Below, in pieces: positions 1-64,000 of a stretch of DNA of 64,000 nucleotides (the first letter of the stretch is position 1; every line of letters starts with the position of its first letter). The notes under the pieces were generated by a model. It made no database searches and was not told the origin of the DNA. It saw nothing but the letters and a program-made list of their open reading frames with translations. Source of the DNA: Rikenellaceae bacterium (GTDB lineage Bacteria > Bacteroidota > Bacteroidia > Bacteroidales > Rikenellaceae); NCBI GenBank assembly GCA_031548435.1, contig JAVBRA010000007.1, positions 67,955 through 131,954 of the forward strand. The letters run 5' to 3'. The position numbers were made by a program, and so were the translations under genes.

Positions 1-21
1 AAAATCCATCGTTTTTGATTA

Positions 22-723
22 TTATAATACCCCATTCGCCTTGAAACTGTAACATTCGCCGTCGGTGATGATCACATGATCCGACAGCCGGATGTCGAAA
101 AACTGAGCGGCCTCTTTCAACCGGGCCGTGAGCGCCACATCCTCGGTGCTCGGCAGCGAGTTGCCCGAGGGGTGGTTGTGTACCAGTATCAGCGACGAGG
201 CCAGCCGGTCGAGCGCCCCGCGGATGATGATCTTGTTGTCAACCGTCACGCCCGCCGTGCCCCCCTGCCCCACCCGCACGCTCTCGACAATGCGGTTCGA
301 GTTGTTGAGATACACGACCCAGAACTCCTCGTGGTCGAGCATCCCCAACTGAGGCACGAACATATCGGTGATGTCTTTGCTGCTGGCAATGCGGTCGGCG
401 ATGACCATCTGCTGCATCTGCCGGCGGCGGCCCAACTCCAGCGAGGCGGCCAGCACACAGGCCCGCGCCAGCCCCAACCCGTTGAACCGCCGCAAGTACG
501 ATATGTCGCGTCGGGCCAAGGCGATCAGGCTGTTGCGGTTGTCAGCCAACAGCAATGCCGCCGCACCCAAGGCCGACGTCCCGCCCTTGCCGTCGAGCAC
601 AATGATGCTCAGCAACTCCTGGTCGGTAAGCGCCTCGGCCCCGCGCGACATCAACTTGTGCCGCACGATGTCGTCGGCCGAAAGCTCTTCCGGCGAACCG
701 GGCGATTTGATCCCTGACTTCAA
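22..723 (-). CDS. radC: RadC-family JAB/MPN domain protein
   Basis: 233-aa ORF. C-terminal 'SSLILVHNHPSGNSLPSTEDV' carries the H-x-H-P-S-G JAMM-like motif. N-terminal 'LTDQELLSIIV' is a helix-hairpin-helix-like segment typical of RadC/UPF0758. Confidence 0.85.
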   Translation of the reverse strand: MKSGIKSPGSPEELSADDIVRHKLMSRGAEALTDQELLSIIVLDGKGGTSALGAAALLLADNRNSLIALARRDISYLRRFNGLGLARACVLAASLELGRRRQMQQMVIADRIASSKDITDMFVPQLGMLDHEEFWVVYLNNSNRIVESVRVGQGGTAGVTVDNKIIIRGALDRLASSLILVHNHPSGNSLPSTEDVALTARLKEAAQFFDIRLSDHVIITDGECYSFKANGVL

Positions 724-930
724 CTGAAATACTCCTTAAAATTTTCCGCTAATTTAATGATTTTTAGCTCACCGGGTAATTCCGACAGAAATTGCCCTGT
801 TTTTCCGGGAGAAATAGTCTGAAACGTCCGCAATATACTTTTAGATGTTACAGATAACGATGGATCGGCACTATATCTCAACTCTTTTGGAGATAACGAT
901 TTAATACGTATCTTTGTCCCATTGGTTTTT

Positions 931-1005
931 CGGGGTGTAGCGCAGTCCGGTTAGCGCACCTGCTTTGGGAGCAGGGGGTCGTGGGTTCGAATCCCGCTAC
1001 CCCGA
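931..1005 (+). tRNA. tRNA-Pro (anticodon TGG)
   Basis: 75-nt cloverleaf read by eye. Acceptor CGGGGTG pairs with TACCCCG (one G-U). Anticodon stem CCTGC/GCAGG has loop TTTGGGA. T-loop is GGTTCGAATCC and the discriminator is A. Confidence 0.9.
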
Positions 1006-1006
1006 C
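961..1006 (+). repeat. attL: 46-bp direct repeat (3' half of tRNA-Pro, from the anticodon loop to the end)
   Basis: Identical 46-mer 'tgctttgggagcagggggtcgtgggttcgaatcccgctaccccgac' recurs at 16908-16953. Flanking bases differ on both sides. Confidence 0.9.
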
Positions 1007-1017
1007 GAATGAAAATC

Positions 1018-1056
1018 AAGAAGTTGCGATATTAGTCGCAACTTCTTTTATTTTTT
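1018..1056 (+). terminator. Rho-independent terminator after tRNA-Pro (supplied by the island)
   Basis: Stem aagaagttgcga / tcgcaacttctt with loop tattag, followed by a T-rich run. Confidence 0.7.
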
Positions 1057-1057
1057 G

Positions 1058-1077
1058 TTTGCACACGATTTGCACAC
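1058..1077 (+). promoter_or_regulatory. Two direct TTTGCACAC copies 11 bp apart (candidate integrase arm-type sites, left end)
   Basis: tttgcacac at 1058-1066 and 1069-1077. The same 9-mer pair occurs at 16761-16782 near the other island end. Confidence 0.45.
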
Positions 1078-1290
1078 AACTCGGGCGATCGTCTGCTTTT
1101 TTATCTTTACGTATGCCCGCCATATTGTCCAAACAGATTGAGACGCAGGGGGGCAAAATAAGGATCTTTTTTTCTGACTAAACAGCGCTCCTTACCAATA
1201 TACATGAATCATTGATTGCAGATCGATTCTCGCGTGCTACAATACGACTGACACCGCATTGGCTTTTTCATCACTTTGAATCCCATTATC

Positions 1291-1674
1291 TCAATTTTTC
1301 TTCCATGTAAACAGCATATCGAGAAGTCGGATTTTCCCGGTGTGTATTTTTCCGCGAATATGCTTCTCCAATGAGGATTCCGTGATCGACAATTCCATCA
1401 ACCCAGCCTCTTTGTCGAACGATACGACACCGAAGTCCACATCCTTATCCTCGATACGAACGACAATCTTCTCTCCCGGATGCAACTCAAAACCACTGGT
1501 CACCCCAACAGTCCCCGCATACGACACCGAATCCATGCGGATAAGGTCTATTTCGACAACCCGGTCTGTTTTTATCGAATGCATCATAAAATAGATGCCG
1601 GCAAGCAATACCACCAGCATAATCGATATGCCGTATTTTACGACAAATGTTGTTTTATGTACCCTCAGTCCCAT
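1291..1674 (-). CDS. Small membrane-anchored protein, possibly a short HlyD-like accessory of the ABC exporter
   Basis: 127 aa with an N-terminal hydrophobic helix 'ISIMLVVLLAGIYFMM'. Its start shares base 1674 with the stop of the upstream ABC gene (coupled). Beta-rich segment 'GTVGVTSGFELHPGEKIVVRIED'. Confidence 0.4.
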   Translation of the reverse strand: MGLRVHKTTFVVKYGISIMLVVLLAGIYFMMHSIKTDRVVEIDLIRMDSVSYAGTVGVTSGFELHPGEKIVVRIEDKDVDFGVVSFDKEAGLMELSITESSLEKHIRGKIHTGKIRLLDMLFTWKKN

Positions 1675-3869
1675 CAGTCGGCCAGTTCCAGTTGGTTCTT
1701 AATCAGATTCAAATACACGCCGTTTTTCTGAATAAGCTCGGAGTGGATACCTGTTTCCTGTATCATTCCGTCTTTAAGCACGACGATCTGATCGGCGCTT
1801 TTCACCGTACTCAGTCGATGGGCGATCACCACAACGGTTTTTCCGACGAAGAAATCGTCGAGGTTCTCGACAATGATGCGTTCGTTTTCGGCATCGAGCG
1901 AGCTGGTCGCCTCATCGAAAAACAGATAATCGGGGTTTTTATACACCGCGCGGGCGATCATGATACGTTGGCGCTCTCCGCCGCTGATACCCGTGCCGGC
2001 CGATCCGATCTTTGTGTCGAGCCTCAGAGGCTTCTCGTCGATGAACTTGCTCAAGTTTGCAATCCGGATAGCGTCGGCCAACCGCTTTTCGTCGGCTTCT
2101 TTATCGCCCAAAATAATATTACGCCGAATGGTGTCGGCAAAGATATAGTTGTCTTGCATCACGACGCCACATACGCCACGCCATTGGTCGGCCGAATATT
2201 CGTCGAACAAGGTGTCGCCTATGAAGATTTTTCCTTGAGTCAAGGGGTAGAATTTCAACAACAGTTTTACAAGAGTGGTTTTGCCACTGCCGCTCTCACC
2301 CACGATAGCCGTTGTTTTGCCGCGTGGAATGACCAGATCGATGTCTTTTAAAACCAATTTGGAATAAGGCCCTTCGTAACGAAAACTAAGGCCGTCCAGA
2401 ACAATCTTATCGCAATGCCTTGGAATGGGTTTGTAAGACTCCCGGTTGTCCTCATCTTCCTGAATATACACCTCGCCTGAACGTTCCATGCTGATTTTCG
2501 AATCCTGAACACTCTGCACAAACCCGATCAGTTGCGACAGGGGCGAACTCATCTGCCCGATGATGTACGATATGCTCATCATCATTCCCAGGGTGATGCT
2601 TCCTTTCACTACGGCAATGGCGATCAGGAGCGTGACGATGATATCCCTCGATCGGTTGATGAGGGTATAGCCGGCAGATTGCACCTGTCCCAGTTTCATC
2701 GACCTGATGCGGATCTCGTAAAGCCGCTGCTGGATATCTTCCCATTCGTTGCGTTTGTATTCCTGAAAATTGTTGAGCTTGATCTCCGACATTCCGCTGA
2801 TCATTTCCAATTTGGCCGTTTGATTCTCAGACCCTATGCGGAACAGTTTATAATCGATCACCTTTCTTTTCTTCAGAAACGCGACCAGCCACACAATGCT
2901 GACGCCCGAGAAGATGAGGTAAAGGAGAAGAATCCGCAAGTCGTACAAGGCGATGATTACAAAATAAACAATGAACGACACGAACGAGAAAAGAGTGGCA
3001 AGCGTCTCCGAAGTGGCGAACGACTCCAGCCGGTAGTGGTCGGAGATGCGGTTGTTGAAATCGCCGGCCGATTTGGTCTCGAAGAACTTGATCGGCAGCC
3101 GCATCACCTTGTAGAGGAAGTCGGAAACCAGGCTAATATTGATGCCCGTCCCCATATAAAGCACCACCCAATTGCGGATGATGCCTATGACGTAGCTACC
3201 GACGAAAAGGGCCAACTGGGCCAGCATGATCGTTACGATCATGTTCAGATTCCGGTCGCCGATCCCCCGGTCGATAAGCGCCTGGGTGAGAAAGGGTGTG
3301 ATCAGCGACACCACAAGTCCCGCCACCATCGCCAGCGACAACTGGAACAATTCGTTTTTATAGGGTCTCAGATAGTTCAGCAGGAACTTCTTGATGTTAT
3401 GCTCGTCCTTGGGCGGTTCCAATTCGAAGAACTGCTCTGTAGGCTCGCAAGCAATCGCAACGCCTTTCTCGCCGCTCAGCCATCCGGCGGCAAAATCATC
3501 TTCGCCGAACCGGTTCTTTCCATAGGCCGGGTCGGCGATATAATAGCGGGATTTACCCCGCGAATTGGTTTGTATCTTATAAAGAACGACGAAGTGATTC
3601 TGATCCCAGTGGATGATGGCCGGCAGCGGGCATTTGTTTTTGAGTTCGTCGAGCGACATTTTGAATGTCCTGGCATTCACACCAATAACCCCAAGACCCT
3701 CAGTAATGCCCGCCACCGACACCCCCTCGCGGCTCAGATATGAAAGATTGCGCAGGTAGATCAACGGATAGGATTTGCCATGGTAATGCGCCACCATGCG
3801 CACGCACGCCGGGCCGCAATCCATCGAATCGAACTGCCGGAATACCTTTAGTCTCCTTTTCTTATCCAT
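1674..3869 (-). CDS. Peptidase C39 domain-containing ABC transporter (double-glycine leader processing and export)
   Basis: 731 aa. The N-terminal papain-like motifs are 'FDSMDCGPACVRM' (Cys) and 'WDQNHFVVL' (His). Six-TM core. Walker A 'GESGSGKTTL', signature 'ISGGERQRIMIARA', Walker B 'LFFDEATSSLD'. Confidence 0.9.
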   Translation of the reverse strand: MDKKRRLKVFRQFDSMDCGPACVRMVAHYHGKSYPLIYLRNLSYLSREGVSVAGITEGLGVIGVNARTFKMSLDELKNKCPLPAIIHWDQNHFVVLYKIQTNSRGKSRYYIADPAYGKNRFGEDDFAAGWLSGEKGVAIACEPTEQFFELEPPKDEHNIKKFLLNYLRPYKNELFQLSLAMVAGLVVSLITPFLTQALIDRGIGDRNLNMIVTIMLAQLALFVGSYVIGIIRNWVVLYMGTGINISLVSDFLYKVMRLPIKFFETKSAGDFNNRISDHYRLESFATSETLATLFSFVSFIVYFVIIALYDLRILLLYLIFSGVSIVWLVAFLKKRKVIDYKLFRIGSENQTAKLEMISGMSEIKLNNFQEYKRNEWEDIQQRLYEIRIRSMKLGQVQSAGYTLINRSRDIIVTLLIAIAVVKGSITLGMMMSISYIIGQMSSPLSQLIGFVQSVQDSKISMERSGEVYIQEDEDNRESYKPIPRHCDKIVLDGLSFRYEGPYSKLVLKDIDLVIPRGKTTAIVGESGSGKTTLVKLLLKFYPLTQGKIFIGDTLFDEYSADQWRGVCGVVMQDNYIFADTIRRNIILGDKEADEKRLADAIRIANLSKFIDEKPLRLDTKIGSAGTGISGGERQRIMIARAVYKNPDYLFFDEATSSLDAENERIIVENLDDFFVGKTVVVIAHRLSTVKSADQIVVLKDGMIQETGIHSELIQKNGVYLNLIKNQLELAD

Positions 3870-5176
3870 TTATTTTTTTCTGCATCGGCTTTGTTGGTCA
3901 TAATGGAAACCCGATCGACCATCGCCTCGTATTTATCTTCTTCTGTCATTCCCAGAGGACATACATTTTCCTCGAAAGCTTCCAACTGGTGTTGGGTGCA
4001 TCCTCCTTTGCACAATGGAAGAATTTTGCATTTCAAACAACTGTCGTTTATGAATTTGCATTCCATTCGATCGTCATACCGTTCATTAAACGAAATTGTT
4101 CCGTCGGTATTTAAAACACCCTCCCGTATTTCCTTTACGAAATCACGGGCAGTACATTTGAATACGTTTCCATCATAATTAATTATGTGGCCGTTGGGCG
4201 TATCTGCATAACAAACAGAATCGGAGAATTCGTTGATCAGCGACATATTCTTTATTCCGCATTCCGCAACACGCTCCCCCATTTTCCCGACCAATTTCTT
4301 CATTCCTTCCGAGTCTTCTGCCTGCCATATTTTTTTGAACATGAAAGATAAATTATCCTTCCATTTCTCGTCGACATCCGAGAATTCATCGATCAAATCC
4401 TCGAACCCCTCTGCCGTATCTTCCGAATAATTGCATCGCACTAATATAGTCATTCCTTTCGACAGTGCGTATTTTATGTTTTCAATGGAGATGTCATAGG
4501 CAGATTTATCGTTCCCGGGCAACCGTTTTATCTTATTATGCTTCTCCCTGTTTCCGTCGAAAGGGACCTGAAAAAAGACCTTCTTTCCCAAAGTTGCCAG
4601 CCGGTCGATCTTTTTCTTGTCCAACAATGTAGCGTTGGTGGTGAACATGATCGGCAAATTACACCCGGTTTGATCGCATACTTTAACCGCATATTCAATA
4701 ATAGGCAGGATAGAAGTATCAAATCTCATGAGCGGTTCTCCTCCGAAGAAAGACAACTGTAAGGTCTTATACTCGCTTCCTTTTTGCTCGATCAGCAATT
4801 CAATCGACTTTCGGACTTCCTCCGTCATGATGCTGTCACTAACATGGGACTCGTAACAATACCAGCATTTGAGATTGCAATCCATTGTCGGGTTGATAAC
4901 CAGATTATAAAAATTTTTGGAATTATTTGCCATCTGGATGGAATCCATAACCCCCTGTTGTTCTTCTCCTATTGAACCCACTACAAATTTCTTCCCAACG
5001 AGATAGGCATAAAATTCCGGATGAATGTTCTGAAGGTCGTCCAGATGATCGATATGTTCGTCGACCAATTGCCTGAGTTCTGGAACAATGGCCATGATTT
5101 CCGCCGTTCTGCAGTTGAAAATAACGTGCCGCCCGTCGAGGTTGTCTATCGCAAAGTTATAATGACTCCATTTCAT
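3848..5176 (-). CDS. Radical SAM / SPASM-type peptide-modifying enzyme
   Basis: 442 aa. 'MDCNLKCWYCYE' is the CX3CX2C cluster motif. A 'FFGGEPL' segment follows. C-terminal Cys-rich block 'CKFINDSCLKCKILPLCKGGCTQH' plus upstream 'CYAD...CTARD' is consistent with auxiliary clusters. There is a ~95-aa N-terminal extension. Confidence 0.85.
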   Translation of the reverse strand: MKWSHYNFAIDNLDGRHVIFNCRTAEIMAIVPELRQLVDEHIDHLDDLQNIHPEFYAYLVGKKFVVGSIGEEQQGVMDSIQMANNSKNFYNLVINPTMDCNLKCWYCYESHVSDSIMTEEVRKSIELLIEQKGSEYKTLQLSFFGGEPLMRFDTSILPIIEYAVKVCDQTGCNLPIMFTTNATLLDKKKIDRLATLGKKVFFQVPFDGNREKHNKIKRLPGNDKSAYDISIENIKYALSKGMTILVRCNYSEDTAEGFEDLIDEFSDVDEKWKDNLSFMFKKIWQAEDSEGMKKLVGKMGERVAECGIKNMSLINEFSDSVCYADTPNGHIINYDGNVFKCTARDFVKEIREGVLNTDGTISFNERYDDRMECKFINDSCLKCKILPLCKGGCTQHQLEAFEENVCPLGMTEEDKYEAMVDRVSIMTNKADAEKNKWIRKGD

Positions 5177-5271
5177 AAAATTGTGGGATTAGTTGTTTCC
5201 GAGAATGAGGCACTCTGTTTTAATAGAGATCCGACAGAGTGCCTCATGATTTGCGTCACATTGTTAATTTA

Positions 5272-5568
5272 CTACTCAGGTTCGGATGTTCCAGTGGGCG
5301 TAGGAGTCGGCGTGGGAGCGGCAGTAGTTTCGCCACAATGGGTTGTGCACTGACTTTTTTTGCACTTCGTGCCTCCATTGAGATTAACGGGACAGTTGGT
5401 ATTACAAGTGACAAGGCAAATACCGTAATTGGCGTTTTCCGCCTCTGCCGCAGCCATTAGAGGTTCGAACGATGAGACCTCTCCAAAACCACCTTTTAAG
5501 AGATGTTCTTCGTTTTTTGTCAAAGGAGTCAGGGCCACCTCCAGATCCATTAATTTCTTTTGTTCCAT
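5272..5568 (-). CDS. Precursor peptide A (double-glycine leader; 6-Cys core; Thr/Pro-rich tail)
   Basis: 98 aa. The leader 'MEQKKLMDLEVALTPLTKNEEHLLKGG' fits the LxxxExLxxGG type. Core Cys spacing is C-x3-C-x3-C-x9-C-x4-C-x3-C. The tail is 'ETTAAPTPTPTPTGTSEPE'. A paralogous leader is at 6544-6810. Confidence 0.8.
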   Translation of the reverse strand: MEQKKLMDLEVALTPLTKNEEHLLKGGFGEVSSFEPLMAAAEAENANYGICLVTCNTNCPVNLNGGTKCKKSQCTTHCGETTAAPTPTPTPTGTSEPE

Positions 5569-5667
5569 AGCATTAGAATTAGCTTTTCTCTACTCATTTC
5601 AGGGCTTTTCGAGATACTCCCATAATTTCTGCAACCGGTTTGTTTCTTCATTCGGATCGGAACTTTA

Positions 5668-6544
5668 GAGGTTGTTTTAAAATTTAGTTAGGTAATCGCT
5701 TGATCATCAATTTAATCATCGCGAGGTATATCATGTTTTCTTCGTATTTTGTTTCGAACTCATATTCCCGGCTCAATCTTCGGTACGACTCCCACCAGGC
5801 AAATGTCCGTTCCACCACCCACCGCTTGGGCAAGGGTTTGAATTTATTGGATTTATCCTTGCGAAGCGTAATCTTCAGCGTGCACTTTAACTCCTTCTTT
5901 ACAACGTCCTTTAACTCACCGCTATAGCCACCGTCTGCATAAATCTTTTTCATCCGCCCGAACTCCGGTTTCAACTGTCCCATCACATCTATCGCCGCCT
6001 TGCTGTCGTGCCGATTGGCCGGATGAACTTTCACCGCCAACATCAACCCTTGGGCATCAGTGATGATATGCCGTTTGCGGCCTTTCACACGTTTACCACC
6101 GTCGATACCGCGCTCCTTACCGCGATATGTGCCATGAACACTTTGAGAGTCAATAATTCCCACACTCGGCGAAGTCTCCTTTCCTGCGCGGCGGCGAAGC
6201 AAGCCTCGCAAATAATCGTGTACCTTTTTGAAAGTCCCGGCAAGGCTCCATTTGCGGAAGTAGTAGTAAACAGATTGCCATGCCGGAAAATCTCCGGGCA
6301 ACTGATGCCACTGACAGCCGGTCTTTAACAGGTAGAAGATCGCATCAAATATCTCTTTCAATGAACGTCGGCGCTTGCGTTTGTCGCCAATTATGCCTAA
6401 TATTGTCGCGTATTGGTTATCGGTCAGATTGCTCGGATATTGTTTTTTCATTCTTTATGTGGTTGAGAACTATAAAGATACGAAAAATATCCGACAATCT
6501 ACTGATAATCAATTATTTATATCTGTAAATTTCAAAACAACCTC
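5668..6544 (-). mobile_element. IS5-family insertion sequence (~0.88 kb)
   Basis: 19-bp terminal inverted repeats match 18/19: 5668-5686 gaggttgttttaaaattta versus the reverse complement of 6526-6544. Flanking TA dinucleotides (5666-5667 and 6545-6546) are the likely target duplication. There is a single DDE transposase ORF. Confidence 0.8.
5684..6451 (-). CDS. IS5/IS4-superfamily DDE transposase
   Basis: 255 aa. N-terminal 'LTDNQYATILGII...IFDAIFYLLKTGCQWHQLP' is a DUF4096-like HTH typical of IS5-family transposases. C-terminal 'YADGGYSG' and 'VVERTFAWWESYRRL' follow. The stop codon lies inside the left inverted repeat. Confidence 0.85.
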   Translation of the reverse strand: MKKQYPSNLTDNQYATILGIIGDKRKRRRSLKEIFDAIFYLLKTGCQWHQLPGDFPAWQSVYYYFRKWSLAGTFKKVHDYLRGLLRRRAGKETSPSVGIIDSQSVHGTYRGKERGIDGGKRVKGRKRHIITDAQGLMLAVKVHPANRHDSKAAIDVMGQLKPEFGRMKKIYADGGYSGELKDVVKKELKCTLKITLRKDKSNKFKPLPKRWVVERTFAWWESYRRLSREYEFETKYEENMIYLAMIKLMIKRLPN

Positions 6545-6810
6545 TAAGATTTCTCTGTCGACGAGTTGCTACTCCCAGATCCGTTGGATTTACATCTTCT
6601 TTTTTTCTTTTTCGTATCTTCCGTTCCGGCTCCATTGCGACAAGTGCGGAAGCAAATCAGCGCATTGGTGTTGGTCTTAGTCTCTCTTTTTGCCGTTGCA
6701 GCGGGTTGAAATGAAGCGACTTCACCAAACCCTCCCTTCAACAGACGTTCTTCGTTTTTTGCCATAGGCATCAGGTTCACCTCCAGATCCATTAATTTTT
6801 TTGGTTTCAT
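6544..6810 (-). CDS. Precursor peptide B (double-glycine leader; 3-Cys basic core; Ser-rich tail)
   Basis: 88 aa. The leader 'MKPKKLMDLEVNLMPMAKNEERLLKGGFGEVASFQP' is near-identical to precursor A through about residue 36. The core is 'ALICFRTCRNGAGTEDTKKKKRRC' and the tail is 'KSNGSGSSNSSTEKS'. Confidence 0.75.
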   Translation of the reverse strand: MKPKKLMDLEVNLMPMAKNEERLLKGGFGEVASFQPAATAKRETKTNTNALICFRTCRNGAGTEDTKKKKRRCKSNGSGSSNSSTEKS

Positions 6811-6853
6811 AATCTAAAGTTTAATTGTTTAGTTACTTGTACAACTCCGATAT

Positions 6854-9250
6854 TTATTCGAGCGGCGCTCCAAAGGATTTCCGTTCAGCGTCGACTTTCT
6901 TGGCTTTCTTATCCCCTCCGCTTTTAAAACTGTAACTTAGGGAAAAATTCAGCGAGGTAACCGGGGACACGGTTCGTGTCTGATAGTTGTAGTAATCGTT
7001 GTGAATGCCCGAGGTATCCGAATTCTTGAAAAGAATGCTACTGATCCCAACACCTGCCAGCAGTCTGTTCTTGAATAGAAATTTATAGCCGCTGATATCG
7101 ATACCGTAGCTGGGCGTTCTTTTGTAATATCCTTCTTCCTGCCCGGTAGCCCCTCTGAACGACAGGCTGCCGCCCCAATTCCCCTTGAACGAGAACGAGT
7201 TGTTGATAGACAGTCGTGCCACATTGCCGGTATAATCGACATCCGGATTCGAGGTCTTCATAATCGCGAACGCTGCCTGCGGATTCATGCTCCACCATTT
7301 GCATATCTTCACGGGATAGCCGGTGCCGAACATATGGGCAACCTGTCTGCCTGCATTTACCGGCATGACGTAAGTGACGAGCGGATCGGAGGCATCGGTG
7401 AAGGTTTTAGGAAAGACCACATCGTCTATCCGATAATAGTTATAATAGACCTGCCATTTGTTCCGAAGCACGTAGCTCACCTGCAACAGATGCCGGCTGT
7501 CCGGTTTCAGCAGCGGATTTCCGACAGAATACGAGTGGTCGGACAAGGGAATGACGACCGGGTTAAAGAGATTATAGGTCGGAAACGACAGGGCCCGTTT
7601 GTAGGTGACATTCACCAATGTACCCTTCTGGCGATTGAAAAAACAGGCGATCCCCACATCGGGATAGATCCCGAAGTAATTCCGGTTTACGACCGTATCT
7701 TCCTTGAAGGAAGTGAACCGGGTGGTGTTCCATGTGGCATTCAGCCCCGCATTGAACGAGAAACGCCCGATTTCCGAAATGTATTCGGCATAGCAGTTAA
7801 AGTCTTGTCCGTTGTTGGTGAAATCGTCGCTCTGGCCGGAATCGGCCACCCAATTCCCGGATGTGTAGTTCTGATAAACCAGCTTGCCGGTGGTGTTGCC
7901 CGATGCGAAATAGCCGCCGAAGTCCAGTTCGGAATTCCCAACCATCACTTCGAAATGTACCTCGGCATTAAACAGGTCGTCCGGGTTCATATCGCGCATA
8001 TCCCGGGTTTGCGACAGGTCGGAATCGCCGGAGACCAATGAGGTATAGTCGTAGGTGTAACACCCGTTGTTTCGTACCGGTGTATTGGTGTAATCCACCT
8101 GAATGTTCATATTGGAGCCTTCCTCGTCCAGATCCAACAGGTAGTTCAGCACGCCGTAATACTCGTCGGTGCGGTTGTTCACCTGCGATTTATACGACGT
8201 CCACTCGAGCGGCGACCCCGAATAGTCGGATGTTTCGGAGAGGGAGCGCCCGGACAAATCGCTGCGGGTGCCGTAGTAACTGAAATTCCCGCCCAGGGAT
8301 TGTTTCTCATCTATATCGTAGACAAGGCTCAGGATATTCGAGAACGTATTGGTGCCGGTGGTGTTGGCCACATCGGTGTTCATCCTGACCTGGGAGCCGG
8401 GATAATCCCCGTCGGTGACGCGCTCGGTGAAATTGTCGGAATAGGAATAGCCCGCCTGATCGTAGACGCTCCATTTCTTGTACCTGTAATTGATCGTTCC
8501 GGTGATGCTTTCGCTCTTAAAACCGTTTTCGTCGACCGAGAGGTTGTTGTTCACATTGCCGTAATACCCGTTCTCCAGATTCTTCTTCAGTCTGATTTTT
8601 ATGACCCCACCGACCACCTGGGCGCCGTATGCGCTGCCGGCGACAGGAGTGACCTCGATGCTTTCGATGTCCTCGGCCCGGATACCGCCCAGTTCGTCGT
8701 TCCGTTTCAGCTTGCGCCCGTTGAGGTACACCCGGTCGACGTTGAGGCCATTGACCTTCAGCCCCTCGTGCATGGTAACTCCCGGAAGGAAACCCAATAC
8801 CCCATAAGCCGACTTGCCTTTGGCAATGGGATTGCCCTGCATACTGACAGTATACTTGTTCGACATCCGCCGGATGAATTCGCCCTTTACGACCACCTCG
8901 TCGATTTTAACGGCTTTGGGGCTCAGACGGATGGTATCCAGGGTGATGTTATGATCCAGCCGGAGCGTCTGCGAGTATTCCTCGTAAGCCATGTGCGTAA
9001 CCCGGAAAACATAGTCGCCGGTTTCGATGCCGCTGATAACAAAACCGCCATCCTGACCGGAGAACACCCCGCCTACCGTCGGCCCGCCCGAGGCGCGTTC
9101 GACGGTCGCGGAACACAGGCCAAGCACCTCTCCGGTTGCAGACGTCACAACCCCCGACAGGGAATGTTTCTGGGTATTCTGCCCCCATGCTGAAGTTGAA
9201 ATACAGAAACACACACACCAGACAAAAATCTTTCGTATAATTTTCCCCAT
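6854..9250 (-). CDS. TonB-dependent-receptor-type outer membrane beta-barrel with an N-terminal carboxypeptidase-regulatory-like domain
   Basis: 798 aa. Signal peptide 'VWCVCFCISTSAWGQ'. 'LSGVVTSATGEVLGLCSATV...GGFVISGIETGDYVFRVTHMAY' is CarbopepD_reg-like. The plug-like segment is 'DRVYLNGRKL...IESIEVTPVAGSAYGAQVVGGVIKIRLKK'. A long Tyr/Asn/Gly-rich barrel follows. Confidence 0.75.
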   Translation of the reverse strand: MGKIIRKIFVWCVCFCISTSAWGQNTQKHSLSGVVTSATGEVLGLCSATVERASGGPTVGGVFSGQDGGFVISGIETGDYVFRVTHMAYEEYSQTLRLDHNITLDTIRLSPKAVKIDEVVVKGEFIRRMSNKYTVSMQGNPIAKGKSAYGVLGFLPGVTMHEGLKVNGLNVDRVYLNGRKLKRNDELGGIRAEDIESIEVTPVAGSAYGAQVVGGVIKIRLKKNLENGYYGNVNNNLSVDENGFKSESITGTINYRYKKWSVYDQAGYSYSDNFTERVTDGDYPGSQVRMNTDVANTTGTNTFSNILSLVYDIDEKQSLGGNFSYYGTRSDLSGRSLSETSDYSGSPLEWTSYKSQVNNRTDEYYGVLNYLLDLDEEGSNMNIQVDYTNTPVRNNGCYTYDYTSLVSGDSDLSQTRDMRDMNPDDLFNAEVHFEVMVGNSELDFGGYFASGNTTGKLVYQNYTSGNWVADSGQSDDFTNNGQDFNCYAEYISEIGRFSFNAGLNATWNTTRFTSFKEDTVVNRNYFGIYPDVGIACFFNRQKGTLVNVTYKRALSFPTYNLFNPVVIPLSDHSYSVGNPLLKPDSRHLLQVSYVLRNKWQVYYNYYRIDDVVFPKTFTDASDPLVTYVMPVNAGRQVAHMFGTGYPVKICKWWSMNPQAAFAIMKTSNPDVDYTGNVARLSINNSFSFKGNWGGSLSFRGATGQEEGYYKRTPSYGIDISGYKFLFKNRLLAGVGISSILFKNSDTSGIHNDYYNYQTRTVSPVTSLNFSLSYSFKSGGDKKAKKVDAERKSFGAPLE

Positions 9251-9255
9251 ACCCG

Positions 9256-10203
9256 TTATTTGGCGTTTATTTTATCGGCCACAGCGTCATTGATTCTGCA
9301 AAAATTGTCGTATCCGGCCGTAAGTATATCCGAATAATAGCCCCGGAGATTTTCGACTTCCTCTTGCCGTTCCTTCATCATCTCCGCGGCCCGGACATAA
9401 TTGATGTAATTGATTCCTTTCATTGCCCGAATGACTTTCCTCCTCAACACTTCCGGCAATACGGTTTCGGCAATGAACATTTTGTTGTAGAAAATCTCCA
9501 GGCTATCCATCACGTAAGGAAATTTATTCCGGAATAGATGACCTATCACCACATCGGTCAAGAGGCGGCATCGCCCTCCTTCCATCCATGCCTTCAGGCT
9601 GATGTATGCTTCTTCACATCCATACAGCCTCAGACCCTCGAATCCTCGCAAATAATTCCAATACTCCTTGGTGGCGGCATAGCATGCCCCCAGTACACAG
9701 GGAACATCGACGAGGTTCGTATCCGAATAGATGTTATAGGTCACCCAAGCCACATTGACTACTGCCCGTTCTTTCGGCTCCAGAGCCTTAAAGTAGGCCG
9801 CATAAGGAGGTTCGCATCCGGTTTCCGCTTTTTTATCAAAACTCCACGATTTGCAGCGGCAACAATAGATCGCTCTTGGATCTTCTTTTATCGCGCTCAC
9901 GATTTTAAGCCACCAGTCGTCATGATAAAACCGCATATGCCCGTCTATAACCAGAAAATAAGGAGTCTGACAAGCATTGATTCCGGCCTGTTTGGCCGGG
10001 CCGCTTCCCAGGCGATCCGAATGTTCGACATAAAGCGTCCCGTATCGTTCAGCCACCGACTTATAATCAAATCCGTCATCCGAGGCATCGTTTACAAGAA
10101 CAATATCCACAGCGTCTCCGGCCGTTCTCTTAATCTCTCTTATGGTGATTTCAACTTCGTTCCCTTCGTTGAGAAAAGGGATGACTACTGTCAGTTCATT
10201 CAT
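9256..10203 (-). CDS. Glycosyltransferase, polypeptide-GalNAc-transferase-like (GT27/GT2 fold), paralog 1
   Basis: Start moved to 'MNELTVVIPFLNEG', matching its paralog; its ATG overlaps the upstream stop as ATGA. Motifs are 'IVLVNDASDDG', 'FLVIDGHMRF' (DxH) and 'LYGCEEAYISLKAWMEGGRCRLLTDVVIGHLFRNKFPY', which resembles the Gal/GalNAc-T motif WGGEN.E.SFR.W.CGG...GH.FR...PY. Confidence 0.7.
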   Translation of the reverse strand: MNELTVVIPFLNEGNEVEITIREIKRTAGDAVDIVLVNDASDDGFDYKSVAERYGTLYVEHSDRLGSGPAKQAGINACQTPYFLVIDGHMRFYHDDWWLKIVSAIKEDPRAIYCCRCKSWSFDKKAETGCEPPYAAYFKALEPKERAVVNVAWVTYNIYSDTNLVDVPCVLGACYAATKEYWNYLRGFEGLRLYGCEEAYISLKAWMEGGRCRLLTDVVIGHLFRNKFPYVMDSLEIFYNKMFIAETVLPEVLRRKVIRAMKGINYINYVRAAEMMKERQEEVENLRGYYSDILTAGYDNFCRINDAVADKINAK

Positions 10204-11156
10204 ACCAACTGAGACTTCTTTGTTAATTCGGCTATAAACCATTCGTTTATTTTCGAAAACCGATCGTAACCGCCCTTAAACACAGAAGCGTAATATTCTC
10301 TGAACTCATCGACCTTACCCTTAACAGGCTCCATAAGTTCCCTTGCCTGAGCATAATTCACATAATCGACCGCCTTTATGGCCTTTATCACTGGTCGGGC
10401 AATGGACTCGGGTAAAATGGTTTCAGCAATAAACAACTTGTTGTAGAATAACTCCAAATAGTTAACTGCATATGGAAACTTCTTTCGGAAAAGATGCCCT
10501 ATAGTCACGTTATTGACGAGGCGGCATCGCCCGCCTTCCATCCATGCCTTCAGGCTGATATAGGCCTCATCGCAACCATACAGCATCAAGCCATCGACGC
10601 CTCTTAAATAGTTCCAATACTCTTTCGAGGCAGCGTAACTCGCACCCAACACGCACGGAATATCAACAATTTCTGCTCGTGAATGGATATCGCGATTGAT
10701 CCACGTGACATCCAGTATACCTCTCTTCTCGGAATCGAGCAACTTGAGACAGGCGCCATAACCCATGGTTCCTTTTTCTTTCTTCTCTTCAAAATCCCAC
10801 ATCCGGCAGCGAGTACAGTAGATCGCTCTCGGATCGTCTTTGATCGCTTTCACTATCTCGATCCACCAATTATCGTTGTAAAATCGCATATGCCCATCGA
10901 TGATGAGAAGGTAGGGCGTTCGACATAAACGAACACCTATCTCTCTTGAAGATGCGCAACCTTGCCGCATTTGGTTCTCAACATAGCGCGCATTATATTT
11001 CACTGCAACACCACTGTAGTCGAATCCGTCCGTTGAAGCATCGTTGATCATGATCACATCCACCGCCCCACCGGCCGTTCGCCGAATCTCCTTCAGCGTT
11101 GTTTCAACCTCGCCTCCTTCGTTGAGAAAAGAGATGATGACGGTGAGTTCATTCAT
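10200..11156 (-). CDS. Glycosyltransferase, polypeptide-GalNAc-transferase-like, paralog 2
   Basis: 318 aa. 'MNELTVIISFLNEGGEVE', 'VIMINDASTDG', 'LLIIDGHMRF', 'LYGCDEAYISLKAWMEGGRCRLVNNVTIGHLFRKKFPY'. It aligns by eye along its full length with 9256-10203. Confidence 0.7.
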   Translation of the reverse strand: MNELTVIISFLNEGGEVETTLKEIRRTAGGAVDVIMINDASTDGFDYSGVAVKYNARYVENQMRQGCASSREIGVRLCRTPYLLIIDGHMRFYNDNWWIEIVKAIKDDPRAIYCTRCRMWDFEEKKEKGTMGYGACLKLLDSEKRGILDVTWINRDIHSRAEIVDIPCVLGASYAASKEYWNYLRGVDGLMLYGCDEAYISLKAWMEGGRCRLVNNVTIGHLFRKKFPYAVNYLELFYNKLFIAETILPESIARPVIKAIKAVDYVNYAQARELMEPVKGKVDEFREYYASVFKGGYDRFSKINEWFIAELTKKSQLV

Positions 11157-11994
11157 AGCCGAAGTTCAATAATTTGCGTTCGATCAATCCGTCAAATAGA
11201 GAATACGCTTCATTGTAATAGGTTTCTTCACCGGCCTCCCCGTTCAAGTAGGCCTCCCGGAGCCGCAGAAAATTCTTCAACCGGAACCCTCCCGCCCCCA
11301 ATTTGATTATGGACAGGTAATAATCGATTAATTCGTTTTTCACATGTCGTGTTCCTTCCTGCAATTCATCATACCTGGTAGCGGACAGTTGTGCGGGAGA
11401 ACGGCGGTACTTCAACAACACCTCTTGGATGTTTGCGAAACACCCGACTTTGATAATATCACACCACATTTTATAATCATCGGCGAATGAATACCCGTCC
11501 CGGTAGCGGATATCATGGGCATCCAAGATGGATTTTCGTATTATCGTCGACGGATGCGCCATTTGACAGGAGTGAACCATGTTCGATATAATATCTTCAT
11601 GATTCGCACTTGTTTTTATTACTCCCGTTTCGCTTCCAAATAATTCGATCCAACTGCCGCAAACAGCGACATTCGGATTGGACTCCATAAAATCAACCTG
11701 TTTTTGAATGCGCCCGGGAAGCATAACGTCATCGTGATCCATCCTCACAATATACTTTCCCTGGGACAGGTCGATTCCTTTGTTAAGGGTCTCTAGACGG
11801 TTATGATCAAATTGAAATAATTTGATCCGATGGTCATCATAAGATTGTATGATTTCAATCGTGCTGTCGGATGAACCGTCATCCACGATTATCAGCTCAA
11901 AACCCTTGAATGCCTGCAATAATATACTGTCGACAACTTCAATAATGAATGCTTCCGAATTATAGGTAGCCATCAAAACAGAAACATCGCACAT
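11149..11994 (-). CDS. Family 2 glycosyltransferase
   Basis: 281 aa. 'VSVLMATYNSEAFIIEVVDSIL.Q', 'ELIIVDDGSSDST' and 'VRMDHDDV' are the classic GT2 N-terminal Rossmann and DxD pattern. Confidence 0.85.
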   Translation of the reverse strand: MCDVSVLMATYNSEAFIIEVVDSILLQAFKGFELIIVDDGSSDSTIEIIQSYDDHRIKLFQFDHNRLETLNKGIDLSQGKYIVRMDHDDVMLPGRIQKQVDFMESNPNVAVCGSWIELFGSETGVIKTSANHEDIISNMVHSCQMAHPSTIIRKSILDAHDIRYRDGYSFADDYKMWCDIIKVGCFANIQEVLLKYRRSPAQLSATRYDELQEGTRHVKNELIDYYLSIIKLGAGGFRLKNFLRLREAYLNGEAGEETYYNEAYSLFDGLIERKLLNFGYE

Positions 11995-12140
11995 AATGTA
12001 ACCATAAAATTTTATGTAAACATAAAAAAAAAAATCAATTCATGCAACAACAAATGATTAGATATGTTACCGGGAGCCTGAAAAGGGCCGGTTTTTCATC
12101 GTTCCTCTGTTGTAATAAAAACTATACAAGCAACATCCCC

Positions 12141-12170
12141 TTTTAAAACAGCCACCTCAAAGGGTGGCTG
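12141..12170 (-). terminator. Rho-independent terminator separating the island maintenance module from the glycosyltransferase/RiPP operon
   Basis: On the minus strand, stem cagccacc / ggtggctg with loop ctttga is followed by TTTT. It lies just downstream of the 12195 stop. Confidence 0.6.
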
Positions 12171-12194
12171 TTTAGCATTCATCGCATGGAAGAA

Positions 12195-12554
12195 TTACGC
12201 CGGGTCGTCGGAAAGGTATTCTGCCATCTGACTCGGGGTAAGACCGTGGAGGGAGTCTGGGGCATCGGCAGGCAAATGAGATAGCACCTCTGTCATTTGT
12301 GCATGGGTGAGCCGCTCTTTAAAGATGCTGTTTTCTTTGCGCTCCAAATAATCAGCCCATTCTTCATCGGTAAAATAGGGACGTTTCTCTTCGCGCGTCA
12401 GCGGCGGGCCTATGAATGAGATAACGTCAGTAACACGAGGCGGTTCGTCCGACCCGATGATGCTCTCGGACAGGATAATCACAACGCGCTCCTGTGCGCC
12501 CGGTTTGTTCATCATCGACATCATGCGATCGATCTTATCCTTCTTCGTTTCCAT
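12195..12554 (-). CDS. Hypothetical protein (island 1)
   Basis: 119-aa ORF, acidic, with no motif I recognise. It overlaps the upstream ORF by 20 nt, consistent with an operon. Confidence 0.5.
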   Translation of the reverse strand: METKKDKIDRMMSMMNKPGAQERVVIILSESIIGSDEPPRVTDVISFIGPPLTREEKRPYFTDEEWADYLERKENSIFKERLTHAQMTEVLSHLPADAPDSLHGLTPSQMAEYLSDDPA

Positions 12555-12882
12555 TCAGTTGATAAATTTGTTTGATTTTTTCTTCGAGTGCGTCGACCAC
12601 TTTGTCCGGCGCGTTATGCAGAAACCTCTCAAGTGCGGCAAATTCCGCTTCGATCTGCTCCTGTATCGATATGGGCGACATTTTAGGTGTCGTATAGGCC
12701 ATCAGCCGCTCGACGATCGCCCAGCGGTCTTTCGGGTCGAGGGCTTTCAAATCCGCCTCCAGTTGCGTCCGGTTGCCGTCGATGAGTTGCCGTATCCAAT
12801 CTCGCATAGACGCTGTCACCTTGTTCGGTTTTCCTTTCGGGCGCCCTTTCGGATTGCCTGTCTGCCCTTTACGCTGCGCCAT
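12535..12882 (-). CDS. Hypothetical protein with a basic N-terminus 'GNPKGRPKGKPNK' (DUF5681-like, tentative)
   Basis: 115-aa ORF. The G-N-P-x-G-R-P-K-G N-terminal motif is common in small proteins of Bacteroidales mobile elements and phages (from memory). Confidence 0.5.
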   Translation of the reverse strand: MAQRKGQTGNPKGRPKGKPNKVTASMRDWIRQLIDGNRTQLEADLKALDPKDRWAIVERLMAYTTPKMSPISIQEQIEAEFAALERFLHNAPDKVVDALEEKIKQIYQLNGNEEG

Positions 12883-12898
12883 AATATGTAACTCAATG

Positions 12899-13819
12899 TT
12901 ATTTTAGTGTCGTTAGTCCGTAGTTTTTGCAGATTCCGAAGAATGTGCCGATGCCGGTGCGGGAACAGGTTCGAAGGCATCGGTCATACTGCCGGTCGCA
13001 TTCTTTGGGTCTGTATTTCGACGATTGCGCCGAGATGGCATGATACCATCCCCGGCCACTTTCTCCAAATTCTGCGGCTAACGCACGGCCAATTGCATAC
13101 CATTCATCGTAAAAGTCCGTGATGTCGGTACCTGTCTGCTCGATCATATCTACCAGTTTGCGCACCCGGAGAGCCGTTCTATCTGACTCCGACGGCGACG
13201 GGGGTACGTAGCGCATAATAGATTCGGGGGTCAACATCCTGGTAAATACCTCCGCATTGGGATTGTAATAGGGTTGAGGATCGTAACTCGCACCGCGCAA
13301 CCGTGCTATGTCACGGCAGCCAGCATCGACAACCACTCCCCGACCCTGCAATTCGAAAGCGAGAGCAGCAAAGTGTTCGGTATGCCGGTCTGGGTATGCG
13401 ACGCGAAACAACAAAAACATCCCGTTCCCGCCCGCAGACAGACCGGCATACAACAGCCCCGGCAAGTCGACGACCGACGATTTAACGGTCTCCCAATCGC
13501 CGATATCAAGGTTTTGGTCGCCATCAATGTCGATGCAGATGATCCCGGTGTACCGAATAAGGCCGTTGTTGCACCGTTTCGAGAACACTCCGCTCGGGGT
13601 GATCGCCGGAAGCCGCATCTTGAGTACCCGGCGCTCGACTTTATCAGGACACGCCCGGATGGCCTCAACCTGTTTTCGATAGGTTGAGGCGAAGAGGAAG
13701 TCCGCAAGATCAACCTCCCTGCAAGGGCGCGAGTCGGTGTAATTCCGGAATACCGAAACCGAAACTTTTGAGGGCTCCCTCTCTTCTACCTCAGTCATCC
13801 TATTCATATTCCTAATCAT
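12899..13819 (-). CDS. Primase-like replication protein (BT4734/VirE_N-like N-domain plus PriCT-2-like C-domain)
   Basis: 'LPAITPSGVFSKRCNNGLIRYTGIICIDIDGD' resembles the VirE_N/BT4734 family. The C-terminal 'YDEWYAIGRALAAEFGESGRGWYHAISAQSSKYRPKECDRQYDRC' resembles PriCT-2. The start was chosen at an internal Met (13819; 13807 and 13798 are alternatives) to avoid an 82-nt overlap. Confidence 0.55.
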   Translation of the reverse strand: MIRNMNRMTEVEEREPSKVSVSVFRNYTDSRPCREVDLADFLFASTYRKQVEAIRACPDKVERRVLKMRLPAITPSGVFSKRCNNGLIRYTGIICIDIDGDQNLDIGDWETVKSSVVDLPGLLYAGLSAGGNGMFLLFRVAYPDRHTEHFAALAFELQGRGVVVDAGCRDIARLRGASYDPQPYYNPNAEVFTRMLTPESIMRYVPPSPSESDRTALRVRKLVDMIEQTGTDITDFYDEWYAIGRALAAEFGESGRGWYHAISAQSSKYRPKECDRQYDRCLRTCSRTGIGTFFGICKNYGLTTLK

Positions 13820-14141
13820 TATCCTTATCGGGGGTTTTAGGGGTTTTGGAAACCCCGTTGGAGGTTTTTCGTGGTCTGCCTCCAAGTTTACCATAATCAG
13901 CCCCCTTCATGCCGTTTTTACGATTTTTTACGCATGTGGCCTCATAACGCTCATTCATCTCAACCACAAAAGGTTCGATGAACTTCCACGCTACCAGTAC
14001 TGAGCCATGAAGATTTTGCGGGTAAATGCCCTCGAATTGGTATTCCATTAAAACGGTAAGCAACTGGCCTCTCTCCTCAACAGATAATGCTTTGATAGCC
14101 CCCGTATGCTGGCGGTGTATCATCAACGTGTCCTTTCTCAT
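13812..14141 (-). CDS. Hypothetical protein, paralogous to 14138-14377
   Basis: 109 aa. 'LLTVLMEYQFEGIYPQNL' parallels 'LVTALSDYHFHGKQPRDL' in the neighbouring ORF. Basic tail 'GGRPRKTSNG'. Confidence 0.5.
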   Translation of the reverse strand: MRKDTLMIHRQHTGAIKALSVEERGQLLTVLMEYQFEGIYPQNLHGSVLVAWKFIEPFVVEMNERYEATCVKNRKNGMKGADYGKLGGRPRKTSNGVSKTPKTPDKDND

Positions 14142-14377
14142 AACTTGAAGTCTTTGGAGGTGACTATTTTTAGGACACTGAATATGCCCTCCAGCCGGGC
14201 TGGAAGGTCTCGGGGTTGTTTCCCGTGAAAGTGATAATCAGACAGGGCCGTTACAAGCAGCCCGGACTCTTTATCCTCAAGATCCAAGAAGAGATCCTTG
14301 AATTGTTCCGGGATGACGAAGTATTCTTCTTGTTTATTCATAAACACCTCCTTTTTGATCGGAATCAAACAGTTCAT
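14138..14377 (-). CDS. Hypothetical protein, paralogous to 13812-14141
   Basis: 79-aa ORF (alternative start Met13 at 14341). Its stop overlaps the downstream start. Confidence 0.45.
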   Translation of the reverse strand: MNCLIPIKKEVFMNKQEEYFVIPEQFKDLFLDLEDKESGLLVTALSDYHFHGKQPRDLPARLEGIFSVLKIVTSKDFKL

Positions 14378-14386
14378 GTCGGCCTA

Positions 14387-14746
14387 TCATTTACGACGCG
14401 CAGAAGCGGCAATAGTGAGGGCGGCATCGAACTGCCTGGCGCTTTGCCTGACCTTGGATTCGACCCATACAGTCAACTCGACACGAGAAAAGGAGAGTTT
14501 TTTGCCGATCCGTCGGCATGGGATCTTGCCGCCTGCTGTTGCATTGTAAAGACTGCCCCGAGTGAGATAGCATCCTTGTGACGCAAGAAAAGAAAGCGCG
14601 TCATCAACATTAAGAATGTCAGAGGGAGGCTGGGTGTTGCTAACGGGAGGGATCTGCGCCAGTCGCTCGCAGATCAGATCATTAAAGAACTGGCGGGCTT
14701 CAGCGATTGTCATTGCCGCCAAAGGCAGTGATTCATTTGTGGTCAT
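14387..14746 (-). CDS. Excisionase-family helix-turn-helix DNA-binding protein
   Basis: 119 aa. 'LNVDDALSFLASQGCYLTRGSLYNATAGGKIPCRRIGKKLSFSRVELTVWV' fits the HTH_17/excisionase pattern (HTH, then 'IP..R.G.....F...EL..W'). Confidence 0.65.
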   Translation of the reverse strand: MTTNESLPLAAMTIAEARQFFNDLICERLAQIPPVSNTQPPSDILNVDDALSFLASQGCYLTRGSLYNATAGGKIPCRRIGKKLSFSRVELTVWVESKVRQSARQFDAALTIAASARRK

Positions 14747-14918
14747 TCCATCTTAGGATTTGGCAGGCATCATTACCTGCGTTAATAAAATGGGCCGCAT
14801 AACATTACCCACTACGGCCCGTAGTTTTTCCCCTTCGGATGTGGGTGCCCGGCAACTTTACCGGGATTGCTAATGCAAAGATGAAAAATAATTTTAAAAC
14901 CTCAAACGCATTTGCAGA

Positions 14919-14940
14919 AATGAGAACCAAATGAGAACCA
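14919..14940. repeat. Tandem 11-bp repeat aatgagaacca x2
   Basis: Exact tandem duplication in the 205-bp intergenic gap between the excisionase-like gene and ORF 14952-15503. Confidence 0.6.
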
Positions 14941-14951
14941 TGACACCCATC

Positions 14952-15503
14952 CTACTTCAACCGCGATAATATATTTTGCATCTGAAGCACCTCATCTTCG
15001 GTTATTGCCCGCTTGCCGGGAATATCCTTTGCGCCATCATATGCAGACAAATACGTATCAATAAGCCTGTCCGTTCCAATATTGGAAATTCTTTCACGAA
15101 AGCACCCATACATTGACCGCTTGCTTTTTGTCCACGTTATCACCTGCGACTCTCGTAACGCCAACAATAAAATGGAGAACTCCCGGCCTCCTATATCGCT
15201 AAACTTCGATATAACCGGATCAACTAATTCAGGACTCACAAATAGATCCTCCAGCGACAACCCACTATTTCTCTTTTGGACGAGCCCCCGGATTCTATCA
15301 AATGCAGATTGCTTCCACATCAATTCGCGCTTCACAGTGGCTGTTATATGTACATTATTCGGAAGGCTCCCTCCAAAATACTCTTCTGCGATACGTTTTG
15401 ATTCTTCCATTGCCGTCGGGCTATCGTCATAGCCTACCCGATACTCAAAATCATCTTTTGAGATACGCAAATGATCCAATGATAGCCCCTTGTCGTCTTT
15501 CAT
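14952..15503 (-). CDS. Hypothetical protein co-transcribed with the integrase
   Basis: 183-aa ORF. Its ATG overlaps the integrase stop (15500-15503). No recognisable motif. Confidence 0.5.
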   Translation of the reverse strand: MKDDKGLSLDHLRISKDDFEYRVGYDDSPTAMEESKRIAEEYFGGSLPNNVHITATVKRELMWKQSAFDRIRGLVQKRNSGLSLEDLFVSPELVDPVISKFSDIGGREFSILLLALRESQVITWTKSKRSMYGCFRERISNIGTDRLIDTYLSAYDGAKDIPGKRAITEDEVLQMQNILSRLK

Positions 15504-16729
15504 AATCCGAATTTAGTCAGCAATTCCGCATTTTTCACCCGCTCCTCTTTTTCGAATGAAGCGAGGTAGTTCTCCGTGGTTCGGAGATCCTGATGGCCGA
15601 GACTTTCGGATATATAGGCGATATTCGCGCCGGAGCGCTTAAGCACAGTAGCATATGAGTGCCGGGCGGCGTATGTCGAGATAGTACCGATTCCCAGTTG
15701 TTTGCCAATCTCAGCCATGCGCTTATTGATGGCACGGGTCAGTTGCTTGGTTTTTTGCTTGAGCTTCAACGCATCCTCCCTACCATCTAAAACCGGGAAT
15801 ATGTAATTGCTGGGGCAAGATGGATTGCTCCATGTGTCGATGATACGTTTTACCGAATCCGTGATCACAACGCGCACCTCTTTACGGGTTCGGGTGGTGC
15901 GCTCGGTTTTCTGCCGGACAAAGTATATTTCGCCGTTTTCAATATCGCTGTATTTGAGTTTCACAAAATCAGCCATGTTCATACCATTGCATAGATATAG
16001 AAACAGCCACCAATCGCGGTATTTGGCCGTCGCCTTGCTGCCGTCGTCATACCGGGCAATCAGTCCGATTTGTTCAATCGTTAAAGCCATTTTACGGCCT
16101 TCACCAGTTTGGGGAACATACTTGTCCCGTCCGAACGGATATTGCGCCTCTTTGATTACCCCACCGCGTTTGGCTGCATTGAATATCGCGCGGAGTGTTC
16201 TCATGTGTATCGAGATTGTCGTGACCGCTTTGCCCTCAGCCTGCAAAAACTTCTCATAACGCTTCAGCCAGTCAACGCTCACTTTATCGAACCCGATCTT
16301 ATCCCCGGCAAAACGTTCTATACCGCTCAGCACATTCAAATACACATCCATGTTGCCGATCATGTTGTCGGACTTTAATTCAGCTATCTTGGCTCTGAAT
16401 GCAGTATTTACCGTGTCGCTGACCGCTCTTCTGAGTCGTCCGTTGAGGTTGTCGAAAGTAAAGATCCCTTCAGAGGCAAGAGCCTCAACGGCACCGCGCA
16501 CAATGTCAAAGCTATTGCGAATGCTTTCGCGTGTTGCAATAACAGCCCGCACTTTCGAGGCAGGCATCTTTTCCCATTCAGGCTTGGTCATTCGCTTGCC
16601 CGTGCTATAATACTTCCGATCCCGTCGATAGGTGACGCGTACTTTAACCGGGTATTCTCCAACCTCCGTTGATCGCCGGGTATCAAGCATAACCGACACT
16701 GTGATTCCGTCTTTTGAATAATCGTACAT
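15500..16729 (-). CDS. int: Tyrosine site-specific integrase (Bacteroides-type)
   Basis: 409 aa. The C-terminal catalytic region is 'TYAARHSYATVLKRSGANIAYISESLGHQDLRTTENYL' (R..H-x-x-R...H...Y). An N-terminal arm-binding-like beta segment and a SAM-like core are present. It is adjacent to attR. Confidence 0.9.
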   Translation of the reverse strand: MYDYSKDGITVSVMLDTRRSTEVGEYPVKVRVTYRRDRKYYSTGKRMTKPEWEKMPASKVRAVIATRESIRNSFDIVRGAVEALASEGIFTFDNLNGRLRRAVSDTVNTAFRAKIAELKSDNMIGNMDVYLNVLSGIERFAGDKIGFDKVSVDWLKRYEKFLQAEGKAVTTISIHMRTLRAIFNAAKRGGVIKEAQYPFGRDKYVPQTGEGRKMALTIEQIGLIARYDDGSKATAKYRDWWLFLYLCNGMNMADFVKLKYSDIENGEIYFVRQKTERTTRTRKEVRVVITDSVKRIIDTWSNPSCPSNYIFPVLDGREDALKLKQKTKQLTRAINKRMAEIGKQLGIGTISTYAARHSYATVLKRSGANIAYISESLGHQDLRTTENYLASFEKEERVKNAELLTKFGL

Positions 16730-16760
16730 CTATCTGCATGTGTTTTGTGTGGATCAAAAA

Positions 16761-16782
16761 TTTGCACACACTATTTGCACAC
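16761..16782 (+). promoter_or_regulatory. Two direct TTTGCACAC copies 13 bp apart (candidate arm-type sites or int promoter region, right end)
   Basis: tttgcacac at 16761-16769 and 16774-16782, between the int start (16729) and attR (16908). Confidence 0.45.
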
Positions 16783-16907
16783 AAATATAACGATTATTAT
16801 TAAATAACTTCAAATTAAATGAGAATTATTCTCTATATTTACTCTGTAAAACAACCATTTACGGATTAATATGAATTATTTAAAAACCACATGAAGTTAA
16901 ATTATTA

Positions 16908-16953
16908 TGCTTTGGGAGCAGGGGGTCGTGGGTTCGAATCCCGCTACCCCGAC
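16908..16953 (+). repeat. attR: displaced 3' half of tRNA-Pro (46-bp direct repeat)
   Basis: Identical to 961-1006. There is no 5' half (no acceptor 5' strand or D-arm upstream), so it is not a functional tRNA. Confidence 0.9.
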
Positions 16954-16963
16954 AATCCTTAAA

Positions 16964-16996
16964 AAGACACTTGCATCTTTTGCAGGTGTCTTTTTT
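16964..16996 (+). terminator. Probable original tRNA-Pro terminator, displaced by the island
   Basis: Stem aagacacttgca / tgcaggtgtctt (one G-U) followed by TTTTTT, 11 nt after the partial tRNA copy. Confidence 0.6.
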
Positions 16997-17310
16997 GGTT
17001 TTTTTACGGTCAGTTTTATTTGAAAAAGGTATTTAGAAACGTTTCATTCAAGATTCGACATTTCACTTTTTCTGCAGATTTTCCGAAAATTTCATGGAAA
17101 TCGACCCGGTTTAGATGCCATCAAAAAAGGGTTCCCTGTCGTTCGAGTCCTTTTTCATCTTTGCCGGAAAGCCCTTGACCCCGACCCATTTCTTGAGGTT
17201 TTCAACAACTGAACACACTCATTATCAGCAGACACAGATCAGCGCGAAGATATCTCCGAAACAACAAAAGCCTGCCGGGAAGCAGACTTCTTATTGAGAT
17301 TTTTGACGGA

Positions 17311-17904
17311 TCACCCCGCAAACGCCTCCAGCCGGGCGCACAGGGCATGCACCGGCAATCCCATCACATTGTAGAACGACCCCTCGATAGCGCTGACGGC
17401 CATATAGCCGATCCACTCCTGGATACCATACGCCCCGGCTTTATCGAACGGCTTGTAATGGCCGATGTAATACGCGATCTGCTCGTCGGTCAGAGTAGAA
17501 AAGGTCACCGCCGTCTCCACATCGAAACTCTCTTTGCGGGACGCGCTGCGCAGGGTGCATCCCGTCACCACCGAATGGCTGCGCCCGGAGAGCATCCGCA
17601 ACATCCGGGCGGCATGGGCGGCGTCCGACGGTTTGCCCAGGATCGCATCGTCCACAATCACCACCGTGTCGGCCGTGATCAGAATATCCTTTTCGCCGAG
17701 CGGCTGCGGATAGGCCCCGCTCTTTTTATCGGACAGATAACGGGCCGCCTCGCGCGCAGACATCCCCTCCGGCACCGACTCGTCGACTGCAAACGGCACC
17801 CCCTGTTCAAACCCGATGCCGCACCCGGCCAGTAACTCCCGGCGGCGGGGAGAATTGCTGCCCAGGATCACCTGCCAGCCCGACAATTTATCGTTCAGTA
17901 ACAT
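17311..17904 (-). CDS. maf: Maf-like nucleoside triphosphate pyrophosphatase
   Basis: 197 aa. 'ILGSNSPRRRELL', 'ADTVV', 'GKP' and 'KAGAYGIQ' are conserved Maf motifs. Confidence 0.9.
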   Translation of the reverse strand: MLLNDKLSGWQVILGSNSPRRRELLAGCGIGFEQGVPFAVDESVPEGMSAREAARYLSDKKSGAYPQPLGEKDILITADTVVIVDDAILGKPSDAAHAARMLRMLSGRSHSVVTGCTLRSASRKESFDVETAVTFSTLTDEQIAYYIGHYKPFDKAGAYGIQEWIGYMAVSAIEGSFYNVMGLPVHALCARLEAFAG

Positions 17905-18121
17905 AAGAAAACCGGTTCCATTCGATGATCGCCCCTTTCAAAACGCCGCAAAGCGGAAGAGCCGCAGGCTCTCTGCAAACGAAGCGATCATCATAAACGC
18001 CCACAAGGTTGTTTCAGGAATCACCTTGTGAATGCGCACAATAATAAATGCATCTGCGATGCGGAATAAAAAAGGAGGTGCTTCCCGTAGCGAGACCACC
18101 TCCCTGTCAATCATTTAGACG

Positions 18122-18694
18122 TTATTGTCCGCAACCGCAACCACAGGAGGATTTATCCTCTTCACAGCCGCACGAGTCGTCGCAGTTACAGCCGTCGTCG
18201 CCACAACCGCAGCCGCCCATCATGGCCTGAAGCTTCATCAGGTCTTCTTCGGTCACGTCGCGCACACCGATCACTTCGCCCTCGAAATGGAGGCTTTTGC
18301 CGGCCATCGGGTGGTTGAAATCGAGCATCACCACGTCGTCCCTGACCTCTTTCACCACGGCGATGTGGCGGTTACCTTCGTTGTCGCTCATGGTCAATGC
18401 GTTGCCGATATTCAGCAACCCCTCTTCGATCACGCCATCAATCATGAACGCCGTCTTCGGGAACTCGATCAGCGCCGTTTCGTCTTTCGGGCCGTAAGCC
18501 TCTTCGGCCTCAAGCGAGAATTTGAACGTGTCGCCCACACCCTTGCCCGCCAGGTTCTGTTCGAATTTCGGCAGCAGGAAGCCCGAACCGAAAATGAACT
18601 CCAACGGCTTTTCGGCCGTCACGTTCTCTACCACCTCACCGCCAACGGTCAAACGATATGTGATGGAAACAAATTTGTTCTCTGCAATTTTCAT
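18122..18694 (-). CDS. slyD: FKBP-type peptidyl-prolyl isomerase SlyD-like with a Cys/Asp-rich C-terminal tail
   Basis: 190 aa. 'VSITYRLTV.GEVVE', the insert-in-flap region and 'LDFNHPMAGKSLHFEGEVIGVR' are present. The tail is 'GGCGCGDDGCNCDDSCGCEEDKSSCGCGCGQ'. Confidence 0.85.
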   Translation of the reverse strand: MKIAENKFVSITYRLTVGGEVVENVTAEKPLEFIFGSGFLLPKFEQNLAGKGVGDTFKFSLEAEEAYGPKDETALIEFPKTAFMIDGVIEEGLLNIGNALTMSDNEGNRHIAVVKEVRDDVVMLDFNHPMAGKSLHFEGEVIGVRDVTEEDLMKLQAMMGGCGCGDDGCNCDDSCGCEEDKSSCGCGCGQ

Positions 18695-18883
18695 CTTATC
18701 TTCAATTGATTAGTTACTAACAAACGTTTTTAAACCCAATTTATTTCGCCCGTAATACCCACCGGTTGTGCGGAGAGTGCGTCGTTCCGGAATATCGTTT
18801 TGTTTTTCAACCGCAGCGTACCAAAAGACGCGAACATCGGTAAAAGAACAGACGTCCCGCAAATGGCATGCCATACGCACAGC

Positions 18884-21745
18884 CTACAAGTATGCCTCCA
18901 GCGCCGTACAGGTACAAACCAGGTTGCGGTCGCCATAGCCTCCGTCGATCTTGGTCACATGGGGCCAGAACTTGTTCTCGGCCACCCAAGCCAGCGGATA
19001 GGCCGCCTTGTGGCGCGGATAGGGATGCGACCACTCGTCCGAAGTGGTTTCGAAATCGGTGTGCGGCGCCATTTTGACGACGTTGTCTTCGGCATCGGCC
19101 GCACCCGCCTTGATCTCCTCGCACTCGGCCTTGATCTGGATCAGCGCTTCCAGGAAACGGTCCATTTCGGCCTTCGGTTCGCTTTCGGTGGGCTCGACCA
19201 TCAGCGTGTCGTGCACCGGGAACGACAGCGTGGGGGCATGGAACCCGTAGTCCATCAACCGGCGGGCGATGTCGCCGCACTCGACGCCGTACTCCTTGCG
19301 GATATGCTGCATGTTGACGATCATTTCGTGGCCCACGCGGCCCGTTTCGCCCGTGTAGAGGATGTCGAAATGCCCTTTGATGGCCGCCGCCATATAGTTG
19401 GCATTGACGATGGCCATTTCCGTGGCGCGTTTCAGGCCGTTGGCCCCCAACATCTTGATATAGGCATAAGTAATGGGCAGAATGGCCGTGCTTCCGTAAG
19501 GCGAAGCCGCCACCGCCGTGATGCCTTCCGCCCCGCCAGTGGCCACCACCGGATGCGAGGGCAGGAACGGAGCCAGATGCCTGGCCACTGAGATCGTCCC
19601 TACACCCGGGCCGCCGCCGCCGTGGGGCATGGCGAAGGTCTTGTGCAGGTTCAGGTGGCACACATCGGCCCCGATGAAACCGGGATTGGTGAGCCCCACC
19701 TGGGCGTTCATGTTCGCGCCGTCCATATACACCTGGCCGCCGTTTTCGTGCACCACGTCCACCATCTGGCGGATGCGGCTCTCGAACACGCCGTGGGTCG
19801 AGGGATAGGTGATCATCACGCACGAGAGGGTCTGTTTATACTGTGCGGCCTTTTCGCGCAGGTCGTCGACGTTGATGTTGCCCTTGTCGTCGCAGGCAAC
19901 CACCACCACCTTCATACCCGCCATGGCGGCCGAGGCGGGGTTGGTACCGTGTGCCGACGCCGGGATCAGGGCCACGTCGCGATGCCCTTGCCCGCGGCTG
20001 ATATGATAGGCACGGATCACCATCAGGCCGGCATACTCGCCGCTGGCGCCCGAGTTGGGCTGCAACGACGTGGCATGGAAACCGGTGATCACCGACAGGT
20101 CTTTTTCCAGTTCATGGATCATTTCAAGGTACCCTTCGGCCTGCGATGCCGGCACGAACGGGTGGATATTCGTGAACCCGGCCAGGCTGACGGGCATCAT
20201 CGAAGCGGCCGAATTGAGCTTCATGGTGCACGACCCGAGCGGGATCATGCTGTTGGCCAGCGAAATGTCCCTGCGTTCAAGTTTCTTGATGTAGCGCATC
20301 AGGTCGGTTTCGTTGTGGTAGCGGTTGAACACCGTTTCCGTCAGGATCGCGTCTTTGCGGACGAACGAAGCCGGGAAAGATGTTTCTTCCCCGATCGCCT
20401 CGATCGTTTTGTAGGTTTTTCCGGCGGCTTCGGCCAGAATCGCAACCACGGCGTTCACTTCATCGAGGGTGGTCACTTCGTCGAAGCTCATCTGCACCGA
20501 GCCGGCGTCGGGATAGAAGAAGTTGATCCCGCGGGCCAGGGCGATGCCTTTGACCTTCTCGGCATCGGCCGCAATGCAGATGGTGTCGAAGAACGTATCG
20601 GACACCGGTTCGTAACCCAACTCCCTGGCGGCTTTCGCAACGGCGGCGGCATGCGAGTGGGCGTTCAGGGCGATGCGCTTCAATCCCTGCGGGCCGTGGT
20701 AAACGGCAAACATCCCGGCCATGGTGGCCATCAACGCCTGGGCGGTGCAGATGTTCGAGGTGGCTTTTTCTCGCTTGATATGCTGTTCGCGGGTCTGCAA
20801 TGACATACGCAACGCCTTGTTGCCCAACCGGTCGACTGAAACGCCGATGATGCGGCCCGGGATCACGCGCTTGAACACGTCTTTGGCGGCCATATACCCT
20901 GCCGACGGCCCGCCGAATCCCATCGGGATGCCCATGCGCTGGGTCGATCCCACGGCAATGTCGGCCCCCCACGAGGCGGGCGACTGAAGCAGCGCCAGGC
21001 TCAGCAGATCGGCGGCGGCGGTAACGAACAGGCCGGCTTCGTGCGCCCTGGCGGCAAAGGCGGTATAATCGCACAATTCGCCGTTGGCAGCCGGATACTG
21101 CACCAGCACCCCGAACTCGCGCCCGGTAAATTCGTAATCTTTAAAACTCCCGCTGGCCAACTCAATACCGAGCGGTTCGGAACGGGTCAGCAGCACGTCC
21201 ATCGTCTGCGGGAAAATATTTTCGTCCACGAACAGCACGTTGCGGCCCTCTTTCACCGCCTCGCGCGAACGCTGGTTGAACATCATGTTCATCGCCTCGG
21301 CGGCGGCGGTAGCCTCGTCCAGCAGCGAGCAGTTGCTGATCTCCAGTCCGGTAAGGCTCACTACCATCGTTTGGTAGTTGAGCAGCGCTTCGAGGCGGCC
21401 CTGCGAAATCTCGGCCTGATAAGGAGTGTAGGAGGTGTACCACGCCGGATTTTCGAGCACGTTGCGCAGCACGGGGGCCAGACAGGCCGTGCCATAATAC
21501 CCCATGCCGATGAACGAGCGGTATTGCTTGTTCTTGTCGGCCAACGAACGGATATGCCCCGCGAATTCATATTCGCTCATCCCCTCGGCCGGAAGCGCCA
21601 GCGGCTCTTTCAGCCGGATGTCGGCGGGCACCACCTGCCCGATCAGTTCGTCGACGCTCGCCACGCCGATGGTTTTCAACATTTGATCCAGGTCGGCGCC
21701 CTCTTTCACCCCGACGTGACGGTCGATAAATTTATCCTGTGCCAT
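18884..21745 (-). CDS. gcvP: Glycine dehydrogenase (decarboxylating), glycine cleavage P protein
   Basis: About 953 aa from 'MAQDKFIDRHVG'. It shows full-length P-protein features, including 'NLHKTFAMPHGGGGPG' (PLP-Lys region). Confidence 0.95.
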   Translation of the reverse strand: MAQDKFIDRHVGVKEGADLDQMLKTIGVASVDELIGQVVPADIRLKEPLALPAEGMSEYEFAGHIRSLADKNKQYRSFIGMGYYGTACLAPVLRNVLENPAWYTSYTPYQAEISQGRLEALLNYQTMVVSLTGLEISNCSLLDEATAAAEAMNMMFNQRSREAVKEGRNVLFVDENIFPQTMDVLLTRSEPLGIELASGSFKDYEFTGREFGVLVQYPAANGELCDYTAFAARAHEAGLFVTAAADLLSLALLQSPASWGADIAVGSTQRMGIPMGFGGPSAGYMAAKDVFKRVIPGRIIGVSVDRLGNKALRMSLQTREQHIKREKATSNICTAQALMATMAGMFAVYHGPQGLKRIALNAHSHAAAVAKAARELGYEPVSDTFFDTICIAADAEKVKGIALARGINFFYPDAGSVQMSFDEVTTLDEVNAVVAILAEAAGKTYKTIEAIGEETSFPASFVRKDAILTETVFNRYHNETDLMRYIKKLERRDISLANSMIPLGSCTMKLNSAASMMPVSLAGFTNIHPFVPASQAEGYLEMIHELEKDLSVITGFHATSLQPNSGASGEYAGLMVIRAYHISRGQGHRDVALIPASAHGTNPASAAMAGMKVVVVACDDKGNINVDDLREKAAQYKQTLSCVMITYPSTHGVFESRIRQMVDVVHENGGQVYMDGANMNAQVGLTNPGFIGADVCHLNLHKTFAMPHGGGGPGVGTISVARHLAPFLPSHPVVATGGAEGITAVAASPYGSTAILPITYAYIKMLGANGLKRATEMAIVNANYMAAAIKGHFDILYTGETGRVGHEMIVNMQHIRKEYGVECGDIARRLMDYGFHAPTLSFPVHDTLMVEPTESEPKAEMDRFLEALIQIKAECEEIKAGAADAEDNVVKMAPHTDFETTSDEWSHPYPRHKAAYPLAWVAENKFWPHVTKIDGGYGDRNLVCTCTALEAYL

Positions 21746-22047
21746 GCTTATAATGATGATTTTAGATTTTTTCAACACGAAGCACAAAGGTAAGAATTAT
21801 TTGCGGGGATACAATCCGCCCGCCGGCACATTTTAAAGAAGCGCGGCCTCCGCGGGGAGGGAAAACACCGTTTCCCGATGCAATAAAGCCATTGCCGGCG
21901 GATCGGCATTAAACACCGCAACCGCCGGACAATCCCGAAATTTCTCGCCGATAGCAAAAACATAACGGCCGCATCGCGCGTTTCTAATTTGAGAAAGCGT
22001 TTTTTTTGACTACTTTTGCAAATCTTGTGTTTTGTGGGAAAGGCTTT

Positions 22048-23301
22048 ATGACGGAAAAGAGATTGCACGAAGGCGGGCCGGTAAGGATCGTGGCGATAGG
22101 GGCAGGCAACCGCACCTCGAAATATATGGAATATTCGGTTCTCAACCCCGACAAACTGAAGTTGGTGGGGGTTGTGGAGCCCAACCGCATACGCCGCGAG
22201 GCCATCGCCCGGAAGTACGGGGTGCCGGCCGGGCATTGCTTTGAAGAGTACCCCGATTTTTTCCTCCATCCGGTCGAGGCCGACGCGGTCATGATCTGCA
22301 CCCCCGACGACAAACACTACGAGCCGTGCATGATGGCCATCGAAGCCGGATACCACGTGCTGCTGGAAAAACCGATTGCCCAGACATTGCCCGAATGCCA
22401 CGCCATTGCCCGCAAAGCGAAAGAGAAAGGGGTGATCGTGGGGGTGTGCCATGTGCTGAGATACCATCCTTACTTTGTCAGGATCAAGGAGATCATCGAC
22501 TCGGGCGAACTGGGCGAGATCATCACCATCAACCACTCCGAGGGCGTGGGCATCGACCGCACCACCCACGGGTTCGTGCGCGGGATATGGAGCCGGGAAG
22601 AGCGCACCAACCCCATGCTCATTTCCAAATGCTGCCACGACATCGACTTTCTGCTGTGGCTCACCAAAACCAAATGCCGTAAGGTCAGTTCGTTCGGGTC
22701 GCTGCGCTGGTTCCGCCAGGCCAACGCCCCGGCCGGCAGTTCCACGCGTTGCATCACATGCGGCATCGAGAAAGATTGCCCGTTTTCGGCCGTCGACCTC
22801 TACTACAACCGGCGCGACTGGATCTCGAATTTCGACGTGCCCCCCGGGAAAACCCTCGACCAGGTGATCATGCAGGAACTCGAAACGGGCGACTACGGCC
22901 GGTGCGTCTACCATTGCGACAACGACACGGTCGACAACCAAACCGTATCAATGGTGATGGAGGACGACACCACCCTCTCGTTCTCGATGAACGTCTTCTC
23001 GGTCGAGGACAACCGCGAAACGCACATCATGCTGACCCACGGCGAAATCCACGGCAACGAGCGGAAACTGAAGATCCACCGTTTCCGCGACCGCAGCGAA
23101 CACGTCATCGACTTTTCGGCCGTGTGCATGGAACCGTTCCACGGCGGGGCCGACCTTGCGCTGCTTGAAGATTTCCTCGACACCGTCCGCAGCGGGGACA
23201 CCACCGGCTTCCGCACCTCGATCGACGAATCGCTCGAAAGCCACCGCATCTGCCACGAGGCCGAACGCAGCCGCCTGTCGGGCGAAACGGTGACGCTATA
23301 A
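22048..23301 (+). CDS. Gfo/Idh/MocA family oxidoreductase
   Basis: 'VRIVAIGAGNRTSKY' is an N-terminal Rossmann motif. 'EKPIA' is the consensus. The start was set at 'MTEKRLHEGG'. Confidence 0.8.
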   Translation: MTEKRLHEGGPVRIVAIGAGNRTSKYMEYSVLNPDKLKLVGVVEPNRIRREAIARKYGVPAGHCFEEYPDFFLHPVEADAVMICTPDDKHYEPCMMAIEAGYHVLLEKPIAQTLPECHAIARKAKEKGVIVGVCHVLRYHPYFVRIKEIIDSGELGEIITINHSEGVGIDRTTHGFVRGIWSREERTNPMLISKCCHDIDFLLWLTKTKCRKVSSFGSLRWFRQANAPAGSSTRCITCGIEKDCPFSAVDLYYNRRDWISNFDVPPGKTLDQVIMQELETGDYGRCVYHCDNDTVDNQTVSMVMEDDTTLSFSMNVFSVEDNRETHIMLTHGEIHGNERKLKIHRFRDRSEHVIDFSAVCMEPFHGGADLALLEDFLDTVRSGDTTGFRTSIDESLESHRICHEAERSRLSGETVTL

Positions 23302-23320
23302 TCGCACTGCCTTGAAACAC

Positions 23321-23356
23321 AAAACCGGGAGTCTGGATAGGCTCCCGGTTTTGTTT
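23321..23356. terminator. Bidirectional Rho-independent terminator
   Basis: Stem aaaaccgggag / ctcccggtttt with loop tctggatag, between convergent genes. Confidence 0.7.
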
Positions 23357-23368
23357 ATCCCCGCCCGA

Positions 23369-24130
23369 TCAATGTTGCGGCAGGAATTTCACCGCATCGG
23401 CATCAGAGAAAAGTGCGTATTGCTTCGCACCCGGAATTGAACCAACCGTAACTTTTTTGTCCGAATAAACAACCAACCAGTAGAGATCCGCATCCTCCTC
23501 GGGCGACAGGGACACAAGACCCAACATGACAAAAGTGGTCGCATCCTTCTCTTCAAAAGCATTCACATATAGGAGCAGAGGCCCATCCGGGCGCAGGTAC
23601 TCATACCTTTCACGGATAAAATCGTCAATGCCGGTCGCTTTATCCTCATGCAGACACATCTGCACCGTATTCAACCCTCCATCTTCGTCCAAAAAGTACC
23701 TTATGAGCGAAATAGCATCCGACACATTGCTGTAAGTGATGAGCGACCCATAGTCGTGCTCGGGCTCCCCGTGCCTGTCGATGATTTTTTCTCGGGAAGC
23801 TCCCCATTCGGTGATCGGTTCTTCATACAGGTTATACACCGGTTCAACCGTCACCTGGCAGGCGACCCCATTGGCATGGATCGTGGCAGTCCCGACCTTG
23901 CGGGCGGCCACCAGCCCAGCGTTCGAGACCGAGGCCACGAACCGATCGGACGAACTCCAGGCAATCGATTTCCGCCCCTCTTCGGAAGAGATCAGCTGAC
24001 GCGTCTGGCCTGCCTTGAGTGTAATATTCGAATAATTAAGCGACGGCGCCTGCTTCGGATCGGAAGAACAGGCCGCAAGGAACACGCATGCGAAAAAAGA
24101 CGCGGTCAAAATAGTTCTCATTTGCTTCAT
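23369..24130 (-). CDS. Lipoprotein with a bacterial Ig-like (Big_2-like) domain
   Basis: The start is set at 'MKQMRTILTASFFACVFLAACSS' (lipobox). 'ITLKAGQTRQL...WSSSDRFVASVSNAGLVAARKVGTATIHA' resembles Big_2. Confidence 0.55.
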   Translation of the reverse strand: MKQMRTILTASFFACVFLAACSSDPKQAPSLNYSNITLKAGQTRQLISSEEGRKSIAWSSSDRFVASVSNAGLVAARKVGTATIHANGVACQVTVEPVYNLYEEPITEWGASREKIIDRHGEPEHDYGSLITYSNVSDAISLIRYFLDEDGGLNTVQMCLHEDKATGIDDFIRERYEYLRPDGPLLLYVNAFEEKDATTFVMLGLVSLSPEEDADLYWLVVYSDKKVTVGSIPGAKQYALFSDADAVKFLPQH

Positions 24131-24238
24131 AAATACATGGAAGTTTGTTAATATATTCAAAATATACTGCAATGAACGTATTTTCCAAATACAATACTTG
24201 GGCCGTTGCGACCCGGGTATTTTTCAACCGACGGAAAC

Positions 24239-25576
24239 CTACAACGCCAGCGGGATACCCGAATAAAAATCAAGCACCTTGCGTTTGAAGACGAACTCGT
24301 ACTTGGACTGGATCATGTCCGATTCGGCGCGTTCGAGGCGGGTTTTGGCATCGTTGAACTCATACAGGGTCGAGCCGTCCACACTCATCCGGATCTCCTC
24401 GTAGCGGAACGCCTCGCGCGCGGCATTCATGGCTTCGGATGCCGACTCGTATTTCTTCCTGGCCGCCTGGGCGTCGTAATAGGCCTGTTCTATCTCCTTG
24501 CGCAAGGTTTGCTTCACCTGCTCCAGGGCCAGCTCCTGCGACGAGATTTGCAGTTTGGCCGTGCGCACATTGTTCCGCACCGCAAAACGGCTGAAAATGG
24601 GAATACTCATGCTCAGCCCCACCGATTCGCTGCCGTTTTTCCTGAACTGCTCGCTGAACGACGTATTGACAGCCCCGTCCATGAACGAGTAGTAATAACC
24701 GTTGCCGTACCCTGCGCTCATCGAAATCTGCGGGTAATACGACGACCGGGCCAGTCGCAACGAGGTGCGGCTGCGGTCGAGGCGGAGGTTTTCGGCCAGC
24801 ACCGCCGGACGCGTCAGGGAAGCATAACCGTACACATCGTCGGGCGCGGGAACGGGCTTCAGCGCATAGGCGAGCAACTGTTCGGCAGCGGGATCCTCGA
24901 TATCGAACCCCTCGTACTCACGGAGGTTCAGCGCGTGCACCAAGGTCAGCCGCGATAACGTCAGGTTATTCCCGGCCTGGGTAAGGTTCATCTCGTCCTT
25001 GGCCAGCACCGACTTGGCGTCGTATACCACCGACTCGGGACTTTTGCCCTCGCGGAACATGATCTCGCTGCGCTGCAGCTGCCCGCGGCTGATCTCGACC
25101 TGGGCCTGCGCCACCCGCAATATCTCTTTATTGAACAACACCTGGAGGTAAAGCGAGGTGATGTTCAGCGCCACATCGTCCCTGGCGCGGGCCAGGTCTT
25201 GCAGCGACGCTTCGAGGTCGAGCCTGTTCCCCGCGATCTCGTGGTTGATGCGGAATCCCGCGAACACCGGCACCCCGACCGAAGCTCCGATCGAGGTCGA
25301 AGCCTGGGTGTTGTCCTTGTAAACGCCCGTGCGGTCTTGCCCGCGCCCGAACGACAGGTTGCCGCTCATGTTGGCCCCCAGCGATGGCAGGCGGCTGTTC
25401 CGCGCCGTGTTGAGCGCCACCTCCTGCTGATCGGCGGCAATGGCCGACCGTTGCACGGAGATGTTATTCTCGATGGCGTAATCGATGCATCGCCTGAGGC
25501 TCCAGCCCCCCTGTCCGTATGCCGGCATGGAGGCCAGCAACAACAGCGCCGCCACACCCAATTTTATCTTGCTCAT
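24239..25576 (-). CDS. TolC-family outer membrane efflux protein
   Basis: 445 aa. Signal peptide 'LLLLASMPAYGQ'. 'SLRRCIDYAIENNISVQ' is the start of the two-repeat OEP architecture. It is the last gene of the efflux operon. Confidence 0.85.
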   Translation of the reverse strand: MSKIKLGVAALLLLASMPAYGQGGWSLRRCIDYAIENNISVQRSAIAADQQEVALNTARNSRLPSLGANMSGNLSFGRGQDRTGVYKDNTQASTSIGASVGVPVFAGFRINHEIAGNRLDLEASLQDLARARDDVALNITSLYLQVLFNKEILRVAQAQVEISRGQLQRSEIMFREGKSPESVVYDAKSVLAKDEMNLTQAGNNLTLSRLTLVHALNLREYEGFDIEDPAAEQLLAYALKPVPAPDDVYGYASLTRPAVLAENLRLDRSRTSLRLARSSYYPQISMSAGYGNGYYYSFMDGAVNTSFSEQFRKNGSESVGLSMSIPIFSRFAVRNNVRTAKLQISSQELALEQVKQTLRKEIEQAYYDAQAARKKYESASEAMNAAREAFRYEEIRMSVDGSTLYEFNDAKTRLERAESDMIQSKYEFVFKRKVLDFYSGIPLAL

Positions 25577-25689
25577 TGTCAGAGTCTGTTTAAATTTTCA
25601 CCAACACCCTTGTCATCAAGAGCGCTCATTTCGCATTACAAGCCCGGTGAGCGGAACGAACCTCCCGTCAACAAGCGAGGTTGCGGACT

Positions 25690-26796
25690 TTATTTGCCGG
25701 ACTTTTGCGATCCGCGCAGGTTGTCGCCCTCTTCCACTCCGGAGAGCACCTCCACGTTCACGCCGTCCGAGAGCCCCAATGTCACTTCTTTTTTCTCGAA
25801 CACCTGCTCTTCGGCCTCGGGTTTGCTCGTGAGCGCGTAGACGCACGGTTTCTCGTCTTCGAACGCCACCACGCTTTCGGGAATGGTCAGCACCCCCTGC
25901 CGGCTGTCGGTGACAATGCTCGCGTTGGCGCTGTACCCGGCCCGCACGAACACTCCTGCGGGAATTTTCACTGCCGCCTTCATTTCAAACAGCACCACGC
26001 CGTTGCTTTCAACCCCCTTGGGCGAAAGGTATTCCAACACGGCGTCGAGATTGACGCCCTGCAACGCCCCGATGGTCAACGCCATCGGCATTCCCTCTTT
26101 GAGCCGCCCCACTTCCGCCTCGTCGATCTGCCCGCGGAAGATCATATCGCCCAGGTCGGCGATCGAGGCGATGGTCGTGCCGTCGTTGAAGGTGTTGGAC
26201 TGGATCACCGAGTTGCCCACCTTGATCGGGATGTCGAGAATCATGCCGTTGATCGTGCTGCGGATCTGCGTGTTGCTGGCCCCGCTCATGCGGCTCGACG
26301 CCCCTTTCTCCACGATTTCGAGGTTGTCTTTGGCGTTCTGTAACTCCTCTTTCACCCGGGCGAAGTCCGATTTGGCTTTCTCGTATTCCTCCAGCGAAAT
26401 CACGCCCGAGTCGTACAACTGCTGCGTCCGGTTGAAATCGGTCTGCACCTGGCCCATGCTGATGTTTGCCAGCGTCAGGCGCGACTGGGCGGAGTTGAGG
26501 GCCCCCATCTCGGGGATCACCTTCACCCGGGCGATCACGTCACCCTGCCTGACCATCTGCCCGGCCTCGAAGTAGATGTCGGACACGATGCCCGAGATCT
26601 GCGGCTTGATCAGCACCTCGTCGCGGGCCTCGACCTTGCCGGTGGCCACCACCCGTTTTTCGATGGTGTCGACGGCCGGCTGCACGGTGTTGTACACCAC
26701 CTTCACCGGGCGGGTTTTGCTCCACAGGAACACGAATGTGCCGATAAGCAGCAGTACAAAAAAGACGATCATAAAGATCTTAAAAAACTTTTTCAT
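25690..26796 (-). CDS. Efflux periplasmic adaptor (HlyD/MacA-like)
   Basis: The start is set at 'MKKFFKIFMIVFF' (TM anchor). The biotin-lipoyl-like segment is 'ATGKVEARDEVLIKPQISGIVSDIYFEAGQMVRQGDVIARV', followed by a coiled-coil hairpin region. Confidence 0.85.
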   Translation of the reverse strand: MKKFFKIFMIVFFVLLLIGTFVFLWSKTRPVKVVYNTVQPAVDTIEKRVVATGKVEARDEVLIKPQISGIVSDIYFEAGQMVRQGDVIARVKVIPEMGALNSAQSRLTLANISMGQVQTDFNRTQQLYDSGVISLEEYEKAKSDFARVKEELQNAKDNLEIVEKGASSRMSGASNTQIRSTINGMILDIPIKVGNSVIQSNTFNDGTTIASIADLGDMIFRGQIDEAEVGRLKEGMPMALTIGALQGVNLDAVLEYLSPKGVESNGVVLFEMKAAVKIPAGVFVRAGYSANASIVTDSRQGVLTIPESVVAFEDEKPCVYALTSKPEAEEQVFEKKEVTLGLSDGVNVEVLSGVEEGDNLRGSQKSGK

Positions 26797-26850
26797 TGTG
26801 GTATGTTGTTTTAATTTGAATCCCTTGCGGCTGTTAATTATTCGCACAAA

Positions 26851-28098
26851 CTACTCTTCCCGTATCGCATCCACCGGCCTTACGTTCACCGCGTTAACCG
26901 CCGGAATAATCCCCGCGATCACCCCGCCGAGCACGATCACCGACAGGGCCGACATCGCCAACCCGAACGACACCTGCGGCGAGGCCCATTCGCCCCCCGA
27001 GGCGGCAATGATTTTCTCGGCCAGCGCCAGCACGCCCACTCCGAAAGTCAGTCCCGCCACCCCGGCAATGAACGTGAGGATGAAACTCTCGCTCATAATC
27101 TGCCCGATCACATTGCCCGGCGTGGCGCCCAGGGCCCGCCGGATGCCCATCTCCTGGGTGCGTTCGCGCACCACCACCAACATGATGCTGCTCACCCCGA
27201 ACACCCCGGCCAGCAGCGTTCCCAACCCCACGACCCAGATCAGCAGGTTGATGCCCCACATGAAGTTGGTGAAGAAACTGAAGCTCTCCTCCATGTTAAA
27301 CCCTTCGATGGCCTTGTCGTCGTCGGGCGAGATGGAATGCCTCTCGGCCATCAACCGTATCACCTTTTTCTGGAGTTCGGCGGACGAGATGGTGTTGTCG
27401 CCCGAGATGGCCATGAAATCGAATTTGTCGCCCTGCCCCGGGAGCATGCTCTGGAGCGTGTTCACCGGCATCACGATTTTTTGTGAGGGGTCTCCGTTGA
27501 GATTGACGCCGGAGTTGAGCGGCTTGTTCACTCCCACCACCGTGAAATAGAGGTTCCCGATTTTGATGATCGTTCCCGAAGGATCTTCCCCCGAGGGGAA
27601 AAGTTCTTTCCACACCTGATTGCCAAGAACACATACTTTTCGGTTCTGGGCGATATCGATGTCGTTCAGGTAGCGGCCGTGGATGATATCCGTGGTAAAG
27701 ATCAGGTTGTAGGCGGGCAACACCCCTTCGGTCCGGTAGCTGCCGCTACGTTCGCCGGCCGTTACATTGATCCCTCCCCACCGGTCCAGGATCGGAGAAA
27801 CGTATTTCACCCCGTCCATTTCCCTGATCGCTTCGATATCGTCGTTGGAAAAGCTCCACCGCCGCCCTTCCGCGAAACCTTTGTACGGCACCGAGGTCGG
27901 CCCGCAATACAGGAAGCACGAGTTCATGGCCAGCGACCGGGTCTGGCTGCCCACGAAACGCTCGACCGACAGCCCCGCCCCGGCCATCACCACCAGCATG
28001 AAAATGCCCCACGCGATGCCGAATGCAGTAAGAATGCTGCGCATGCGGTTGCGCATGATGGTGTTGAGGATCTCCTCCCAGCGGTCGAGGTCGAACAT
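26851..28098 (-). CDS. ABC transporter permease, MacB/FtsX type
   Basis: 415 aa. An N-terminal TM helix, a large periplasmic domain and a C-terminal FtsX-like segment 'RERTQEMGIRRALGAT'. Confidence 0.85.
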   Translation of the reverse strand: MFDLDRWEEILNTIMRNRMRSILTAFGIAWGIFMLVVMAGAGLSVERFVGSQTRSLAMNSCFLYCGPTSVPYKGFAEGRRWSFSNDDIEAIREMDGVKYVSPILDRWGGINVTAGERSGSYRTEGVLPAYNLIFTTDIIHGRYLNDIDIAQNRKVCVLGNQVWKELFPSGEDPSGTIIKIGNLYFTVVGVNKPLNSGVNLNGDPSQKIVMPVNTLQSMLPGQGDKFDFMAISGDNTISSAELQKKVIRLMAERHSISPDDDKAIEGFNMEESFSFFTNFMWGINLLIWVVGLGTLLAGVFGVSSIMLVVVRERTQEMGIRRALGATPGNVIGQIMSESFILTFIAGVAGLTFGVGVLALAEKIIAASGGEWASPQVSFGLAMSALSVIVLGGVIAGIIPAVNAVNVRPVDAIREE

Positions 28099-28116
28099 GG
28101 CTTTTTGTTTTAAAAG

Positions 28117-28656
28117 TTAATTCGACCCCATGTTCGAGGTTTCCGCAATGCCGTTGAGCACATTTTCGAACTCGCCGACGGGAATCCCTTTCCCGACAAA
28201 CATCAGGTCGGCTATGGCCAGGAATTCGTCGTCATACATATCGACGGTGATCACCCAAACGGTTTCCCGGATGCATCCCTTCTTCTCCCTGGTGTAGATC
28301 CGCAGGCCGACCGGGGCGGAACCGCCCGTTATGATTTCTTTAAGCGACTGCGGAACCTCATAGCTCTCATACCCCTTCAGCGCCTTGTCCACATCGCCGA
28401 TAATGGCCGGGTCGCACTCCCTGACGCTGATGCTCTCGATTTTATTGAGCACCTCCAGGGTTGCACGGTCTTCCTCCGACAACTCGTCCGTTTCGGAAAC
28501 ATTCATCGCTTCTTTCATTTGCGAAAGCGGGACAGTCTCCCAACTTACCACGTTTTTCTGTTTCTGGACTTTGGCTAACGTCTTGAAATAATCCTGCGCC
28601 GAGACGGTCGATACACTCACGCACAATGCCAGTGCGGCAAAAACAACTTTTTTCAT
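28117..28656 (-). CDS. Secreted small protein, tandem paralog 1 (DUF4252-like, tentative)
   Basis: The start is set at 'MKKVVFAALALCVSVSTVSAQDYFKTLAK' (signal peptide). It is similar in length and N-terminus to 28680-29222. Confidence 0.55.
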   Translation of the reverse strand: MKKVVFAALALCVSVSTVSAQDYFKTLAKVQKQKNVVSWETVPLSQMKEAMNVSETDELSEEDRATLEVLNKIESISVRECDPAIIGDVDKALKGYESYEVPQSLKEIITGGSAPVGLRIYTREKKGCIRETVWVITVDMYDDEFLAIADLMFVGKGIPVGEFENVLNGIAETSNMGSN

Positions 28657-28679
28657 ACTCCTTAATTTATTTGAATTGA

Positions 28680-29222
28680 TTACATTCCGGGGGTCATATA
28701 GCCGACATAACCGACCAGGTCGCTTTCCGACACGCCTTTGTCGAACATCATATCCATCATGGTGATGCATTCGGAGTCAGACATGTCTTCCATGTCGGAC
28801 ACATCGAAAACAAGCACGGCTTCCCGGACTTCGCCTCTTTTAACCTTAGCGTAAACCTCGATATACAAGCCCATCTCCCTTGCCTTCTCGATATTCTCCT
28901 TCATCTGTTCCGGGAATTCGATCTCTTTGTACCCTTTCAGCGCCTTGCGGATGGACTCGCGGTCATCGGTTCCGCCCATTTTGACGGCGGCCAGCGTGAT
29001 TTTCTGCGCCAACCCGTACGCTGCCCGCTCCTGCGGCGACATCTGGTCGGGACTTCTCTCCTCGGTGGAAAGCTGCATTTTAATTACTTCCATGGGGATC
29101 TCCTCCCACGAACTTTCGGTTTGGTCGCCCTGAGACTTGGCCAGCGCCTTGAAATAATCCTGCGCCGACGCGGTCGTCGCACCCATGCACGCAATCAGTG
29201 CAAACATCAACATTTTTCTCAT
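28680..29222 (-). CDS. Secreted small protein, tandem paralog 2 (DUF4252-like, tentative)
   Basis: 180 aa. 'MRKMLMFALIACMGATTASAQDYFKALAK' and 'ALKGYKEIEFP' parallel 'ALKGYESYEVP' in paralog 1. Confidence 0.55.
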   Translation of the reverse strand: MRKMLMFALIACMGATTASAQDYFKALAKSQGDQTESSWEEIPMEVIKMQLSTEERSPDQMSPQERAAYGLAQKITLAAVKMGGTDDRESIRKALKGYKEIEFPEQMKENIEKAREMGLYIEVYAKVKRGEVREAVLVFDVSDMEDMSDSECITMMDMMFDKGVSESDLVGYVGYMTPGM

Positions 29223-29223
29223 T

Positions 29224-29754
29224 TTAAAGTCCTGAATTATAAAGTTCTTCTAAAAAATCTCTCGTCTCTACTTTGAATACATCGCGGTCGAAATCGGCGT
29301 CGAACACAACGATGTCTCCCTCCATCTCAGACATTTGCAAGAACAACACCAACTCCTTTATGACCGTTCCGCCCCGACGCGAACGGACGTAAGCCGTAAT
29401 GCTCAACTCGCCGTCCGTCTTTTCGATCTGTCGTGCGACTTCCGGGGGAAGGGCGAAGGGTTGATAGCGTTTCAATCGTTTTTTCCCGAACAGCTCAATC
29501 TCTTCCGGGGAGCACACCCGGCGCGACCAGAACAGCGTCCGCTCGGCCACAAGGAAGGCATTCCGTTTCTTCCAGTCCGAGATATCTCCATACGATTCCC
29601 CCTCAAACAGGGCCTCTTTCAGTTCGGCACCGGAATAGATATCCAGGCAGCCTTTCTGGTGCTGCATCCGGGTCAGCTTCCACAAAAAAGTCTGTCCCGA
29701 CGCGGCCGTGGCGCTCATGCACAATGCCAGTGCAGCTAAAACAATCTTTTTCAT
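29224..29754 (-). CDS. Secreted small protein, divergent tandem paralog 3
   Basis: 176 aa with signal peptide 'MKKIVLAALALCMSATAASGQ'. Same size class and position as the other two; similarity is weaker. Confidence 0.5.
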   Translation of the reverse strand: MKKIVLAALALCMSATAASGQTFLWKLTRMQHQKGCLDIYSGAELKEALFEGESYGDISDWKKRNAFLVAERTLFWSRRVCSPEEIELFGKKRLKRYQPFALPPEVARQIEKTDGELSITAYVRSRRGGTVIKELVLFLQMSEMEGDIVVFDADFDRDVFKVETRDFLEELYNSGL

Positions 29755-29782
29755 ACTCTGTTTATATTTTTTGTGTAGCTCC

Positions 29783-31180
29783 TTATTTACGGCCCTGTTT
29801 TATCAACTTAACCGAGTAGTCCATGGCCTTGTCCGCATCGACCTTGTGGTCGGGTATCGTTCCGTGGTCGAAATCTTTGTCGGTGGCCCCGGCCAGGTAA
29901 AATATCTTGTCCGACGCAACATACATCAGCTTTGTGTTCGGCAATATCTGACATACGAGTTCGCCGAAACACGCCAAAGGCTGTCCCGCTTCTTCTCCCA
30001 CGATCGTACCCATCCGAAAGTGTTTGAATGCCTGCGCAAAGCATCCGGCCCCCGAATAGGAGTAATGGCTTGTAAGCAGGTATACGTTACCGTCATACCT
30101 CAAGGGATTGGGCGATAATGCAATGGGGGATTCCGAATAAGTTTTCATGGTTCCTATCGGTTCCTGATAAAGGTATTCCTCAAATTCACTTTCACTCATA
30201 TAATCGAAGAGGTGAAATTGTTCTCGCATTAGCTTCTTCCCATCAATTCGGCCCTGGCTGAATTTTTCGACGCATTTTCCGAACTGCAGAAACGGCGTAT
30301 GCGAAATATACTGGAAAAGCGTATCGCCTATGGCTGAGTTGCCGCCCCCATTGTTCCGAACATCGATGATCAGGTTTTCGATACCGCCCTCCTTCAAGAG
30401 GCGGAAAGTCGAATCCGCGAACGCTGCAAATGCGTCCAGATCGGCGAATGAACGAAAATCGATGATGCCGATGCCATCGGTTATTTTAAAGGAGTAGTTG
30501 GCATAGGTTTCCTGTGCCGGGGCGGGATTGGCATACAGTTCTTCGAGGGAGATCCCGTCCAGGGAAACCGTATGGGTCTTCCCCTCATAGGCATACCTGA
30601 TATCGAATTTCTCCCAGGGGTAGCAACTCCACAGAACGGAAGTGAAATTACCCGCAATACGGGACAGCCGGTGCGGAAGAAGTTCGCCGGGCGCATACTC
30701 CAGGTTCTTCGCTATCAATTTTTTGGCACTTACTCCATTGACACTCCTGATAACGGCTCCCACGGGGATATCCGCCCCGGGCGAATGCACCGCAACGACC
30801 TCGATCGTGGACTTATCGGGAACTTCGACCGACAGGGGAAACAGTTTTTTCCCGTTTTCGGCAAGGGCTTCAGGCGGGAAATACAGCCATGTATGCCCGT
30901 CGCGCATCTTCGTGATCAGCGGAGCCGCAAGAACGTAAAACTCCGTTGCGGTCATGGGCCGGTCCATCTGCGTTTTGATGTGGGCGATCTCCTTCTCGAA
31001 TTGCTTTTGGGAGACCACGGCGAACATGTCGGGATGGATGTCGTTGATGCCGGCATAGAGCGAGTCGAGGTCGTCGTGCAACTCCTGTACACTGAGAACA
31101 TTCGCCTGGGCACGACAGACGTTACTTTGCCCCAGAAACAAGGCAACCGCAAAAACAATGGACAAAAAAGAAACTTTCAT
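29783..31180 (-). CDS. S41-family (C-terminal processing/tricorn-core-like) serine peptidase
   Basis: 465 aa. Signal peptide. 'LIIDVRNNGGGNS' is the S41 hallmark. 'HYSYSGAGCFAQAFK' is the nucleophile region. Confidence 0.8.
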   Translation of the reverse strand: MKVSFLSIVFAVALFLGQSNVCRAQANVLSVQELHDDLDSLYAGINDIHPDMFAVVSQKQFEKEIAHIKTQMDRPMTATEFYVLAAPLITKMRDGHTWLYFPPEALAENGKKLFPLSVEVPDKSTIEVVAVHSPGADIPVGAVIRSVNGVSAKKLIAKNLEYAPGELLPHRLSRIAGNFTSVLWSCYPWEKFDIRYAYEGKTHTVSLDGISLEELYANPAPAQETYANYSFKITDGIGIIDFRSFADLDAFAAFADSTFRLLKEGGIENLIIDVRNNGGGNSAIGDTLFQYISHTPFLQFGKCVEKFSQGRIDGKKLMREQFHLFDYMSESEFEEYLYQEPIGTMKTYSESPIALSPNPLRYDGNVYLLTSHYSYSGAGCFAQAFKHFRMGTIVGEEAGQPLACFGELVCQILPNTKLMYVASDKIFYLAGATDKDFDHGTIPDHKVDADKAMDYSVKLIKQGRK

Positions 31181-31208
31181 GGATCAATTATGAATTAATG
31201 GATTGATA

Positions 31209-32465
31209 TTATTTATTATACCGCAACGCATCGATGATATTGATCTTCGACGCCCGCCGCGCCGGCACATATCCCGCCACCAAGCCCGCGATCACCAGCA
31301 CCAGCGTGGCGCTGACGGTCACCGGCAGTTCGAGCGTCGGGTTGAGGAAGATCGTCGGAGTTTCCGTTGACGCGGATACCGCAGCTTCCGCTCCCCTGGT
31401 GATGATCAGGTTCACCAGCTCCATCACCCCCACTCCCAGGATCATGCCGATGTAGCCGAAGAAGGCCGTGATCAGCAACGACTCGACGATCACCAGCCGC
31501 ACGATCGATCCCGAGGTGGCCCCGATGGCCTTGCGCACGCCGAACTCCCACGTCCTCTCGCGCACGGTCACCAGCATGATGTTGCTCACGCCCACCACTC
31601 CGGCCGTCAGCGTGCCGATGGCGATGATCCACACAAAGAGCGAGATGGCCCCGAATATCTTCATCATCTCGCGGTACGACTCGAACGAGTCGGCGAGGTA
31701 CAGCGCCCCCTTGTCCGTCGGGTCGAAGCCGTGTTCGGCAGCCAGGTACGCCCGCACCTTTTCAAGGAAAACATCGAACTCAGCCTTGCTTTCGACTCCC
31801 TCGACAATGAAGCTGATGTTGTTCAGATCGCGCGACCAGGCATAAACCGTCTGCGCCGTGGTCAGCGGCACATAGACCGAGTAGTCGCTGCTCCAGTCCG
31901 CCTTGCATACCCCCACCACCGCATAGTCCGAGCGGCCCAGGTTGACGTGCCTGCCCACCGGGTTTTCGTTTTTGAAGAGCACCTTGGCGACGTTTTCGGT
32001 GATGACGATCACTTTGCGCCGTTCCTTCACATCCATGTCGTTGAAAAAACGCCCGTCGAGCATCTTGATGTTCTCGATCCGCGCCGCGCCCGGCATGGCG
32101 GTCCGGTTGTTGGTTGACAGGAATTGCCCTTTGTACGAGATCTGCCCCGACACATACCGCCGCCCGGTGATCTCCGTGATCTGCGGGAACTGGGCCGGCA
32201 GCCTTTCGAGCATCTCAGGGTGGATGTAAATGGCGCGTCCTTTGCCGTATCCGCCGTAAGGCATCTTCGTGCGGCCGGAATAAACCCCCACCACGTTGTC
32301 GGTGGTATTGGGAAAATTCGACATCACGCCGTTTTTGAGCCCGTTGCCCGATCCCAGCAGGATGATGAGCATGAAAATACCCCACGCCACCGAAAACCCG
32401 GTCAGGAATGTCCTCAGCCGGTTGTGGCGGATCGACGCCATGATCTCTTGCAGAATCTCTCTCAT
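31209..32465 (-). CDS. ABC transporter permease, MacB/FtsX type
   Basis: 418 aa. 'LRTFLTGFSVAWGIFMLIILL' is the N-terminal TM helix. The FtsX-like segment is 'RERTWEFGVRKAIGAT'. Confidence 0.85.
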   Translation of the reverse strand: MREILQEIMASIRHNRLRTFLTGFSVAWGIFMLIILLGSGNGLKNGVMSNFPNTTDNVVGVYSGRTKMPYGGYGKGRAIYIHPEMLERLPAQFPQITEITGRRYVSGQISYKGQFLSTNNRTAMPGAARIENIKMLDGRFFNDMDVKERRKVIVITENVAKVLFKNENPVGRHVNLGRSDYAVVGVCKADWSSDYSVYVPLTTAQTVYAWSRDLNNISFIVEGVESKAEFDVFLEKVRAYLAAEHGFDPTDKGALYLADSFESYREMMKIFGAISLFVWIIAIGTLTAGVVGVSNIMLVTVRERTWEFGVRKAIGATSGSIVRLVIVESLLITAFFGYIGMILGVGVMELVNLIITRGAEAAVSASTETPTIFLNPTLELPVTVSATLVLVIAGLVAGYVPARRASKINIIDALRYNK

Positions 32466-33142
32466 CGGTTGTCGGTTACGGAACCAATGATCCCGTCTTT
32501 AATGTGGATGACCTGATTGGTTCGGGCGGCGATGTCGGCCTCGTGGGTGACGATCACCACCGTCATGCCGGCGGCGTTCACCTGTTTGAGCAATTCCATC
32601 ACCTCAAGCGAGGTCTGGCTGTCGAGCGCGCCGGTGGGCTCGTCGGCCAGAATGATGCTCGGCTCGGTGATGAGCGCCCGGGCGATGGCCACACGCTGCT
32701 TCTGTCCGCCCGACAGTTCGTTGGGCATGTGGGCGGCCCACTCGCGCAATCCCATGCGATCGAGGTACTCCAATGCCGCCGCATTGCGCCTGCGCCGCGA
32801 CACTCCCTGGTAATAAAGGGGAAGCGCCACGTTCTCCATGGCGTTCTTGTAGGCAATGAGGTTGAACGACTGGAACACGAAGCCGATCATCCGGTTGCGG
32901 TAATGGGCGCCCTGGCGCTCGCTGAGGTTTTTCATCAGCACGCCGTCGAGGCGGTACTCGCCGCTGTCGTAGCTGTCGAGGATGCCCAGAATGTTCAGCA
33001 GGGTCGATTTCCCGGATCCCGACGCCCCCATGATCGACACCAGGTCGCCCCGGTCGATGCCCAGCGTCACGCCCTTGAGCACGTGCAGCGGGGCGCCGTT
33101 GTGGTACGTCTTATTGATGTTATCGAGTTCGATGATCGGCAT
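32462..33142 (-). CDS. ABC transporter ATP-binding protein (MacB/LolD-type)
   Basis: 226 aa. Walker A 'GASGSGKSTLLN', signature 'LSGGQKQRVAIARAL', Walker B 'ILADEPTGALD'. It overlaps the downstream permease by 4 nt. Confidence 0.9.
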   Translation of the reverse strand: MPIIELDNINKTYHNGAPLHVLKGVTLGIDRGDLVSIMGASGSGKSTLLNILGILDSYDSGEYRLDGVLMKNLSERQGAHYRNRMIGFVFQSFNLIAYKNAMENVALPLYYQGVSRRRRNAAALEYLDRMGLREWAAHMPNELSGGQKQRVAIARALITEPSIILADEPTGALDSQTSLEVMELLKQVNAAGMTVVIVTHEADIAARTNQVIHIKDGIIGSVTDNR

Positions 33143-33302
33143 AGTCGATTTTCCGTTAGGTGTCTTTATGTATTAGTACACTGCAAATGTAGTGATATTT
33201 TTCTATTTCCATCATTCGCAGGGAAATTATTTTTCTTAGACAACGGATCAATAGATAAAATGTAACGTTTGCAACCGGAATTTACACAAATTTATGGACG
33301 GC

Positions 33303-33332
33303 AAAAAAACAGCCGCAGAAAATTTCTGCGGC
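33303..33332 (-). terminator. Rho-independent terminator after the beta-propeller gene
   Basis: On the minus strand, stem gccgcag / ctgcggc is followed by TGTTTTTTT. Confidence 0.65.
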
Positions 33333-33354
33333 CGCCACACATTTACCGGATGTT

Positions 33355-34497
33355 TTACTTCCGTTCGTACTTGATGGTGATGATGTACGGGTTTTCGTTC
33401 TCGCCGTACCGGCTGTACCGTTGGGCGATCAGGTCGTAGAGAGGCCGGGTCGCCGGATCGATTGTGGCGAGATTAACCTGAGAAAAGGCTTCGGGGGGAA
33501 ATGGATTATATCCAAACACGCCGTCCGAACAACAATTGCTGCCAAGATACGGCCATCCCTGAAGTGGATTCTTGTACAACTCATTCTTTCCTTTATCCCA
33601 AAGCAACGAATGACCACTATCGAAGAATGCACCCACAAAAGACCATAAATTACCATTGTCAAGACACCTAAACCGGGAAATATACTCAGCAACGCCTTTC
33701 TGACGGCAATAACTGATATAGTTCTCTTCATCTTCGAACGTTGTTACCTCCGCGAACGTGTTATCGAACCGGGCAAACGCAACCGGCTCGGGATTGTCGG
33801 GCGTCACCCGATACACCACATCATTGTAATACGCGATGCAATAAATGGTGTTATCAAGCGATGTAAGTTGGCGCCCTCCAGAATGTCCCATACTGGTCAC
33901 ACCTGCCTTGGGAGAAAACTGTTTGTACACGGTACCTCCATTTTCGTCCTCCATCAGATAAAAGCGGTTGGCCTGCTTGCTTCCACCCACAGCATTGTCG
34001 TAGAACACCCTTTTACCGCCGGCGACTTCCAGCTCGGTCGCATAATATTCCACATCGATATCGTCCAGATATTTCCCGTCTATGTCAAACCGCTTGATCT
34101 TGCGTGTGCGATTTTCATACACTTCAAGCACACGATTCTTGGCATCAAAGGCGATATCGGTTGGATGAAGCACTTCGTTTCCAGCGCGGCCCCGGGTGAG
34201 TTTCTTCACAAATTTTCCATCGCGGGCAAAAATACAGACATCGCCATTGACTTCGAATGTAAATATCCTTTCCGGAGTGACAATCAACCGGTTGAATTCG
34301 CCTATGAGCGAACTGTCGCTCGTTTCCAGCGGCGTCAACTCAAACGAAAGTTTATAATCGGATTGGTCGAACGGCTCGACATTGGAAAGATCGGACGTCA
34401 GCGGAATGACAGGCAGCCCGTCGTCCGCCTTTTTCGTACCGGGCTTGCACGAATATGCAAAAACCAAGAAAAATAAAAGGACAGCTAAATTCCGCAT
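33355..34497 (-). CDS. 6-bladed beta-propeller lipoprotein (BF3164-like, tentative)
   Basis: 380 aa. Lipobox 'LVFAYSCKPG'. Repeated beta-strand-rich segments. It sits next to an NVEALA-like peptide gene, a pairing I recall as typical in Bacteroidales. Confidence 0.55.
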   Translation of the reverse strand: MRNLAVLLFFLVFAYSCKPGTKKADDGLPVIPLTSDLSNVEPFDQSDYKLSFELTPLETSDSSLIGEFNRLIVTPERIFTFEVNGDVCIFARDGKFVKKLTRGRAGNEVLHPTDIAFDAKNRVLEVYENRTRKIKRFDIDGKYLDDIDVEYYATELEVAGGKRVFYDNAVGGSKQANRFYLMEDENGGTVYKQFSPKAGVTSMGHSGGRQLTSLDNTIYCIAYYNDVVYRVTPDNPEPVAFARFDNTFAEVTTFEDEENYISYCRQKGVAEYISRFRCLDNGNLWSFVGAFFDSGHSLLWDKGKNELYKNPLQGWPYLGSNCCSDGVFGYNPFPPEAFSQVNLATIDPATRPLYDLIAQRYSRYGENENPYIITIKYERK

Positions 34498-34509
34498 AGC
34501 AAAACGGAC

Positions 34510-34797
34510 TTAGATAACATAGCTACCTTTTTTTGAGGGATGCGTCGAACAGGCTCCAGGAGTACACGCTTTTCCTTCACCAGCATGATTCCAGAAACAA
34601 CTGGGAACAACTGTTTTTTGACAGTGATCACACCATGTTTTTTGCGCATTCCAGTTATCCGGTAATCCATTGGACTCATCAGAGGTAAGCGCTTCCACAT
34701 TCTGATCGAAGAGGGTCTGTTCGTTTTTGTCGATGAAGAACAGCGTCAACGAAACACACACGGCAACAGATGCCATCAAATAATAGATCTTTTTCAT
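34510..34797 (-). CDS. NVEALA-like small Cys-rich secreted peptide
   Basis: The start is set at 'MKKIYYLMASVAVCVSLTLFF' (signal or anchor). 'QNVEALTSDE' is a variant of the NVEALA motif. The 5-Cys C-terminal region is 'WCDHCQKTVVPSCFWNHAGEGKACTPGAC'. Confidence 0.6.
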   Translation of the reverse strand: MKKIYYLMASVAVCVSLTLFFIDKNEQTLFDQNVEALTSDESNGLPDNWNAQKTWCDHCQKTVVPSCFWNHAGEGKACTPGACSTHPSKKGSYVI

Positions 34798-35101
34798 AGG
34801 ATAAAGAAATAATGGGGTTACAAGGACAAATATACAACAATTTCGCAAATCAAAAAAAATATCACACAAAACAATAAAAATTTATTCGTAATCATCATAA
34901 ATCATTGACTATAATTTATATACCCATATACCATAATACAAACGAACAACGCATCTACAGACAAAAACACTTCCCACACACTACAATAATACGAAAACAG
35001 ACAATTGTTCCCGCAACCCAACAAACCCGAAAAGCGCGGCATAAACGCCTTGCAGATAGAATAAAAGTTGTATTTTTGTGGCGAAATAGGGAGCCCTCAG
35101 C

Positions 35102-37489
35102 ATGAAAAAAGCCGCCACACGCACCGCCAAACCCACCAAACCCAACCAAACCAAAGAGCAAAAGTTCACGAAATGGTTCTGGCGCATTTTCCTGGCGCCA
35201 TTCGCCGTGCTGTTCCTGCTGCTGTTACTGGCCGGGGTCGGCGTGTTCGGGAGCCTGCCCACGTTCGAGGAGCTGGAAAATCCCAAGAGCAACCTGGCCA
35301 CGCAGATCATCTCGGCCGACGGGGAGGACATCGGCAATTTCTCGATCCAGAACCGCGTGTACGTTTCGTACGAGGAGATATCGCCCTTCGTGGTGGCCGC
35401 GCTGGTTTCGACCGAGGACGCCCGCTACTACCGCCACTCCGGGATCGACTTCAAGGGGCTGGGGCGCGTGGCCGTGAAAACCATCACCCTGATGAACCGC
35501 AACCAGGGCGGGGGCAGCACCATCTCGCAACAGCTGGCAAAAAATCTCTTTCCGCGCGATACCGTCTACCGCCGCAACCCCCTCGTAAAAACAGGCAAGC
35601 TGGCCGTGGCCAAGCTCAAGGAGTGGATCGTGGCCGTGAAGCTCGAACACAACTACACCAAGGAAGAGATCATCGCCATGTACCTCAACACGGTCGAATA
35701 CGGCAACAACGCGTTCGGCATCAAGTCGGCCGCGCAGACTTTTTTCAGCAAAACCCCGGCCGAACTGAACATCCAGGAGGCGGCCACGCTGGTAGGCATG
35801 GTCAACGCCCCCACGCGCTACAGTCCGCGCCGCAACTACGACCGGTCGCTGGCGCGCCGCAACACGGTGATCTCGCGCATGGACAAAAGCGGATACATCA
35901 CCGGCCATGTGCGCGACTCGCTCTGCAAACTGTCCATCGAACTCGACTTCCATCCCATCTCGCACGACGAGGGGATCGGCACCTACTTCCGCGAAATGAT
36001 CCGCCTGGTGATGACCATGCCGCGGCCCAAGCGGTCGCAGTACGCCAACGACTGGGACTACGAATACGAACTCCGGCGCTGGGACGAAAACCCGCTCTAC
36101 GGCTGGATCTACAAAAACAGGAAGAGCGACGGCTCGATGTACAACCTCTACAAAGACGGGCTCAAAATTTATGTCACGATCGACTCGCGGATGCAACGCT
36201 ACGCCGAGCAGGCGCTCTACCTGCACCTCAAAACCACCGTCCAGCCGAAGATGGACGAGCAGGTCAAGCGCAGCGGCACTCCCTACCGCGGCGCCTCCAA
36301 GTCCGACATCGAAGCGTCGATCGACCGCGCGGTGCGGCTTTCCGACCGGTGGCGCGAGATGAAAAAAGCGGGCTATTCAGACGCCGACATCCTGAAGGAG
36401 TTCGCCAAACCGGTGGACATGACCGTTTTCTCGTACCGCGGCCCCGTCGACACGACGATGACTCCGCTCGATTCGGTGAAATACTACAAAACGCTGATGC
36501 GCGCGTCGTTCGTGGCGGTCGACCCGATCAGCAGCCAGGTGAAGGCGTACGTCGGCGGCGTCGACTTCAAATACTTCAAGTACGACATGGCCAAACAGGG
36601 CAAGCGGCAGGTGGGATCGACCATCAAGCCGTTCGTCTACACGTTCGCCATCGACCAACTGGGGCTGACCCCGTGCACCGAGGTGCCGAACCTGCAAACC
36701 ACCATCGAATCTCCCAACGGGAAGATATGGACTCCGCGCGAAGCCTCGAAGGTGGAGTACAACGGCGAGATGCACCCGCTGAGCTGGGGGCTGGCCAACA
36801 GCCGCAACAACTATTCGGCCTGGATCATGAAAGCGGCGCACAACCCCGACGTGGTGGCCGACTTCATCCACAAGCTGGGCATGACCAGCTACATCTACCC
36901 GGCCTACGCGTTGTGCCTGGGCTCGTCCGACGCTTCGCCCTACGAGCTGGCCGGAGCTTATTCGACGTTCGTGAACAAGGGGATCTCGACCGAGCCGATC
37001 TTCGTGACCCGCATCGAAGACCAGCACGGCAACGTCATCTCGTCGTTCATTCCGCAGGGGCACGACGCCATCAGCGAGCAGGTGGCCTACACCATGATCA
37101 CCATGTTGCAGGGGGTGGTCAACGGCGGAACAGCCAGCAGGCTCCGCTACCGCTACGGCTTCACGGGCGAAATGGGTGGCAAAACCGGAACCTCGCAGAA
37201 CAACTCCGACGCCTGGTTTGTGGGTGTGACGCCCAAGCTGGTGGGTGCGGCCTGGATGGGCGGCGACGACATGAGCATCAACTTCGCCTCGGGCGGTGAG
37301 GGGGCGGCAATGGCCCTGCCCATCTACGCCGACTTCCTGAAGATGGTCTATGCCGACAAGGCGCTGGGAGTCACACAGGACGACAAGTTCCTGTTGCCGT
37401 ACGGAGGCTATCAGGCCCCCTGCCGGTCTGAAAACCCGTACCTCGACAGCGGCGAATTCCTGTTCGACGGCGAGGACGACTTTTTCTGA
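35102..37489 (+). CDS. mrcA: Penicillin-binding protein 1A (bifunctional transglycosylase/transpeptidase)
   Basis: 795 aa. GT51 motifs 'EDARYYRHSGID' and 'GGSTISQQLAKN'. Transpeptidase motifs 'GSTIKPF' (SxxK) and 'KTGTS'. Confidence 0.9.
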   Translation: MKKAATRTAKPTKPNQTKEQKFTKWFWRIFLAPFAVLFLLLLLAGVGVFGSLPTFEELENPKSNLATQIISADGEDIGNFSIQNRVYVSYEEISPFVVAALVSTEDARYYRHSGIDFKGLGRVAVKTITLMNRNQGGGSTISQQLAKNLFPRDTVYRRNPLVKTGKLAVAKLKEWIVAVKLEHNYTKEEIIAMYLNTVEYGNNAFGIKSAAQTFFSKTPAELNIQEAATLVGMVNAPTRYSPRRNYDRSLARRNTVISRMDKSGYITGHVRDSLCKLSIELDFHPISHDEGIGTYFREMIRLVMTMPRPKRSQYANDWDYEYELRRWDENPLYGWIYKNRKSDGSMYNLYKDGLKIYVTIDSRMQRYAEQALYLHLKTTVQPKMDEQVKRSGTPYRGASKSDIEASIDRAVRLSDRWREMKKAGYSDADILKEFAKPVDMTVFSYRGPVDTTMTPLDSVKYYKTLMRASFVAVDPISSQVKAYVGGVDFKYFKYDMAKQGKRQVGSTIKPFVYTFAIDQLGLTPCTEVPNLQTTIESPNGKIWTPREASKVEYNGEMHPLSWGLANSRNNYSAWIMKAAHNPDVVADFIHKLGMTSYIYPAYALCLGSSDASPYELAGAYSTFVNKGISTEPIFVTRIEDQHGNVISSFIPQGHDAISEQVAYTMITMLQGVVNGGTASRLRYRYGFTGEMGGKTGTSQNNSDAWFVGVTPKLVGAAWMGGDDMSINFASGGEGAAMALPIYADFLKMVYADKALGVTQDDKFLLPYGGYQAPCRSENPYLDSGEFLFDGEDDFF

Positions 37490-37686
37490 CATTAACGCCA
37501 AGTAGAGAAACAGGCATCGTCGCGAGATACAAAGTATCTCCCAAAAATTTTCGGAGCCACCGGCTCTCTTGTTATTAAAACAGGACTCATAAACGTTCAC
37601 AAGTTAAAGAAGCAATCTTGTTAAGAAAGCATTTCCGATGCCTTTTTTCAAAAAGCTTCGAAGTAAAATCATAGCAAAACAGAAAA

Positions 37687-38682
37687 ATGAAAGTAGCGGT
37701 ATTCGGCGCCACCGGATTGGTAGGTGGCGTGATGTTGAAAGTTTTGGAGGAAAGGAATTTCCCCGTAACGGAGTTGATTCCCATTGCCAGCGAACGTTCG
37801 GCGGGCAAGCAGGTCGAGTTCAAGGGAAGGAAATATACGGTGGTGGTGCCGCAGCAGGGGCTGGAAATGAAACCCGAGCTGGTGATTCTGTCGGCCGGGG
37901 GGGGCACTTCGCTCGAATGGGCGCCCAAGTTCGCCGAAGCGGGCTGTTATGTGGTCGACAACAGCTCGGCCTGGCGGATGGATCCGACCAAGAAGCTGGT
38001 AATTCCCGAAATCAACGCTTCGGCGCTGACCAGGGACGACCGCATCATCGCCAACCCCAACTGCTCGACGATCCAGATGCTGGTGGCCCTGGCGCCGCTG
38101 CACAAGGCGTACAAAATCCGCCGCATCGTGGTTTCGACCTACCAGGCCATCACCGGCACGGGCGTGAAGGCTGTGGCGCAAATGGAAAACGAGCGCGCAG
38201 GCGTGGAGGGCGACATGGCCTATCCGTATGTGATCGACAAAAACTGCATCCCGCAGTGCGACTCGTTTACCGACAACGGCTATACGAAAGAGGAGATGAA
38301 GCTGGTGAACGAAACCCACAAGATCCTGGGCGACGATTCGATCCTGGTCTCGCCGACGGCCATCCGCGTGCCGGTGGTGGGAGGACACTCCGAGTCGATC
38401 AACGTTGAATTCGAAAAGAGTTTCGATCTGGCCGAGCTGCGGAACATCCTGGCATCAGCCGAGGGCATTGTGGTGATGGATAACCCCGACAAACTGGAAT
38501 ACCCCATGGCGCGCTACCTGCAACACCGCGACGAGGTGTTCGTGGGCCGCATCCGCCAGGACATCTCCAATCCCAAGGCCGTCAACATGTGGGTGGTGGC
38601 CGACAACCTGCGCAAAGGAGCGGCGACCAACGCGGTGCAAATCGCACAGTGCCTGCTGGACAAAGGGTTTATCAAGGCATAG
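37687..38682 (+). CDS. asd: Aspartate-semialdehyde dehydrogenase
   Basis: 331 aa. 'VAVFGATGLVGG' and the active-site segment 'IANPNCSTIQM'. Confidence 0.9.
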   Translation: MKVAVFGATGLVGGVMLKVLEERNFPVTELIPIASERSAGKQVEFKGRKYTVVVPQQGLEMKPELVILSAGGGTSLEWAPKFAEAGCYVVDNSSAWRMDPTKKLVIPEINASALTRDDRIIANPNCSTIQMLVALAPLHKAYKIRRIVVSTYQAITGTGVKAVAQMENERAGVEGDMAYPYVIDKNCIPQCDSFTDNGYTKEEMKLVNETHKILGDDSILVSPTAIRVPVVGGHSESINVEFEKSFDLAELRNILASAEGIVVMDNPDKLEYPMARYLQHRDEVFVGRIRQDISNPKAVNMWVVADNLRKGAATNAVQIAQCLLDKGFIKA

Positions 38683-38844
38683 AAGTCGAAAAGGAGGGGG
38701 TGGGAGGTTTCCGCCCTTCTTTTTTTGTCCCCATGCCTTTCAGGGAACACATTGTTCGTATAAGCCATCACGCACCCGCGAATGGGCCGATGCGGAAAAA
38801 CGCGGCTTTTTCAACCCGGGGCTTTCTCCGCTCCGAAGCCTGTG

Positions 38845-38890
38845 AACGATTTGCGGCGGCGGGACTTCAGTCCCGCCGCCGCAAATCGTT
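38845..38890. terminator. Bidirectional terminator (20-bp perfect inverted repeat)
   Basis: aacgatttgcggcggcggga / tcccgccgccgcaaatcgtt around cttcag, between convergent asd and the DAHP synthase gene. Confidence 0.7.
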
Positions 38891-38905
38891 CCCCTCCACA
38901 GGGCG

Positions 38906-39982
38906 CTACCCCTTTTTGTTCATCACCTCGTTCTGCAGGTTGATGCTCTCGATGTGAATGGCATCGAGCACCTTAGACAAAAACTCCCTGCTCAGCCCCA
39001 GGCTGTCGGATTTGGAGAGGAAACGGTCGACCACACTGCTCCAGCGCGTGCTCTGGAGGATGGTCACATCGTTGTCGCGCTTGATCTCGCCGATTTTCTC
39101 GGCCACCCTCATCCGCTTGGACAGCAGCATGAACACCTCGTTGTCCAGTTGGTCGATCTGGCCGCGCATCTGCATCAGCGCCTGCTGGAACTCGGTTTTG
39201 CCGGTGGCCTCGGACGCCCGCCATTTGATCATCGACAACATCTCGGCCAGCCGTTCGGGAGTAATCTGCTGTGCGGCATCGCTCCAGGCATGGTCCGGGT
39301 CGACGTGGCTTTCGACGATCAGCCCGTCATAGTCGAGGTCGGCGGCCACCTGCGACACCTCGGCCAACCCGATGCGGTTGCCGCAGATGTGCGATGGGTC
39401 GCAGATGACAGGCACCTCGGGCAGGCGGCGCTTCATTTCGATGGCCATGTGCCACATAGGGTTGTTGCGGTATTCGCTGCCTCCGAAGTGCGAGAAGCCG
39501 CGGTGGATCAGCCCCACCTGTTCGATGTCCGCCTTCTGGATGCGTTGCATGGCCCCGGCCCACAGATCGAGATCGGGGTTCATCGGGTTTTTCAGCAGCA
39601 CGGCCACATCGGCGCCGCGCAACGCATCGGCGATATCCTGCACGCTGAACGGATTGCCCGTGGTGCGCGCCCCGATCCACAAAATATCAACGCCGAACTC
39701 CAGCGCGCTCTCGACATGTTTGGCCGTAGCCACCTCCACGGCCACAGGCATCCCGGTCTCTTTTTTAATGGCGTTGAGCCACGCCAACCCCTTGAGCCCC
39801 ACGCCCTCGAACATCCCGGGACGGGTGCGCGGCTTCCATATCCCGGCGCGCAGCACATCCACCCGGCCGGTGGCGGCGATGCGGCGGCACGTTTCCATGG
39901 TTTGCTCTTCGGTCTCGGCGCTGCACGGGCCGGCCATGATGAGCGGTTTTTTCGATTTGAGGTTGAATGCTTTGGTTTCCAT
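38906..39982 (-). CDS. Bifunctional 3-deoxy-7-phosphoheptulonate synthase / chorismate mutase
   Basis: 358 aa. The N-terminal DAHP/KDO8P synthase-type barrel has 'IMAGPCSAE' and 'CDPSH'. The C-terminal chorismate mutase type II helix is 'QIDQLDNEVFMLLSKRMRVAEKIGEIK'. Confidence 0.85.
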   Translation of the reverse strand: METKAFNLKSKKPLIMAGPCSAETEEQTMETCRRIAATGRVDVLRAGIWKPRTRPGMFEGVGLKGLAWLNAIKKETGMPVAVEVATAKHVESALEFGVDILWIGARTTGNPFSVQDIADALRGADVAVLLKNPMNPDLDLWAGAMQRIQKADIEQVGLIHRGFSHFGGSEYRNNPMWHMAIEMKRRLPEVPVICDPSHICGNRIGLAEVSQVAADLDYDGLIVESHVDPDHAWSDAAQQITPERLAEMLSMIKWRASEATGKTEFQQALMQMRGQIDQLDNEVFMLLSKRMRVAEKIGEIKRDNDVTILQSTRWSSVVDRFLSKSDSLGLSREFLSKVLDAIHIESINLQNEVMNKKG

Positions 39983-40183
39983 AATATTATCTCTTCATTT
40001 TATTATTTTTTATCTGTCATCCTGAGCGGGGATCTCCCGATCAAGGAAACAACCTTCGTTTTGAAGGAGATCCTCCGTTCAGGATGACACCCCCACAAGG
40101 TGTTTTGCCGGGAGTCCACCGTTCCGGACTAAAAACATCGCCGGACGCAGCAACGCTGCTGCCAATAAACGGATTTGCGGCTC

Positions 40184-41023
40184 CTACTTGATGATCTTCC
40201 GTATCGAGTTGGCTTTCTCCATCGCCGCCGCAAGCCCTTTGGCATCGTCTTTTTCGAGCATGTGGCGGAATATCTGCAACTGGTGGATGTGCTCGCGCAA
40301 CACGTCCAGCACATTGTACTTGTTCTGCATCAGGATCGGCACCCAGGTACTGGGCGAACTCTTGGCCAGACGCACCGTGCTGTCGAAACCGCCGCCCGCC
40401 AGGTCGAAGATGTTCTCCGCCTCGCGTTCTTTTTCCAGCACCGTCAGCGCCAGGGCGAACGAGGTGATGTGCGAGATGTGGCTGACATAAGCCACGTGGG
40501 TGTCGTGTTCTTCGGCCTCCATATACTTGATGTTCAGTCCGATGTTGCGATAGATGCCCTCCACCAGCGACAACGCCTGCGGGGCGCTTTTGCCGCGTTC
40601 GCAGATCACCACCGTCTTGCCTTCCATTTTTCCTTTCACCGCCGCTTCGGGCCCGCTGTATTCCGTCCCCCACATGGGGTGCGTGGCCACGAAATTGCCG
40701 CGCCCGGGGTGCCGCGAGATCACTTCGCACAACTCCCCCTTGGTCGATCCCATATCGATCACCACCTGTTTGTCCACCTTGTTCAATATCTTCACCGCCA
40801 GCATGGGGATGGCGCTCACCGGCACGGCCAGCACAATCAGGTCGGCCGCCGCCACCGCCTCGTCCAACTCGGCGATCCGGTCGACGATGCCAAGTTCCAG
40901 CGCCTTGTCGGCATTGGCTTTGTTGCTTTCCACGCCGATCACCTCGTCCACGATTCCCTTCTCTTTGAGGTCGAGGGCGAACGACCCCCCGATCAACCCC
41001 ACACCTATGATCGCCGCTTTCAT
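40184..41023 (-). CDS. tyrA: Prephenate dehydrogenase
   Basis: 279 aa. 'AAIIGVGLIGGSFALDL' is the Rossmann motif. 'HPMWG' is conserved. Confidence 0.85.
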   Translation of the reverse strand: MKAAIIGVGLIGGSFALDLKEKGIVDEVIGVESNKANADKALELGIVDRIAELDEAVAAADLIVLAVPVSAIPMLAVKILNKVDKQVVIDMGSTKGELCEVISRHPGRGNFVATHPMWGTEYSGPEAAVKGKMEGKTVVICERGKSAPQALSLVEGIYRNIGLNIKYMEAEEHDTHVAYVSHISHITSFALALTVLEKEREAENIFDLAGGGFDSTVRLAKSSPSTWVPILMQNKYNVLDVLREHIHQLQIFRHMLEKDDAKGLAAAMEKANSIRKIIK

Positions 41024-42183
41024 TCCTTGATCTTGTTTAATGCGTTGGTCAATGTCCGTTCGTCGGCACAGAGGCTCACACGCATGTAGTCGTTGCCTTC
41101 GCTGCCGAAGATGCCGCCGGGAGTGATGAACACGCCCTTCTCGTACAGCAGTTTATCGCTGTACCGGTAGCAATCCCCCACCCCTTCGGGCAGCCGCCCC
41201 CAGATGAACAACCCCGCCTGATCCGGCTCGCAGACACAGCCGATCGCCTCCATGATCTTGTATCCCAGCTCTTCCCGGCCGCGATACACCTTATCGACCG
41301 AGGCGTACCACTCGTCGCCGAGCGACAGGGCATAGGCCGCAGCCGCCTGCAACGGATAGAACATCCCCGAGTCCATGTTGCTTTTGAAGCGCAGCACCTC
41401 CTGCACGCGCTGACTGTCGGCCAGCAGAAAGCCAATGCGCCAACCGGCCATGTTATGGCTCTTGCTCAGCGAATTGAGCTCTATCGCCACCTCTTTCGCC
41501 CCTTCGACCTGCAACAGGCTCAGGGGTTTGTCGTTGCGGATGAAACTATACGGATTGTCGTGCACGATCAGGATGTTGTGCCTGCGTCCGAAGGCCACGA
41601 TCCGCTCGAACAATTCCACCGTCGGCTTGGCCCCGGTAGGCATCTGGGGGTAGTTGACCATCATCATCTTCACCCCTTGCAGCCCCTGCTTTTCGATTGC
41701 TTCGAAGTCGGGCATCCACCCGCCCGCAGCCGTCAGCCGGTATTGCTCGCACACGCCGCCCGAAAGCGCCACGGCCGAAGTGTAGGTCGGATATCCGGGA
41801 TTGGGCACCAGCACTTTATCTCCCTTGTTCAGGTAAGCCATGCAGATATGCATCAGCCCCTCTTTCGATCCCACCAGCGGCAGGATCTCCGACGCCGGAT
41901 CAAGCGCCACGCCATAGCGGCGGGCATACCACGCCGCAGCGGCATTGCGCAGCACCGGCGCTCCGACGTACGACTGGTAGCCGTGGTTTCCCGGCTTGGC
42001 GGCCTCGCGCGCAAGGGTTTCGATCACGCCCGCTGCCGGCGGCAGGTCGGGGCTCCCCACTCCCAGACTGATAATCTCACGCCCCTGGGCCCTCAGCCCG
42101 TCGATCTCGCGCAGTTTCTTCGAGAAGAAATATTCTCCGACCCCCTCGAGGCGTTCCGACGGATGGATGTCAATCAAACTCAT
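41020..42183 (-). CDS. Class I/II pyridoxal-phosphate aminotransferase (aromatic/prephenate aminotransferase context)
   Basis: 387 aa. 'NPGYPTY' and 'NSLSKSHNMAGWRIGF' (PLP-Lys). 4-nt overlaps with both neighbours. Confidence 0.85.
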   Translation of the reverse strand: MSLIDIHPSERLEGVGEYFFSKKLREIDGLRAQGREIISLGVGSPDLPPAAGVIETLAREAAKPGNHGYQSYVGAPVLRNAAAAWYARRYGVALDPASEILPLVGSKEGLMHICMAYLNKGDKVLVPNPGYPTYTSAVALSGGVCEQYRLTAAGGWMPDFEAIEKQGLQGVKMMMVNYPQMPTGAKPTVELFERIVAFGRRHNILIVHDNPYSFIRNDKPLSLLQVEGAKEVAIELNSLSKSHNMAGWRIGFLLADSQRVQEVLRFKSNMDSGMFYPLQAAAAYALSLGDEWYASVDKVYRGREELGYKIMEAIGCVCEPDQAGLFIWGRLPEGVGDCYRYSDKLLYEKGVFITPGGIFGSEGNDYMRVSLCADERTLTNALNKIKE

Positions 42184-43043
42184 ATCTCGGTTCCTTTTTT
42201 ATAAACTCCGTAAACATGCAACTCTTCGCTGGCGTTGCTCATCTTTTCAACCACCTGATTGAAAACGCGGATGTCCGGGAACTCCATATCCACATGGAAC
42301 AGGTAGTGCCACGGCTCGCTGGGGATGGGGTAAGACTGCAACTTGGTCATATTCACCGGCGCATCTTCCATCTGTTTGAGCACCGAGAACAACGACCCGT
42401 GCTCGTTGCCGATCTTGAAATAAAGCGACGCCTTGTCGGGGCCCTCAACAACTATGCCGGCGTCGGCGGCCTTGATAATCAAGAACCGGGTATAGTTGTT
42501 CTTGATGGTGTTGATATTCGGAACAATGACTTTCAGCCCGTACAGTTCGGCAGCGCGTTGGCTCGCTATGGCGGCGGCGTTGCGCAATCCTTTTTCGGCA
42601 ATCATCTTGGCGCTGAGGGCCGTATCTTCATACTCGACCAACTTCCAATCTTTTGTATCGAGGTAATCGGCACACTGCAACAGGGCCATCGGGTGCGAAT
42701 AGACCTCCTCCACATCGTCCTCAGAGACATCGGGCAACGCCATCAGGTTCTGCCGGATGCGCAGGTAGATCTCGCCCACCACCTGCAACGAGCTGTTTTG
42801 CAGCAAACTGTAATTAGGCAGGATGCTCCCGGCAATTGAATTCTCGATGGCCATCACCCCCACATCGGCGTCTTTGGCCGCAACCGCCGCCGCCAGCTTG
42901 CGGAACGTGCTGCAACACAACAGTTCGATCTCCCGGCCGATGAACCCTTCGGCCGCAATCTGGTGGAAACTCCCTTCGTACCCCTGGATAGCCACCCTCA
43001 ACCTTTTCCCCTCTTTGGGATACCCCACAATTCCTTCGTTCAT
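42180..43043 (-). CDS. pheA: Prephenate dehydratase
   Basis: 287 aa. 'RVAIQGYEGSFHQ', 'NYTRFLII' and a C-terminal ACT-like domain. Confidence 0.85.
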   Translation of the reverse strand: MNEGIVGYPKEGKRLRVAIQGYEGSFHQIAAEGFIGREIELLCCSTFRKLAAAVAAKDADVGVMAIENSIAGSILPNYSLLQNSSLQVVGEIYLRIRQNLMALPDVSEDDVEEVYSHPMALLQCADYLDTKDWKLVEYEDTALSAKMIAEKGLRNAAAIASQRAAELYGLKVIVPNINTIKNNYTRFLIIKAADAGIVVEGPDKASLYFKIGNEHGSLFSVLKQMEDAPVNMTKLQSYPIPSEPWHYLFHVDMEFPDIRVFNQVVEKMSNASEELHVYGVYKKGTEI

Positions 43044-43056
43044 TCTCGTTTAAATT

Positions 43057-43087
43057 AAAAGATCCCGGCCTTTTCCGGGCCGGGATC
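43057..43087 (-). terminator. Attenuator terminator immediately upstream of pheA
   Basis: On the minus strand, GATCCCGGCC-CGGAAAA-GGCCGGGATC is followed by TTTT. It ends 14 nt before the pheA ATG. Confidence 0.65.
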
Positions 43088-43111
43088 CTATGATTCGATG
43101 ATTTGCTATCA

Positions 43112-43195
43112 TTATTCACAAAGAAGTCCCAGCCCACCTTTTTTAAAAAAGTAGACGAAGTAAAAATAAAAACCGAAATAACGGGCCATTTTCAT
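43112..43195 (-). CDS. Phe/Tyr-rich leader peptide of the aromatic amino acid operon
   Basis: A 27-codon ORF, not in the supplied track: MKMARYFGFYFYFVYFFKKGGLGLLCE*. Ten of twelve consecutive codons (6-17) are Phe or Tyr. It is followed by the terminator hairpin. Confidence 0.6.
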   Translation of the reverse strand: MKMARYFGFYFYFVYFFKKGGLGLLCE

Positions 43196-43546
43196 CTCAA
43201 TGGGATCTCTTTGGGGACAAAGATAAAGTAAAAACAGGCATATTGTTCCGCATCGGGCATATTTTTTTGAGAATCAGCGGATTTTTTGCCCTGCTTGCAT
43301 CCAACAAACAACTGTATTTCAGATGTTTACATCATGCAACAGGCGGCATTCACGGGTTCGGCCGCATCCAAACCGCCGCAGGATCAAAAAACAAACAAGT
43401 CCAACGCACTGAAAATGTTTTGATTGAAGCAACCCATCCGCATTCGGCATCTAACTTTGAATCGTTTTTATTTGCAAAAAACACAGCAAAGCTTTATCTT
43501 TGCACCTCTTTCGGACGGCGACCGCCGCTCTGAAAGGCCAAAGCGA

Positions 43547-43629
43547 GGGAGAATACCAGAGTGGCCAAATGGGGCAGACTGTAAATCTGCTGACGTACGT
43601 CTTCGGTGGTTCGAATCCATCTTCTCCCA
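43547..43629 (+). tRNA. tRNA-Tyr (anticodon GTA)
   Basis: Acceptor GGGAGAA/TTCTCCC. Anticodon loop CTGTAAA. Long variable arm. T-loop GGTTCGAATCC. Confidence 0.9.
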
Positions 43630-43644
43630 CGAAAAAACGATTTT

Positions 43645-43717
43645 GCGGAAATAGCTCAGTTGGTAGAGCACAACCTTGCCAAGGTTGGGGTCGCGAGTTC
43701 GAGTCTCGTTTTCCGCT
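43645..43717 (+). tRNA. tRNA-Gly (anticodon GCC)
   Basis: Acceptor GCGGAAA/TTTCCGC. D-arm TAGCTCAGTTGGTAGAGC. Anticodon stem CAACC/GGTTG with loop TTGCCAA. T-loop AGTTCGAGTCT. Confidence 0.9.
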
Positions 43718-43722
43718 CTGTT

Positions 43723-43762
43723 AATCAGCGATTTATCTAAATGATAGATCGCTGATTTTTTT
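43723..43762 (+). terminator. Rho-independent terminator after the tRNA pair
   Basis: Stem aatcagcgat / atcgctgatt followed by TTTTT. Confidence 0.7.
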
Positions 43763-43834
43763 GTTTATGACGGTTGGAGGGCGATCTCAAAGCGTTTTCG
43801 AGGGAGGTATTTACTCTTTTGACCTCTTTATTTG

Positions 43835-44635
43835 TCATTTCCCATCAGGCAATCGGTTCGCTTTCAGCATTCCGTCGGCTCCGGCGCCGAATAGCGCGAA
43901 GTCGTACCGCACCGGGTCGGCGGGGTCGAGTCGCCGTAGCGCGGCGGTGATCTCCTCGACCGTGCGCCAGTCGTTCTGACGGCGCGCCAGCAACCCCAGA
44001 TGCCTGCCAACCGAAGCCGAATGGACATCCAGCGGCAGATACAGCGCACTGGCCGGGATCGCAGGCCACAAACCGAAATCAACCCCGCGGCCGTCGCGGC
44101 GCACCATCCAGCGCAGGAACATGTTCAGCCGCTTGCACGCCGCCCCTTTATCGATGGACGACACATGTTTGCGGAGACGGGCGGGGTGCGGCTGGGTAAA
44201 AAACAACCCGTGGAAAGAAGAGAGCACGCTCCGCAGATCGCCCGTCCGCAGGTATTCCGATTCAAAAAATCCGCCCAACCCACCGTGGTGAACATAAATA
44301 TTCCGCAGCGACCGGACAAAAAAGAGGGCGTCTTCGCCATTGAACGTGCGGTGGACGAACGGCAGCAGGACGCGCAGATCACTCTCCGAGGCGTTTAAAA
44401 CAAAATCATGCGGGGCGTCCCCCATCAGTTCTATCAGGCGCCGGCCGTTTCCCACGATCGACTTGCGCTGTCCCCAGGCAATGGTCGCCGCCAGAAAACC
44501 GGCGATCTCGACGTCTTCTTTTTTCGCATACCGATGGGGAATGGAAACCGGATCGGCCTCCACGAACGCCGGCATGTTATAGCGGTCGTGGAGCCCGTCG
44601 AGCAGCTCTTTGAGCGCAGCGGAGGGAGCAACCAT
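43835..44635 (-). CDS. TIGR02757/DUF2400-family protein (tentative)
   Basis: 266 aa. 'DPVSIPHRY...EDVEIAGFLAATIAWGQRKSI' and 'LYLPLDVH' resemble the DUF2400 family as I remember it. Confidence 0.55.
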   Translation of the reverse strand: MVAPSAALKELLDGLHDRYNMPAFVEADPVSIPHRYAKKEDVEIAGFLAATIAWGQRKSIVGNGRRLIELMGDAPHDFVLNASESDLRVLLPFVHRTFNGEDALFFVRSLRNIYVHHGGLGGFFESEYLRTGDLRSVLSSFHGLFFTQPHPARLRKHVSSIDKGAACKRLNMFLRWMVRRDGRGVDFGLWPAIPASALYLPLDVHSASVGRHLGLLARRQNDWRTVEEITAALRRLDPADPVRYDFALFGAGADGMLKANRLPDGK

Positions 44636-45306
44636 CAGGGTACGATCAGTCCGTCGACCATTTCGATCTTGCGGTCGGACATCCCGGCCAGCGACTCATC
44701 GTGGGTGACAATGACAAACGTGTGGCCGAACTTGTCGCGCAGTTCAAAGAACAGGTTGTGCAACTCCTGCCGGTTTTTTGTGTCGAGGTTGCCCGACGGC
44801 TCGTCGGCCAGGATCACCGGAGGATTGTTGATCAGCGCCCGGGCCACAGCCACGCGCTGCTGCTCGCCTCCCGACAGTTCGGCCGGTTTGTGCGTCAGCC
44901 GGTGCCCCATGCCCAGCAGTTCCAGCAACTCTTTGGCCCTCGCTTCGACCTCGGTTCGGGAGCGGCGGGCGATGTAGCCAGGAATGCACACGTTCTCGAA
45001 CGCGTTGAACTCGGGCAGCAAGTGGTGGAACTGGAACACGAACCCGATGCGGCTGCCCCGAAACTGCGAGATATTTTTCCGCCCCAGGCGATGCACCTGG
45101 ATGCCGTCGATGACGATTTCGCCGCTGTCGGGATCGCTCAACGTGCCCAGGATCTGCAACAGGGTGGTTTTGCCCGCCCCGCTCGGCCCCACGATCGACA
45201 CCACTTCGCCCCGGCCCACGCTCAGGTCGATGCCCTTGAGCACCTGCAGGTCGCCGTACGATTTCTTAATTCCTTTGGTCGTTATCATTTTCCGAATAGA
45301 TTTCAA
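44635..45306 (-). CDS. ABC transporter ATP-binding protein (LolD-like)
   Basis: 223 aa. '[12 protein letters not shown]', '[15 protein letters not shown]', '[11 protein letters not shown]'. Confidence 0.85.
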
Positions 45307-46120
45307 ACAATTTCACCACCTGCACCGCCTCGGACACATCGTGCACCCGCAGGATCGACACTCCCTGCCGCAACAGTTCCCAGTTGAGGGCCGCCGTTCC
45401 AATGAGCGCACGATCGGGATCGACGCCCAGCGGCTTCCAGATCATCGACTTGCGCGAGAGGCCGCCCAACACCGGACACCCGAGTCCGACCAACCGGTGC
45501 AGCTCCTTGAGCAGTATGTAGTTCTGCCGTACGTCTTTCGAGAACCCGAACCCCGGATCAACAATCAACTCCCGGATCCCCGCCCGGCGGCACTGGGCGA
45601 TTTTCTCGGCGAACCAGGCAAGCACCTCACCCGCCACGTCGCCGTAAAGCAGGTTCGGCGCGTCGTTCATGGTGGCCGGAGCGCCCCGCATATGCATGGC
45701 CACGTAAGGCAGGCCGAGCTCCGCCACCACCGGAATCATCTCGGGGTCGAGCCCGCCGCCCGAAATATCGTTGACCATCACCGGGCCAAACCGCTCCACC
45801 ACCGCACGAACCACCTGCGAGCGGAACGTGTCGACCGAAACCACCGCCTGTGGGGCCAGCCGCACAGCCGCTTCCACTCCCCTCAACACCCGTTCGGTCT
45901 CTTCGCCCGCCGGAACATCGGCCGCACCTGGCCGCGAGGAATACCCCCCCACGTCAAGGATCGCCGCTCCGCCGCGGGCCGCCTTTACAACCATCGCCTC
46001 AAGCCCGCCGGGGCCCGACGCCCGGCTGCCGGCATAGAACGAGTCGGGCGTCACGTTGACGATCGCCATCACCGCCGGATGCGACAGATCGAGCCTTTTC
46101 TCTCCGATTTCGATTGTCAT
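45266..46120 (-). CDS. folP: Dihydropteroate synthase
   Basis: 284 aa. '[15 protein letters not shown]', '[12 protein letters not shown]' and 'VNDISGG'. Confidence 0.9.
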
Positions 46121-46361
46121 GGTTCGCGTTTAATTCTACAAATATATACTTTTGTCCGGGATGTCGGTGCATCCGGCGTTCGTTTGCGTGCTGATACAAA
46201 CGATCTCCCGAACGGCCGAAGGCTCCCGGACGACGACGCGGGCCGGAATCCTGCAGGCCACGGCTTGCATGGAGTGCGCCCCGTAAATTCAGCGGCTTCA
46301 CAGACGCCTTTGTTGCCACGGATCGCTTGGTTGCGATCGCGGCTGAAACAAGGTTTTTGTT

Positions 46362-46658
46362 ATGCAGAATGGGACAGAGCTGCCGACCGCGCCTCTTTTC
46401 CATGCAACGAGCAGCCGCTTTTTCTTCCCGGCTTCGGGCCGGCGCGACCACACCACCGGCGGCATGGCTCTTGTTTCCAGCTACGGGTACGACTGGTCTG
46501 CCTCGCCGCATAGCGTGACGTTCGGGTACACTCTGTACTCCCATAGCACCAATGTCGCCCCGGGCTTCAACTACCTGCGTGCATATGGGCTGCCGGTGCG
46601 TTGTCTCCAAGCGTTTACGATCGTCGTCCGTTTTTTTAATTTGATCCCATGGAACTGA
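46362..46658 (+). pseudogene. C-terminal remnant of a FISUMP (Fibrobacter succinogenes major paralogous) domain protein
   Basis: The 98-aa ORF has 'FFFPASGRRDHTTGG...SYGYDWSASP...RAYGLPVRCLQ', matching the C-terminal pattern LPAAGYR...G.YWSS...G.SVRC. It lacks the signal peptide and N-terminal half, and an in-frame stop lies 15 nt upstream of the ATG. Confidence 0.45.
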
Positions 46659-47437
46659 TTCGTTTCGAAAAATTGACCCTGTGCGACGAAGTCGTCCACT
46701 TCCAGACCACGCGCCCGGGAGGAGGCTCCGGCGGTAGTTGCAGCGGCCTCAACCTGGGGTTCAACACGCCCGACGATCCGTTGACGGTGCTGGAGAACCG
46801 CAAAAAACTGGCTCAGTTGCTCGACGTGCCGTTGGGTCGGTTTGTTTTCTGCAACCAAACCCATGGCACCCGCGTTGGCGCGGTGACCGCCGCCGATGCG
46901 GGGCGGGGCGCTTTCGACCCGACCGACGCCATCGAAAGCACCGACGCCCTGATCACCGACTGCCCCGGCGTGATGCTGGCGGTTCAAACCGCCGACTGCA
47001 TTCCCGTTTTGTGTTACGACCCGATACGCCAGGCGGTTGCAGCCATCCATGCCGGATGGAAAGGCACGCTCGGAAACATCGCCGCCAAAACCATCGCCGC
47101 CATGACAGAACGGTTCGGCACCCGCCCCGCAGACGTCATTGCCGGGATAGGGGTCGGCGCCGGAGTGTGCTGCTACGAGGTCGGAGATGAGGTTGTGGAG
47201 AAATTAATTCCTTTATTTAGCAATTATTTCGATTATATAGGAAAAAATAACAAGGGAAATAACTACCTTGACCTGAAAGGCATCAACCGCCGCCTGCTCA
47301 TCGAAGCCGGGGTTTTGCCTGAAAACATATCGGCCCGGCCCGAATGTTCGATCTGCGAGAACGAACGTTTCTTCTCGGCCCGCTCGCATCCCGAAGGCAC
47401 CGGACGGATGGCGTGCGGAATTCTGATAAGAAAATAG
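46649..47437 (+). CDS. pgeF: Peptidoglycan editing factor PgeF / YfiH laccase-domain protein
   Basis: 262 aa. 'QTHGTRV', 'TADCIPV', 'HAGWKGT' and 'ECSICENERFFSARS'. Confidence 0.85.
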   Translation: MELIRFEKLTLCDEVVHFQTTRPGGGSGGSCSGLNLGFNTPDDPLTVLENRKKLAQLLDVPLGRFVFCNQTHGTRVGAVTAADAGRGAFDPTDAIESTDALITDCPGVMLAVQTADCIPVLCYDPIRQAVAAIHAGWKGTLGNIAAKTIAAMTERFGTRPADVIAGIGVGAGVCCYEVGDEVVEKLIPLFSNYFDYIGKNNKGNNYLDLKGINRRLLIEAGVLPENISARPECSICENERFFSARSHPEGTGRMACGILIRK

Positions 47438-47474
47438 TATCTTTGTATGAAATAAACCAAAACATCTGTCGACT

Positions 47475-47939
47475 ATGAAAAAGATCATCCTGCTTTGCGC
47501 GTTGGTCGGGGCGGCGCAGCTTGTCTCGTGCGGAACCCGCTCAGGCAAGAAAAGCGCACCGGAAACCAAGGATCAAACCCAGCAACCGCCTGTCGGAAGC
47601 GACAAGGACGAACACGGATGCATCGGCTCGGCCGGCTACCGGTGGTCGGAGGTGCAGCAGAAATGCATCCGCTATTTCGAGGAAGGGGTCAGGTTCGTCC
47701 CGGCCACCGGCGGCGAAACCACGTTGGCGGCCTACGCCGTATTCAGCGCCGACTCGCTGAAGGCGGAACTGTCGATTCCGGGGCAGGAAAAAAACGACAT
47801 CCTCGACCGTCAGGCGTGCGACACCTACGGCTGCGTATGGAAAACCGCGGCGGCAGACACCAAAGTGCTGTTCAAAGACCCCGCAACAGGATGGAACATT
47901 GCCCAGGGTAAAGACGTGATTTACAAAGAAGCAAAATAA
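47475..47939 (+). CDS. Hypothetical lipoprotein
   Basis: 154 aa with lipobox 'GAAQLVSCG'. No further motif recognised. Confidence 0.6.
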   Translation: MKKIILLCALVGAAQLVSCGTRSGKKSAPETKDQTQQPPVGSDKDEHGCIGSAGYRWSEVQQKCIRYFEEGVRFVPATGGETTLAAYAVFSADSLKAELSIPGQEKNDILDRQACDTYGCVWKTAAADTKVLFKDPATGWNIAQGKDVIYKEAK

Positions 47940-48445
47940 TGGCCGGGCTCAAATACACCACCATCGACACCCCGTTGGGCACGCTTTACGCCGCCGCCAC
48001 GGACGAGGGGGTGTGCATGCTCGAATTCGACCAGAAGCGCCAGAAAAAAACGCTCGGAGAACTCGAAAAAGCCTGTGATGCCAAAGCCGAAAAAGGCAAC
48101 TCGCCCCATTTCGGCCTGTTGAAGGAAGAACTGGCGCAATACTTCGGCGGAAAGCTGTCGGAATTCACGGTGCCGGTGGCCCTGTACGGCAGCGACTTCC
48201 AGAAAACAGTGTGGAACACCCTGATGCTCATTCCCTACGGACAAACATGGTCGTACGCCCAACAGGCCGGGAAGATGGGGCGTCCGTCAGCCGTGCGTGC
48301 CGTGGCCAACGCCAACGGGGCCAACAAGGTATCGATCATCATTCCCTGCCATCGGGTCATCGCCTCAAGCGGCAATCTGGCCGGATACGGCGGCGGCGTG
48401 TGGCGGAAGGAGAAACTGATCGAACTGGAAAAAACGCAACAGTAG
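47939..48445 (+). CDS. ogt: Methylated-DNA--protein-cysteine methyltransferase
   Basis: 168 aa. The active site is 'IIIPCHRVI' and 'YGGGVWRKEKLIELE' follows. Confidence 0.9.
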   Translation: MAGLKYTTIDTPLGTLYAAATDEGVCMLEFDQKRQKKTLGELEKACDAKAEKGNSPHFGLLKEELAQYFGGKLSEFTVPVALYGSDFQKTVWNTLMLIPYGQTWSYAQQAGKMGRPSAVRAVANANGANKVSIIIPCHRVIASSGNLAGYGGGVWRKEKLIELEKTQQ

Positions 48446-48464
48446 TTTCGGAACAACGGCAAAA

Positions 48465-48490
48465 GCCGCCCATTGACAGGGCGGCTTTTT
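48465..48490 (+). terminator. Rho-independent terminator after ogt
   Basis: Stem gccgccc / gggcggc with loop attgaca, followed by TTTTT. Confidence 0.7.
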
Positions 48491-48686
48491 CATGCCCCCC
48501 TTCGACGTTACGTCCTTAGTTATCGGAGCGACACGGCGAAAGGGAACAAATCATGCCCGGTAACGCGCTGCCCCGGAACGGAGGACGGGGATCTATCGTC
48601 GGGCGATACACGCCTCCCCAACATTTCAAGGCGGAGTTTCGGAAAAAAGAGTATATTTGTACTCCATCCCAAAACGAAGCATTCCA

Positions 48687-50768
48687 ATGAAGCCTCTTTC
48701 ACTGTTCCTGTGCGCACTGCTCATTCCCGCGGCCATCTGCGCCGCTCCCCGGCAAACCGTCACCACCGGCACCCTGCTGGACGAGATGACCGACCTGCAA
48801 CGGCTGGCTTCGATGCCGTCCGCCCCTTACAAAAACATCCAGTTCTCGTCGTACGACCGCCAGAGCCGATCGGTTTCGGAGCCGGGTTGGTTCGCCAACT
48901 CGGACGGGTTCGGAGGAGAAACGATCCCCGCTTTCGAACAGGTGATCGCAGCTCCCGACGGGCAGGGCATCGGAACGTACCTGATCTGCGACGTGAAAGG
49001 GCCGGGCGCGGTGTTGCGCCTGTGGACGGCCACCATCGACGGCGACATCCGGATGTTCCTCGACGGCAGCAGAACGCCTGTGTTCGAGGGCAGGGCCATT
49101 GATTTCTTCTGGAATTTCGCGGCGGCAATGGACGGCAGCCTCGATCCCGAACAGCTCAAAGGAACGATCCGGCAATTCGACGCCACTTATTTCCCCATCC
49201 CCTTCGCCAAACAATGCCGCATCGAATGGACGGGCGACATCCGAAAAGCGCACTTCTATCACGTCGGAGTACGCCTTTATACCGCGAACGTGAGCGTCGA
49301 GACGTTCAAGCCTTCCGACATTAAGAAATACCGCACCGACCTCGACCGGGCCATCGACCGCCTTAAAGACCGGCAGACGGCATCCGGCCCGGCAACCGGA
49401 GGCCAGGCCATAAACACAACCGTCACCCCGCACAACCGCACCGTTGTCACGACGCTTGCGGGCAGCCGGGCCGTCACCTCGCTGCAATTGCGGGTCGACG
49501 CCCCGGACACCGACCGCGCCCTGCGCCAATCCATCCTGAGGATTTATTTCGACGGGGCATCCGTTCCGCAGGTCGAGTCGCCGGTGGGAGATTTCTTCGG
49601 GGCGGCCCCGGGCGTCAACCCCTACCAATCGCTGCCGATGTCCGTGTGGCCCGACGGGACGATGGAATCGCGATGGGTGATGCCGTTCAGGGACTCGGCC
49701 CGGATCGAGATCCTGAACTTCTCGGACGAAACGGTCAAAATCACCGGAGCCGTCAAAACAGAGCCCCACCCGTGGGACGGCGCCCGTTCGATGCATTTCC
49801 GCGCACGCTGGAGGGCCGATTACGACTTGCAGGGGTCGAACACCGAGATTTCGGACATCCCCTATCTGCTGGCCATGGGACAGGGACGCGTGGTAGGAGC
49901 CGCCTGCTACCTGCTCAACCCCACGCACGTTCCCTCGTCGTGGGGCAACTGGTGGGGCGAGGGCGACGAAAAGATCTTCGTCGATGACACGAAATCACCT
50001 GCCTTCTATGGCACCGGATCGGAAGATTATTTCAACTACTCCTGGTCGGCGGAAGAGATCTTCGAATACCCCTACTGCGGACAGCCGCGCAACGACGGCC
50101 CGGCCAACCGCGGCTTCGTCGCCAACTTCCGCTGGCACATCACCGACGACCTGCCGTTCTACGACCAGCTGGCATTCTACATGGAACTGTGGACACACGG
50201 CGACGTCCCCGGATTCGCCTACGCCCGCATGGTGTACGCCTATGGCCGCCCCGGAATGCTCGACGACCACAAAACCATCATCCCCGACGACGTCCGCCCG
50301 CTTTCGCTTCCCGCCTGGGATCCGGTGGGCTACCGTCCCCATTCGGCCCCGTGCCGCTTTGTCCCGGCCGAAGATGCGGTGTCCAAACGCAACAATCCGC
50401 CGCTGAGGTACGAATACGGCAACCTGTGGGCGGGCGGAAGATTGCTCGTATGGTCGCCCGTTGCCTCCGGCGACTCGCTGACGTTCAACATCAGCAGCGC
50501 CGCGGCCAAAAAGGCGGATATGTACCTGACCGTAGCGCACACCCCCTCGGGCGGACGCTTCAGGCTCTACATCAACGGCGCGGAAGTGAAGATCGTAAAC
50601 CGCCCGGAAGAACCCTCCACGGTGAGCCTGCGCGACGACCACCGCACCCTGTCGCGCACCCTGCAAACCGAACCGGTCGAGTTCCGCCAGGGCAACAATG
50701 AGTTAACTCTTAAAAGCGCCGACGCCTCCGGAACCGAGATCGGCATCGATTTCTTCTGGGTGAAATAA
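48687..50768 (+). CDS. DUF2961 / GH172-family protein
   Basis: The start is set at 'MKPLSLFLCALLIPAAICA' (signal peptide). 'WWGEGDEKIFVDD' and 'YGTGSEDYFNYSW' match DUF2961 signatures as I recall them. Confidence 0.7.
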   Translation: MKPLSLFLCALLIPAAICAAPRQTVTTGTLLDEMTDLQRLASMPSAPYKNIQFSSYDRQSRSVSEPGWFANSDGFGGETIPAFEQVIAAPDGQGIGTYLICDVKGPGAVLRLWTATIDGDIRMFLDGSRTPVFEGRAIDFFWNFAAAMDGSLDPEQLKGTIRQFDATYFPIPFAKQCRIEWTGDIRKAHFYHVGVRLYTANVSVETFKPSDIKKYRTDLDRAIDRLKDRQTASGPATGGQAINTTVTPHNRTVVTTLAGSRAVTSLQLRVDAPDTDRALRQSILRIYFDGASVPQVESPVGDFFGAAPGVNPYQSLPMSVWPDGTMESRWVMPFRDSARIEILNFSDETVKITGAVKTEPHPWDGARSMHFRARWRADYDLQGSNTEISDIPYLLAMGQGRVVGAACYLLNPTHVPSSWGNWWGEGDEKIFVDDTKSPAFYGTGSEDYFNYSWSAEEIFEYPYCGQPRNDGPANRGFVANFRWHITDDLPFYDQLAFYMELWTHGDVPGFAYARMVYAYGRPGMLDDHKTIIPDDVRPLSLPAWDPVGYRPHSAPCRFVPAEDAVSKRNNPPLRYEYGNLWAGGRLLVWSPVASGDSLTFNISSAAAKKADMYLTVAHTPSGGRFRLYINGAEVKIVNRPEEPSTVSLRDDHRTLSRTLQTEPVEFRQGNNELTLKSADASGTEIGIDFFWVK

Positions 50769-50980
50769 ATACGCTTCGCCGGTTTAAAGGGCGGATTCAT
50801 TTCGCCTGCCGGCGTGGCCATCCTTTTTGTCATTGCCCAAAAGCAGCCCAAAAGGCTACGGGCCCGACAAAATTCTCGCTGAAGGTTCCCTATCGGGTGC
50901 AATGACGAGGGATTTGTTATACTCCGCTTCTTCCTTGATAAAAAAACGCAACCAAAAACATCAAGCGAAGGGAATAAACC

Positions 50981-51129
50981 CAGTGTGCAACATTTCACCT
51001 CAAAATGCCGTAAAATCGCCTTTTTAAAAGGGATTAAAACAAAAAAACAGGAACCTACAAAAATTGTAAGTTCCTGCACTTCAGAGCTGATGGCGGGAAT
51101 TGAACCCGCGACCCCTTCCTTACCAAGGA
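50981..51129. repeat. Distal ~149-bp direct repeat of island 2 (partial tRNA-Thr 3' half plus downstream region)
   Basis: Near-identical to 56382-56530 (a few substitutions or 1-nt indels by eye). It includes 45 nt of the tRNA-Thr 3' half (51085-51129) and a copy of the tRNA terminator hairpin. Confidence 0.85.
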
Positions 51130-51292
51130 TATGTGACACAGAAAGATGCGGTTCATTTCCATCTGAAAATCAATCCATTGTAAGGTTCCAAAAAGGCTGA
51201 TTGAAGTGATGTACAACACAGTGTGCAACTACTCGAAATCTTGATGCTCCTGCTGGTTAATATTTTATTTTGATCCTATTATAATGGAAAGG

Positions 51293-51769
51293 TTATATTT
51301 GGTGTAATTTCATTCTGGAGCAGTCCACAATCAATTTGTGCTTCTGCAAGAACTCGCAGCCTAACACTCCTACTGCAATTTTTCTTTTGTTTATCTGAAA
51401 GTAGTCGCACAGACAGGGATCAATGTAAAACACTTCGGAATAATTCTCCCCCTCGACTTCAAAATCAAGTTTGACCATCTTACATATCCGCCTCACTCCA
51501 TCCCTGCATACAATCCGCTTAGAGCCGACCTCTGCATAAGCAGGTTTTTTGCAATAATAATTTCTTATTTGCTCTTCTGCCGGAGGCTCCCAGTGAATAA
51601 ACTCCATGAAGCATTTATCAAGCATATTGTACCTTGTTCCGGTATCTACCAGAAAAGAAAATCCTGCGCCCTCGACCATAACAAAAAGAGTCGGCGTTCC
51701 TAACCTACTTTGATCCAATTTATAACCGTTTTTGTTTGGTGTCATAAAGCAATACTGTTGGAATCCCAC
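51293..51769 (-). CDS. Retropepsin-like (clan AA) aspartic protease
   Basis: 158 aa. 'FSFLVDTGTRYNML' carries the D-T-G active-site motif. The C-terminal 'IAVGVLGCEFLQKHKLIVDCSRMKL' resembles the 'GILG.DFL....v.iDy....l' end of bacterial retropepsin-like domains. Confidence 0.6.
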   Translation of the reverse strand: MGFQQYCFMTPNKNGYKLDQSRLGTPTLFVMVEGAGFSFLVDTGTRYNMLDKCFMEFIHWEPPAEEQIRNYYCKKPAYAEVGSKRIVCRDGVRRICKMVKLDFEVEGENYSEVFYIDPCLCDYFQINKRKIAVGVLGCEFLQKHKLIVDCSRMKLHQI

Positions 51770-51816
51770 ATAAATCCATTAAGCGAAAGTTACTACCTGA
51801 TATAATTCCCTGCGAT

Positions 51817-52239
51817 TTAATCGTCTTCCTCCATTTGTTGCTTTATAAAGCTATCCATCGCCTTATCCCACCGATGCTTTTCCCACTCGAAGTAACTTTC
51901 CATCTCCACAATCATCTTGTCTTGGGGGTAACCACGAGGGAATTTCCATTTTTTATTGACTCTTCCCATAGGGGGAAGATTTGCCCTAAAATGAATCTCC
52001 GTATCACCTGCCACATTGTCAATCACACAAAAAGCAGCAGGTGATGCCAAAGTGATGCTACTCGAAGATAGCTTTGTGACCCTTAAATTCCCATCTTGCG
52101 TCAAGTGATTTATGAGCAATTCGTATTTCACCTGCATTCCTCCCTGACTGGTAACATCTCTGCGCACACCTTCCTTACTCTCTTTGGTTATCTTATAGAT
52201 AATGAAGAGTGCAGTGCCAATTATAATAACCCACAACAT
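51817..52239 (-). CDS. Small single-pass membrane protein, hypothetical
   Basis: 140 aa. N-terminal helix 'MLWVIIIGTALFIIYKI'. It starts 5 nt after the stop of the upstream TerB-like gene. Confidence 0.5.
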   Translation of the reverse strand: MLWVIIIGTALFIIYKITKESKEGVRRDVTSQGGMQVKYELLINHLTQDGNLRVTKLSSSSITLASPAAFCVIDNVAGDTEIHFRANLPPMGRVNKKWKFPRGYPQDKMIVEMESYFEWEKHRWDKAMDSFIKQQMEEDD

Positions 52240-52243
52240 AATT

Positions 52244-52693
52244 TTACCTCCCTATATTTCCTCCATTAGCAATATAACTCAAAACGACTTGCATCGCTTT
52301 TTCTTCATCATCTTTCATCATTTCCAGAGAAAGAGACGCAACAAGTTCATAGATAAACTCGGAGTTAAACCCGAGTTTCATCGCTATAAATTCACAAAAA
52401 TTGATTTCTCTTTCAGAACATTCGCCATCAGCTATCATTAACATAACCATTTGGGTTATATATTTTACTCTATCCTCTTCGGTATTAGGATAAGCGTCTC
52501 TAACCGATGAGGTATCATTAAGTACTTTAGGGAGGTCGTTAATATCAATACCTTCTTTTGACAAGATGAAGCATACGTAAAGTTTCTCATCTTCTGTAAA
52601 TTTACCATCCGCATAAGCCAAAACAATGAGGTCTCTCAGTTTACACAGTTTCTGTTCTTGCTGCTCATTTCTAAACAAATCAAATAGTCCCAT
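52244..52693 (-). CDS. TerB-like (tellurite-resistance TerB/DjlA N-domain-like) protein
   Basis: From 'MGLFDLF'. There are two 'ADG' repeat helices, 'LIVLAYADGKFTEDEKLYV' and 'MVMLMIADGECSEREINFC', characteristic of TerB-like domains. Confidence 0.6.
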   Translation of the reverse strand: MGLFDLFRNEQQEQKLCKLRDLIVLAYADGKFTEDEKLYVCFILSKEGIDINDLPKVLNDTSSVRDAYPNTEEDRVKYITQMVMLMIADGECSEREINFCEFIAMKLGFNSEFIYELVASLSLEMMKDDEEKAMQVVLSYIANGGNIGR

Positions 52694-53370
52694 TTTAATT
52701 AAAAATTTACCCCGCCCGTCCCAAGGCAGGAATAAATACAAAAAAGAAAAGCGTGGGACTGATAGACCTATTCCAACCAGTAGGCCCTAGGAAGCCTCGA
52801 CAATGAAATAAGCAACAGCCCACGCCCATATTCAGAAAATATGATGCGTGAGAAGAAGTGCCTATTCTCTTGTCGAATGAATTTCCTAGGTTCACTGGCG
52901 AGAATAAAGCTAAACACTTTCCGTGTTCAAATATGTGCGTACCATCCGGTACACTCACAAAGATAATGAATATTTGACACAGCCAAATGCTTCTTCTTCT
53001 TTGAGGCTGTTGCTATTATGGTCGATGCTGGTCTGTTCGCTAAAAGATAGAAACCCTCAGATACCTTGAGGGCAGATGATTCAGCCTAATATCCTATCAT
53101 AATGGGTGGGGATTCGAGATACTGTGATTTATACTGGAGATAGACTGGGTAATATCGAATTAAGGGTTTCTTGTGGATTTTTTTCACCTATTCAGATAAT
53201 TTTCGTGCAACCTATCCAGCGAGGAGGGGGAATATCCCCGCACTTCAAATGATGGGGCGGGTTCTTTTGGTGTATATTGCGCTTGTGGTGTGGGATAAAA
53301 AGTCCATAATATCATAATTATATGTATGAACTCTCCGGGAATTTTTATCTCCTTGCTTTTCCTCGCATAA

Positions 53371-54963
53371 TTATTGTCCCTCGGTCATTTTTTTGGTTTG
53401 AGCTAGTATGTTTTGGTTTAAATTATCAGTGTGCCACTCTTCGAGGGCTAACTTTGGCTCAACACCCACATAAAAAGTCAACTCAACCGCCATGACTTTT
53501 TGTACATACTTCGCATCTTCGGATAGGGTGACTATAGAGTCATGTATGGTGTAGATTGGCATTTGCCCCTTTTTTTCCTCCCAAATTCTTTTGCAGCACC
53601 GATGCAACATTATTTGGCTCTCAATAGCCTGCAAAAGCACCGCAAGCCGGTTGTGTTGATTTTCCTGCTTCAACCCCCGGTGCTTTTTCTTTATTATCCG
53701 GAACAACTCGGCCACCTCCGGGTATAACTCCTGTTCAAATATGCGCTTCATCTGATTAATTTCAGGGTTGTCATGCTGCCCGCCGTTGCTTGAAAACAGC
53801 ATATAAAACATCAGTGTCTTTGCATCTTGCCTAACCAATACCCTCTTGGGGTTGATTTTCTTGTTGGCAACCTCAGCTATATCTTCATACATTCCCCCGT
53901 CCGATGCTTTTTGTATATACTCCTTAAAATCGTCCGCATTGACCCTCTCAAAAAAGGCTTGAATTTCACCCAAAACCACCTCTGGGAAATAATTCCGAAT
54001 ATTTTCGGGGAGATCACTAAATTTCAGAGGCAAATCAGATGCATCATTCCAAAACAAAGGGTTCAATATCAGGCAGGAGAGGTAAGGCTGGCAGTTTTTT
54101 ACATCCACACTCGTCAGATTTTGCCCTTTGTATGTAACAAAGTTCCGGAAATCCTTTTGCAGGTTGGTTAGCACCGAGTGAAGCCGGTGGATATTTTCAT
54201 CTATATGAGCCTGATACTGCTTCTGCTCGATCCTCCCAATATTCAACAGTGCTGCATAATATTGGGTTACTGGGTATTTCCGTTTACCTGTATCTTTGTT
54301 TATATTCCATGACTCCCTCGAAGCATCCCGCATTTTTATCTCTTTCAGCAGGTAGGCATAACTTTCTGCTGTTGCGTCGATAATCAATCCTCCATCATCG
54401 TACCAGTGGAATAAATAGGGGTAATCTTCTTTGTCCGGCGATTTTTCATACTTTTTGATTTCATCGGCCAAAGTTGAATCTACTTTCCGCAGTTCAAACG
54501 GGACATTCGCATACTCATCTGCCCATTTATAGCCGGTCGATTTTTCTCCTATTATATACCTGCCATCGGTTAAAACAACCCCTGTATGAAGCAAGTAGTA
54601 CTTATATCGAGTAAAATCCTTGTCACTATCCCGCAGAATTTTCATGGTAATCGGAACAAACCCTTGCTCATCAATCAAATCACTGCTTCTTGCAGGAATG
54701 GAGGCAATCAGGCTCAAAAATTCATAAATCCTTTCTTCGTTGAATTTTTTATCCCGGGGAAAACCATTTTCATAAGGTGGGTACTGTTCGAGGTGTTTCC
54801 TTAGATCAAAATTGGCTGGCAGCAGAAAATACTCTTTATTACCCTTGCCAGCATAGGTGAAGAAAACAAAATCTCTCCCACCAACAGGATTCCCTTTCTT
54901 AACCTCTTTACCCGAATCTTTCCTCAACGGAAACATCCAGAACCAAGCAAATCTATTAGCCAT
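53371..54963 (-). CDS. Hypothetical protein with family-A DNA polymerase / T7-like RNA polymerase palm-fingers motifs
   Basis: 530 aa. Candidate motif A is 'LTSVDVKNCQPYLSCLIL'. Candidate motif B is 'RQDAKTLMFYMLFSS' (R-x3-K-x7-F). Candidate motif C is 'IYTIHDSIVT' (H-D-S as in T7 RNAP 'HDSFGT'). The ~290-aa N-terminal region is unrecognised. Confidence 0.4.
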   Translation of the reverse strand: MANRFAWFWMFPLRKDSGKEVKKGNPVGGRDFVFFTYAGKGNKEYFLLPANFDLRKHLEQYPPYENGFPRDKKFNEERIYEFLSLIASIPARSSDLIDEQGFVPITMKILRDSDKDFTRYKYYLLHTGVVLTDGRYIIGEKSTGYKWADEYANVPFELRKVDSTLADEIKKYEKSPDKEDYPYLFHWYDDGGLIIDATAESYAYLLKEIKMRDASRESWNINKDTGKRKYPVTQYYAALLNIGRIEQKQYQAHIDENIHRLHSVLTNLQKDFRNFVTYKGQNLTSVDVKNCQPYLSCLILNPLFWNDASDLPLKFSDLPENIRNYFPEVVLGEIQAFFERVNADDFKEYIQKASDGGMYEDIAEVANKKINPKRVLVRQDAKTLMFYMLFSSNGGQHDNPEINQMKRIFEQELYPEVAELFRIIKKKHRGLKQENQHNRLAVLLQAIESQIMLHRCCKRIWEEKKGQMPIYTIHDSIVTLSEDAKYVQKVMAVELTFYVGVEPKLALEEWHTDNLNQNILAQTKKMTEGQ

Positions 54964-55114
54964 ACTACTTACCTATATAACAATTAATCGTAATTGTCAA
55001 ATTCCTATCCATTATGATAGGATATTCTGTAAATACAAATATAACCATATTCGTTTCTCCGTCCTATTTGTAAAAAAAATGCCACCCCTTCCGAAGTGGC
55101 ATTTGCTCTCACCA

Positions 55115-56329
55115 TCAAAATAAATTCCTCATGGCCTCAACCATCCGGCTATTCTCGAAGCTGTCCAGATAAATCTGCGTGACCTTTTCTGACGAATGAC
55201 CCAATGATTCAGATATTAGGGCAACATCCACCCCCGACCTTTTCAAAACCGTCGCATAGGTATGCCTCGCCACATAGGTGGTAATGGGTATTGCCAACCC
55301 AAGCAAACCACTGATTTCTCTCAGATGCAGGTTTACCTTTCGGAGTGTTTTATGAATCCGGTTACATATCTGCTGCTCCGTCCGATGGGTTTCTTTATCC
55401 AGAATCGGGAAGATATAATCATCTTTCGAGTGCTCAGGATTGCTGTATTTAGCCACAATCTGCCATGCCGGTTCCACAAGGATACAATGGATCACCTTTT
55501 TTGTTTTGCATCGGGTGTACTGTACCCTGCCTGCCTCCACATCGCAATACCTCAGCATGGCAATATCCCGGAAGTTAATCCCTGCCGTGTAGTATGAAAA
55601 CAGGAAAATATCTTTTGCCAGAGCCATATACGGGCTATTGTGGTGAGGCAGATTTAAGTCAATCAACTTTTTAACCGTCTCTTTGCCCAACGCTCTCTTT
55701 CGGGTGGCTGCCCAAAGGCTGCCCACCTTATAACCCTCAAATGGATTGGTTTTGATTGTGGGCATACCATCCTTAATAGCCTTGTTATACGTGGCTTTTA
55801 GCACACTCATTTTGGTGGCTATGCTGTTCGAAGCATTTCCCTCCCCTTTCAAAAACTGCTCGAAGTCTTGCAAAAATGGAGCATCAATAGCCATGATCCG
55901 GCTTTCCCCTCTACCATATTTCAACAGGGACGACAGGGTGTAGGAGTATTTTATGGCTGTGTTGACCTTGCCAGCCTGTTTAAGCAGGGAAATCTGCTCT
56001 TCGAAACTCTCCTTGATGGTTGGAATAACCTGTTTTGATTTTGCCCCTGCCAGCGCACCTAAACTCACTGCCATATCCAAAGCTTCAAGCCGCACCATTT
56101 GCTTGTTTAAAGCCTCTATTTTCGAGTTTATCCGCAGTTGGTGGACTTCTCTGTCCGGGCATTCTTCGGTCAGTTTCTGGACCTTATCATCCCAATGCTG
56201 TGGGTTGACAGCCACTCCGGTGCTGACCATTTTAACTTTCCGGCCTTCAGTGAGCCGGATGAATAAAGGGGCTGTGTTGTTCTTGTAAATCCGATCTGTC
56301 CTGCAAATTACTTTAATGTTGATTTTCAT
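55115..56329 (-). CDS. int: Tyrosine site-specific integrase (Bacteroides-type), homologous to 15500-16729
   Basis: The start is set at 'MKINIKVICR'. The catalytic region is 'TYVARHTYATVLKRSGVDVALISESLGHSSEKVTQIYL'. Same domain order as the island 1 integrase. Confidence 0.9.
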   Translation of the reverse strand: MKINIKVICRTDRIYKNNTAPLFIRLTEGRKVKMVSTGVAVNPQHWDDKVQKLTEECPDREVHQLRINSKIEALNKQMVRLEALDMAVSLGALAGAKSKQVIPTIKESFEEQISLLKQAGKVNTAIKYSYTLSSLLKYGRGESRIMAIDAPFLQDFEQFLKGEGNASNSIATKMSVLKATYNKAIKDGMPTIKTNPFEGYKVGSLWAATRKRALGKETVKKLIDLNLPHHNSPYMALAKDIFLFSYYTAGINFRDIAMLRYCDVEAGRVQYTRCKTKKVIHCILVEPAWQIVAKYSNPEHSKDDYIFPILDKETHRTEQQICNRIHKTLRKVNLHLREISGLLGLAIPITTYVARHTYATVLKRSGVDVALISESLGHSSEKVTQIYLDSFENSRMVEAMRNLF

Positions 56330-56369
56330 TGTTTTAAGCTCTTTTTGCGAGAACCTCAAAACCTCTGAC

Positions 56370-56393
56370 CAGTGTGCAACACAGTGTGCAACA
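56370..56393 (+). promoter_or_regulatory. Tandem CAGTGTGCAACA x2 (candidate integrase arm-type sites)
   Basis: cagtgtgcaaca at 56370-56381 and 56382-56393, just upstream of int. Further copies of cagtgtgcaac are at 50981-50991 and 51219-51229. Confidence 0.45.
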
Positions 56394-56530
56394 TTTCACC
56401 TCAAAATGCCGTAAAATCGCCTTTTTAAAAAGGATTAAACCAAAAAAAACAGGAACCTACAAAATTGTAAGTTCCTGCACTTCAGAGCTGATGGCGGGAA
56501 TTGAACCCGCGACCCCTTCCTTACCAAGGA
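56382..56530. repeat. Proximal ~149-bp direct repeat of island 2 (overlaps the 3' half of the intact tRNA-Thr)
   Basis: See 50981-51129. Identity ends inside the anticodon stem of tRNA-Thr. Confidence 0.85.
56442..56477 (-). terminator. Rho-independent terminator after tRNA-Thr
   Basis: On the minus strand, stem caggaac / gttcctg is followed by TTTTTTTT. Confidence 0.65.
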
Positions 56531-56557
56531 AGTACTCTACCCCTGAGCTACATCAGC
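56486..56557 (-). tRNA. tRNA-Thr (anticodon GGT)
   Basis: Minus-strand cloverleaf. Acceptor GCTGATG/CATCAGC. D-arm TAGCTCAGGGGTAGAGTA. Anticodon stem CTTCC/GGAAG with loop TTGGTAA. T-loop GGTTCAATTCC. Confidence 0.9.
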
Positions 56558-56636
56558 TGAATACGGGTGCAAAAATAGACAAATGTTTTTAAATTGCAAA
56601 CGATTCTCTCAACAAAGGTTTTTTAACGCAGCTTTG

Positions 56637-57191
56637 TCAGAACGCGTATCCGATCCCGATGGCCCCCGACGGGCGGAAGTCGCCCGAGGTGCCGATGATC
56701 GGAGTGTAACCGATGCGCCAGGTAAATCCACGGTCGACGGGCTTGAGGCGGAACATCACGCTGACCGTCCCGATAAAATGGCCCGCATTCTCGCCCCGAC
56801 CACCATCTTCGTAGCTGTACAGGGTCACCTTTTGCGTCAGGTAGGTGACCCCCACGCCGAACTCGATCGAGGCCGAGGAAGTCGGCCTGCCCAACACGTA
56901 ATTAATGCCTGCCGGAATCGTGACATACGAACGATCTTGGGAGTAACCGCCATACTCATCGTCGATAAACACCTCGTTTGCGCCGAAACCCACCCCCACA
57001 CGGTATCCCAGCCCCAGCCCGGCGCCATTCCGGAAGCGGCTGTCGTAAAAAGCCCCCATGATCACGCCGGCCCCGCCAAACTCCATATAGAACTGCCGGC
57101 CGGATGCATGCCCGGAGTGTTGGGCGCGCGCCGGAACTGCAACCGACGACAAAAGCACCGCCAGGCAAAAGAAAATCCTTATCACTCTCAT
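56637..57191 (-). CDS. Small outer membrane beta-barrel protein, tandem paralog 1
   Basis: The start is set at 'MRVIRIFFCLAVLLSSVAVPARAQ' (signal peptide). Gly/aromatic-rich alternating strands. C-terminal 'IGIGYAF' is the OMP signature. Confidence 0.65.
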   Translation of the reverse strand: MRVIRIFFCLAVLLSSVAVPARAQHSGHASGRQFYMEFGGAGVIMGAFYDSRFRNGAGLGLGYRVGVGFGANEVFIDDEYGGYSQDRSYVTIPAGINYVLGRPTSSASIEFGVGVTYLTQKVTLYSYEDGGRGENAGHFIGTVSVMFRLKPVDRGFTWRIGYTPIIGTSGDFRPSGAIGIGYAF

Positions 57192-57240
57192 TCGTTTTTT
57201 TATGGAAATACGGGATTCATCCTCTCCCGTGACACAAAAA

Positions 57241-57783
57241 TCAGAACGCATACCCTGCCGATGCTCCCATCCGGATGGCCGTATTGCCCGCAAAGTTGAA
57301 CAACGGAGTAAGCCCGATGCGGCAGGCGAATCCTCCCTTGACAGGCGAGAAACGGTACATGAACGAGAGCGATCCGGCGCAATACCGTCCATCGACGAAC
57401 TCGTCGGCATAATGCACATCCACCTTCTCGGTAAAGCAGGTAATGGCTGCGCCCATCTCGAACGTGTGGGAGCTGCCGGGCTTGCCGAATACCCAGTTCA
57501 CTCCGGCAGGGATGGTAACGTAACCCCGGTCACTGAGACGATCGGAAGCGCCGCTGACAAGCAGACCGCCTTTGGCGCACCCGATCCCGACACGGTAACC
57601 GGGCCCGAGTCGTTGTCCCCGTTCGAAACGGCTGTCGAAATTGACGGAGAACAAAATTCCGGCTCCTCCCAGTTCGACATCAAATTGCCGGCCGGATACA
57701 TCCCCGAAGCGTTGGGCGCGCGCCGGAACTGCAACCGACGACAAAAGCACCGCCAGGCAAAAGAAAATCCTCAAAGCATTCAT
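57241..57783 (-). CDS. Small outer membrane beta-barrel protein, tandem paralog 2
   Basis: 180 aa. 'MNALRIFFCLAVLLSSVAVPARAQ' and C-terminal 'SAGYAF'. Confidence 0.65.
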   Translation of the reverse strand: MNALRIFFCLAVLLSSVAVPARAQRFGDVSGRQFDVELGGAGILFSVNFDSRFERGQRLGPGYRVGIGCAKGGLLVSGASDRLSDRGYVTIPAGVNWVFGKPGSSHTFEMGAAITCFTEKVDVHYADEFVDGRYCAGSLSFMYRFSPVKGGFACRIGLTPLFNFAGNTAIRMGASAGYAF

Positions 57784-57810
57784 CCGGTTTTATTCAGGAA
57801 TGGAGACCGA

Positions 57811-58368
57811 TCAGAAAGCATACCCCATCCCCACCGCCATCAAGGGGACGATGTCGCCCGAAGTGCCAACCGACGGGGTAAAGCCGATGCGCCAGGTAAA
57901 CCCTCCGTTGACGGGCGAAAGGCGGTACATGAACGAGAACGTTCCCGCAAAATGCCCTGCCGCACTGGAATCGTACCAATTATATACGTACACCTTTTTC
58001 GGAAAGCAAACCAGCGAGGCGCCCACCTCAAACGTGTGGGAACTGCCCGGCTTGCCGAACACATAGTTGATCCCGACGGGGATCGTCAGGTACGAACGGA
58101 ACTCGGAGTAGTCTTCACCATAATACCCTTCGCCATAATCGTCACCAACAACCACATCGCCATAAGCGAACCCGACTCCCAGACGGTAGCCGAATCCAAG
58201 CCGTTGGCCCGCCTCAAAACGGCCGTCGAAGTTGGCCGAGAACAGAACTCCGGGCCCTCCCATCTCTACGTAGAACTGGTGGCCGGAAACGCCCGAACCC
58301 GTCTGCTGGGCGCGCAAAGAGAGCGACCCCAAAAGCAGAAACGCCGCAATAACACCAATTTTTTTCAT
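57811..58368 (-). CDS. Small outer membrane beta-barrel protein, tandem paralog 3
   Basis: The start is set at 'MKKIGVIAAFLLLGSLSLRAQ'. 'GHQFYVEMGGPGVLFSANFDGRF' parallels its neighbours. C-terminal 'GMGYAF'. Confidence 0.65.
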   Translation of the reverse strand: MKKIGVIAAFLLLGSLSLRAQQTGSGVSGHQFYVEMGGPGVLFSANFDGRFEAGQRLGFGYRLGVGFAYGDVVVGDDYGEGYYGEDYSEFRSYLTIPVGINYVFGKPGSSHTFEVGASLVCFPKKVYVYNWYDSSAAGHFAGTFSFMYRLSPVNGGFTWRIGFTPSVGTSGDIVPLMAVGMGYAF

Positions 58369-58507
58369 CGTCAATTCAATCAGTTTGGGTGGAAAATATA
58401 AAACGAATATACGAAAAAATTTTGTTTGTTGCATTTTAATGCATGAATTTATTCCGGATATCGTATTTCGAATACATACCGTTATCTTTGCGGTTTAAAA
58501 ACCGACC

Positions 58508-59713
58508 TTGAGACAGAATAACAACACCGCTGCGACCACAGGCGGCATCTCGATATTGCTGTGGCTGAGCCTGGCGCATTTTTTCAACGACGCGTTCCAG
58601 TCGCTGGTGTCGGCGGCCTACCCGGTGCTGAAAGAGAGCCTGTCGTTTTCGTTCGGCCAGATCGGCATCATCGCTTTCACGTACCAGATCTGCGCATCGG
58701 TGTTCCAGCCCGCCTTCGGGGTGCTGTTCGACAAGCATCCGCGCTCGTGGTACCTGATGGCCGGTACGCTTTCCACCATGACCGGGCTGTCGCTGTTGGC
58801 TTTTGCGGGATCGCTGGCGCCGGTGATGGTTGCCGTGGCGTTCATCGGGCTCGGTTCGTCGATCATCCACCCCGAAGCCTCGCGCCTGACCCACTACGCC
58901 TCGAACGGGCGGCACGGGCTGGCGCAGTCTGTTTTCCAGGTGGGCGGCAACCTCGGCGGATCAGTCGGGCCGTTGCTGGCTGCGGCCGTCATCGCCCCTT
59001 ACGGACAGCGTTATATTCTGGTTTTTGCCGGCATTGCCGTCGTTTCGTTCATCACCAAGGAACCCATTGCCCGATGGTGCCGCGAGCGGGCCGGAACCAT
59101 GCGGTCGCACCGGGGGCCCGGGCCGGTGGTGCACCGCGTGCGCCTGCCTAAGAAAAAGGTTTACTTCTCGCTGGGAATACTGCTGGTGCTGATCTTTTCG
59201 AAATACGTCTACACGGCCAGCCTGTCGAGCTTCTACACGTTTTACCTGATCGAGAAGTTCGGCGTCACCACGCAGCAGTCGCAACTGTTCCTGTTCGCCT
59301 ACCTGTTCGCGGCGGCGGCCGGCACGCTGCTGGGCGGCCCCATCGGCGACCGCGTCGGACGCAAATACGTGATCTGGGCATCGATCCTGGGCACGGCGCC
59401 GTTTGCGCTGCTGATGCCCTACGCCAATCTGGCATGGACGTGCGTATTGAGCATCCTCATCGGCCTGATCCTCTCTTCGGCTTTCTCGGCCATCCTGGTC
59501 TACGCGCAAGAGCTGCTGCCCACGAAGGTGGGACTGATCTCGGGACTGTTTTTCGGGCTGGCGTTCGGCATCGCGGGCATCGCGGCGGCCGTACTGGGCG
59601 GCATCGCCGACGTGCATGGCATCGCATACGTTTACAGATTCTGCGCCTACATGCCGCTATTGGGACTGGTGGCCGTATTCCTGCCCAACGTAAAACCGCA
59701 CCGGAAGAGGTAG
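58508..59713 (+). CDS. MFS transporter (Fsr/fosmidomycin-resistance-like, tentative)
   Basis: 401 aa with about 12 predicted hydrophobic helices. 'GVLFDKHPRSW' and 'GGPIGDRVGRKYV' are the MFS loop 2-3 and 8-9 motifs. Confidence 0.75.
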   Translation: MRQNNNTAATTGGISILLWLSLAHFFNDAFQSLVSAAYPVLKESLSFSFGQIGIIAFTYQICASVFQPAFGVLFDKHPRSWYLMAGTLSTMTGLSLLAFAGSLAPVMVAVAFIGLGSSIIHPEASRLTHYASNGRHGLAQSVFQVGGNLGGSVGPLLAAAVIAPYGQRYILVFAGIAVVSFITKEPIARWCRERAGTMRSHRGPGPVVHRVRLPKKKVYFSLGILLVLIFSKYVYTASLSSFYTFYLIEKFGVTTQQSQLFLFAYLFAAAAGTLLGGPIGDRVGRKYVIWASILGTAPFALLMPYANLAWTCVLSILIGLILSSAFSAILVYAQELLPTKVGLISGLFFGLAFGIAGIAAAVLGGIADVHGIAYVYRFCAYMPLLGLVAVFLPNVKPHRKR

Positions 59714-59955
59714 CCTTCCATACGCCACCCGGAGATTCCGGCATGGGCCGGGAAACCGTCCTTCTCCATATGATGTTGTTTCATCCGCTTTCGGGAACGG
59801 CCCGCATGCTAAAAAGGCCAGGCCCCAAAAAAGCCAGGTCCACCCGCAATAACACACCCGCAATTTGACCGCCCGGTTTCAGGATGTGCCCTCCCCCGGC
59901 ACCGACAAAAAATCGCCCCGCCAGAATGACCGCCTCAATAACATCGTCAATAATA

Positions 59956-59982
59956 AAGAGGGAGCCCGCGGGCTCCCTCTTT
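59956..59982. terminator. Bidirectional terminator between the MFS gene and fabD
   Basis: Palindrome aagagggagccc gc gggctccctctt between convergent genes. Confidence 0.55.
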
Positions 59983-59999
59983 CATTCGTTCCGGCCGGA

Positions 60000-60887
60000 T
60001 CATAATGTCTGCATCGACTCGCAGGCCATTTCGCGGTTCACTTTCTTCACCAGGCCGCACAACACGTTGCCCGGCCCCAGTTCCACGAACTCGGCGGCCC
60101 CGTCGGCAATCATGTTCTGCACCGTCTGCGTCCAGCGCACGGGCGAAGTAAGTTGGGCAATAAGGTTGGCCTTGATCGCCTCGGGATCGACGTACGGCTT
60201 CGCGTCCACGTTCTGGTACACCGGGCACACCGGCTGCGAGAAAGCGGTTTCGCGGATCGCTTTTTCAAGCTCCACCCGCGCCGGTTCCATCAGCGGCGAG
60301 TGGAACGCCCCGTTGACATTCAGCTTCAGGGCGCGCTTGGCGCCGGCTTCCAGCAGCTTGGCGCAGGCGGCCTCGACAGCCTCCACCGAACCCGAGATCA
60401 CCAGCTGGCCCGGACAGTTGTAGTTGGCGGCCACCACCACGCCGTCGACCGAGGCGCAGATATCTTCCACCGCCTTGTCGTCGAGGCCCAGCACGGCGGC
60501 CATGGTCGAAGGTTGCAGGTTGCACGCCTTCTGCATGGCGTCGGCACGTTTGGCCACCAGGCGCAGCCCCTCTTCGAACCCGAGCGCCCCGGCCGCGACC
60601 AACGCGCTGAACTCGCCCAGCGAGTGCCCCGCCGTGAAGTCGGGCCTGAAGTTGTCGCCCAGCGCCTTGGCCAAGATCACCGAATGGAGGAAAATGGCCG
60701 GTTGGGTGACGCTCGTTTGTTTGAGCTCTTCGTCCGTACCGGCGAACATGATGTCGGTGATGCTGAACCCGAGGATCTCGTTTGCACGGTCGAACATCTG
60801 CCGGGCAGCCGGAACCGTATCGTACAACTCCTTGCCCATGCCTACGAACTGCGCGCCCTGGCCCGGAAAAACGTATGCTTTCTTCAT
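60000..60887 (-). CDS. fabD: ACP S-malonyltransferase
   Basis: 295 aa. 'FPGQGAQFVGMG' and the active site 'GHSLGEFSA'. Confidence 0.9.
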   Translation of the reverse strand: MKKAYVFPGQGAQFVGMGKELYDTVPAARQMFDRANEILGFSITDIMFAGTDEELKQTSVTQPAIFLHSVILAKALGDNFRPDFTAGHSLGEFSALVAAGALGFEEGLRLVAKRADAMQKACNLQPSTMAAVLGLDDKAVEDICASVDGVVVAANYNCPGQLVISGSVEAVEAACAKLLEAGAKRALKLNVNGAFHSPLMEPARVELEKAIRETAFSQPVCPVYQNVDAKPYVDPEAIKANLIAQLTSPVRWTQTVQNMIADGAAEFVELGPGNVLCGLVKKVNREMACESMQTL

Positions 60888-61102
60888 AATTGTTCCTGTT
60901 TTAGGATTAAAAGATGTGCAAATTTATAAAATATTACGGGATTTTATGTTTTGCGGGTGCGTTGAACACCCCTCGTTGTCGTGATTACGGGGGGGGCGGC
61001 TCGCCTCTCGGCTGTCGGCCGCATAAACGTTTCCGATGACAGAATGCCCGTCGGGTGCGTCATTCCGGAACAAATTTCCGGCAATCACAACCCGGCCGCA
61101 TG

Positions 61103-61846
61103 CTATTGATTGAAGAAACCCTGTTTTTTCAGCAGCTCGAAATAACGCTCCGAGAAGGCGAGGTTGTCCTGTTTCATATAGCGCCGCAGGGTAAAAATCT
61201 GCGCCAGATTCGGCAGTTGGTTTTCGTGCAGCAGGCGGGCCGTTTCGTCGGAATTTTCCCTTTCGCGCCACAGCGCGTCAATTTGTTCCGGGGTATAATC
61301 TTTGTACTGTTCATAATGTACGACGGCCTCCAGCGGCAGACGTCCGGTGAGCGGAGGCAGCTCTTCGGGGTACCCGGCCACAAGCGCCGCAACGGGGATC
61401 ACCCCCTTGGGCAGGCCCAGGACGTCGACGATCTTATCCGCCGTATAGACCGCCGTGCCCAGGAAACAGATTCCCAGCCCGTGGCTCTCGGCCTCAAGAG
61501 CGGCGTTTTGGGCGGCCAGCAACGCGTCGGTCATGGCATTGAGGAACCACAGGAAATTGTCATAGCCCGGCTCGGCCCCGCGCAGTTCGCACCACTGCCC
61601 GAACCGGTTGATATCGGCGCAAAAAGTGAGCATCAGCGGGGCCTGAAGCGCCATCGGCTGGTTGAAATGACAGGGAGCCAACCGCTCCCGGCCCTCGGCC
61701 GATGTGGTGACAACAATGCTGTAAAGTTGCATATTGCCGGTGGTCGAGGCGCGTGCGGCCGCTTCGAGTATCTTTCCGATAACGGCCTCGGACACAGGCG
61801 TGTCTTTGTATTTGCGCACCGACCGGTGGTTGAAAATGACGTCCAT
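61103..61846 (-). CDS. Nitroreductase-family NADPH-dependent oxidoreductase (NfsA-like)
   Basis: The start is set at 'MDVIFNHRSVRKYKD' (the R-S-x-R-x-Y motif). Confidence 0.75.
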   Translation of the reverse strand: MDVIFNHRSVRKYKDTPVSEAVIGKILEAAARASTTGNMQLYSIVVTTSAEGRERLAPCHFNQPMALQAPLMLTFCADINRFGQWCELRGAEPGYDNFLWFLNAMTDALLAAQNAALEAESHGLGICFLGTAVYTADKIVDVLGLPKGVIPVAALVAGYPEELPPLTGRLPLEAVVHYEQYKDYTPEQIDALWRERENSDETARLLHENQLPNLAQIFTLRRYMKQDNLAFSERYFELLKKQGFFNQ

Positions 61847-62053
61847 GGGTTGCGGGGTTTGAAAGCGCAAAATTAACAAATCGTTCATCTGCATCCTAAG
61901 AGTGAGCCCTGAATTTCGGTTCTCTTTTTTTGCTTTTGCGTGTCGCCGCCCCCGTCAAAATGTGGAATAACGCTTAAATAACTTCGGAAAACCCCCGGTC
62001 AGACCTTAAATTTATGTAACTTTGCAGCAAACGAACCAATAGAATTTCACTCC

Positions 62054-64000
62054 ATGAAAAAAGCGTTGAAAATTACCGGCATCGTCATCGGTTCGCTGCT
62101 ATTGCTGCTGATCGTCGTGCCATTTGCATTCAAAGGCAAGATCAAACAGATCGCCATCGACGAAGGAAACAAAATGCTGGTGGACGCCCGCTTCGACTTC
62201 GGCAAGCTGAACATCAGCCTGTTCCGCCATTTTCCGTCGGCAACCGTCACCCTCCGCGATTTTTACATCGTGGGGACGAACAAGTTCGAGGGCGACACGC
62301 TGGTCTACGCCGGCAGGCTTTCCGCCACCATGAACATCAAATCGCTTTTTGGCGACAGCGGGTACGACATCTCGCGGATCGCACTGGAAGACACCTACCT
62401 CAAGGCCATTGTGCTCGAAGACAGCACCGCCAATTGGGACATTATGAAACCCTCGGTGCCCGACACCACTACGCAGGCCGAAGAGCCGTCGGCATTCAAA
62501 ATCAACCTGAAAAAACTGACGCTCAAAAACATCAACGCCATTTACGACGACCGAGCCGGCAAGATGTATGCGCAAATGGGCAATTTCAACGCCACCGCCT
62601 CGGGCAACCTCGCCTCCGACCAAACAACCCTGAAACTGGAGGCCGAGACGGACAACGTCACGTTTAAAATGGGGGCCGTCCCCTACCTGAATAAGGCGAA
62701 GATCTACCTGAAGGCAGCCGTTGACGCCGACCTGAAAAACAATAAATTCACGCTTGAAGAGAACGTGATCCGCCTCAACGCCATCGAGGCCGGCATCGAC
62801 GGATGGCTGGCCCTGCTCGAAAACGACGCGATGGACATGGATCTGAAACTGAACACCCCCAAGGTGTCGTTCAAGGAGATTTTGTCGCTGATCCCGGCCA
62901 TTTACGCCAAAGATTTCGAGAGCATCCAGACCACGGGCAACGTCACCCTCGACGCCTGGGCCAAAGGGACGATGGCGGGCGACACGCTCCCCGCATTCAA
63001 CGTAGACGTGAAGATTTCGGACGCCACGTTCCGCTATCCCGACCTGCCCAAGGGCGTGGACGCCATCAACATCAGCATCAACGCCAAGAATCCGGGCGGG
63101 GCGGCCGACAAAACCACCGTCGACATCGATCCGATGACCTTCTCGATGGCGGGCAATCCGTTCGCGCTCAACGCACACATCGCCACGCCGGTCAGCGACC
63201 TGGCCTTCAACGCCAAGGCCAAGGGCACCATCAACCTGGGGATGGTCAAAGAGATCTATCCGCTCGACAGCATGGAGCTCAACGGCGTGGTGAATGCCGA
63301 CATGGCCGTGGCCGGACGGATGTCATACATCGACAACGAACAATACGACAAAATATCGGCCTCGGGCACCATCGCCCTGTCGGACATGATCTACAAATCG
63401 GCCGGTCTGCCCGATGTGAACATCAAAAAATCGACGTTCACCTTCTCGCCGCAATACCTCAACCTGAGCGAAACGGCGCTGGTGATCGGGCGCAACGACA
63501 TCACCCTCGACAGCCGCCTGGAGAACTACCTGGCCTACGCGCTGAAAGACCAGACGCTCAAAGGGACGCTCAACGTGAAATCGAATTACCTCAACATCGG
63601 CGACTTCATGAGCGGCGCCGCCGAAACGACCGCAGAAGAGAGCACGCCCCTGAGCGTGATCGAGGTGCCGAAAAACATCGACTTCGACATGAACGCCTCG
63701 CTGGCCAAAGTGATCTACGACAACCTGACGCTCGACAACGTGGCCGGCCGCATCACCGTCAAGGACGGCCGGTTGGATATGAGGAACCTGTCGATGAACA
63801 CACTCGGGGGCAAAGTGGTGGCCACGGCCTATTACAGCACGGCGCAGAACGCCCAGCAGCCCGACTTCGGCGGGGCGTTCAACCTGGGCGGCGTGTCGTT
63901 CCAGGAAGCGTTCAAGACGTTTGTAATGATCCAGAAAATGGCCCCGATTTTCGAAGGGCTGCAAGGCAACTTCTCGGGCACGCTCGACATCGCCACCCGG
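62054..64000 (+). CDS. AsmA-family outer membrane biogenesis protein (3'-truncated by the window end)
   Basis: This ORF is open from ATG 62054 to the window end (649 codons, no stop), so it is absent from the supplied track. It begins 'MKKALKITGIVIGSLLLLLIVVPFAFKGKIKQ' (N-terminal anchor). A long repetitive beta-rich region typical of AsmA-like proteins follows. Confidence 0.65.
   Translation, partial: MKKALKITGIVIGSLLLLLIVVPFAFKGKIKQIAIDEGNKMLVDARFDFGKLNISLFRHFPSATVTLRDFYIVGTNKFEGDTLVYAGRLSATMNIKSLFGDSGYDISRIALEDTYLKAIVLEDSTANWDIMKPSVPDTTTQAEEPSAFKINLKKLTLKNINAIYDDRAGKMYAQMGNFNATASGNLASDQTTLKLEAETDNVTFKMGAVPYLNKAKIYLKAAVDADLKNNKFTLEENVIRLNAIEAGIDGWLALLENDAMDMDLKLNTPKVSFKEILSLIPAIYAKDFESIQTTGNVTLDAWAKGTMAGDTLPAFNVDVKISDATFRYPDLPKGVDAINISINAKNPGGAADKTTVDIDPMTFSMAGNPFALNAHIATPVSDLAFNAKAKGTINLGMVKEIYPLDSMELNGVVNADMAVAGRMSYIDNEQYDKISASGTIALSDMIYKSAGLPDVNIKKSTFTFSPQYLNLSETALVIGRNDITLDSRLENYLAYALKDQTLKGTLNVKSNYLNIGDFMSGAAETTAEESTPLSVIEVPKNIDFDMNASLAKVIYDNLTLDNVAGRITVKDGRLDMRNLSMNTLGGKVVATAYYSTAQNAQQPDFGGAFNLGGVSFQEAFKTFVMIQKMAPIFEGLQGNFSGTLDIATR

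Follow-up and report, generated by a model that had tools for sequence, protein, structure and literature searches.

A probable RiPP-like biosynthetic operon combining a radical SAM enzyme with GalNAc-transferase-like glycosyltransferases on a tRNA-Pro-integrated island of a Rikenellaceae bacterium

Genomic context and organization of the operon

The window, i.e. the whole analysed stretch of 64,000 nucleotides, contains an island of 15.9 kb (~16 kb) at a tRNA-Pro gene, which is bordered by a perfect 46-nt direct repeat and harbors the operon at 1291-11994 (Table 1). The GC content is 0.476 within the island and 0.551 in the remainder of the window. The direct repeat and the tyrosine integrase of the island itself bear out the preliminary description of this DNA, according to which the element integrates at a tRNA. 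All ten ORFs reported there were recovered at their positions on the minus strand, and its domain calls were all reproduced, with HMM and structure searches in agreement. The junctions between the operon genes were likewise found to be exact, namely a shared base at 1674, a 22-nt overlap at 3848-3869, a 5-nt gap at 9251-9255 and an 8-nt overlap at 11149-11156. The ATGA overlap described at 10200-10203 exists only if the internal ATG at 10203 is taken as the GTb start; the longest ORF begins at 10242. Upstream of the operon, a terminator had been placed at 12141-12170; a hairpin is present, but at about 12145-12173, and was not reported by a consensus terminator scan because of its short T-run. 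It is likely the terminator of the upstream island gene and is the 5′ limit of the operon.

Table 1. Features of the island in the window.
Feature	Position	Strand	Evidence and remarks
tRNA-Pro(tgg)	931..1006	+	ARAGORN; 3′ 46 nt (961-1006) = attL of the island
127-aa accessory protein	1291..1674	-	single N-terminal TM helix (residues 7-36)
Peptidase-containing ABC exporter (PCAT)	1674..3869	-	C39 Cys-protease, six-TM domain, ATPase (Pfam)
Radical SAM/SPASM peptide maturase with N-terminal RRE-like domain	3848..5176	-	PF04055
Precursor B, 98 aa	5272..5568	-	GG leader (1-27), 6-Cys core, C-terminal TTAAPTPTPTPTGTSEPE tail; leader HMM E 3e-12
IS5-family insertion sequence	5666..6546	-	transposase 5684-6451, NF033580 214 bits (cut-off 110)
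Precursor A, 88 aa	6544..6810	-	GG leader, 3-Cys core, Ser-rich tail SNGSGSSNSSTEKS; leader HMM E 1.7e-7
TonB-dependent-transporter-like outer-membrane protein, 798 aa	6854..9250	-	Pfam OMP_b-brl_3 1.5e-54, CarbopepD_reg_2
GTb, soluble pp-GalNAc-T-like glycosyltransferase	9256..10242 (likely start ATG 10203)	-	Glycos_transf_2; DGH at residue 87
GTa, soluble pp-GalNAc-T-like glycosyltransferase	10200..11156	-	Glycos_transf_2; GT27-like catalytic domain without lectin domain
Classic GT2, 281 aa, EpsE/TuaG-like	11149..11994	-	PF00535 2.4e-30; NF053739 3.7e-29
Hairpin AAACAGCCACC-ctttga-GGTGGCTGTTTT	12145..12173 (about)	-	read from sequence
Island backbone	12195..16729	-	DUF5681-like protein, BT4734_N/PriCT_2 primase, two DUF6291 proteins, HTH_17 (excisionase-like) protein, tyrosine integrase (15500-16729) (Pfam)
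attR, second copy of the tRNA-Pro 3′ end (46 nt)	16908..16953	+	100% identical direct repeat

The IS5-family element is present in one copy in the window, and its terminal inverted repeats, (TA)GAGGTTGTTTT[G/A]AAATTTA, match at 20 of 21 positions. Its insertion point separates the precursor genes and coincides exactly with the stop codon of precursor A, which was changed from TAA to TAG, so that the ORF of precursor A is intact. By its insertion the operon is split into the glycosyltransferase genes, the barrel and precursor A on one side and precursor B, the radical SAM enzyme and the exporter on the other; the insertion may be polar on the downstream genes, and the split counts against the pathway proposed below.

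Precursor peptides and radical SAM enzyme

Both window precursors consist of a canonical double-glycine leader (L-12, T/A-11, E-8, L-4, GG) followed by an invariant Phe, a core that contains Cys and a tail rich in Ser, Thr and Pro, in which T/S/P reach up to 10 of 12 residues in precursor B. The leaders, formerly called near-identical, share 27 of 36 residues (75%), and the cores, formerly called unrelated, both open with I-C-x-x-T-C-x-N. A leader HMM applied to the loci around homologs of the radical SAM enzyme yielded 74 precursor ORFs over all fetched loci, duplicates included. Conservation of the small GG-leader ORFs beside the radical SAM gene, a test set by the preliminary description, was observed in related loci, with precursors detected at 53 of 83. 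Phe directly follows GG in 66 of 68 distinct cores, and Asn occupies position -3 of the core Cys in 64% of the 444 Cys having that position, a 5.3-fold enrichment. For such NxxC motifs a Cys-to-Asn C-beta thioether synthase, NxxcB, has been demonstrated experimentally (PMC9389541); it is likened to the enzymes of the present family by its substrate motif. The window precursors have NxxC at one of six Cys (B) and none of three (A), which is a further point against the proposed pathway, since with such poor NxxC substrates the cross-link chemistry deduced from the family may not apply to them.

The radical SAM enzyme contains the motifs CNLKCWYC (residue 100) and CX2CX5CX3C (residue 380), and seven Cys in a SPASM pattern (322, 341, 380, 383, 389, 393, 406) are invariant over 21 homologs. 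In its AF2 model (pLDDT 86.8) a beta3-alpha3 arrangement is predicted with high confidence at residues 7-61, in line with the earlier suggestion that the N-terminal extension is a peptide-recognition element. The top Foldseek matches of the model are CteB, SuiB and TigE, and the closest structures or models (CteB, PapB, CefB, TIGR04463) are thioether-forming maturases of Cys-rich peptides. Identity to any relative is at most 45%, and the enzyme scores below the cut-offs for PapB and all other curated models, which speaks against the assignment; in NCBIfam, no model reached its cut-off on the radical SAM enzymes and none matched the window precursors.

Membership in the TIGR04148/TIGR04149 pairing (GG_samocin_CFB/GG_sam_targ_CFB), which had been put forward in the preliminary description and likewise unites a radical SAM maturase with GG-leader precursors in Bacteroidota, was rejected. 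The enzyme reaches 61 bits where 300 are required, aligned over the core domain only, and TIGR04149 gave no match in the two window precursors or 38 relatives; the family is a different one.

It appears unlikely that the window copy is inactive or decaying cargo, with its genes uncoupled by IS5 and its precursors diverged from the NxxC motif of their family. The position of IS5 between the two precursor genes, the NxxC frequency of 1/9 Cys as compared to 64% in the family and the finding of the element in one sample only would agree with decay, whereas all nine ORFs are intact with their catalytic motifs kept, and IS5, co-oriented with the operon, left precursor A untruncated. Moreover, the alignment of precursor A with the precursor of the nearest relative (locus L136) revealed the same low-Cys core, N-x-N-x-L-x-C...C-R-(G)-N, and on this comparison the low-Cys core seems to characterise a subfamily and not to result from decay.

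Exporter, accessory protein and outer-membrane barrel

The exporter is matched by Peptidase_C39 (1.2e-30), ABC_membrane and ABC_tran in Pfam, the catalytic Cys (DCG) and His (HFVV) of the C39 domain are present, and the bacteriocin-export models of NCBIfam match below cut-off. Of 16 matches to the 127-aa protein, homologs of 124-156 aa, 15 are encoded immediately downstream of an exporter gene (BLASTP 2e-10 to locus L007 and 1e-17 to L136); in NCBIfam, MAG1140_fam was matched weakly over the full length (E 0.0024). Judged by this gene order, the protein and the peptidase-ABC exporter are conserved partners. In the Rikenellaceae relatives L002 and L005 an exporter gene is absent nearby, which does not favor the proposed pathway. 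The colicin V system CvaAB-TolC similarly relies on a C39-ABC exporter needing an outer-membrane partner in a diderm, but in the operon described here neither an HlyD-type membrane fusion protein nor TolC is encoded; instead, the 127-aa single-TM partner and a dedicated TonB-dependent-transporter (TBDT)-like barrel are found. The combination of a PCAT and an outer-membrane protein without a membrane fusion protein has been noted, unexplained, in other Bacteroidales RiPP clusters (PMC10352776).

The barrel protein comprises a signal peptide, a CarboxypepD_reg domain, a putative TonB box (IDEVVVKG), a plug-like domain and the barrel itself. A CarboxypepD_reg-like domain is also located at the N-terminus of Oar of Myxococcus. 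With its AF2 model (pLDDT 77), PhuR, OprC, Cir and FepA were retrieved by Foldseek at E values of about 1e-18 over 720-780 columns, so that the former call of a TonB-dependent-type barrel is right by fold and borderline by the Pfam Plug model (22.3 bits, cut-off 23.9).

Export of the peptide over the outer membrane by this barrel is considered somewhat probable. Export is argued against by the usual role of TBDTs, which is import, and by the fold, plug and TonB-box-like sequence retained here, all of them features of classical importers. The structural matches also include Cir and FhuA, importers of microcins, and RiPP metallophore clusters, e.g. that of methanobactin, possess a TBDT for re-uptake. 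The mature glycopeptide might thus leave by another route and be taken back up, or be taken up by kin, and would then be a signal, public good or metal carrier rather than a toxin. This import scenario is possible but doubtful: the barrel gene adjoins the exporter and precursor genes, a conserved association found at 65 of 83 loci, the outer-membrane step would otherwise be missing from an operon lacking genes for a membrane fusion protein or TolC, and metal binding would be unlikely if the Cys are consumed in thioethers. In addition, Oar, required for PopC secretion, sets a precedent for a TBDT working in secretion (PMC6434023), as proposed here for the barrel.

Glycosyltransferases

In a phmmer search of the PDB, GalNAc-T4, T10 and T2 were the best matches of GTa (E 2.7e-10), with the DxH, Gal/GalNAc-T and GH(L/V)F motifs aligned, and the profile of the family matched GalNAc-T2 over the whole catalytic domain (E 4.5e-25), which confirms the earlier GalNAc-transferase-like call. 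GTb is a paralog of GTa with 57.5% identity; the DxH and His metal ligands are conserved in both, and no TM segment was detected in either. The homology thus extends to the animal and apicomplexan pp-GalNAc-Ts (CAZy GT27), which start mucin-type O-glycosylation. Unlike these, GTa and GTb have no ricin-type lectin domain, membrane anchor or stem, and would act in the cytoplasm on a peptide of ~90 aa before export. The Thr/Pro-rich tracts, their predicted acceptors, resemble preferred GalNAc-T acceptor sequences. At the related locus L007 an epimerase, a UDP-galactopyranose mutase and a Core-2/I-branching (GT14) enzyme are added, the last of these being a further likeness to the GT27 systems.

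A GalNAc-T-like enzyme was found at about 40 of the 83 radical SAM loci (~half), and at many loci, in Prevotellaceae and Bacteroidaceae, it forms a single protein of ~800 aa together with the GT2, a fusion matched by both queries. Its presence tracks the T/S/P tract of the precursors (Mann-Whitney p 6e-5; per-locus Fisher p 0.003-0.004), a link that is statistical and confounded by phylogeny. At a threshold of 8 in 12 residues, 14 of 36 glycosyltransferase-positive loci fall below it, which weighs against the proposed glycosylation. The tract is positioned after the penultimate Cys in 28/28 cases. Two of three apparent exceptions were accounted for: L026 has a Glyco_transf_7C glycosyltransferase, and L033 is a 4.3-kb contig with weak glycosyltransferase matches only. 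The ORFs of the third, L032, match those of L026 in size and order, the sole features compared. In the reverse search, starting from the glycosyltransferase, a radical SAM enzyme, exporter or precursor was encountered in 15 of 18 long loci.

The glycosyltransferases might also merely share the operon and serve in the synthesis of a polysaccharide of the cell surface or a glycan linked to lipid, given that GT2-family enzymes are mostly polysaccharide enzymes, that EpsE and TuaG are the nearest matches of the 281-aa GT2 and that about half of the radical SAM loci work without a GalNAc-T-like enzyme. This is judged quite improbable in view of the tract correlation and the outcome of the reverse search; furthermore, protein O-GalNAc transferases match the GalNAc-T-like domain 11 orders of magnitude above other solved glycosyltransferases, the enzyme is soluble, and the operon lacks flippase, polymerase or lipid-carrier genes.

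Distribution in Bacteroidota

Homologs of the radical SAM enzyme were found at at least 580 loci in Bacteroidota, with GG-leader Cys-rich precursors bearing NxxC motifs, a TBDT-like barrel (either subtype, 65/83) and the exporter (53/83) as neighbors. All components are found together again in L136/L137; L136, the closest relative with 45% radical SAM identity, has the identical set in a chromosomal context. This recurrence, together with the tracking of the T/S/P tract and the reverse search, indicates that the link between glycosyltransferases, barrel and peptides is not an accident of the island. The combination, which the preliminary description took together with carriage on a tRNA-integrating element, is widespread and mostly chromosomal rather than special to a mobile element. 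Its designation as undescribed is consistent with the searches, as no description of a peptide family with radical SAM enzyme, glycosyltransferase and barrel was found in the searchable full-text literature and NCBIfam gave no match above cut-off for the radical SAM enzymes or the window precursors.

Proposed pathway and comparison with known systems

The operon is with fair probability a RiPP-like biosynthetic operon with a five-step pathway. This reading builds on the observed gene content, domain and fold assignments, gene-set conservation and island structure, from which we infer every chemical step, the transport direction of the barrel and the biological role. After translation of the two precursors, the cytoplasmic radical SAM/SPASM enzyme would bind the leader via its N-terminal recognition domain and cross-link the core Cys; thioether bonds to a carbon of a side chain are the most likely product, with the Asn of the repeated NxxC motifs as the presumed target across the wider family. 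The two pp-GalNAc-T-like enzymes would then attach the first O-linked sugars to the Ser and Thr of the tail, and the GT2 would extend them. The exporter and its 127-aa partner would subsequently cut after GG and move the peptide over the inner membrane, and the barrel would carry it over the outer membrane. The peptides are thus probably both cross-linked by a radical SAM enzyme and glycosylated by relatives of the mucin enzymes, and most likely serve in antagonism or signalling between Bacteroidales. No recognisable immunity gene is present, a point against this explanation.

The ranthipeptide-type radical SAM/SPASM RiPPs (NxxcB/NxxC of streptococci, PapB/freyrasin, CteB) share a maturase with N-terminal recognition domain beside a Cys-containing precursor, and CteB is the best structural match. 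They are found in Firmicutes and carry NxxC once, whereas in the Bacteroidota family the motif is repeated many times, the window precursors being largely devoid of it; a glycosyltransferase, a TBDT-like barrel and a Thr/Pro tail are added at the loci studied here. Glycocins (sublancin, glycocin F, thurandacin), of which the ten identified to date are described as originating from Bacillota (PMC9576775), share the GG-type leader, the C39-ABC exporter and the modification of the precursor by a GT-A glycosyltransferase in the cytoplasm, as is predicted here. Chains of the SunS/ThuS type were absent among the PDB matches of the pp-GalNAc-T-like enzymes, and the glycocin acceptor is the loop of a disulfide-stapled helical hairpin, in contrast to the mucin-like tail predicted as acceptor here; the radical SAM enzyme and the outer-membrane barrel are additions to the glycocin scheme.

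Operon structure and related loci

All named genes of the operon, together with the transposase inserted among them, were recovered on the minus strand by ORF listing, with the overlaps and gaps between neighbours that the preliminary description had reported. One of these depends on the choice of start codon: the ATGA overlap at 10200-10203 between the two GalNAc-transferase-like glycosyltransferase genes (GTa and GTb) holds with the internal ATG at 10203 as the start codon of GTb and is lost with a start at 10242. The terminator-like hairpin upstream of the operon proved real; it was absent from the output of a consensus terminator scan because its T-run is short.

Coordinates of features in the window and in fetched related loci (L-numbers)
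Feature	Position	Strand	Remark
Accessory protein	1291-1674	minus	ORF list
Peptidase-ABC exporter	1674-3869	minus	ORF list
Radical SAM enzyme	3848-5176	minus	ORF list
Precursor B	5272-5568	minus	ORF list
IS5-family transposase	5684-6451	minus	ORF list
Precursor A	6544-6810	minus	ORF list
Barrel protein	6854-9250	minus	ORF list
GTb	9256-10242	minus	ORF list
GTa	10200-11156	minus	ORF list
GT2	11149-11994	minus	ORF list
Hairpin 5' of operon	~12145-12173		AAACAGCCACC-ctttga-GGTGGCTGTTTT; read from sequence
3' end of tRNA-Pro	961-1006		46 nt
Duplicate of tRNA-Pro 3' end	16908-16953		perfect copy
Hairpin inside island	1018-1047		bidirectional
Native tRNA-Pro terminator	~16965-16995		past attR
DUF5128 low-GC patch	33355-34869		six-bladed beta-propeller protein
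Second island	50977-56557		GC 0.39-0.45
Direct repeat, first copy	50977-51129		153 nt
Direct repeat, second copy	56378-56530		153 nt
TerB-like protein	52244-52741		second island
530-aa ORF	53371-54963		second island
Bacteroidota-type integrase	55115-56359		second island
tRNA-Thr(ggt)	56485-56557		overlapped by direct repeat
Precursor with hydrophobic tail	L007:6496-6795
Precursor with hydrophobic tail	L010:11389-11706
Precursor with hydrophobic tail	L071:11321-11662
Double GT, 815 aa	L007:4029-6476		weak LANC_like match
LANC_like protein	L026:15204-16379		Chitinophaga
Accessory protein, extended	L054:15803-16273		N-terminal extension

Homologs of the radical SAM enzyme (rSAM) numbered 1,374 at E <= 1e-10, with a best identity of 45%. 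When one genome per species was scanned, at least 580 loci were obtained, which among the matches listed belonged to Bacteroidota throughout and included Rikenellaceae, Prevotellaceae, Bacteroidaceae, Tannerellaceae, Chitinophaga, Flavobacterium, Chryseobacterium and Sphingobacterium. The neighbourhoods of 83 non-redundant loci were mapped by phmmer searches and an iterated HMM of the leader. Of these loci, 65 had a barrel of one kind or the other, 53 the exporter and about 40 a GalNAc-transferase-like GT; a precursor was detected in 53/83, which bears out the conservation of small GG-leader ORFs beside rSAM homologs. All of these counts are lower bounds, with many contigs ending early.

Three recurrent gene layouts were distinguished. 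Type I (~38 loci, Prevotellaceae and Bacteroidaceae) comprises, in this order, a GT2/GalNAc-transferase-like fusion of ~800 aa, the rSAM, one or more precursors, a barrel protein of ~970 aa, the exporter and the accessory protein. Type II, from environmental Bacteroidota and some Bacteroidales, has the exporter and/or an OMP_b-brl_3 protein, one or more precursors, the rSAM and the exporter, without a GalNAc-transferase-like GT. Type III, formed by Rikenellaceae-like loci and the window, has separate GT genes, an OMP_b-brl_3 protein, a precursor and the rSAM. The nearest relative, L136/L137 (rSAM identity 45%), lies on a chromosome by dnaG and carries exactly the component set of the window: a GT2, a GalNAc-transferase-like GT, a precursor of 75 aa, the rSAM, an OMP_b-brl_3 protein, the exporter and an accessory protein of 133 aa. 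The gene combination is therefore not peculiar to a mobile element, as had been supposed; the system is a conserved one that has the island among its vehicles. In gut Prevotellaceae, Bacteroidaceae and Rikenellaceae the family is abundant, and its products could affect gut competition or host interaction.

Radical SAM maturase

The radical SAM call was borne out by PF04055 (8e-16) and the cluster motif CNLKCWYC at residue 100. The SPASM-type C-terminal Cys cluster was likewise recovered (C322, G336-x4-C341, C380/383/389/393 and C406), and this Cys set was invariant across 21 homologs. In the AF2 model (pLDDT 86.8 overall, ~90 for the N-terminal domain) the N-terminal extension, for which a role in peptide recognition had been proposed, was predicted to form three strands (residues 7-11, 17-21 and 26-30) and then three helices (32-41, 45-51 and 53-61). 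This predicted layout matches that of the RiPP recognition element, a winged helix of three strands and three helices (PMC10352776).

The best structural matches in a Foldseek search were CteB, SuiB and TigE, those to CteB and SuiB being full-length. By sequence, the nearest enzymes were maturases that form thioethers in Cys-rich peptides (TIGR04463, geopeptide, CefB, Clo7bot and PapB), all far under their respective cut-offs, and no NCBIfam model reached its cut-off on the rSAMs of the family. The suggested assignment to the TIGR04148/TIGR04149 pairing (GG_samocin_CFB) was dropped: the window rSAM reached 61.2 of the required 300 bits, TIGR04149 matched 0/40 family members, and the window system is thus not a member.

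Precursor peptides

The leaders follow the canonical double-glycine register, with L/M at -12, T/A at -11, E at -8, L at -4 and GG, and Phe stands directly after GG in 66/68 distinct cores. The two window precursors are less alike in their leaders and more alike in their cores than the preliminary description had it: the leaders match at 27 of 36 residues rather than being near-identical, and both cores begin with I-C-x-x-T-C-x-N. In the NCBIfam scan the window precursors were unmatched, and of the 40 precursors scanned only two members matched, weakly, models of unrelated Cys-repeat peptides.

Cores of the family are rich in Cys and Asn. Among the 444 core Cys having a residue at -3, this residue was Asn in 64%, a 5.3-fold enrichment, and a repeated NxxC unit is the core pattern of the family. 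The streptococcal rSAM NxxcB installs a thioether from Cys-S to Asn-C-beta at the NxxC motif (PMC9389541), and by analogy a thioether of this type would be the strongest clue to the chemistry of the family; the comparison with the NxxC ranthipeptides was made on the substrate motif. The window itself fits the family motif weakly, with one of six Cys in precursor B (NTNC) and none of three in precursor A. The core of precursor A, N-x-N-x-L-x-C...C-R-(G)-N, is also present in the L136 precursor, and the poor NxxC fit therefore looks like a subfamily trait. An origin of the Lys-rich core of precursor A from a frameshift in an A-run was rejected, since the other frames, read by eye, gave no Cys-rich peptide and the L136 core motif matches.

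At loci with a GT, the last Cys residues of most precursors are followed by a tract rich in Thr, Ser and Pro, for instance TPTPTPTPTGT, TTEETTEETTPEE or nine or ten Thr in a row; such a tail is present in all six Type III precursors. Type I precursors mostly end in hydrophobic residues (...GFLFGF, ...SFLF, ...MSMLF, ...GFLF). The last residue was F, L, I, W, M or V (most often F) in 37/42 cores from GT-positive loci versus 7/24 cores from other loci; the window precursors lack this hydrophobic tail. In Type I it could be a sorting or anchoring signal by which the product is kept at the surface.

Glycosyltransferases and their association with peptide tails

GTa and GTb are soluble paralogs with 57.5% identity. 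The best solved relatives of GTa (318 aa) were polypeptide GalNAc-transferases (E 2.7e-10, single-sequence PDB search), and the family profile upheld the GalNAc-transferase-like call (E 4.5e-25), with matches that span the whole catalytic domain (positions 6-234 to 6-273 of 316). This match was 11 orders of magnitude better than those to other GTs, which cover the N-terminal ~90-125 residues only. The aligned motifs include DGH (DxH) at residue 87, GHLF/GHVF and the Gal/GalNAc-T motif (YGCDE...WMEGG/WGGEN...WQCGG). Unlike true GT27 enzymes, GTa has no ricin-type lectin domain and no membrane anchor or TM segment, nor was a further Pfam domain found in it. The classic GT2 described earlier was confirmed as the third GT and resembles EpsE/TuaG. 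The system also differs from glycocins in having no SunS-type GT: PDB sequence and profile searches returned polypeptide GalNAc-transferases and generic GT2s only and no SunS/ThuS-type enzyme, which presumes a ThuS-type chain in the PDB.

The GalNAc-transferase-like GT family counts 362 representatives (50% identity, E <= 1e-30), and four lines, all of them indirect, suggest that its members act on the peptide. Firstly, the median Thr/Ser/Pro tract score was 8 of 12 residues in GT-positive loci versus 5 in the others (Mann-Whitney p 6e-5). Counted per locus, those with and without a tract numbered 21/12 in the presence of the GT versus 3/15 in its absence, or 22/14 versus 3/14 (Fisher p 0.003-0.004), for loci that are phylogenetically related and with an arbitrary tract threshold, below which 14/36 GT-positive loci fell. 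The tract lay beyond the penultimate Cys in 28/28. Secondly, two of three seeming cases of a tract without a GT were explained. The Chitinophaga locus L026 encodes a 582-aa protein with a Glyco_transf_7C domain; this Pfam name is taken from galactosyltransferases, and the domain spans the Gal/GalNAc-T motif region of polypeptide GalNAc-transferases as well. The other case, L033, is a contig of 4.3 kb with weak GT matches only. In L032, the third case, the ORFs have the sizes and order of those in L026. Thirdly, a metagenome search starting from the GT found an rSAM homolog in 11/18 loci of >=8 kb, and an rSAM, exporter or precursor in 15/18. Fourthly, GT2 and GalNAc-transferase-like domains are joined in one protein at many loci, and L007 additionally encodes an epimerase, a UDP-galactopyranose mutase (GLF) and a Core-2/I-branching enzyme (Branch).

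LanC-like sequences were observed at two loci: the L007 double GT matches LANC_like weakly in its C-terminal third (E 0.013), and L026 encodes a LANC_like protein of its own (E 1.3e-11). They recall the clusters with rSAM and LanC but no LanB that are described in PMC10352776.

Exporter and accessory protein

The call of an exporter with a C39 peptidase domain was confirmed (Peptidase_C39, 1.2e-30; catalytic Cys in DCG and His in HFVV). The protein has six TM segments and a complete ATPase, with Walker A GESGSGKTT and signature ISGGERQR read from the translation, and thus shows the features of a PCAT, namely the C39 Cys and His, the ABC motifs and a GG-leader substrate. In two Type III loci from Rikenellaceae MAGs (L002, L005) GT, barrel, precursor and rSAM are present and the precursors keep the GG leader; no peptidase-ABC exporter was found within 10 kb, and it must be encoded elsewhere or shared.

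The small membrane-anchored protein described earlier was also recovered, with 127 aa and a single N-terminal TM helix. A homolog search with this protein alone returned only itself; homologs gathered from the fetched related loci have 124-156 aa and follow immediately after the exporter gene in 15/16 cases. The version in L054 carries an N-terminal extension, presumably resembling HlyD-family N-termini. The sole database resemblance of the window protein was a weak full-length match (E 0.0024) to the Mycoplasma MAG1140 family, the NCBIfam accession of which adjoins that of a Mycoplasma peptidase-ABC model that also matches the window exporter. A function as a mini-TonB coupling the pump to the barrel was set aside, because this is the only resemblance and Mycoplasma has no outer membrane. 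From these sequence comparisons, the accessory protein may be a minimal exporter adaptor common to several phyla.

Outer-membrane barrel and direction of transport

The barrel protein (798 aa) contains OMP_b-brl_3 and CarboxypepD_reg domains; its Plug score of 22.3 bits lies just below the gathering threshold of 23.9, and its relatives have recorded Plug and TonB_dep_Rec matches. In agreement with the proposed TonB-dependent type, the AF2 model (pLDDT 77, pTM 0.69) predicts a large barrel enclosing an N-terminal plug. Foldseek matched it, across both plug and barrel, to PhuR, OprC, Cir, FepA and FhuA (E 5e-19 to 1e-16 over 700-800 columns); a PDB sequence search gave no matches, and the likeness to TonB-dependent transporters (TBDTs) comes from the fold search. 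Judged by eye, the stretch IDEVVVKG that follows the N-terminal domain is similar to a TonB box. The ~970-aa protein of Type I loci had no Pfam match and aligns to the CarboxypepD_reg/plug region of the window barrel (E 2e-8).

Given this TBDT-like build, import of the peptide by the barrel is a serious rival to export. Outward passage would fit an operon without a gene for a membrane fusion protein or TolC, which other Bacteroidales RiPP clusters likewise lack (PMC10352776), and has a precedent for a TBDT in secretion in Oar/PopC (PMC6434023). If tied to export, a dedicated TBDT-type barrel would bear on how the outer membrane is crossed without these two components (PMC10352776).

Proposed pathway and relation to known systems

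With export as the working assumption, the following pathway is proposed. The GG-leader precursors would be translated, the rSAM would cross-link the core Cys under guidance of its recognition domain, and GTa and GTb would O-glycosylate the tail in the cytoplasm, the sugars being extended by GT2. The peptide would then be cut after GG and exported via the peptidase-ABC pump and its small partner, and finally pass through the TBDT-like barrel. Translation and export of the precursors draw on strong knowledge of the respective families, cross-linking and glycosylation would follow from homology and comparative association, and passage through the barrel is the least supported step. The product may act as a toxin, a signal or a surface glycopeptide.

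In its working, the system would be a cross between ranthipeptide-type rSAM RiPPs and glycocins that uses a GT of mucin type and has an outer-membrane barrel of its own. What sets it apart as a variant among RiPP biosynthetic clusters is a eukaryote-like peptide GT, a conserved TBDT-like barrel and a large family. A full-text literature search, provisional since most subscription journals lay outside its scope, found no description of this architecture; the nearest paper was a 2023 mining study of Bacteroidales with nine rSAM clusters, all different. Should the inferred chemistry hold, these loci would represent a RiPP family joining radical-SAM cross-linking to protein-type O-glycosylation, and it would give a first function to bacterial homologs of the enzymes that initiate mucin glycosylation in animals.

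A wider reading, put forward as speculation and in our judgement rather unlikely, is that Bacteroidota, notably gut Bacteroidales, make a large unrecognised family of 'mini-mucins'. These small peptides would have a Cys/Asn-rich head stapled by thioethers and, on a Thr/Pro tail, mucin-type O-glycans added in the cytoplasm by GalNAc-transferase homologs, extended and branched at some loci via GT2 and Core-2/GT14-like enzymes, and would be exported by the peptidase-ABC pump and an outward TBDT-like barrel. In the gut they might mimic or compete with host mucin glycans, and the many versions ending in hydrophobic ...GFLF might stay on the surface.

Integrative island and IS5 element

The operon lies on a tRNA-integrating element, as had been recognised: the 3' end of tRNA-Pro is perfectly duplicated, a tyrosine integrase is located at one end, and the GC content is 0.476 versus 0.551 in the remaining window. 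Between the repeats are the operon and a small backbone. In Pfam the arm-binding domain of the tyrosine integrase proved to be of Bacteroidota type; the other backbone products are an HTH_17 protein, a pair of DUF6291 proteins, a primase (BT4734_N/PriCT_2) and a DUF5681-like protein. No relaxase or mobilisation genes were found among the island ORFs scanned by domain search. A strong hairpin with a stem of 12-13 bp followed by a T-run lies just within the island by the reconstituted tRNA-Pro, and the island therefore supplies a new terminator to the tRNA; the native terminator persists beyond the island. The window copy shows that the entire system is able to move on a 16-kb integrative island.

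This copy is split by an IS and divergent. The IS5-family element sits between the precursor genes, and its transposase scored 214 bits on NF033580 (cut-off 110). The terminal inverted repeats match at 20/21 positions; the target duplication is 2 bp only (TA), a weak criterion for assignment to IS5. Insertion took place in the stop codon of precursor A, the ORF of which is intact because TAA was swapped for TAG. Co-transcription of the operon half downstream of the element may be disturbed. The island is known from one public assembly and one sequencing run (SRR23967709), whose contigs break at the IS and are the only other public copies; no IS-free copy was found among them. The species of the window is absent from a set of 185k species representatives, and a look-up of the integrase gave no match. 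Nine of ten host housekeeping proteins looked up were found in the collection, each a singleton at 90% identity, and the host therefore represents a rare lineage. The closest relatives of the operon proteins are in Rikenellaceae and Alistipes MAGs.

Other features of the window

A low-GC patch encodes a DUF5128 protein (E 6.8e-27), which is adjoined by a small NVEALA-like protein (E 4.6e-4, under the Pfam threshold). This pairing recurs in Bacteroidales and has no known function. A second small tRNA-integrated island was also observed, whose 530-aa ORF had no match in the Pfam scan and whose two flanking direct repeats are 92% identical.

Follow-up and report, generated by a model that had tools for sequence, protein, structure and literature searches.

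The two small open reading frames considered here, precursors A and B, are best explained as paralogous precursors of one RiPP pathway that is carried on a mobile island of a gut-type Bacteroidales bacterium; a probability of roughly 55% is given to this account as a whole, that is, from the precursors through to the role of the conserved segment behind their double-glycine site, and that A and B are real RiPP precursors is by itself highly probable. Both belong to an operon-like cluster in the window (the whole 64-kb stretch of DNA analysed), which comprises three GT2 glycosyltransferase genes, an outer-membrane protein gene of the OMP_b-brl_3 type, precursors B and A, a radical SAM (rSAM)/SPASM enzyme, a peptidase-containing ABC exporter (PCAT) and a 127-aa single-TM protein. 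The first-pass annotation had read the two ORFs as RiPP precursors with a double-glycine leader, and this held: they adjoin an rSAM/SPASM enzyme and a C39-ABC exporter that is catalytically intact.

Both reading frames are real, with strand, coordinates and translations exactly as first given. Precursor A (5272..5568, minus strand; a translated ORF of 98 aa plus stop) consists of a leader of residues 1–27 ending in LLKGG (5488..5568), a conserved post-GG segment of residues 28–36 (FGEVSSFEP; 5461..5487), a linker plus Cys-rich core of residues 37–78 (5335..5460), and a Ser/Thr/Pro-rich tail of residues 79–98 (GETTAAPTPTPTPTGTSEPE; 5275..5334), all on the minus strand; in the best 10-residue window of the tail nine residues are Ser, Thr or Pro. 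Its six core Cys at 51, 55, 59, 69, 74 and 78 are spaced x3, x3, x9, x4, x3, as had been noted, the tail is as quoted, and the core contains a single NxxC unit (CNTNC). Precursor B (6544..6810, minus strand; a translated ORF of 88 aa plus stop) starts with a leader of residues 1–27 (6730..6810) and a post-GG segment of residues 28–36 (FGEVASFQP; 6703..6729), followed by core and tail (residues 37–88; 6547..6702) with a KKKKRR patch, Cys at 53, 57 and 73, no NxxC unit and a Ser-rich end, these parts again lying on the minus strand; the Cys spacing (x3, x15), the basic patch and the C-terminal tail likewise agree with the earlier description. The leader HMM matches A and B with E-values of 8e-23 and 2e-22, respectively. 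The exact precursor A protein is found on two metagenome contigs, adjoining the same rSAM, and B is present in a public protein collection as P0122, with its start called at an internal Met. With an iterated leader HMM, A and B were the only copies detected in the 64-kb window. When A, B and ten relatives were compared with Pfam and NCBIfam, no relevant family emerged even at E 10, and neither the bacteriocin-type signal model TIGR01847 nor any other precursor model matched A or B; membership of the two in TIGR04149 or TIGR01847 was rejected, as no relevant model matched them even at E 10.

Homologous small ORFs next to homologous rSAM genes, which the first-pass annotation had proposed to look for as a check, were found in dozens of loci. 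An ORF with the same leader adjoins every close rSAM homologue examined and occurs in most of 80 metagenome loci that had been found via the rSAM alone, and 64 unique precursors could be gathered from homologous rSAM loci; these come from gut, soil, groundwater and termite metagenomes, where the adjoining rSAMs are only 31–45% identical. Conservation beyond the GG, first pointed out for A and B, is real, family-wide and under purifying selection: Phe occupies position +1 in 59 of the 64 precursors, Ile or Val in the remaining ones, and a small residue at +2 and an aliphatic one at +4 are shared by the family. In a clade of 16 members F+1 is invariant, +2 is Gly, Ala or Ser, +4 is Val, Ile or Leu, and conservation is higher at +2, +4 and +6 than at +3, +5 and +7, an alternation that fits a beta-strand; the post-GG consensus reads F-[GAS]-x-[VIL]-x-[TV]-x-P, with F+1 and V+4 forming an i, i+3 hydrophobic pair. 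A GGF-leader family was defined by a leader [KRx]GG, F/I/V at +1, a small +2, an aliphatic +4, a Cys-containing core and encoding beside a homologous rSAM/SPASM gene. A and B have all of these features and are the top matches of the family HMM; a leader-only HMM recovers the same precursor set. Because it recurs in about 60 related precursors, Gly-Gly-Phe-x-x-Val is regarded as a real functional signal. As far as could be found, these about 60 distinct sequences are so far undescribed; no publication on the precursors was found, and a literature search with the leader string returned only unrelated virology and vaccine papers. Most family members were read from DNA adjoining rSAM homologues: a word-indexed protein search with A matched only A itself, a profile of five sequences found 8 proteins and an exhaustive HMM search 16, while a metagenome scan with the back-translated leader pattern gave 90 stretches, none of which was confirmed by tblastn (the peptides are probably too short). 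The productive metagenome scan used the rSAM alignment as the query.

The claim that residues 1–36 of A and B match nearly residue for residue was borne out, as 27 of the 36 are identical (BLASTP of A vs B, E 1e-21), with 79% nucleotide identity over codons 1–36. Of the differences within codons 23–36 (LLKGGFGEVSSFEP), 10 are synonymous and 2 non-synonymous, which shows that this frame is translated and that the post-GG residues are under purifying selection; 5 of the synonymous changes and both non-synonymous ones, which are conservative, fall in the post-GG segment itself. The claim that nothing is shared after residue 36 was overstated, because the BLASTP alignment reaches residue 74: both cores have N-x-N..IC..TC and a basic patch followed by Cys, and the distant relative L006 has GVCFGTCNIYCP where A has GICLVTCNTNCP. 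One might suppose that the 36 shared residues have no function, being the product of a recent tandem duplication or gene conversion, or that the ORFs are untranslated; codons 5–11 and 18–21 are indeed nucleotide-identical in A and B and could mean patchy gene conversion within the leader. This explanation, which is very improbable, is already contradicted by the data, namely by the 10:2 ratio just given, by the same motif in 64 unique precursors from varied metagenomes and beside such divergent rSAMs, and by the fixed position of the ORF next to the rSAM. To judge from the substitutions, the likeness of A and B is no trivial recent duplication.

The PCAT (731 aa; 1674..3869, minus strand; PF03412, PF00664, PF00005) has an N-terminal C39 domain (PF03412, E 1.2e-30) that keeps the catalytic Cys, His and Asp (motifs QFDSMDCG, HWDQNHFVVL and ADP), and behind it a transmembrane and a nucleotide-binding domain. 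In double-glycine leaders a GG, GA or GS site is known to follow hydrophobic positions −4, −7 and −12 (also −15), and E-8 and S/T-11 are frequent (PMC10885120). The leader of A shows this pattern with L-12, T-11, E-8, L-4, K-3, G-2 and G-1, and so does the clade of 16, where −4 is Leu (14/16), −8 Glu (11/16), −11 Thr or Ser (14/16), −12 Leu, Ile or Met (16/16), −15 Leu, Ile, Met or Phe (16/16), and GG is present throughout (16/16); the only departure from the pattern is an invariant Glu at −7, where canonical C39 leaders are hydrophobic. The PCAT would accordingly be expected to cut after Gly27 (LLKGG|F), a cleavage point predicted from the leader, and to export the peptide. The 127-aa single-TM protein encoded after the PCAT (1291..1674, minus strand) is a candidate small periplasmic adaptor with a weak match to NF045999 (E 0.0024); it is conserved at the same position in L007 and L016, and in L018 a 133-aa ORF, with no detected similarity, stands in its place. 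The 798-aa outer-membrane beta-barrel protein (6854..9250, minus strand; CarboxypepD_reg plus OMP_b-brl_3; PF14905, E 1.5e-54) has its gene in most related loci as well, and the two proteins would help the peptide to cross the envelope.

The putative maturase (442 aa; 3848..5176, minus strand; PF04055) carries a CX3CX2C motif (Cys 100, 104 and 107) and a complete 7-Cys SPASM domain (CX13GX4C at 322–341, CX2CX5CX3C at 380–393, and C406). Its AF2 model (pLDDT 86) has a beta3-alpha3 domain at the N-terminus, residues roughly 1–85, which resembles an RRE; with these three features the modelled protein looks like an rSAM/SPASM RiPP maturase. The closest solved structure, by sequence and by fold, is CteB, and the full-length fold matches CteB, SuiB and TigE. 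The best NCBIfam matches are thioether/ranthipeptide maturases, all below cut-off (bits/cut-off: geopeptide TIGR04280 136/400, TIGR04463 132/525, PapB NF047865 105/340, SCIFF TIGR03974 73/425). A scan of genome representatives found only rSAMs of 32–33% identity, in Segatella, Prevotella and a groundwater Bacteroidia MAG.

The GGF segment is tentatively read, as the most likely of the possible roles, as a maturase-recognition strand kept after cleavage at the GG; that it is a recognition element for the maturase is held at somewhat less than even odds. Residues 1 to about 36 would dock the precursor on the maturation enzymes, with the post-GG part as a strand-like recognition element for the maturase; being located behind the C39 site, in the core part, the segment should stay on the exported peptide unless it is trimmed by a second protease. 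A contrast found among the loci speaks for recognition by the rSAM rather than by the C39 domain: between L098 (GG|S) and L069 (GG|F) the C39 domains are 89% identical, the rSAMs only 52% and the RRE regions 41%, so that Phe at +1 appears to track the rSAM lineage and not the peptidase, a contrast made up of one or two locus pairs and with the L098 precursor assigned by position only. C39 domains so similar, which serve GG|F and GG|S precursors alike, make it rather unlikely that it is the PCAT that depends on F-x-x-[VIL], be it to cleave the precursor or to thread it into the transmembrane cavity, despite the precedent of mersacidin, whose MrsT requires GDMEAA beyond its cleavage site, and of reported contacts between cargo and PCAT transmembrane domains (PMC10885120). 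The spacing of F+1 and V+4 does mimic the −15/−12 and −7/−4 pairs of C39 leaders, and in L050, L059 and L065 a second canonical GG leader has as its positions −15 and −12 precisely the F and L that come behind the first GG; against this, GG|N is the site in S. copri loci, whose PCAT is 44% identical and whose OMP is of the same type.

These S. copri clusters, having the same barrel type and no motif, also speak against the segment being a conserved N-terminal module of the mature peptide that acts after export, in barrel passage or at a receptor of the target cell. Such a role would be argued by analogy with class IIa bacteriocins, in which a YGNGV box is conserved behind the GG site; the conserved residues do come after a canonical C39 site, in the core part, and the outer-membrane barrel gene is constant in the cluster, but the motif is short, with a variable linker instead of a folded domain behind it, and the proposal seems improbable. 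Doubtful too, if less so than a need of the PCAT or a mature module, is a leader removed in two steps, in which PCAT cleavage after GG27 is followed by a periplasmic or extracellular protease that takes off FGEV..P and perhaps the linker, so that the functional leader would be about 36–45 residues long and the N-terminus of the product would lie further downstream. Class II lanthipeptides set the precedent, as cytolysin, lichenicidin and mersacidin lose a conserved hexapeptide after PCAT cleavage (PMC10885120). Several subfamilies have a second GG 5–25 residues beyond the GGF (for example GGFGKIKGG, GGFS.VYDE....GG and SGGFSVLASDQLLKLKGGF), as two-step removal would have it, and in the L017 cluster an S41 peptidase gene is located directly upstream of the OMP gene. 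In the window, however, the island encodes no protease, the S41 gene at 29783–31180 being outside it, and neither A nor B has a second GG, GA or GS upstream of the first Cys. Trimming of this kind is compatible with the preferred reading, maturase recognition, and the two are not exclusive.

For the chemistry, the first-pass annotation had drawn an analogy between the C-x3-C spacing and the targets of CXXX-repeat maturases. This idea was rejected on two counts, the enzyme score (56 bits vs the TIGR04115 cut-off of 350) and the statistics of Cys context: family cores are enriched for NxxC and not for CxxxC, Asn standing at −3 of 146 of the 322 core Cys (3.95-fold enrichment, family-wide), and the commonest Cys spacing is CxC. 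The motif in the substrate of NxxcB is NxxC as well (PMC9389541), and this agreement is counted toward thioether chemistry, which, taken together with the CteB-like enzyme, is moderately probable. Ranthipeptides are defined by a thioether that joins the sulfur of a Cys to a non-alpha carbon of its partner residue. A CteB-like rSAM would cross-link core Cys to side-chain carbons of nearby residues, family-wide mostly to the Asn in NxxC, and in A and B perhaps also to Thr or other residues; as A has one NxxC unit and B none, the peptides of the window may be cross-linked unlike the family norm.

Three GT2 glycosyltransferases (PF00535, minus strand) are encoded in the cluster, namely a (281 aa; 11149..11994), b (318 aa; 10200..11156) and c (328 aa; 9256..10242); a and b occur in related loci, and c has homologues of 52–63% identity in the closest of them. 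Ser/Thr/Pro tails and GT2 genes co-occur (table 12/3/8/33, Fisher p 6e-5, a statistic that ignores phylogeny and in which short contig flanks limit GT2 detection), and the three loci with a tail and no GT2 are contig-end cases. In all 20 GT2 loci the best core window has at least 6 of 10 residues Ser, Thr or Pro, and the tail is at least 15 aa long except in L048, where a Thr tract precedes a terminal Cys; in 14 loci a GT2 pair is fused into one protein adjoining the rSAM. The proposal that glycosyltransferases and mucin-like tails belong together thus gains support. The GT2 enzymes would glycosylate the Ser/Thr/Pro-rich C-terminal tail in the cytoplasm, a modification suggested by the co-occurrence and about evenly balanced in its odds; they could serve a polysaccharide instead. 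In the proposed sequence of steps, docking of the precursor would come first, then cross-linking by the rSAM, then glycosylation, and lastly cleavage and export by the PCAT. Compared with the SunS-family peptide glycosyltransferases (TIGR04195), GT2a reaches 14 bits (E 0.017; cut-off 350). Bacteroidetes possess a general O-glycosylation motif, D-(S/T)-(A/I/L/V/M/T), which on inspection by eye is absent from the tails of A and B. The interpretation given in the first-pass annotation is supported in part: the RiPP precursors and the post-GG conservation stand, the CXXX analogy finds no support, and the unrelatedness of the cores was overstated.

Precursors B and A are separated by an 877-bp insertion sequence of the IS5 family (5668..6544), an element inside 5272–6810 that had gone unmentioned before. 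Its transposase ORF lies at 5684–6451 (minus strand; NF033580, E 2e-63), the terminal inverted repeats match at 18 of 19 positions, the flanks are TA/TA, and the last base of the element is the G of the TAG stop codon of B; the reconstructed pre-insertion sequence has a TAA stop at the same place and a B–A spacer of 96 nt. In this strain A, the rSAM and the exporter may be silent because of the insertion, and the interrupted cluster is possibly in decay. A sigma-70 promoter and terminator scan, with a model ill-suited to Bacteroidetes promoters, found no more sites than in shuffled sequence. A 15.9-kb island, inserted at tRNA-Pro (gene 931–1006), carries the cluster as cargo and makes it mobile: the 3′ end of the tRNA gene (961..1006, plus strand) and a second att repeat at the far end (16908..16953, plus strand) form a perfect direct repeat of 46 bp, a tyrosine integrase is encoded just inside the far end (15500–16729), and the GC content of the island is about 0.475 vs 0.533 for the window.

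Bacteroidales dominate the human gut, and to our knowledge almost none of their predicted modified peptides have been characterised. The signature ..LKGG-F-small-x-aliphatic offers a handle for genome mining of a family missed by current Pfam and NCBIfam models. The recognition signal also seems to be placed beyond the cut, contrary to what a leader would lead one to expect, and this matters for where the border between leader and core is drawn in RiPPs and for the engineering of such pathways. The tight pairing of tail and GT2 suggests glycosylated, thioether-bridged peptides, a combination of which no report was found; literature searches on glycosylated rSAM RiPPs of Bacteroidetes gave only general reviews and a 2023 mining paper. 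It is possible, though unlikely, that an undescribed RiPP class of Bacteroidota is at hand, with NxxC-type thioethers, a mucin-like, O-glycosylated Ser/Thr/Pro tail, a bipartite leader (in front of the GG a helix read by the exporter, behind it the GGF-x-x-V strand read by the maturase) and an export route of its own via PCAT, mini-adaptor and OMP_b-brl_3 barrel; small integrative islands would spread it.

Among known systems, glycocins (SunA/SunS/SunT) share a GT2 adjoining a GG-leader peptide, PCAT export and glycosylation expected before export, but they have disulfides, no rSAM and one or two defined glycosites, at a Ser, Thr or Cys of the mature peptide, in place of a poly-Thr/Pro tract, and GT2a of the window falls outside the SunS family by its TIGR04195 score. 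Class II lanthipeptides have a short conserved segment right after GG, GA or GS that is needed by the PCAT or trimmed later (PMC10885120); they are another RiPP class with other modifying enzymes, their segments are acidic hexapeptides ending in E or A and not F-x-x-V-x-T-x-P, and the second protease of their two-step processing has no counterpart in this island. The GG-Bacteroidales rSAM system TIGR04148/TIGR04149/TIGR04150, noted in gut genomes (PMC4573289), likewise combines a Bacteroidales rSAM maturase with a GG-leader precursor; the rSAM of the window scores 61 bits against a TIGR04148 cut-off of 300, A and B have no TIGR04149 match at E 10 (one relative reaches 6.9 bits), and the pseudo-rSAM partner is absent from the window. 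CteB/CteA, PapB/PapA and NxxcB/NxxcA are alike in RRE, rSAM and SPASM, in Cys-rich cores and, for the last pair, in the NxxC unit seen family-wide (PMC9389541). Known ranthipeptide and SCIFF systems, however, are from Firmicutes and without GT2 genes, mucin-like tails, OMP barrel or GGF segment, the maturase of the window scores far below the cut-off of every curated family, and A and B themselves are NxxC-poor. The Bacteroidales clusters surveyed by Fernandez-Cantos et al. (2023) come from the same bacterial order and likewise have an rSAM, a C39-ABC exporter and GG-motif precursors, often with an OMP gene and no recognisable membrane-fusion protein, and none has a characterised product; to judge from its text, the survey mentions no GGF leader, NxxC cores or GT2-paired Ser/Thr/Pro tails (PMC10352776). 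The best reading of the cluster is, then, a variant, so far new, of these known Bacteroidales rSAM and PCAT RiPP systems.

Precursors A (98 aa, minus strand, 5272-5568) and B (88 aa, minus strand, 6544-6810) translate exactly as the first-pass annotation had quoted them, and their Cys spacings (x3, x3, x9, x4, x3 in A; x3, x15 in B), the KKKKRR patch and both C-terminal tails are as it described. They share 27 of 36 N-terminal residues (BLASTP, E 1e-21); no third copy was found in the 64-kb window with a leader HMM. The claim that they are unrelated after residue 36 stood only in part, the cores being partly alike: the BLASTP local alignment reaches residue 74, spanning N-x-N..IC..TC and then a basic patch plus Cys. 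At the nucleotide level, identity is 79% over codons 1-36; past codon 36, ungapped, it is 32%. Within codons 23-36 (LLKGGFGEVSSFEP), A and B differ by 10 synonymous and 2 conservative non-synonymous changes, which indicates that the frame is translated and that both sides of the double glycine (GG, Gly26-Gly27) are under purifying selection; judged by these substitutions, the residues flanking GG are not merely the remnant of a recent duplication. Leader codons 5-11 (5536-5556 in A, 6778-6798 in B) and 18-21 (5503-5517, 6745-6759) are identical between A and B at the nucleotide level, in contrast to the adjoining codons 23-36 with their many synonymous changes; patchy gene conversion or an RNA-level constraint could produce such a pattern.

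The small ORFs proposed to accompany homologous radical SAM/SPASM maturase (rSAM) genes are present in each closest relative examined. At E 1e-30 or better the rSAM matches 1287 relatives, of which the nearest apart from itself is 45% identical, and in the closest relatives the adjoining ORF encodes 75-100 aa that comprise the leader of A and B, a core containing Cys and a tail rich in Thr and Pro. Glycosyltransferase (GT2) genes and the outer-membrane (OMP) barrel are present there too; the C39-peptidase exporter, PCAT, is found in four of these loci (L007/L008, L016, L017 and L018) and partially in L009. L016 has two paralogous precursors, like the window. The leader profile, run exhaustively as an HMM against 1.84 billion representative proteins, gave 16 matches; a metagenome scan seeded with the rSAM alignment only, with flanks of 3 kb, added 80 loci of gut, soil, groundwater and termite origin, their rSAMs 31-40% identical. 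Reading the DNA around rSAM genes brought the total to 64 unique precursors.

Conservation past GG, noted earlier for A and B, proved to be family-wide. In the GG-anchored alignment of the close clade, the first residue after GG (+1) is the most informative column (Phe in 16/16, 4.7 bits), followed by G/A/S at +2, V/I/L at +4, T/V at +6 and frequent Pro near +8; +3, +5 and +7 are weaker than +2, +4 and +6, an alternation from which we infer a β-strand that would touch a partner on one face. Across the 64 precursors, +1 is Phe in 59, Ile in 4 and Val in 1, with S/A/G/T at +2 in 52/64 and I/V/L/F at +4 in 56/64. An HMM limited to the 24 residues up to GG found the same precursor set; as it was seeded from that set, ascertainment bias is lowered, not removed. 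Upstream of GG, the leader of the close clade matches the C39 consensus (PMC10885120) at -15, -12, -11, -8 and -4 but not at -7, an invariant Glu; the first GG thus resembles the site cut by PCAT, with the conserved segment on its core side.

These observations suggest a scheme in which the precursor would dock via its N-terminal ~36 residues, its Cys residues would be cross-linked by a CteB-like rSAM and its tail glycosylated by the GT2s; PCAT would then cleave after Gly27 and export the peptide, and the 127-aa single-TM protein together with the barrel would complete envelope passage. The GGF-x-x-V segment would serve as a maturase-recognition strand, kept on the product unless later trimmed. 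That such conservation has no function is contradicted both by Phe at +1 in 59/64 precursors and by the 10 synonymous against 2 non-synonymous changes. As to which partner reads the segment, two metagenome loci are informative: the C39 domains of L098 (..IEGG|S) and L069 (..LAGG|F) are 89% identical, against only 52% for their rSAMs and 41% for their RRE regions; the rSAMs of L069 and L052, both GG|F, are 66% identical. From these one or two contrasts only, it would follow that Phe at +1 tracks the rSAM lineage and not the peptidase. In Segatella copri loci, whose OMP is of the same type and whose PCAT is 44% identical, the leader is GG|N. That the segment is instead a prime-side requirement of PCAT, for which mersacidin offers a precedent (its post-site sequence is needed by its own PCAT; PMC10885120), appears unlikely, and that it serves the mature peptide as a functional N-terminal module is more doubtful still.

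Somewhat better placed, though still improbable, is a two-step trimming in which the segment is removed after PCAT cleavage, as conserved hexapeptides are in cytolysin and lichenicidin (PMC10885120). In some subfamilies a second GG lies 5-25 residues downstream, which leaves room for two-step or downstream processing. Precursors upstream of the rSAM in L050, L059, L063 and L065 have two nested GG leaders, e.g. ..ETLSGGFSVLASDQLLKLKGGFHIP..; in three of them (L050, L059, L065) the canonical leader that ends at the second GG has, at precisely -15 and -12, the F and L that follow the first. This is a hint that the beginning of a C39 recognition helix may be where the GGF-x-x-L motif comes from, or a second role that it fills. 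L017 (which also has LanC-like and GT4 genes) carries an S41 peptidase gene (3977-5479) directly upstream of its OMP gene, a candidate second-step protease; the S41 gene of the window (29783-31180) lies outside the island described below and is probably unrelated. The rSAM subclade of L073, L087, L097 and L098 has leaders ending in EGG|G or EGG|S, not GG|F, and an extra flavoprotein (HFCD/LanD-like) gene between precursor and rSAM, joined in L087 and L097 by a nitroreductase-like gene. A distant sister system in Segatella copri/Prevotella (L003, 9749-9919; also L004 and L005) has a ..VVVTGG|N leader and a compact CNNCQCNNCGC core; it consists of precursor, rSAM, outer-membrane protein gene and PCAT, and adjoins integrase and mobilisation genes.

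The likeness of the cores to CXXX repeats was not borne out by the Cys-context counts. Family-wide, Asn stands at -3 of 146/322 core Cys, a 3.95-fold enrichment against a background itself rich in Asn, and at -1 of 96/326, and x1 is the commonest Cys-Cys spacing, followed by x3 and x4; the repeating unit is thus NxxC / NxNC. NxxC is the motif turned into an Asn-Cys β-thioether by NxxcB (PMC9389541). With a single unit of this kind in A (CNTNC) and none in B, the cross-link partners of these two peptides may differ. The association of glycosyltransferases with mucin-like tails holds: Ser/Thr/Pro tails co-occur with GT2 genes (table 12/3/8/33, Fisher p 6e-5, per locus and with kinship ignored), the three loci with a tail and no GT2 being truncated contigs. 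All 20 GT2-bearing loci have a precursor with at least 6/10 S/T/P in its best core window and, except L048, a tail of at least 15 aa past the last Cys. In most of 14 loci (L024, L026, L029, L033, L041, L043, L044, L048, L066, L068, L077, L079, L084 and L086), the gene immediately before the rSAM encodes a ~800-aa fusion of two GT2 domains with a sub-threshold LanC-like domain; the precursor follows downstream, ending in an S/T/P tract and a hydrophobic terminus (G.F.FF; examples are FGLFGFF and GFSFVF) reminiscent of an outer-membrane β-signal or a membrane anchor.

In the window, A and B lie within one co-directional block (1291-11994) with three GT2 genes (11149-11994, 10200-11156 and 9256-10242), the barrel (CarboxypepD_reg + OMP_b-brl_3; 6854-9250), the rSAM (3848-5176), PCAT (1674-3869) and the 127-aa protein (minus strand, 1291-1674). 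Cys 100, 104 and 107 form the CX3CX2C motif of the rSAM, whose SPASM motif has all 7 Cys, and PCAT has its catalytic motifs (QFDSMDCG, HW..NHFVVL, ADP); by these motifs both are intact. In NCBIfam the rSAM comes nearest to thioether or ranthipeptide maturases, with scores far under each cut-off, its nearest solved structure by sequence and by fold is CteB, and its AF2 model (pLDDT 86) has an N-terminal RRE-type domain of three strands and three helices. A ~130-aa protein with one N-terminal TM helix follows PCAT in the window, L007 (11897-12298) and L016 (8352-8756), at 26-31% identity; a 133-aa ORF holds this position in L018 (3917-4318), with no detected similarity. The window's protein weakly matches NF045999 (MAG1140 family), partner of a Mycoplasma PCAT family. 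Proteins of this kind could supply the periplasmic adaptor that is "missing" from Bacteroidales PCAT systems.

B and A are parted by an 877-bp IS5-family element (5668-6544; transposase NF033580, E 2e-63), whose terminal inverted repeats agree at 18/19 positions between TA/TA flanks. It is inserted exactly on the stop codon of B, its last base being the G of TAG; removal in silico gives TAA at the same place and a B-A spacer of 96 nt, close to the 79 nt in L016. The element separates B from A, rSAM and PCAT; the insertion may have silenced A, rSAM and exporter in this strain. An independent metagenome contig (L001) shows the junction of element and A too. The entire block is carried by a 15.9-kb island (1007-16953) of lower GC than its surroundings, bordered by 46-bp perfect direct repeats of a tRNA-Pro 3′ end (961-1006, 16908-16953) and encoding a tyrosine integrase (15500-16729) and a BT4734-like primase (12899-13894).

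The system of the window falls under the curated thresholds of all families tested (TIGR04148/04149, TIGR04115, PapB, SCIFF, geopeptide, SunS), and a literature search of incomplete coverage turned up no account of the GGF leader, nor of rSAM, GT2 and mucin-like tail in combination. The general architecture of rSAM, PCAT and GG-leader precursor, often with an OMP and no obvious fusion protein, has already been catalogued in Bacteroidales by genome mining (PMC10352776).

Follow-up and report, generated by a model that had tools for sequence, protein, structure and literature searches.

The GT-A and GT-B genes of the window (the whole 64,000 nt stretch of Rikenellaceae DNA analyzed here) encode two related, tandem glycosyltransferases that in motifs and predicted fold come close to the animal polypeptide GalNAc-transferases (ppGalNAc-Ts), the initiators of mucin-type O-glycosylation, and they lie in a mobile, peptide-antibiotic-like cluster with ribosomal peptide precursors whose C-terminal tails are rich in Thr/Pro or in Ser. 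The two enzymes and the tailed precursors together suggest that ribosomal peptides glycosylated in a manner not described before are widespread in gut Bacteroidales. From the sequence comparisons and the structural model described below, the best reading is that the enzymes probably O-glycosylate the Ser/Thr tails of the peptide in the cytoplasm and that a neighboring family 2 glycosyltransferase (GT2) extends the sugar.

GT-A is located at nucleotide positions 10200–11156 on the minus strand and encodes a predicted soluble GT27-like (ppGalNAc-T-like) enzyme of 318 aa, with D87/H89 as the DxH motif and H221 as a C-terminal His. GT-B, at positions 9256–10203 on the minus strand, is a paralog of 315 aa. 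The longest open reading frame for GT-B spans positions 9256–10242 on the minus strand; the family alignment indicates that the real start is the Met at position 10203, which gives the 315 aa chain and places the start codon over the stop codon of GT-A (ATGA). GT-A and GT-B share 176 of 306 residues (58% identity, E-value = 4e-144), and the first-pass annotation of this DNA had the pair right, both as paralogs of 315 and 318 aa and in their coordinates. GT-B is nearer than GT-A to the single GT of the closest relatives, with 65% identity to that of locus L008 and 59% to that of L010. A regular-expression check finds all of the motifs quoted in the first-pass annotation, i.e. INDASTDG / VNDASDDG at residue 37 in both paralogs, VIDGHMRF at residue 85 of GT-B, and LYGC(E/D)EAYISLKAWMEGGRCRL...IGHLFR.KFPY in both. 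Two details differ: GT-A has I and not L or V before IDGHMRF (IIDGHMRF), and the gap between RCRL and IGH in GT-A and GT-B is 5 residues, not 6.

GT-A and GT-B display no hydrophobic segment, no signal peptide and no N-terminal extension (the maximum 19-residue Kyte-Doolittle mean is below 1.0), which indicates cytoplasmic enzymes and fits modification of a peptide before its export by the C39-peptidase ABC transporter (PCAT) of the cluster. There is no lectin-domain Pfam match in either sequence, and the chains end at 315 and 318 aa.

A single-sequence phmmer search of all PDB sequences places ppGalNAc-Ts at the top for both GTs (E-value = 3e-10), with DxH aligned on DxH and GHLFR on GHVFR/GHIYR. 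With the family profile, PDB matches were counted at E ≤ 0.01 and number 37. Animal ppGalNAc-Ts have E-values of 3.6e-26 to 4.5e-17, the best matches spanning profile positions 7–280, and Toxoplasma GalNAc-T3 has an E-value of 2.7e-14. The best non-GT27 chains are at 6e-13 or worse and align solely to profile positions 1–130, the N-terminal third. The profile separates the animal GT27 enzymes from ordinary GT2 by more than 10 orders of magnitude. As an internal control, the neighboring ordinary inverting-type GT2 (positions 11149–11994, minus strand, 281 aa), which overlaps the start of GT-A by 8 nt, matches chondroitin synthase and SpsA and not GT27. The ordinary GT2 model PF00535 matches residues 5–125 of the GTs above its cut-off (57–62 bits), a model that also covers the N-terminal half of GT27; the C-terminal half of GT-A and GT-B shows no GT2 match.

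The AlphaFold (AF2) model is of high confidence (pLDDT 96.0, pTM 0.93). Its top 50 Foldseek neighbors are all ppGalNAc-Ts, the best being 6s24_A (E-value = 1.7e-20, TM 0.81 over 327 columns), with a target coverage of about half of the 500 aa ppGalNAc-Ts (TMt 0.45–0.5). The likeness to ppGalNAc-Ts that the first-pass annotation had seen by eye is thus borne out by profile, which groups the GTs with GT27 over the full domain and not with ordinary GT2, and by predicted structure. Identity to GT27 enzymes is 16%–23%, which rules out a recent transfer from a eukaryotic host. On sequence and model, GT-A and GT-B are best described as lectin-less relatives of the ppGalNAc-Ts, and the term look-alike is apt since the lectin domain and the membrane anchor of true GT27 enzymes are absent.

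In mouse T1 the third metal ligand is His344, which is C-terminal and in a GHxFR context. The IGHLFR segment of the window enzymes aligns to VGHVFR/VGHIYR of GT27 enzymes. H221, S201, K203, G208 and G209 are invariant across 49 homologs, and D87, H89, E197, R224 and also G220 are conserved in at least 90% of these; both GTs retain every family-invariant residue. Placement in an ordinary GT2 clade with no DxH site, the outcome that the first-pass annotation had set against its own proposal, does not agree with these sequences, where the DxH and the C-terminal His are kept family-wide. GT27 enzymes have DxH instead of DxD as metal motif, i.e. Asp209/His211 in mouse T1 (PMC4202792, PMC7185993), and IDGHM aligns to the DSHCE/DAHCE/DCHCE segments of T10, TgGalNAc-T3 (6s22), T4 and T12. 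The Gal/GalNAc-T motif WGGENxExSFRxWxCGG aligns here as YGC(D/E)EAYISLKAWMEGG and is degenerate. It retains the acidic residue, S, W and GG and has Tyr for Trp, Cys for the second Gly and Glu for Asn. Because of this degeneracy the donor sugar is not readable from the sequence. The beta4GalT-type C-terminal domain was rejected as a home for the GTs, its Pfam model PF02709 being unmatched.

The precursor 1 open reading frame (positions 5272–5568, minus strand) has a translated sequence of 98 aa, with the leader ...LLKGG-FGEV, a six-Cys core and the Thr/Pro tail ETTAAPTPTPTPTGTSEPE; its C-terminal end is exactly TTAAPTPTPTPTGTSEPE. Precursor 2 (positions 6544–6810, minus strand) is 88 aa in length and has the double-glycine leader ...LLKGG-FGEV, a three-Cys core and a Ser-rich tail that is exactly SNGSGSSNSSTEKS. 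Both ends, verified by regular expression, read as the first-pass annotation had quoted them. The window precursors align with the leader family and the tail layout of GT-linked precursors from other species, and the leader ...E(E/G)xLKGG-FG is conserved across species. Orthologs of precursor 2 were not detected among the related loci. The TIGR04149 model (GG-Bacteroidales rSAM-modified RiPP precursors) matches two precursors of other GT loci, L021 and L005; neither window precursor is matched by the NCBIfam and Pfam models, TIGR04149 included, and thus no named precursor family applies to them.

The radical-SAM/SPASM peptide maturase (positions 3848–5176, minus strand, 442 aa) is nearest to models of thioether-forming and Cys-rich-peptide maturases, with scores that are under all curated cut-offs. 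The PCAT (positions 1674–3869, minus strand, 731 aa) is predicted to cleave the leader after GG and to export the product. It is followed by a single-pass membrane protein of 127 aa (positions 1291–1674, minus strand) with a weak match to the MAG1140 family, and this pair of genes recurs in L010. An outer-membrane beta-barrel protein of 798 aa (positions 6854–9250, minus strand; CarboxypepD_reg and OMP_b-brl_3 domains) is possibly a component of outer-membrane passage or uptake, and its gene recurs in L008, L009 and L005. Pfam matches in the cluster include Radical_SAM, Peptidase_C39, ABC_membrane and ABC_tran. The features of a PCAT-exported radical-SAM RiPP cluster are all present, i.e. GG-leader precursors, a radical-SAM/SPASM maturase and a C39-peptidase ABC transporter. 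A sigma-70 promoter scan of positions 1000–12600 gives counts no different from those of shuffles and is uninformative, as Bacteroidetes use other promoter types.

An IS5-family insertion sequence of 877 bp (positions 5668–6544, minus strand; transposase at 5684–6451; terminal inverted repeats GAGGTTGTTTTGAAAT) separates the two precursor genes, which qualifies their earlier assignment to the same operon. The insertion point is the stop codon of precursor 2, whose encoded peptide is apparently unchanged; expression may have been disturbed.

The whole cluster is carried by an integrative element of about 15.9 kb in tRNA-Pro, bounded by 46-nt repeats. The attL site (positions 961–1006, plus strand) is the 3′ end of tRNA-Pro (931–1006) and is a perfect direct repeat of attR (positions 16908–16953, plus strand). 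A tyrosine integrase is encoded at positions 15500–16729 on the minus strand (Arm-DNA-bind_5, Phage_int_SAM_5 and Phage_integrase domains), with a primase-like gene (12899–13894) and an HTH gene (14387–14746) near it. An Rfam search of the window shows tRNAs only. The position of the cluster as cargo of an integrative element suggests a horizontally traded competitive or colonisation trait.

The same features could be taken as signs of a decaying remnant: the IS5 element and the tandem duplication would mark a locus that no longer functions, with GTs left without a current substrate. The insertion between the precursor genes and the status of the cluster as mobile-element cargo would fit such decay, as would the occurrence of the exact GT-A protein on a single contig in a large protein collection, with one further 9.4-kb contig carrying GT-A read. 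However, all ten cluster genes are intact, each start and stop overlapping or nearly touching the next, both GTs hold all of the family-invariant residues and the coding sequence of precursor 2 is unchanged by the insertion, and a decaying locus is highly improbable.

At least 122 genomes at species level, almost all of them from Bacteroidales, encode relatives of the GTs, and the enzyme family comprises about 690 clusters at 50% identity. The usual neighbors are a radical-SAM/SPASM maturase, a C39-peptidase ABC exporter and double-glycine-leader peptides. Synteny was counted within 10 kb in the 80 loci kept (L008–L087), where the counts are lower bounds as many contigs are short. A radical-SAM relative is present in at least 48 of these loci, a PCAT in at least 38, a second GT2 in at least 53, and small open reading frames with a GG leader in at least 66. 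In addition, the GT27-like domain is fused with a LanC-like domain in 24 of 83 homologous open reading frames, and with an N-terminal GT2 domain, with or without a LanC-like domain, in 30 of the 83. In the model of one GT27-like and LanC-like fusion (P0024) the GT domain is confident and the C-terminal helical domain has a pLDDT of about 40–80. The GT2 fusions, which occur in many other species with domains homologous to the GT2 at positions 11149–11994, support the first-pass suggestion that this GT2 extends the glycan. The companion idea of one GT for each precursor finds no such support, since most related clusters have one GT27-like enzyme and L013 has two with one detected precursor.

The genomic context bears as well on whether the acceptor of the three GTs is something other than a peptide (a lipid carrier, a polysaccharide or the cell surface), on which they would build a glycan while travelling with the cluster for immunity or surface remodelling. 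Homologs are annotated in public records as “glycosyltransferase involved in cell wall biosynthesis” or “family 2”, and here an outer-membrane barrel gene follows the GTs. A search of a plasmid collection gave a single distant relative, a GT27-like enzyme lacking the lectin domain, on a Cytobacillus megaplasmid near cotE, with other GTs and a nucleotide-sugar dehydrogenase also beside it. This is a non-peptide, spore-coat-like context, and thus the fold alone does not imply a ribosomal-peptide acceptor. A non-peptide acceptor is however unlikely in the present case in view of the tight linkage of the GT to precursors, radical-SAM enzyme and PCAT, which recurs in many Bacteroidales families, of its fusion to LanC-like domains, a domain type characteristic of peptide pathways, and of the association of Thr/Pro content with the GT. 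Furthermore, genes for a flippase, a polymerase or an initiating phosphotransferase are absent from the element.

Precursor cores were scored as Thr/Pro-rich where at least 6 Thr/Pro residues fall within some 10-residue window of the core. Such cores are found in 25 of 39 radical-SAM loci with the GT versus 2 of 19 related radical-SAM loci without it, and in none of the 6 loci of the latter kind that are flanked by 3 kb or more in both directions. The difference in Thr/Pro content between GT and no-GT loci has a Mann-Whitney p of 4e-6, for loci that are related and non-independent, come from two collections and have heuristically called precursors. Thr/Pro runs stand behind at least three unrelated leader types, and about one third of the GT-linked precursors are without a clear Thr/Pro run. 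Cys-free Thr/Pro-rich cores lie 5–190 nt from the GT in L045, L077 and L061, and in L005 a Thr/Ser/Pro-rich core with one Cys follows a GT-LanC fusion. The enrichment of Thr/Pro cores beside the GT across several unrelated leader families gives comparative support to the link between GT and tail that was first proposed from this one locus. The tail of precursor 2 is Ser-rich and not Thr/Pro-rich. Ser/Thr/Pro/Gly-rich linkers are common in secreted bacterial peptides.

A different possibility is S-glycosylation: the GTs would act like the glycocin enzymes SunS and ThuS on Cys residues in the Cys-rich cores, leaving the Thr/Pro tails as unrelated linkers. The cores are indeed rich in Cys, and BAGEL4-based mining labels the glycosyltransferase genes of Bacteroidales rSAM+LanC areas “peptide S-glycosyltransferase” (PMC10352776). 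Yet Cys-free precursors adjoin the GT in L045, L077 and L061, and in a set of loci where each has both Cys-rich cores and a radical-SAM enzyme, Thr/Pro content goes with the GT. The strong PDB matches are all GT27 enzymes that O-glycosylate Ser/Thr, and no glycocin-type transferase is among the 37 matches at E ≤ 0.01, in a library where the presence of such a chain is unconfirmed. S-glycosylation has only a small chance of being correct. It is even less probable that the radical-SAM enzyme acts on the Thr-rich tails (Cys-Thr thioethers, ranthipeptide-like) and that the GT modifies something else or a different residue. The maturase is nearest to thioether-forming enzymes, including PapB-type ranthipeptide enzymes, and ranthipeptide maturases such as CteB join Cys to Thr (PMC10352776); but among loci with radical-SAM relatives the Thr/Pro tails are largely confined to those bearing the GT, and Thr/Pro cores are present at GT loci without a radical-SAM gene in view.

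The preferred reading, O-glycosylation of the tails, suggests the following pathway, drawn from directly observed gene order, motifs, fold, family-wide conservation, synteny, fusions and Thr/Pro association. GT-A and GT-B would use a UDP-sugar and a divalent metal that is most likely held by Asp87, His89 and His221, and would attach the first sugar, presumably by a retaining (alpha) mechanism, to Ser/Thr hydroxyls in the C-terminal tails of both double-glycine-leader precursors. The adjacent GT2 would extend the tail sugar, and the radical-SAM/SPASM enzyme would cross-link the Cys-rich middle of the same precursors. The C39-peptidase ABC transporter would then cut the leader after Gly-Gly and export a product that may be bioactive, and the beta-barrel protein may handle the outer membrane step. 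If the tails are decorated, a large peptide-glycosylation system, now generically annotated, is present in the dominant Bacteroidales of gut, mouth and rumen, and commensals possibly display or secrete mucin-like glycopeptides. Soluble, lectin-free relatives of mucin-initiating enzymes would be at hand, possibly useful for glycoengineering, and studies of how GT27 arose would gain a concrete outgroup from bacteria.

A bolder and rather doubtful proposal is that Bacteroidales of gut and rumen make true bacterial mucin-type glycopeptides. Here a prokaryotic ppGalNAc-T branch, cytoplasmic and without a lectin domain, would cover the Thr/Pro tails densely with Tn-like, alpha-linked HexNAc; the peptides would be cross-linked by the radical-SAM enzyme and exported by the PCAT, and the fused or adjacent GT2 would build a core-like disaccharide. 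Such peptides would form a new RiPP class, would be bacterial counterparts and perhaps mimics of the O-glycans on host mucins, and would open the evolutionary origin of mucin-type O-glycosylation to testing.

Glycosylation is rare among ribosomal peptides, and to our knowledge there is no report of ppGalNAc-T-like enzymes taking part in it; the literature searched shows no link between such enzymes and ribosomal peptides. GT27 appears, uncommented, in the CAZyme tallies of gut and rumen metagenomes. The known glycosylated RiPPs (sublancin/SunS, thurandacin/ThuS, glycocin F and pallidocin; NAI-112, cacaoidin and glycosylated lasso peptides) are similar to the present system in having a leader-bearing ribosomal precursor, a dedicated nucleotide-sugar glycosyltransferase and a C39-peptidase ABC exporter. 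The glycocin transferases known so far belong to GT2 and add single sugars to defined Cys/Ser/Thr residues of helix-loop-helix peptides from Firmicutes (PMC12457901). In contrast, the window enzymes are GT27-like, their likely acceptor is a low-complexity mucin-like tail, the cluster adds a radical-SAM maturase and a second GT, and the hosts are Gram-negative Bacteroidales.

The GT60 polypeptide alpha-GlcNAc-transferases (Dictyostelium, Trypanosoma; Skp1 Gnt1) also have DxH and not DxD, and polypeptide Ser/Thr (or Hyp) acceptors. Skp1 Gnt1 is cytoplasmic and without a lectin domain, two features shared by the window GTs. In the GT-A tree GT60 and GT27 are sister families (PMC7185993). It was rejected as the home of the GTs, as its Pfam model PF11397 is unmatched even at a whole-protein E-value limit of 10 and all detectable similarity is to GT27, in searches that brought up no GT60 structure.

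The clusters described here probably overlap with the “rSAM + LanC (+GlyS)” Bacteroidales areas found with BAGEL4, which have a radical-SAM enzyme, LanC-like domains without zinc ligands, glycosyltransferases, GG-leader peptides, a PCAT and an outer-membrane protein (PMC10352776). The glycosyltransferase is uncharacterised in that study, and the GT27 likeness, the Thr/Pro tails and their association with the GT are unreported there.

The closest likeness is to the GT27 ppGalNAc-Ts (human GalNAc-T2, T4, T10 and T12; Toxoplasma GalNAc-T3). The window enzymes share with these the GT-A fold over all 318 residues (TM 0.8), the DxH metal motif, the C-terminal His in its GHxFR context, the acidic residue of the WGGEN motif and the SF(R/K)xWxxGG segment. 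Known GT27 acceptors are Ser/Thr residues in Thr/Pro-rich stretches, like those of the neighboring precursors here. Unlike GT27 enzymes, which are Golgi-lumenal, the window GTs have no signal anchor and are predicted to be cytoplasmic. They are also only 16%–23% identical to GT27, lack the ricin-type lectin domain and read YGC(D/E)E in place of WGGEN, with Tyr for Trp and an almost invariant Glu for Asn. In many members of the family there is instead a LanC-like helical domain at the C-terminus or a GT2 domain at the N-terminus.

GT-A and GT-B are encoded in a row of closely packed minus-strand genes that runs from position 11994 down to 1291. The row begins with an ordinary GT2 of 281 aa (11149–11994), followed by GT-A (318 aa, 10200–11156), GT-B (315 aa, 9256–10203), an outer-membrane barrel protein of 798 aa (6854–9250; CarboxypepD_reg and OMP_b-brl_3), precursor 2 (88 aa, 6544–6810), an IS5-family transposase (5684–6451), precursor 1 (98 aa, 5272–5568), a radical-SAM/SPASM enzyme of 442 aa (3848–5176), a C39-peptidase ABC transporter, or PCAT (1674–3869), and a single-pass membrane protein of 127 aa (1291–1674). 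The precursor tails quoted in the first-pass annotation, Thr/Pro in precursor 1 and Ser-rich in precursor 2, are present in the window. Homologs align from MNELTV onward, which makes the Met at 10203, as originally proposed, the real start; the longest GT-B open reading frame would start at 10242. This start overlaps the stop codon of GT-A (ATGA). GT-A and GT-B display 58% identity to one another (176/306, E 4e-144).

The PCAT and the small membrane protein also occur as a pair in an Alistipes locus (L010, 12758–15335). The small protein weakly matches the MAG1140 family, and the PCAT scores below cut-off against the Mycoplasma Mbov_0121-type peptidase-ABC transporter model. The pair may represent a conserved exporter accessory.

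A 15.9-kb integrative element inserted in tRNA-Pro carries the entire peptide/GT cluster. A 46-nt perfect direct repeat, found at 961–1006 (the 3′ end of tRNA-Pro) and at 16908–16953, encloses the cluster as well as an integrase (15500–16729), a primase-like gene (12899–13894) and an HTH gene (14387–14746), and the G+C of the element is below that of its flanks. Between the precursor genes lies an 877-bp IS5-family insertion (5668–6544) that has terminal inverted repeats and whose first base finishes the TAG stop of precursor 2. With a TA target duplication, the original stop would have been TAA, which would leave the peptide unchanged. The insertion may exert polar effects on precursor 1, the radical-SAM enzyme and the PCAT. 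A second small integrative element (50977–56557, G+C 40–43%) has 153-nt direct repeats of 92% identity at 50977–51129 and 56378–56530, the latter overlapping a minus-strand tRNA at 56486–56557. It carries an integrase (55115–56359), a TerB-like protein (52244–52741) and unannotatable open reading frames.

GT-A and GT-B are almost certainly GT27-like enzymes. In single-sequence searches of all PDB sequences, ppGalNAc-transferases alone top the lists of both proteins, with E-values of about 3e-10; a chain labeled merely “Glycosyl transferase” (8uhv) is the Toxoplasma GalNAc-T3. The alignments place DxH on DxH, YGC(D/E)E...SLKAWMEGG on WGGEN...SFRVWQCGG and IGHLFR on VGHVFR. The motifs listed in the first-pass annotation are present in both proteins, except that (L/V)IDGHMRF reads IIDGHMRF in GT-A and that IGHLFR is preceded by a spacer of five residues instead of six. 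A family profile built on 49 homologs matches animal GT27 enzymes at E-values of 3.6e-26 to 4.5e-17, spanning profile positions 7–280 in the best matches, and the Toxoplasma GalNAc-T3 at 2.7e-14. Outside GT27, the strongest matches are to the TagF N-terminal domain, GalT1 and other GT2 enzymes, with E-values no better than 6e-13, and they span the nucleotide-binding third only. The adjoining 281-aa GT2 served as an internal control and matches like an ordinary GT2, with chondroitin synthase and SpsA as top matches.

The AlphaFold2 model of GT-A (pLDDT 96.0, pTM 0.93) gives the same result in Foldseek, where the 50 best PDB matches are all ppGalNAc-transferases; the first is 6s24_A (E 1.7e-20, TM 0.81, 327 columns, 17% identity). 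The GT27 metal site consists of DxH and a C-terminal His (Asp209/His211/His344 in mouse T1; PMC4202792), and DxH in place of DxD is known only from GT27 and its sister family GT60 (PMC7185993). The GT60 Pfam model does not match the window GTs. His221, the “C-His” third metal ligand, is invariant in the family, as are Ser201, Lys203, Gly208 and Gly209, and Asp87, His89, Glu197 and Arg224 are kept in at least 90% of members. Thus the proposed likeness to ppGalNAc-transferases, DxH metal site included, was upheld in every test available, by sequence, profile and structure.

A word-indexed protein search gives 78 relatives, several of which are 533–554 aa long with a LanC-like helical domain fused; an exhaustive profile search gives 690 cluster representatives at E ≤ 1e-30, and, with each species represented by a single genome, relatives were found in 122 species. 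The hosts are nearly all Bacteroidales (Rikenellaceae, Prevotellaceae, Bacteroidaceae, Tannerellaceae, Odoribacter, Dysgonomonadaceae and Muribaculaceae), with a few Flavobacteriia. Public annotation goes no further than “glycosyltransferase family 2 protein” or “involved in cell wall biosynthesis”. Among the 80 homolog loci kept, where many contigs are short and counts are lower bounds, the GT has nearby double-glycine-leader small open reading frames in at least 66, a second GT2 in at least 53, a relative of the window radical-SAM enzyme in at least 48 and a C39-ABC transporter in at least 38. The module is repeated in both closest relatives: L008 (Rikenellaceae) has GT, barrel protein, precursor and radical-SAM enzyme, and the Alistipes locus has GT, precursor, radical-SAM enzyme, PCAT and small membrane protein. 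GT-B is nearer than GT-A to the single GT of these loci (65% and 59% versus 58% and 51%).

Of 83 homologous open reading frames, 29 stand alone like the window GTs, 24 are GT27-like plus LanC-like, and 30 are fusions of about 800 aa in which an ordinary GT2 domain, 30%–44% identical to the window 281-aa GT2, precedes the GT27-like domain, with a LanC-like domain behind it in most cases. The fusion to GT2 serves as Rosetta-stone evidence for a shared pathway of the ordinary GT2 and the GT27-like enzyme, and the LanC-like fusion points to a peptide pathway. Glycan-tailoring genes are found in related clusters (L006/L007 1–1700; L005 6876–7979; L025 10933–12420): a GT4-type transferase with a weak LanC-like match, a UDP-galactopyranose mutase in one cluster and a GT2-methyltransferase fusion in another. 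The glycans probably differ from cluster to cluster, and the LanC-like domain may serve the transferases of such pathways as a general module for substrate recruitment. A Parabacteroides cluster (L001) retains the GT27-like GT, GT2, methyltransferase and PCAT; an 87-aa open reading frame with a SPASM-like Cys motif (7384–7647), between the precursor and an FtsX/MacB-type gene, looks like a remnant of a radical-SAM maturase.

GT-adjacent precursors share a layout of leader, Cys-rich middle and Thr/Pro-rich stretch, the last being TTTTTTTTTTK in L040, TPPTRPTKPTATPTPTPTPTSTK in L062, TTTTTVPGPVIPPSPTTTTLPTTTTTT in L057, PPITTTTTTTTPSPTGTSS in L076, TPTPEPTPTPPPVTTTTTK in L085, TPDPTTEETTEETTPEEITTPEA in L008, TTGDTTGDTTGDTT in L010, TRPTGTSTPPTPTPPPPPS in L023 and GGTSPVPTCPPVSTWVTPPVTFSPIPLTTPRKE in L005. 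Both window precursors have this layout and align with the “...PLxxxxEGxLKGGFG” leader family. The stretches are found behind at least three unrelated leaders (EGxLRGGF, FSEETLxSMxMxxVxGG and the TIGR04149-like MKKLxKLKL...IVGG), and L088 has a precursor with the same leader, with neither GT nor tail. As a control, 80 metagenomic loci with relatives of the radical-SAM enzyme were added, and one precursor-calling rule was used throughout. Core stretches of 10 residues with at least six Thr/Pro were found in 25 of 39 loci with a GT versus 2 of 19 without (Mann-Whitney p 4e-6, Fisher p 1e-4, both rough as the loci are related). Both GT-less exceptions have under 1.6 kb of contig upstream, so that a GT could have escaped detection; none of the six GT-less loci with at least 3 kb of flank on each side reaches the measure. 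The tail could alternatively be a substrate of the radical-SAM enzyme, however that enzyme is common to all compared loci and the tail follows the GT, which argues against this. Cys S-glycosylation as the general activity of the GTs is opposed by Cys-free cores beside the GT in L045 (5 nt from the GT gene), L077 and L061. These comparisons tilt toward O-glycosylation of the precursor tails by GT-A and GT-B.

In Prevotellaceae and Bacteroidaceae the GT-linked precursors have a hydrophobic end after the Thr/Pro run, with F, L or I last, e.g. GFSALF, GVSFLF, GFVFGF, SLSFIF, LCGIL and GLLI (L040, L038, L050, L054, L057, L062, L069, L073, L076, L079–L083 and L085). It recalls an outer-membrane-protein beta-signal or a membrane anchor. 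The two window precursors do not have this short C-terminal tail.

A pathway can be proposed. The precursors carry a 27-residue leader, as seen from sequence and cross-species conservation. The radical-SAM/SPASM enzyme would form cross-links in the Cys-rich middle, since the models nearest to it, all matched below their curated cut-offs, describe thioether-forming and Cys-rich-peptide maturases. In the cytoplasm GT-A and/or GT-B, with UDP-sugar and metal held by Asp87, His89 and His221, would glycosylate Ser/Thr of the tail, and the ordinary GT2 may add a further sugar, as the GT2 fusions suggest. The PCAT would cleave after Gly-Gly and export the peptide, and the barrel protein may have an outer-membrane role. 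L013 has two such GTs and one detected precursor, so the two window GTs are as likely to act in sequence, or with different sugars, as to serve one precursor each. The observation that began this analysis is confirmed, and its reading as mucin-like tail glycosylation is supported as far as computation reaches.

Areas of “rSAM + LanC (+ S-glycosyltransferase)” type were described in Bacteroidales in a 2023 mining paper, where the LanC-like proteins have no zinc ligands and neither transferases nor tails were characterized (PMC10352776). No paper joining ppGalNAc-transferase-like enzymes to ribosomal peptides was found in the literature searched. A 291-aa lectin-less GT27-like glycosyltransferase is encoded on the Cytobacillus spongiae megaplasmid (NZ_CP089998, 51156–52031; L169 7992–8867). 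It is 25% identical to GT-A, displays DAH and KHLFRK motifs and has ppGalNAc-transferases as its best PDB matches, stronger still (E 7e-21). Its neighbors are cotE, a “galactosyltransferase-related protein” and a nucleotide-sugar dehydrogenase, a non-RiPP and possibly spore-surface context; thus lectin-less GT27-like enzymes are not unique to peptide clusters.

Unlike true GT27 enzymes, GT-A and GT-B are only 315–318 aa long and have neither a ricin-type lectin domain nor a membrane anchor, and are therefore cytoplasmic. Their WGGEN is degenerate, with Trp replaced by Tyr and Asn by a near-invariant Glu. Identity to GT27 is only 16%–23%, which indicates ancient divergence and led to rejection of a recent capture from a host. 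Because of these differences they are termed GT27-like and are not filed as GT27 members. The GT27-like fold in bacteria is not new as such; what is new is the proposed recruitment of such enzymes to the maturation of ribosomal peptides with mucin-like tails.
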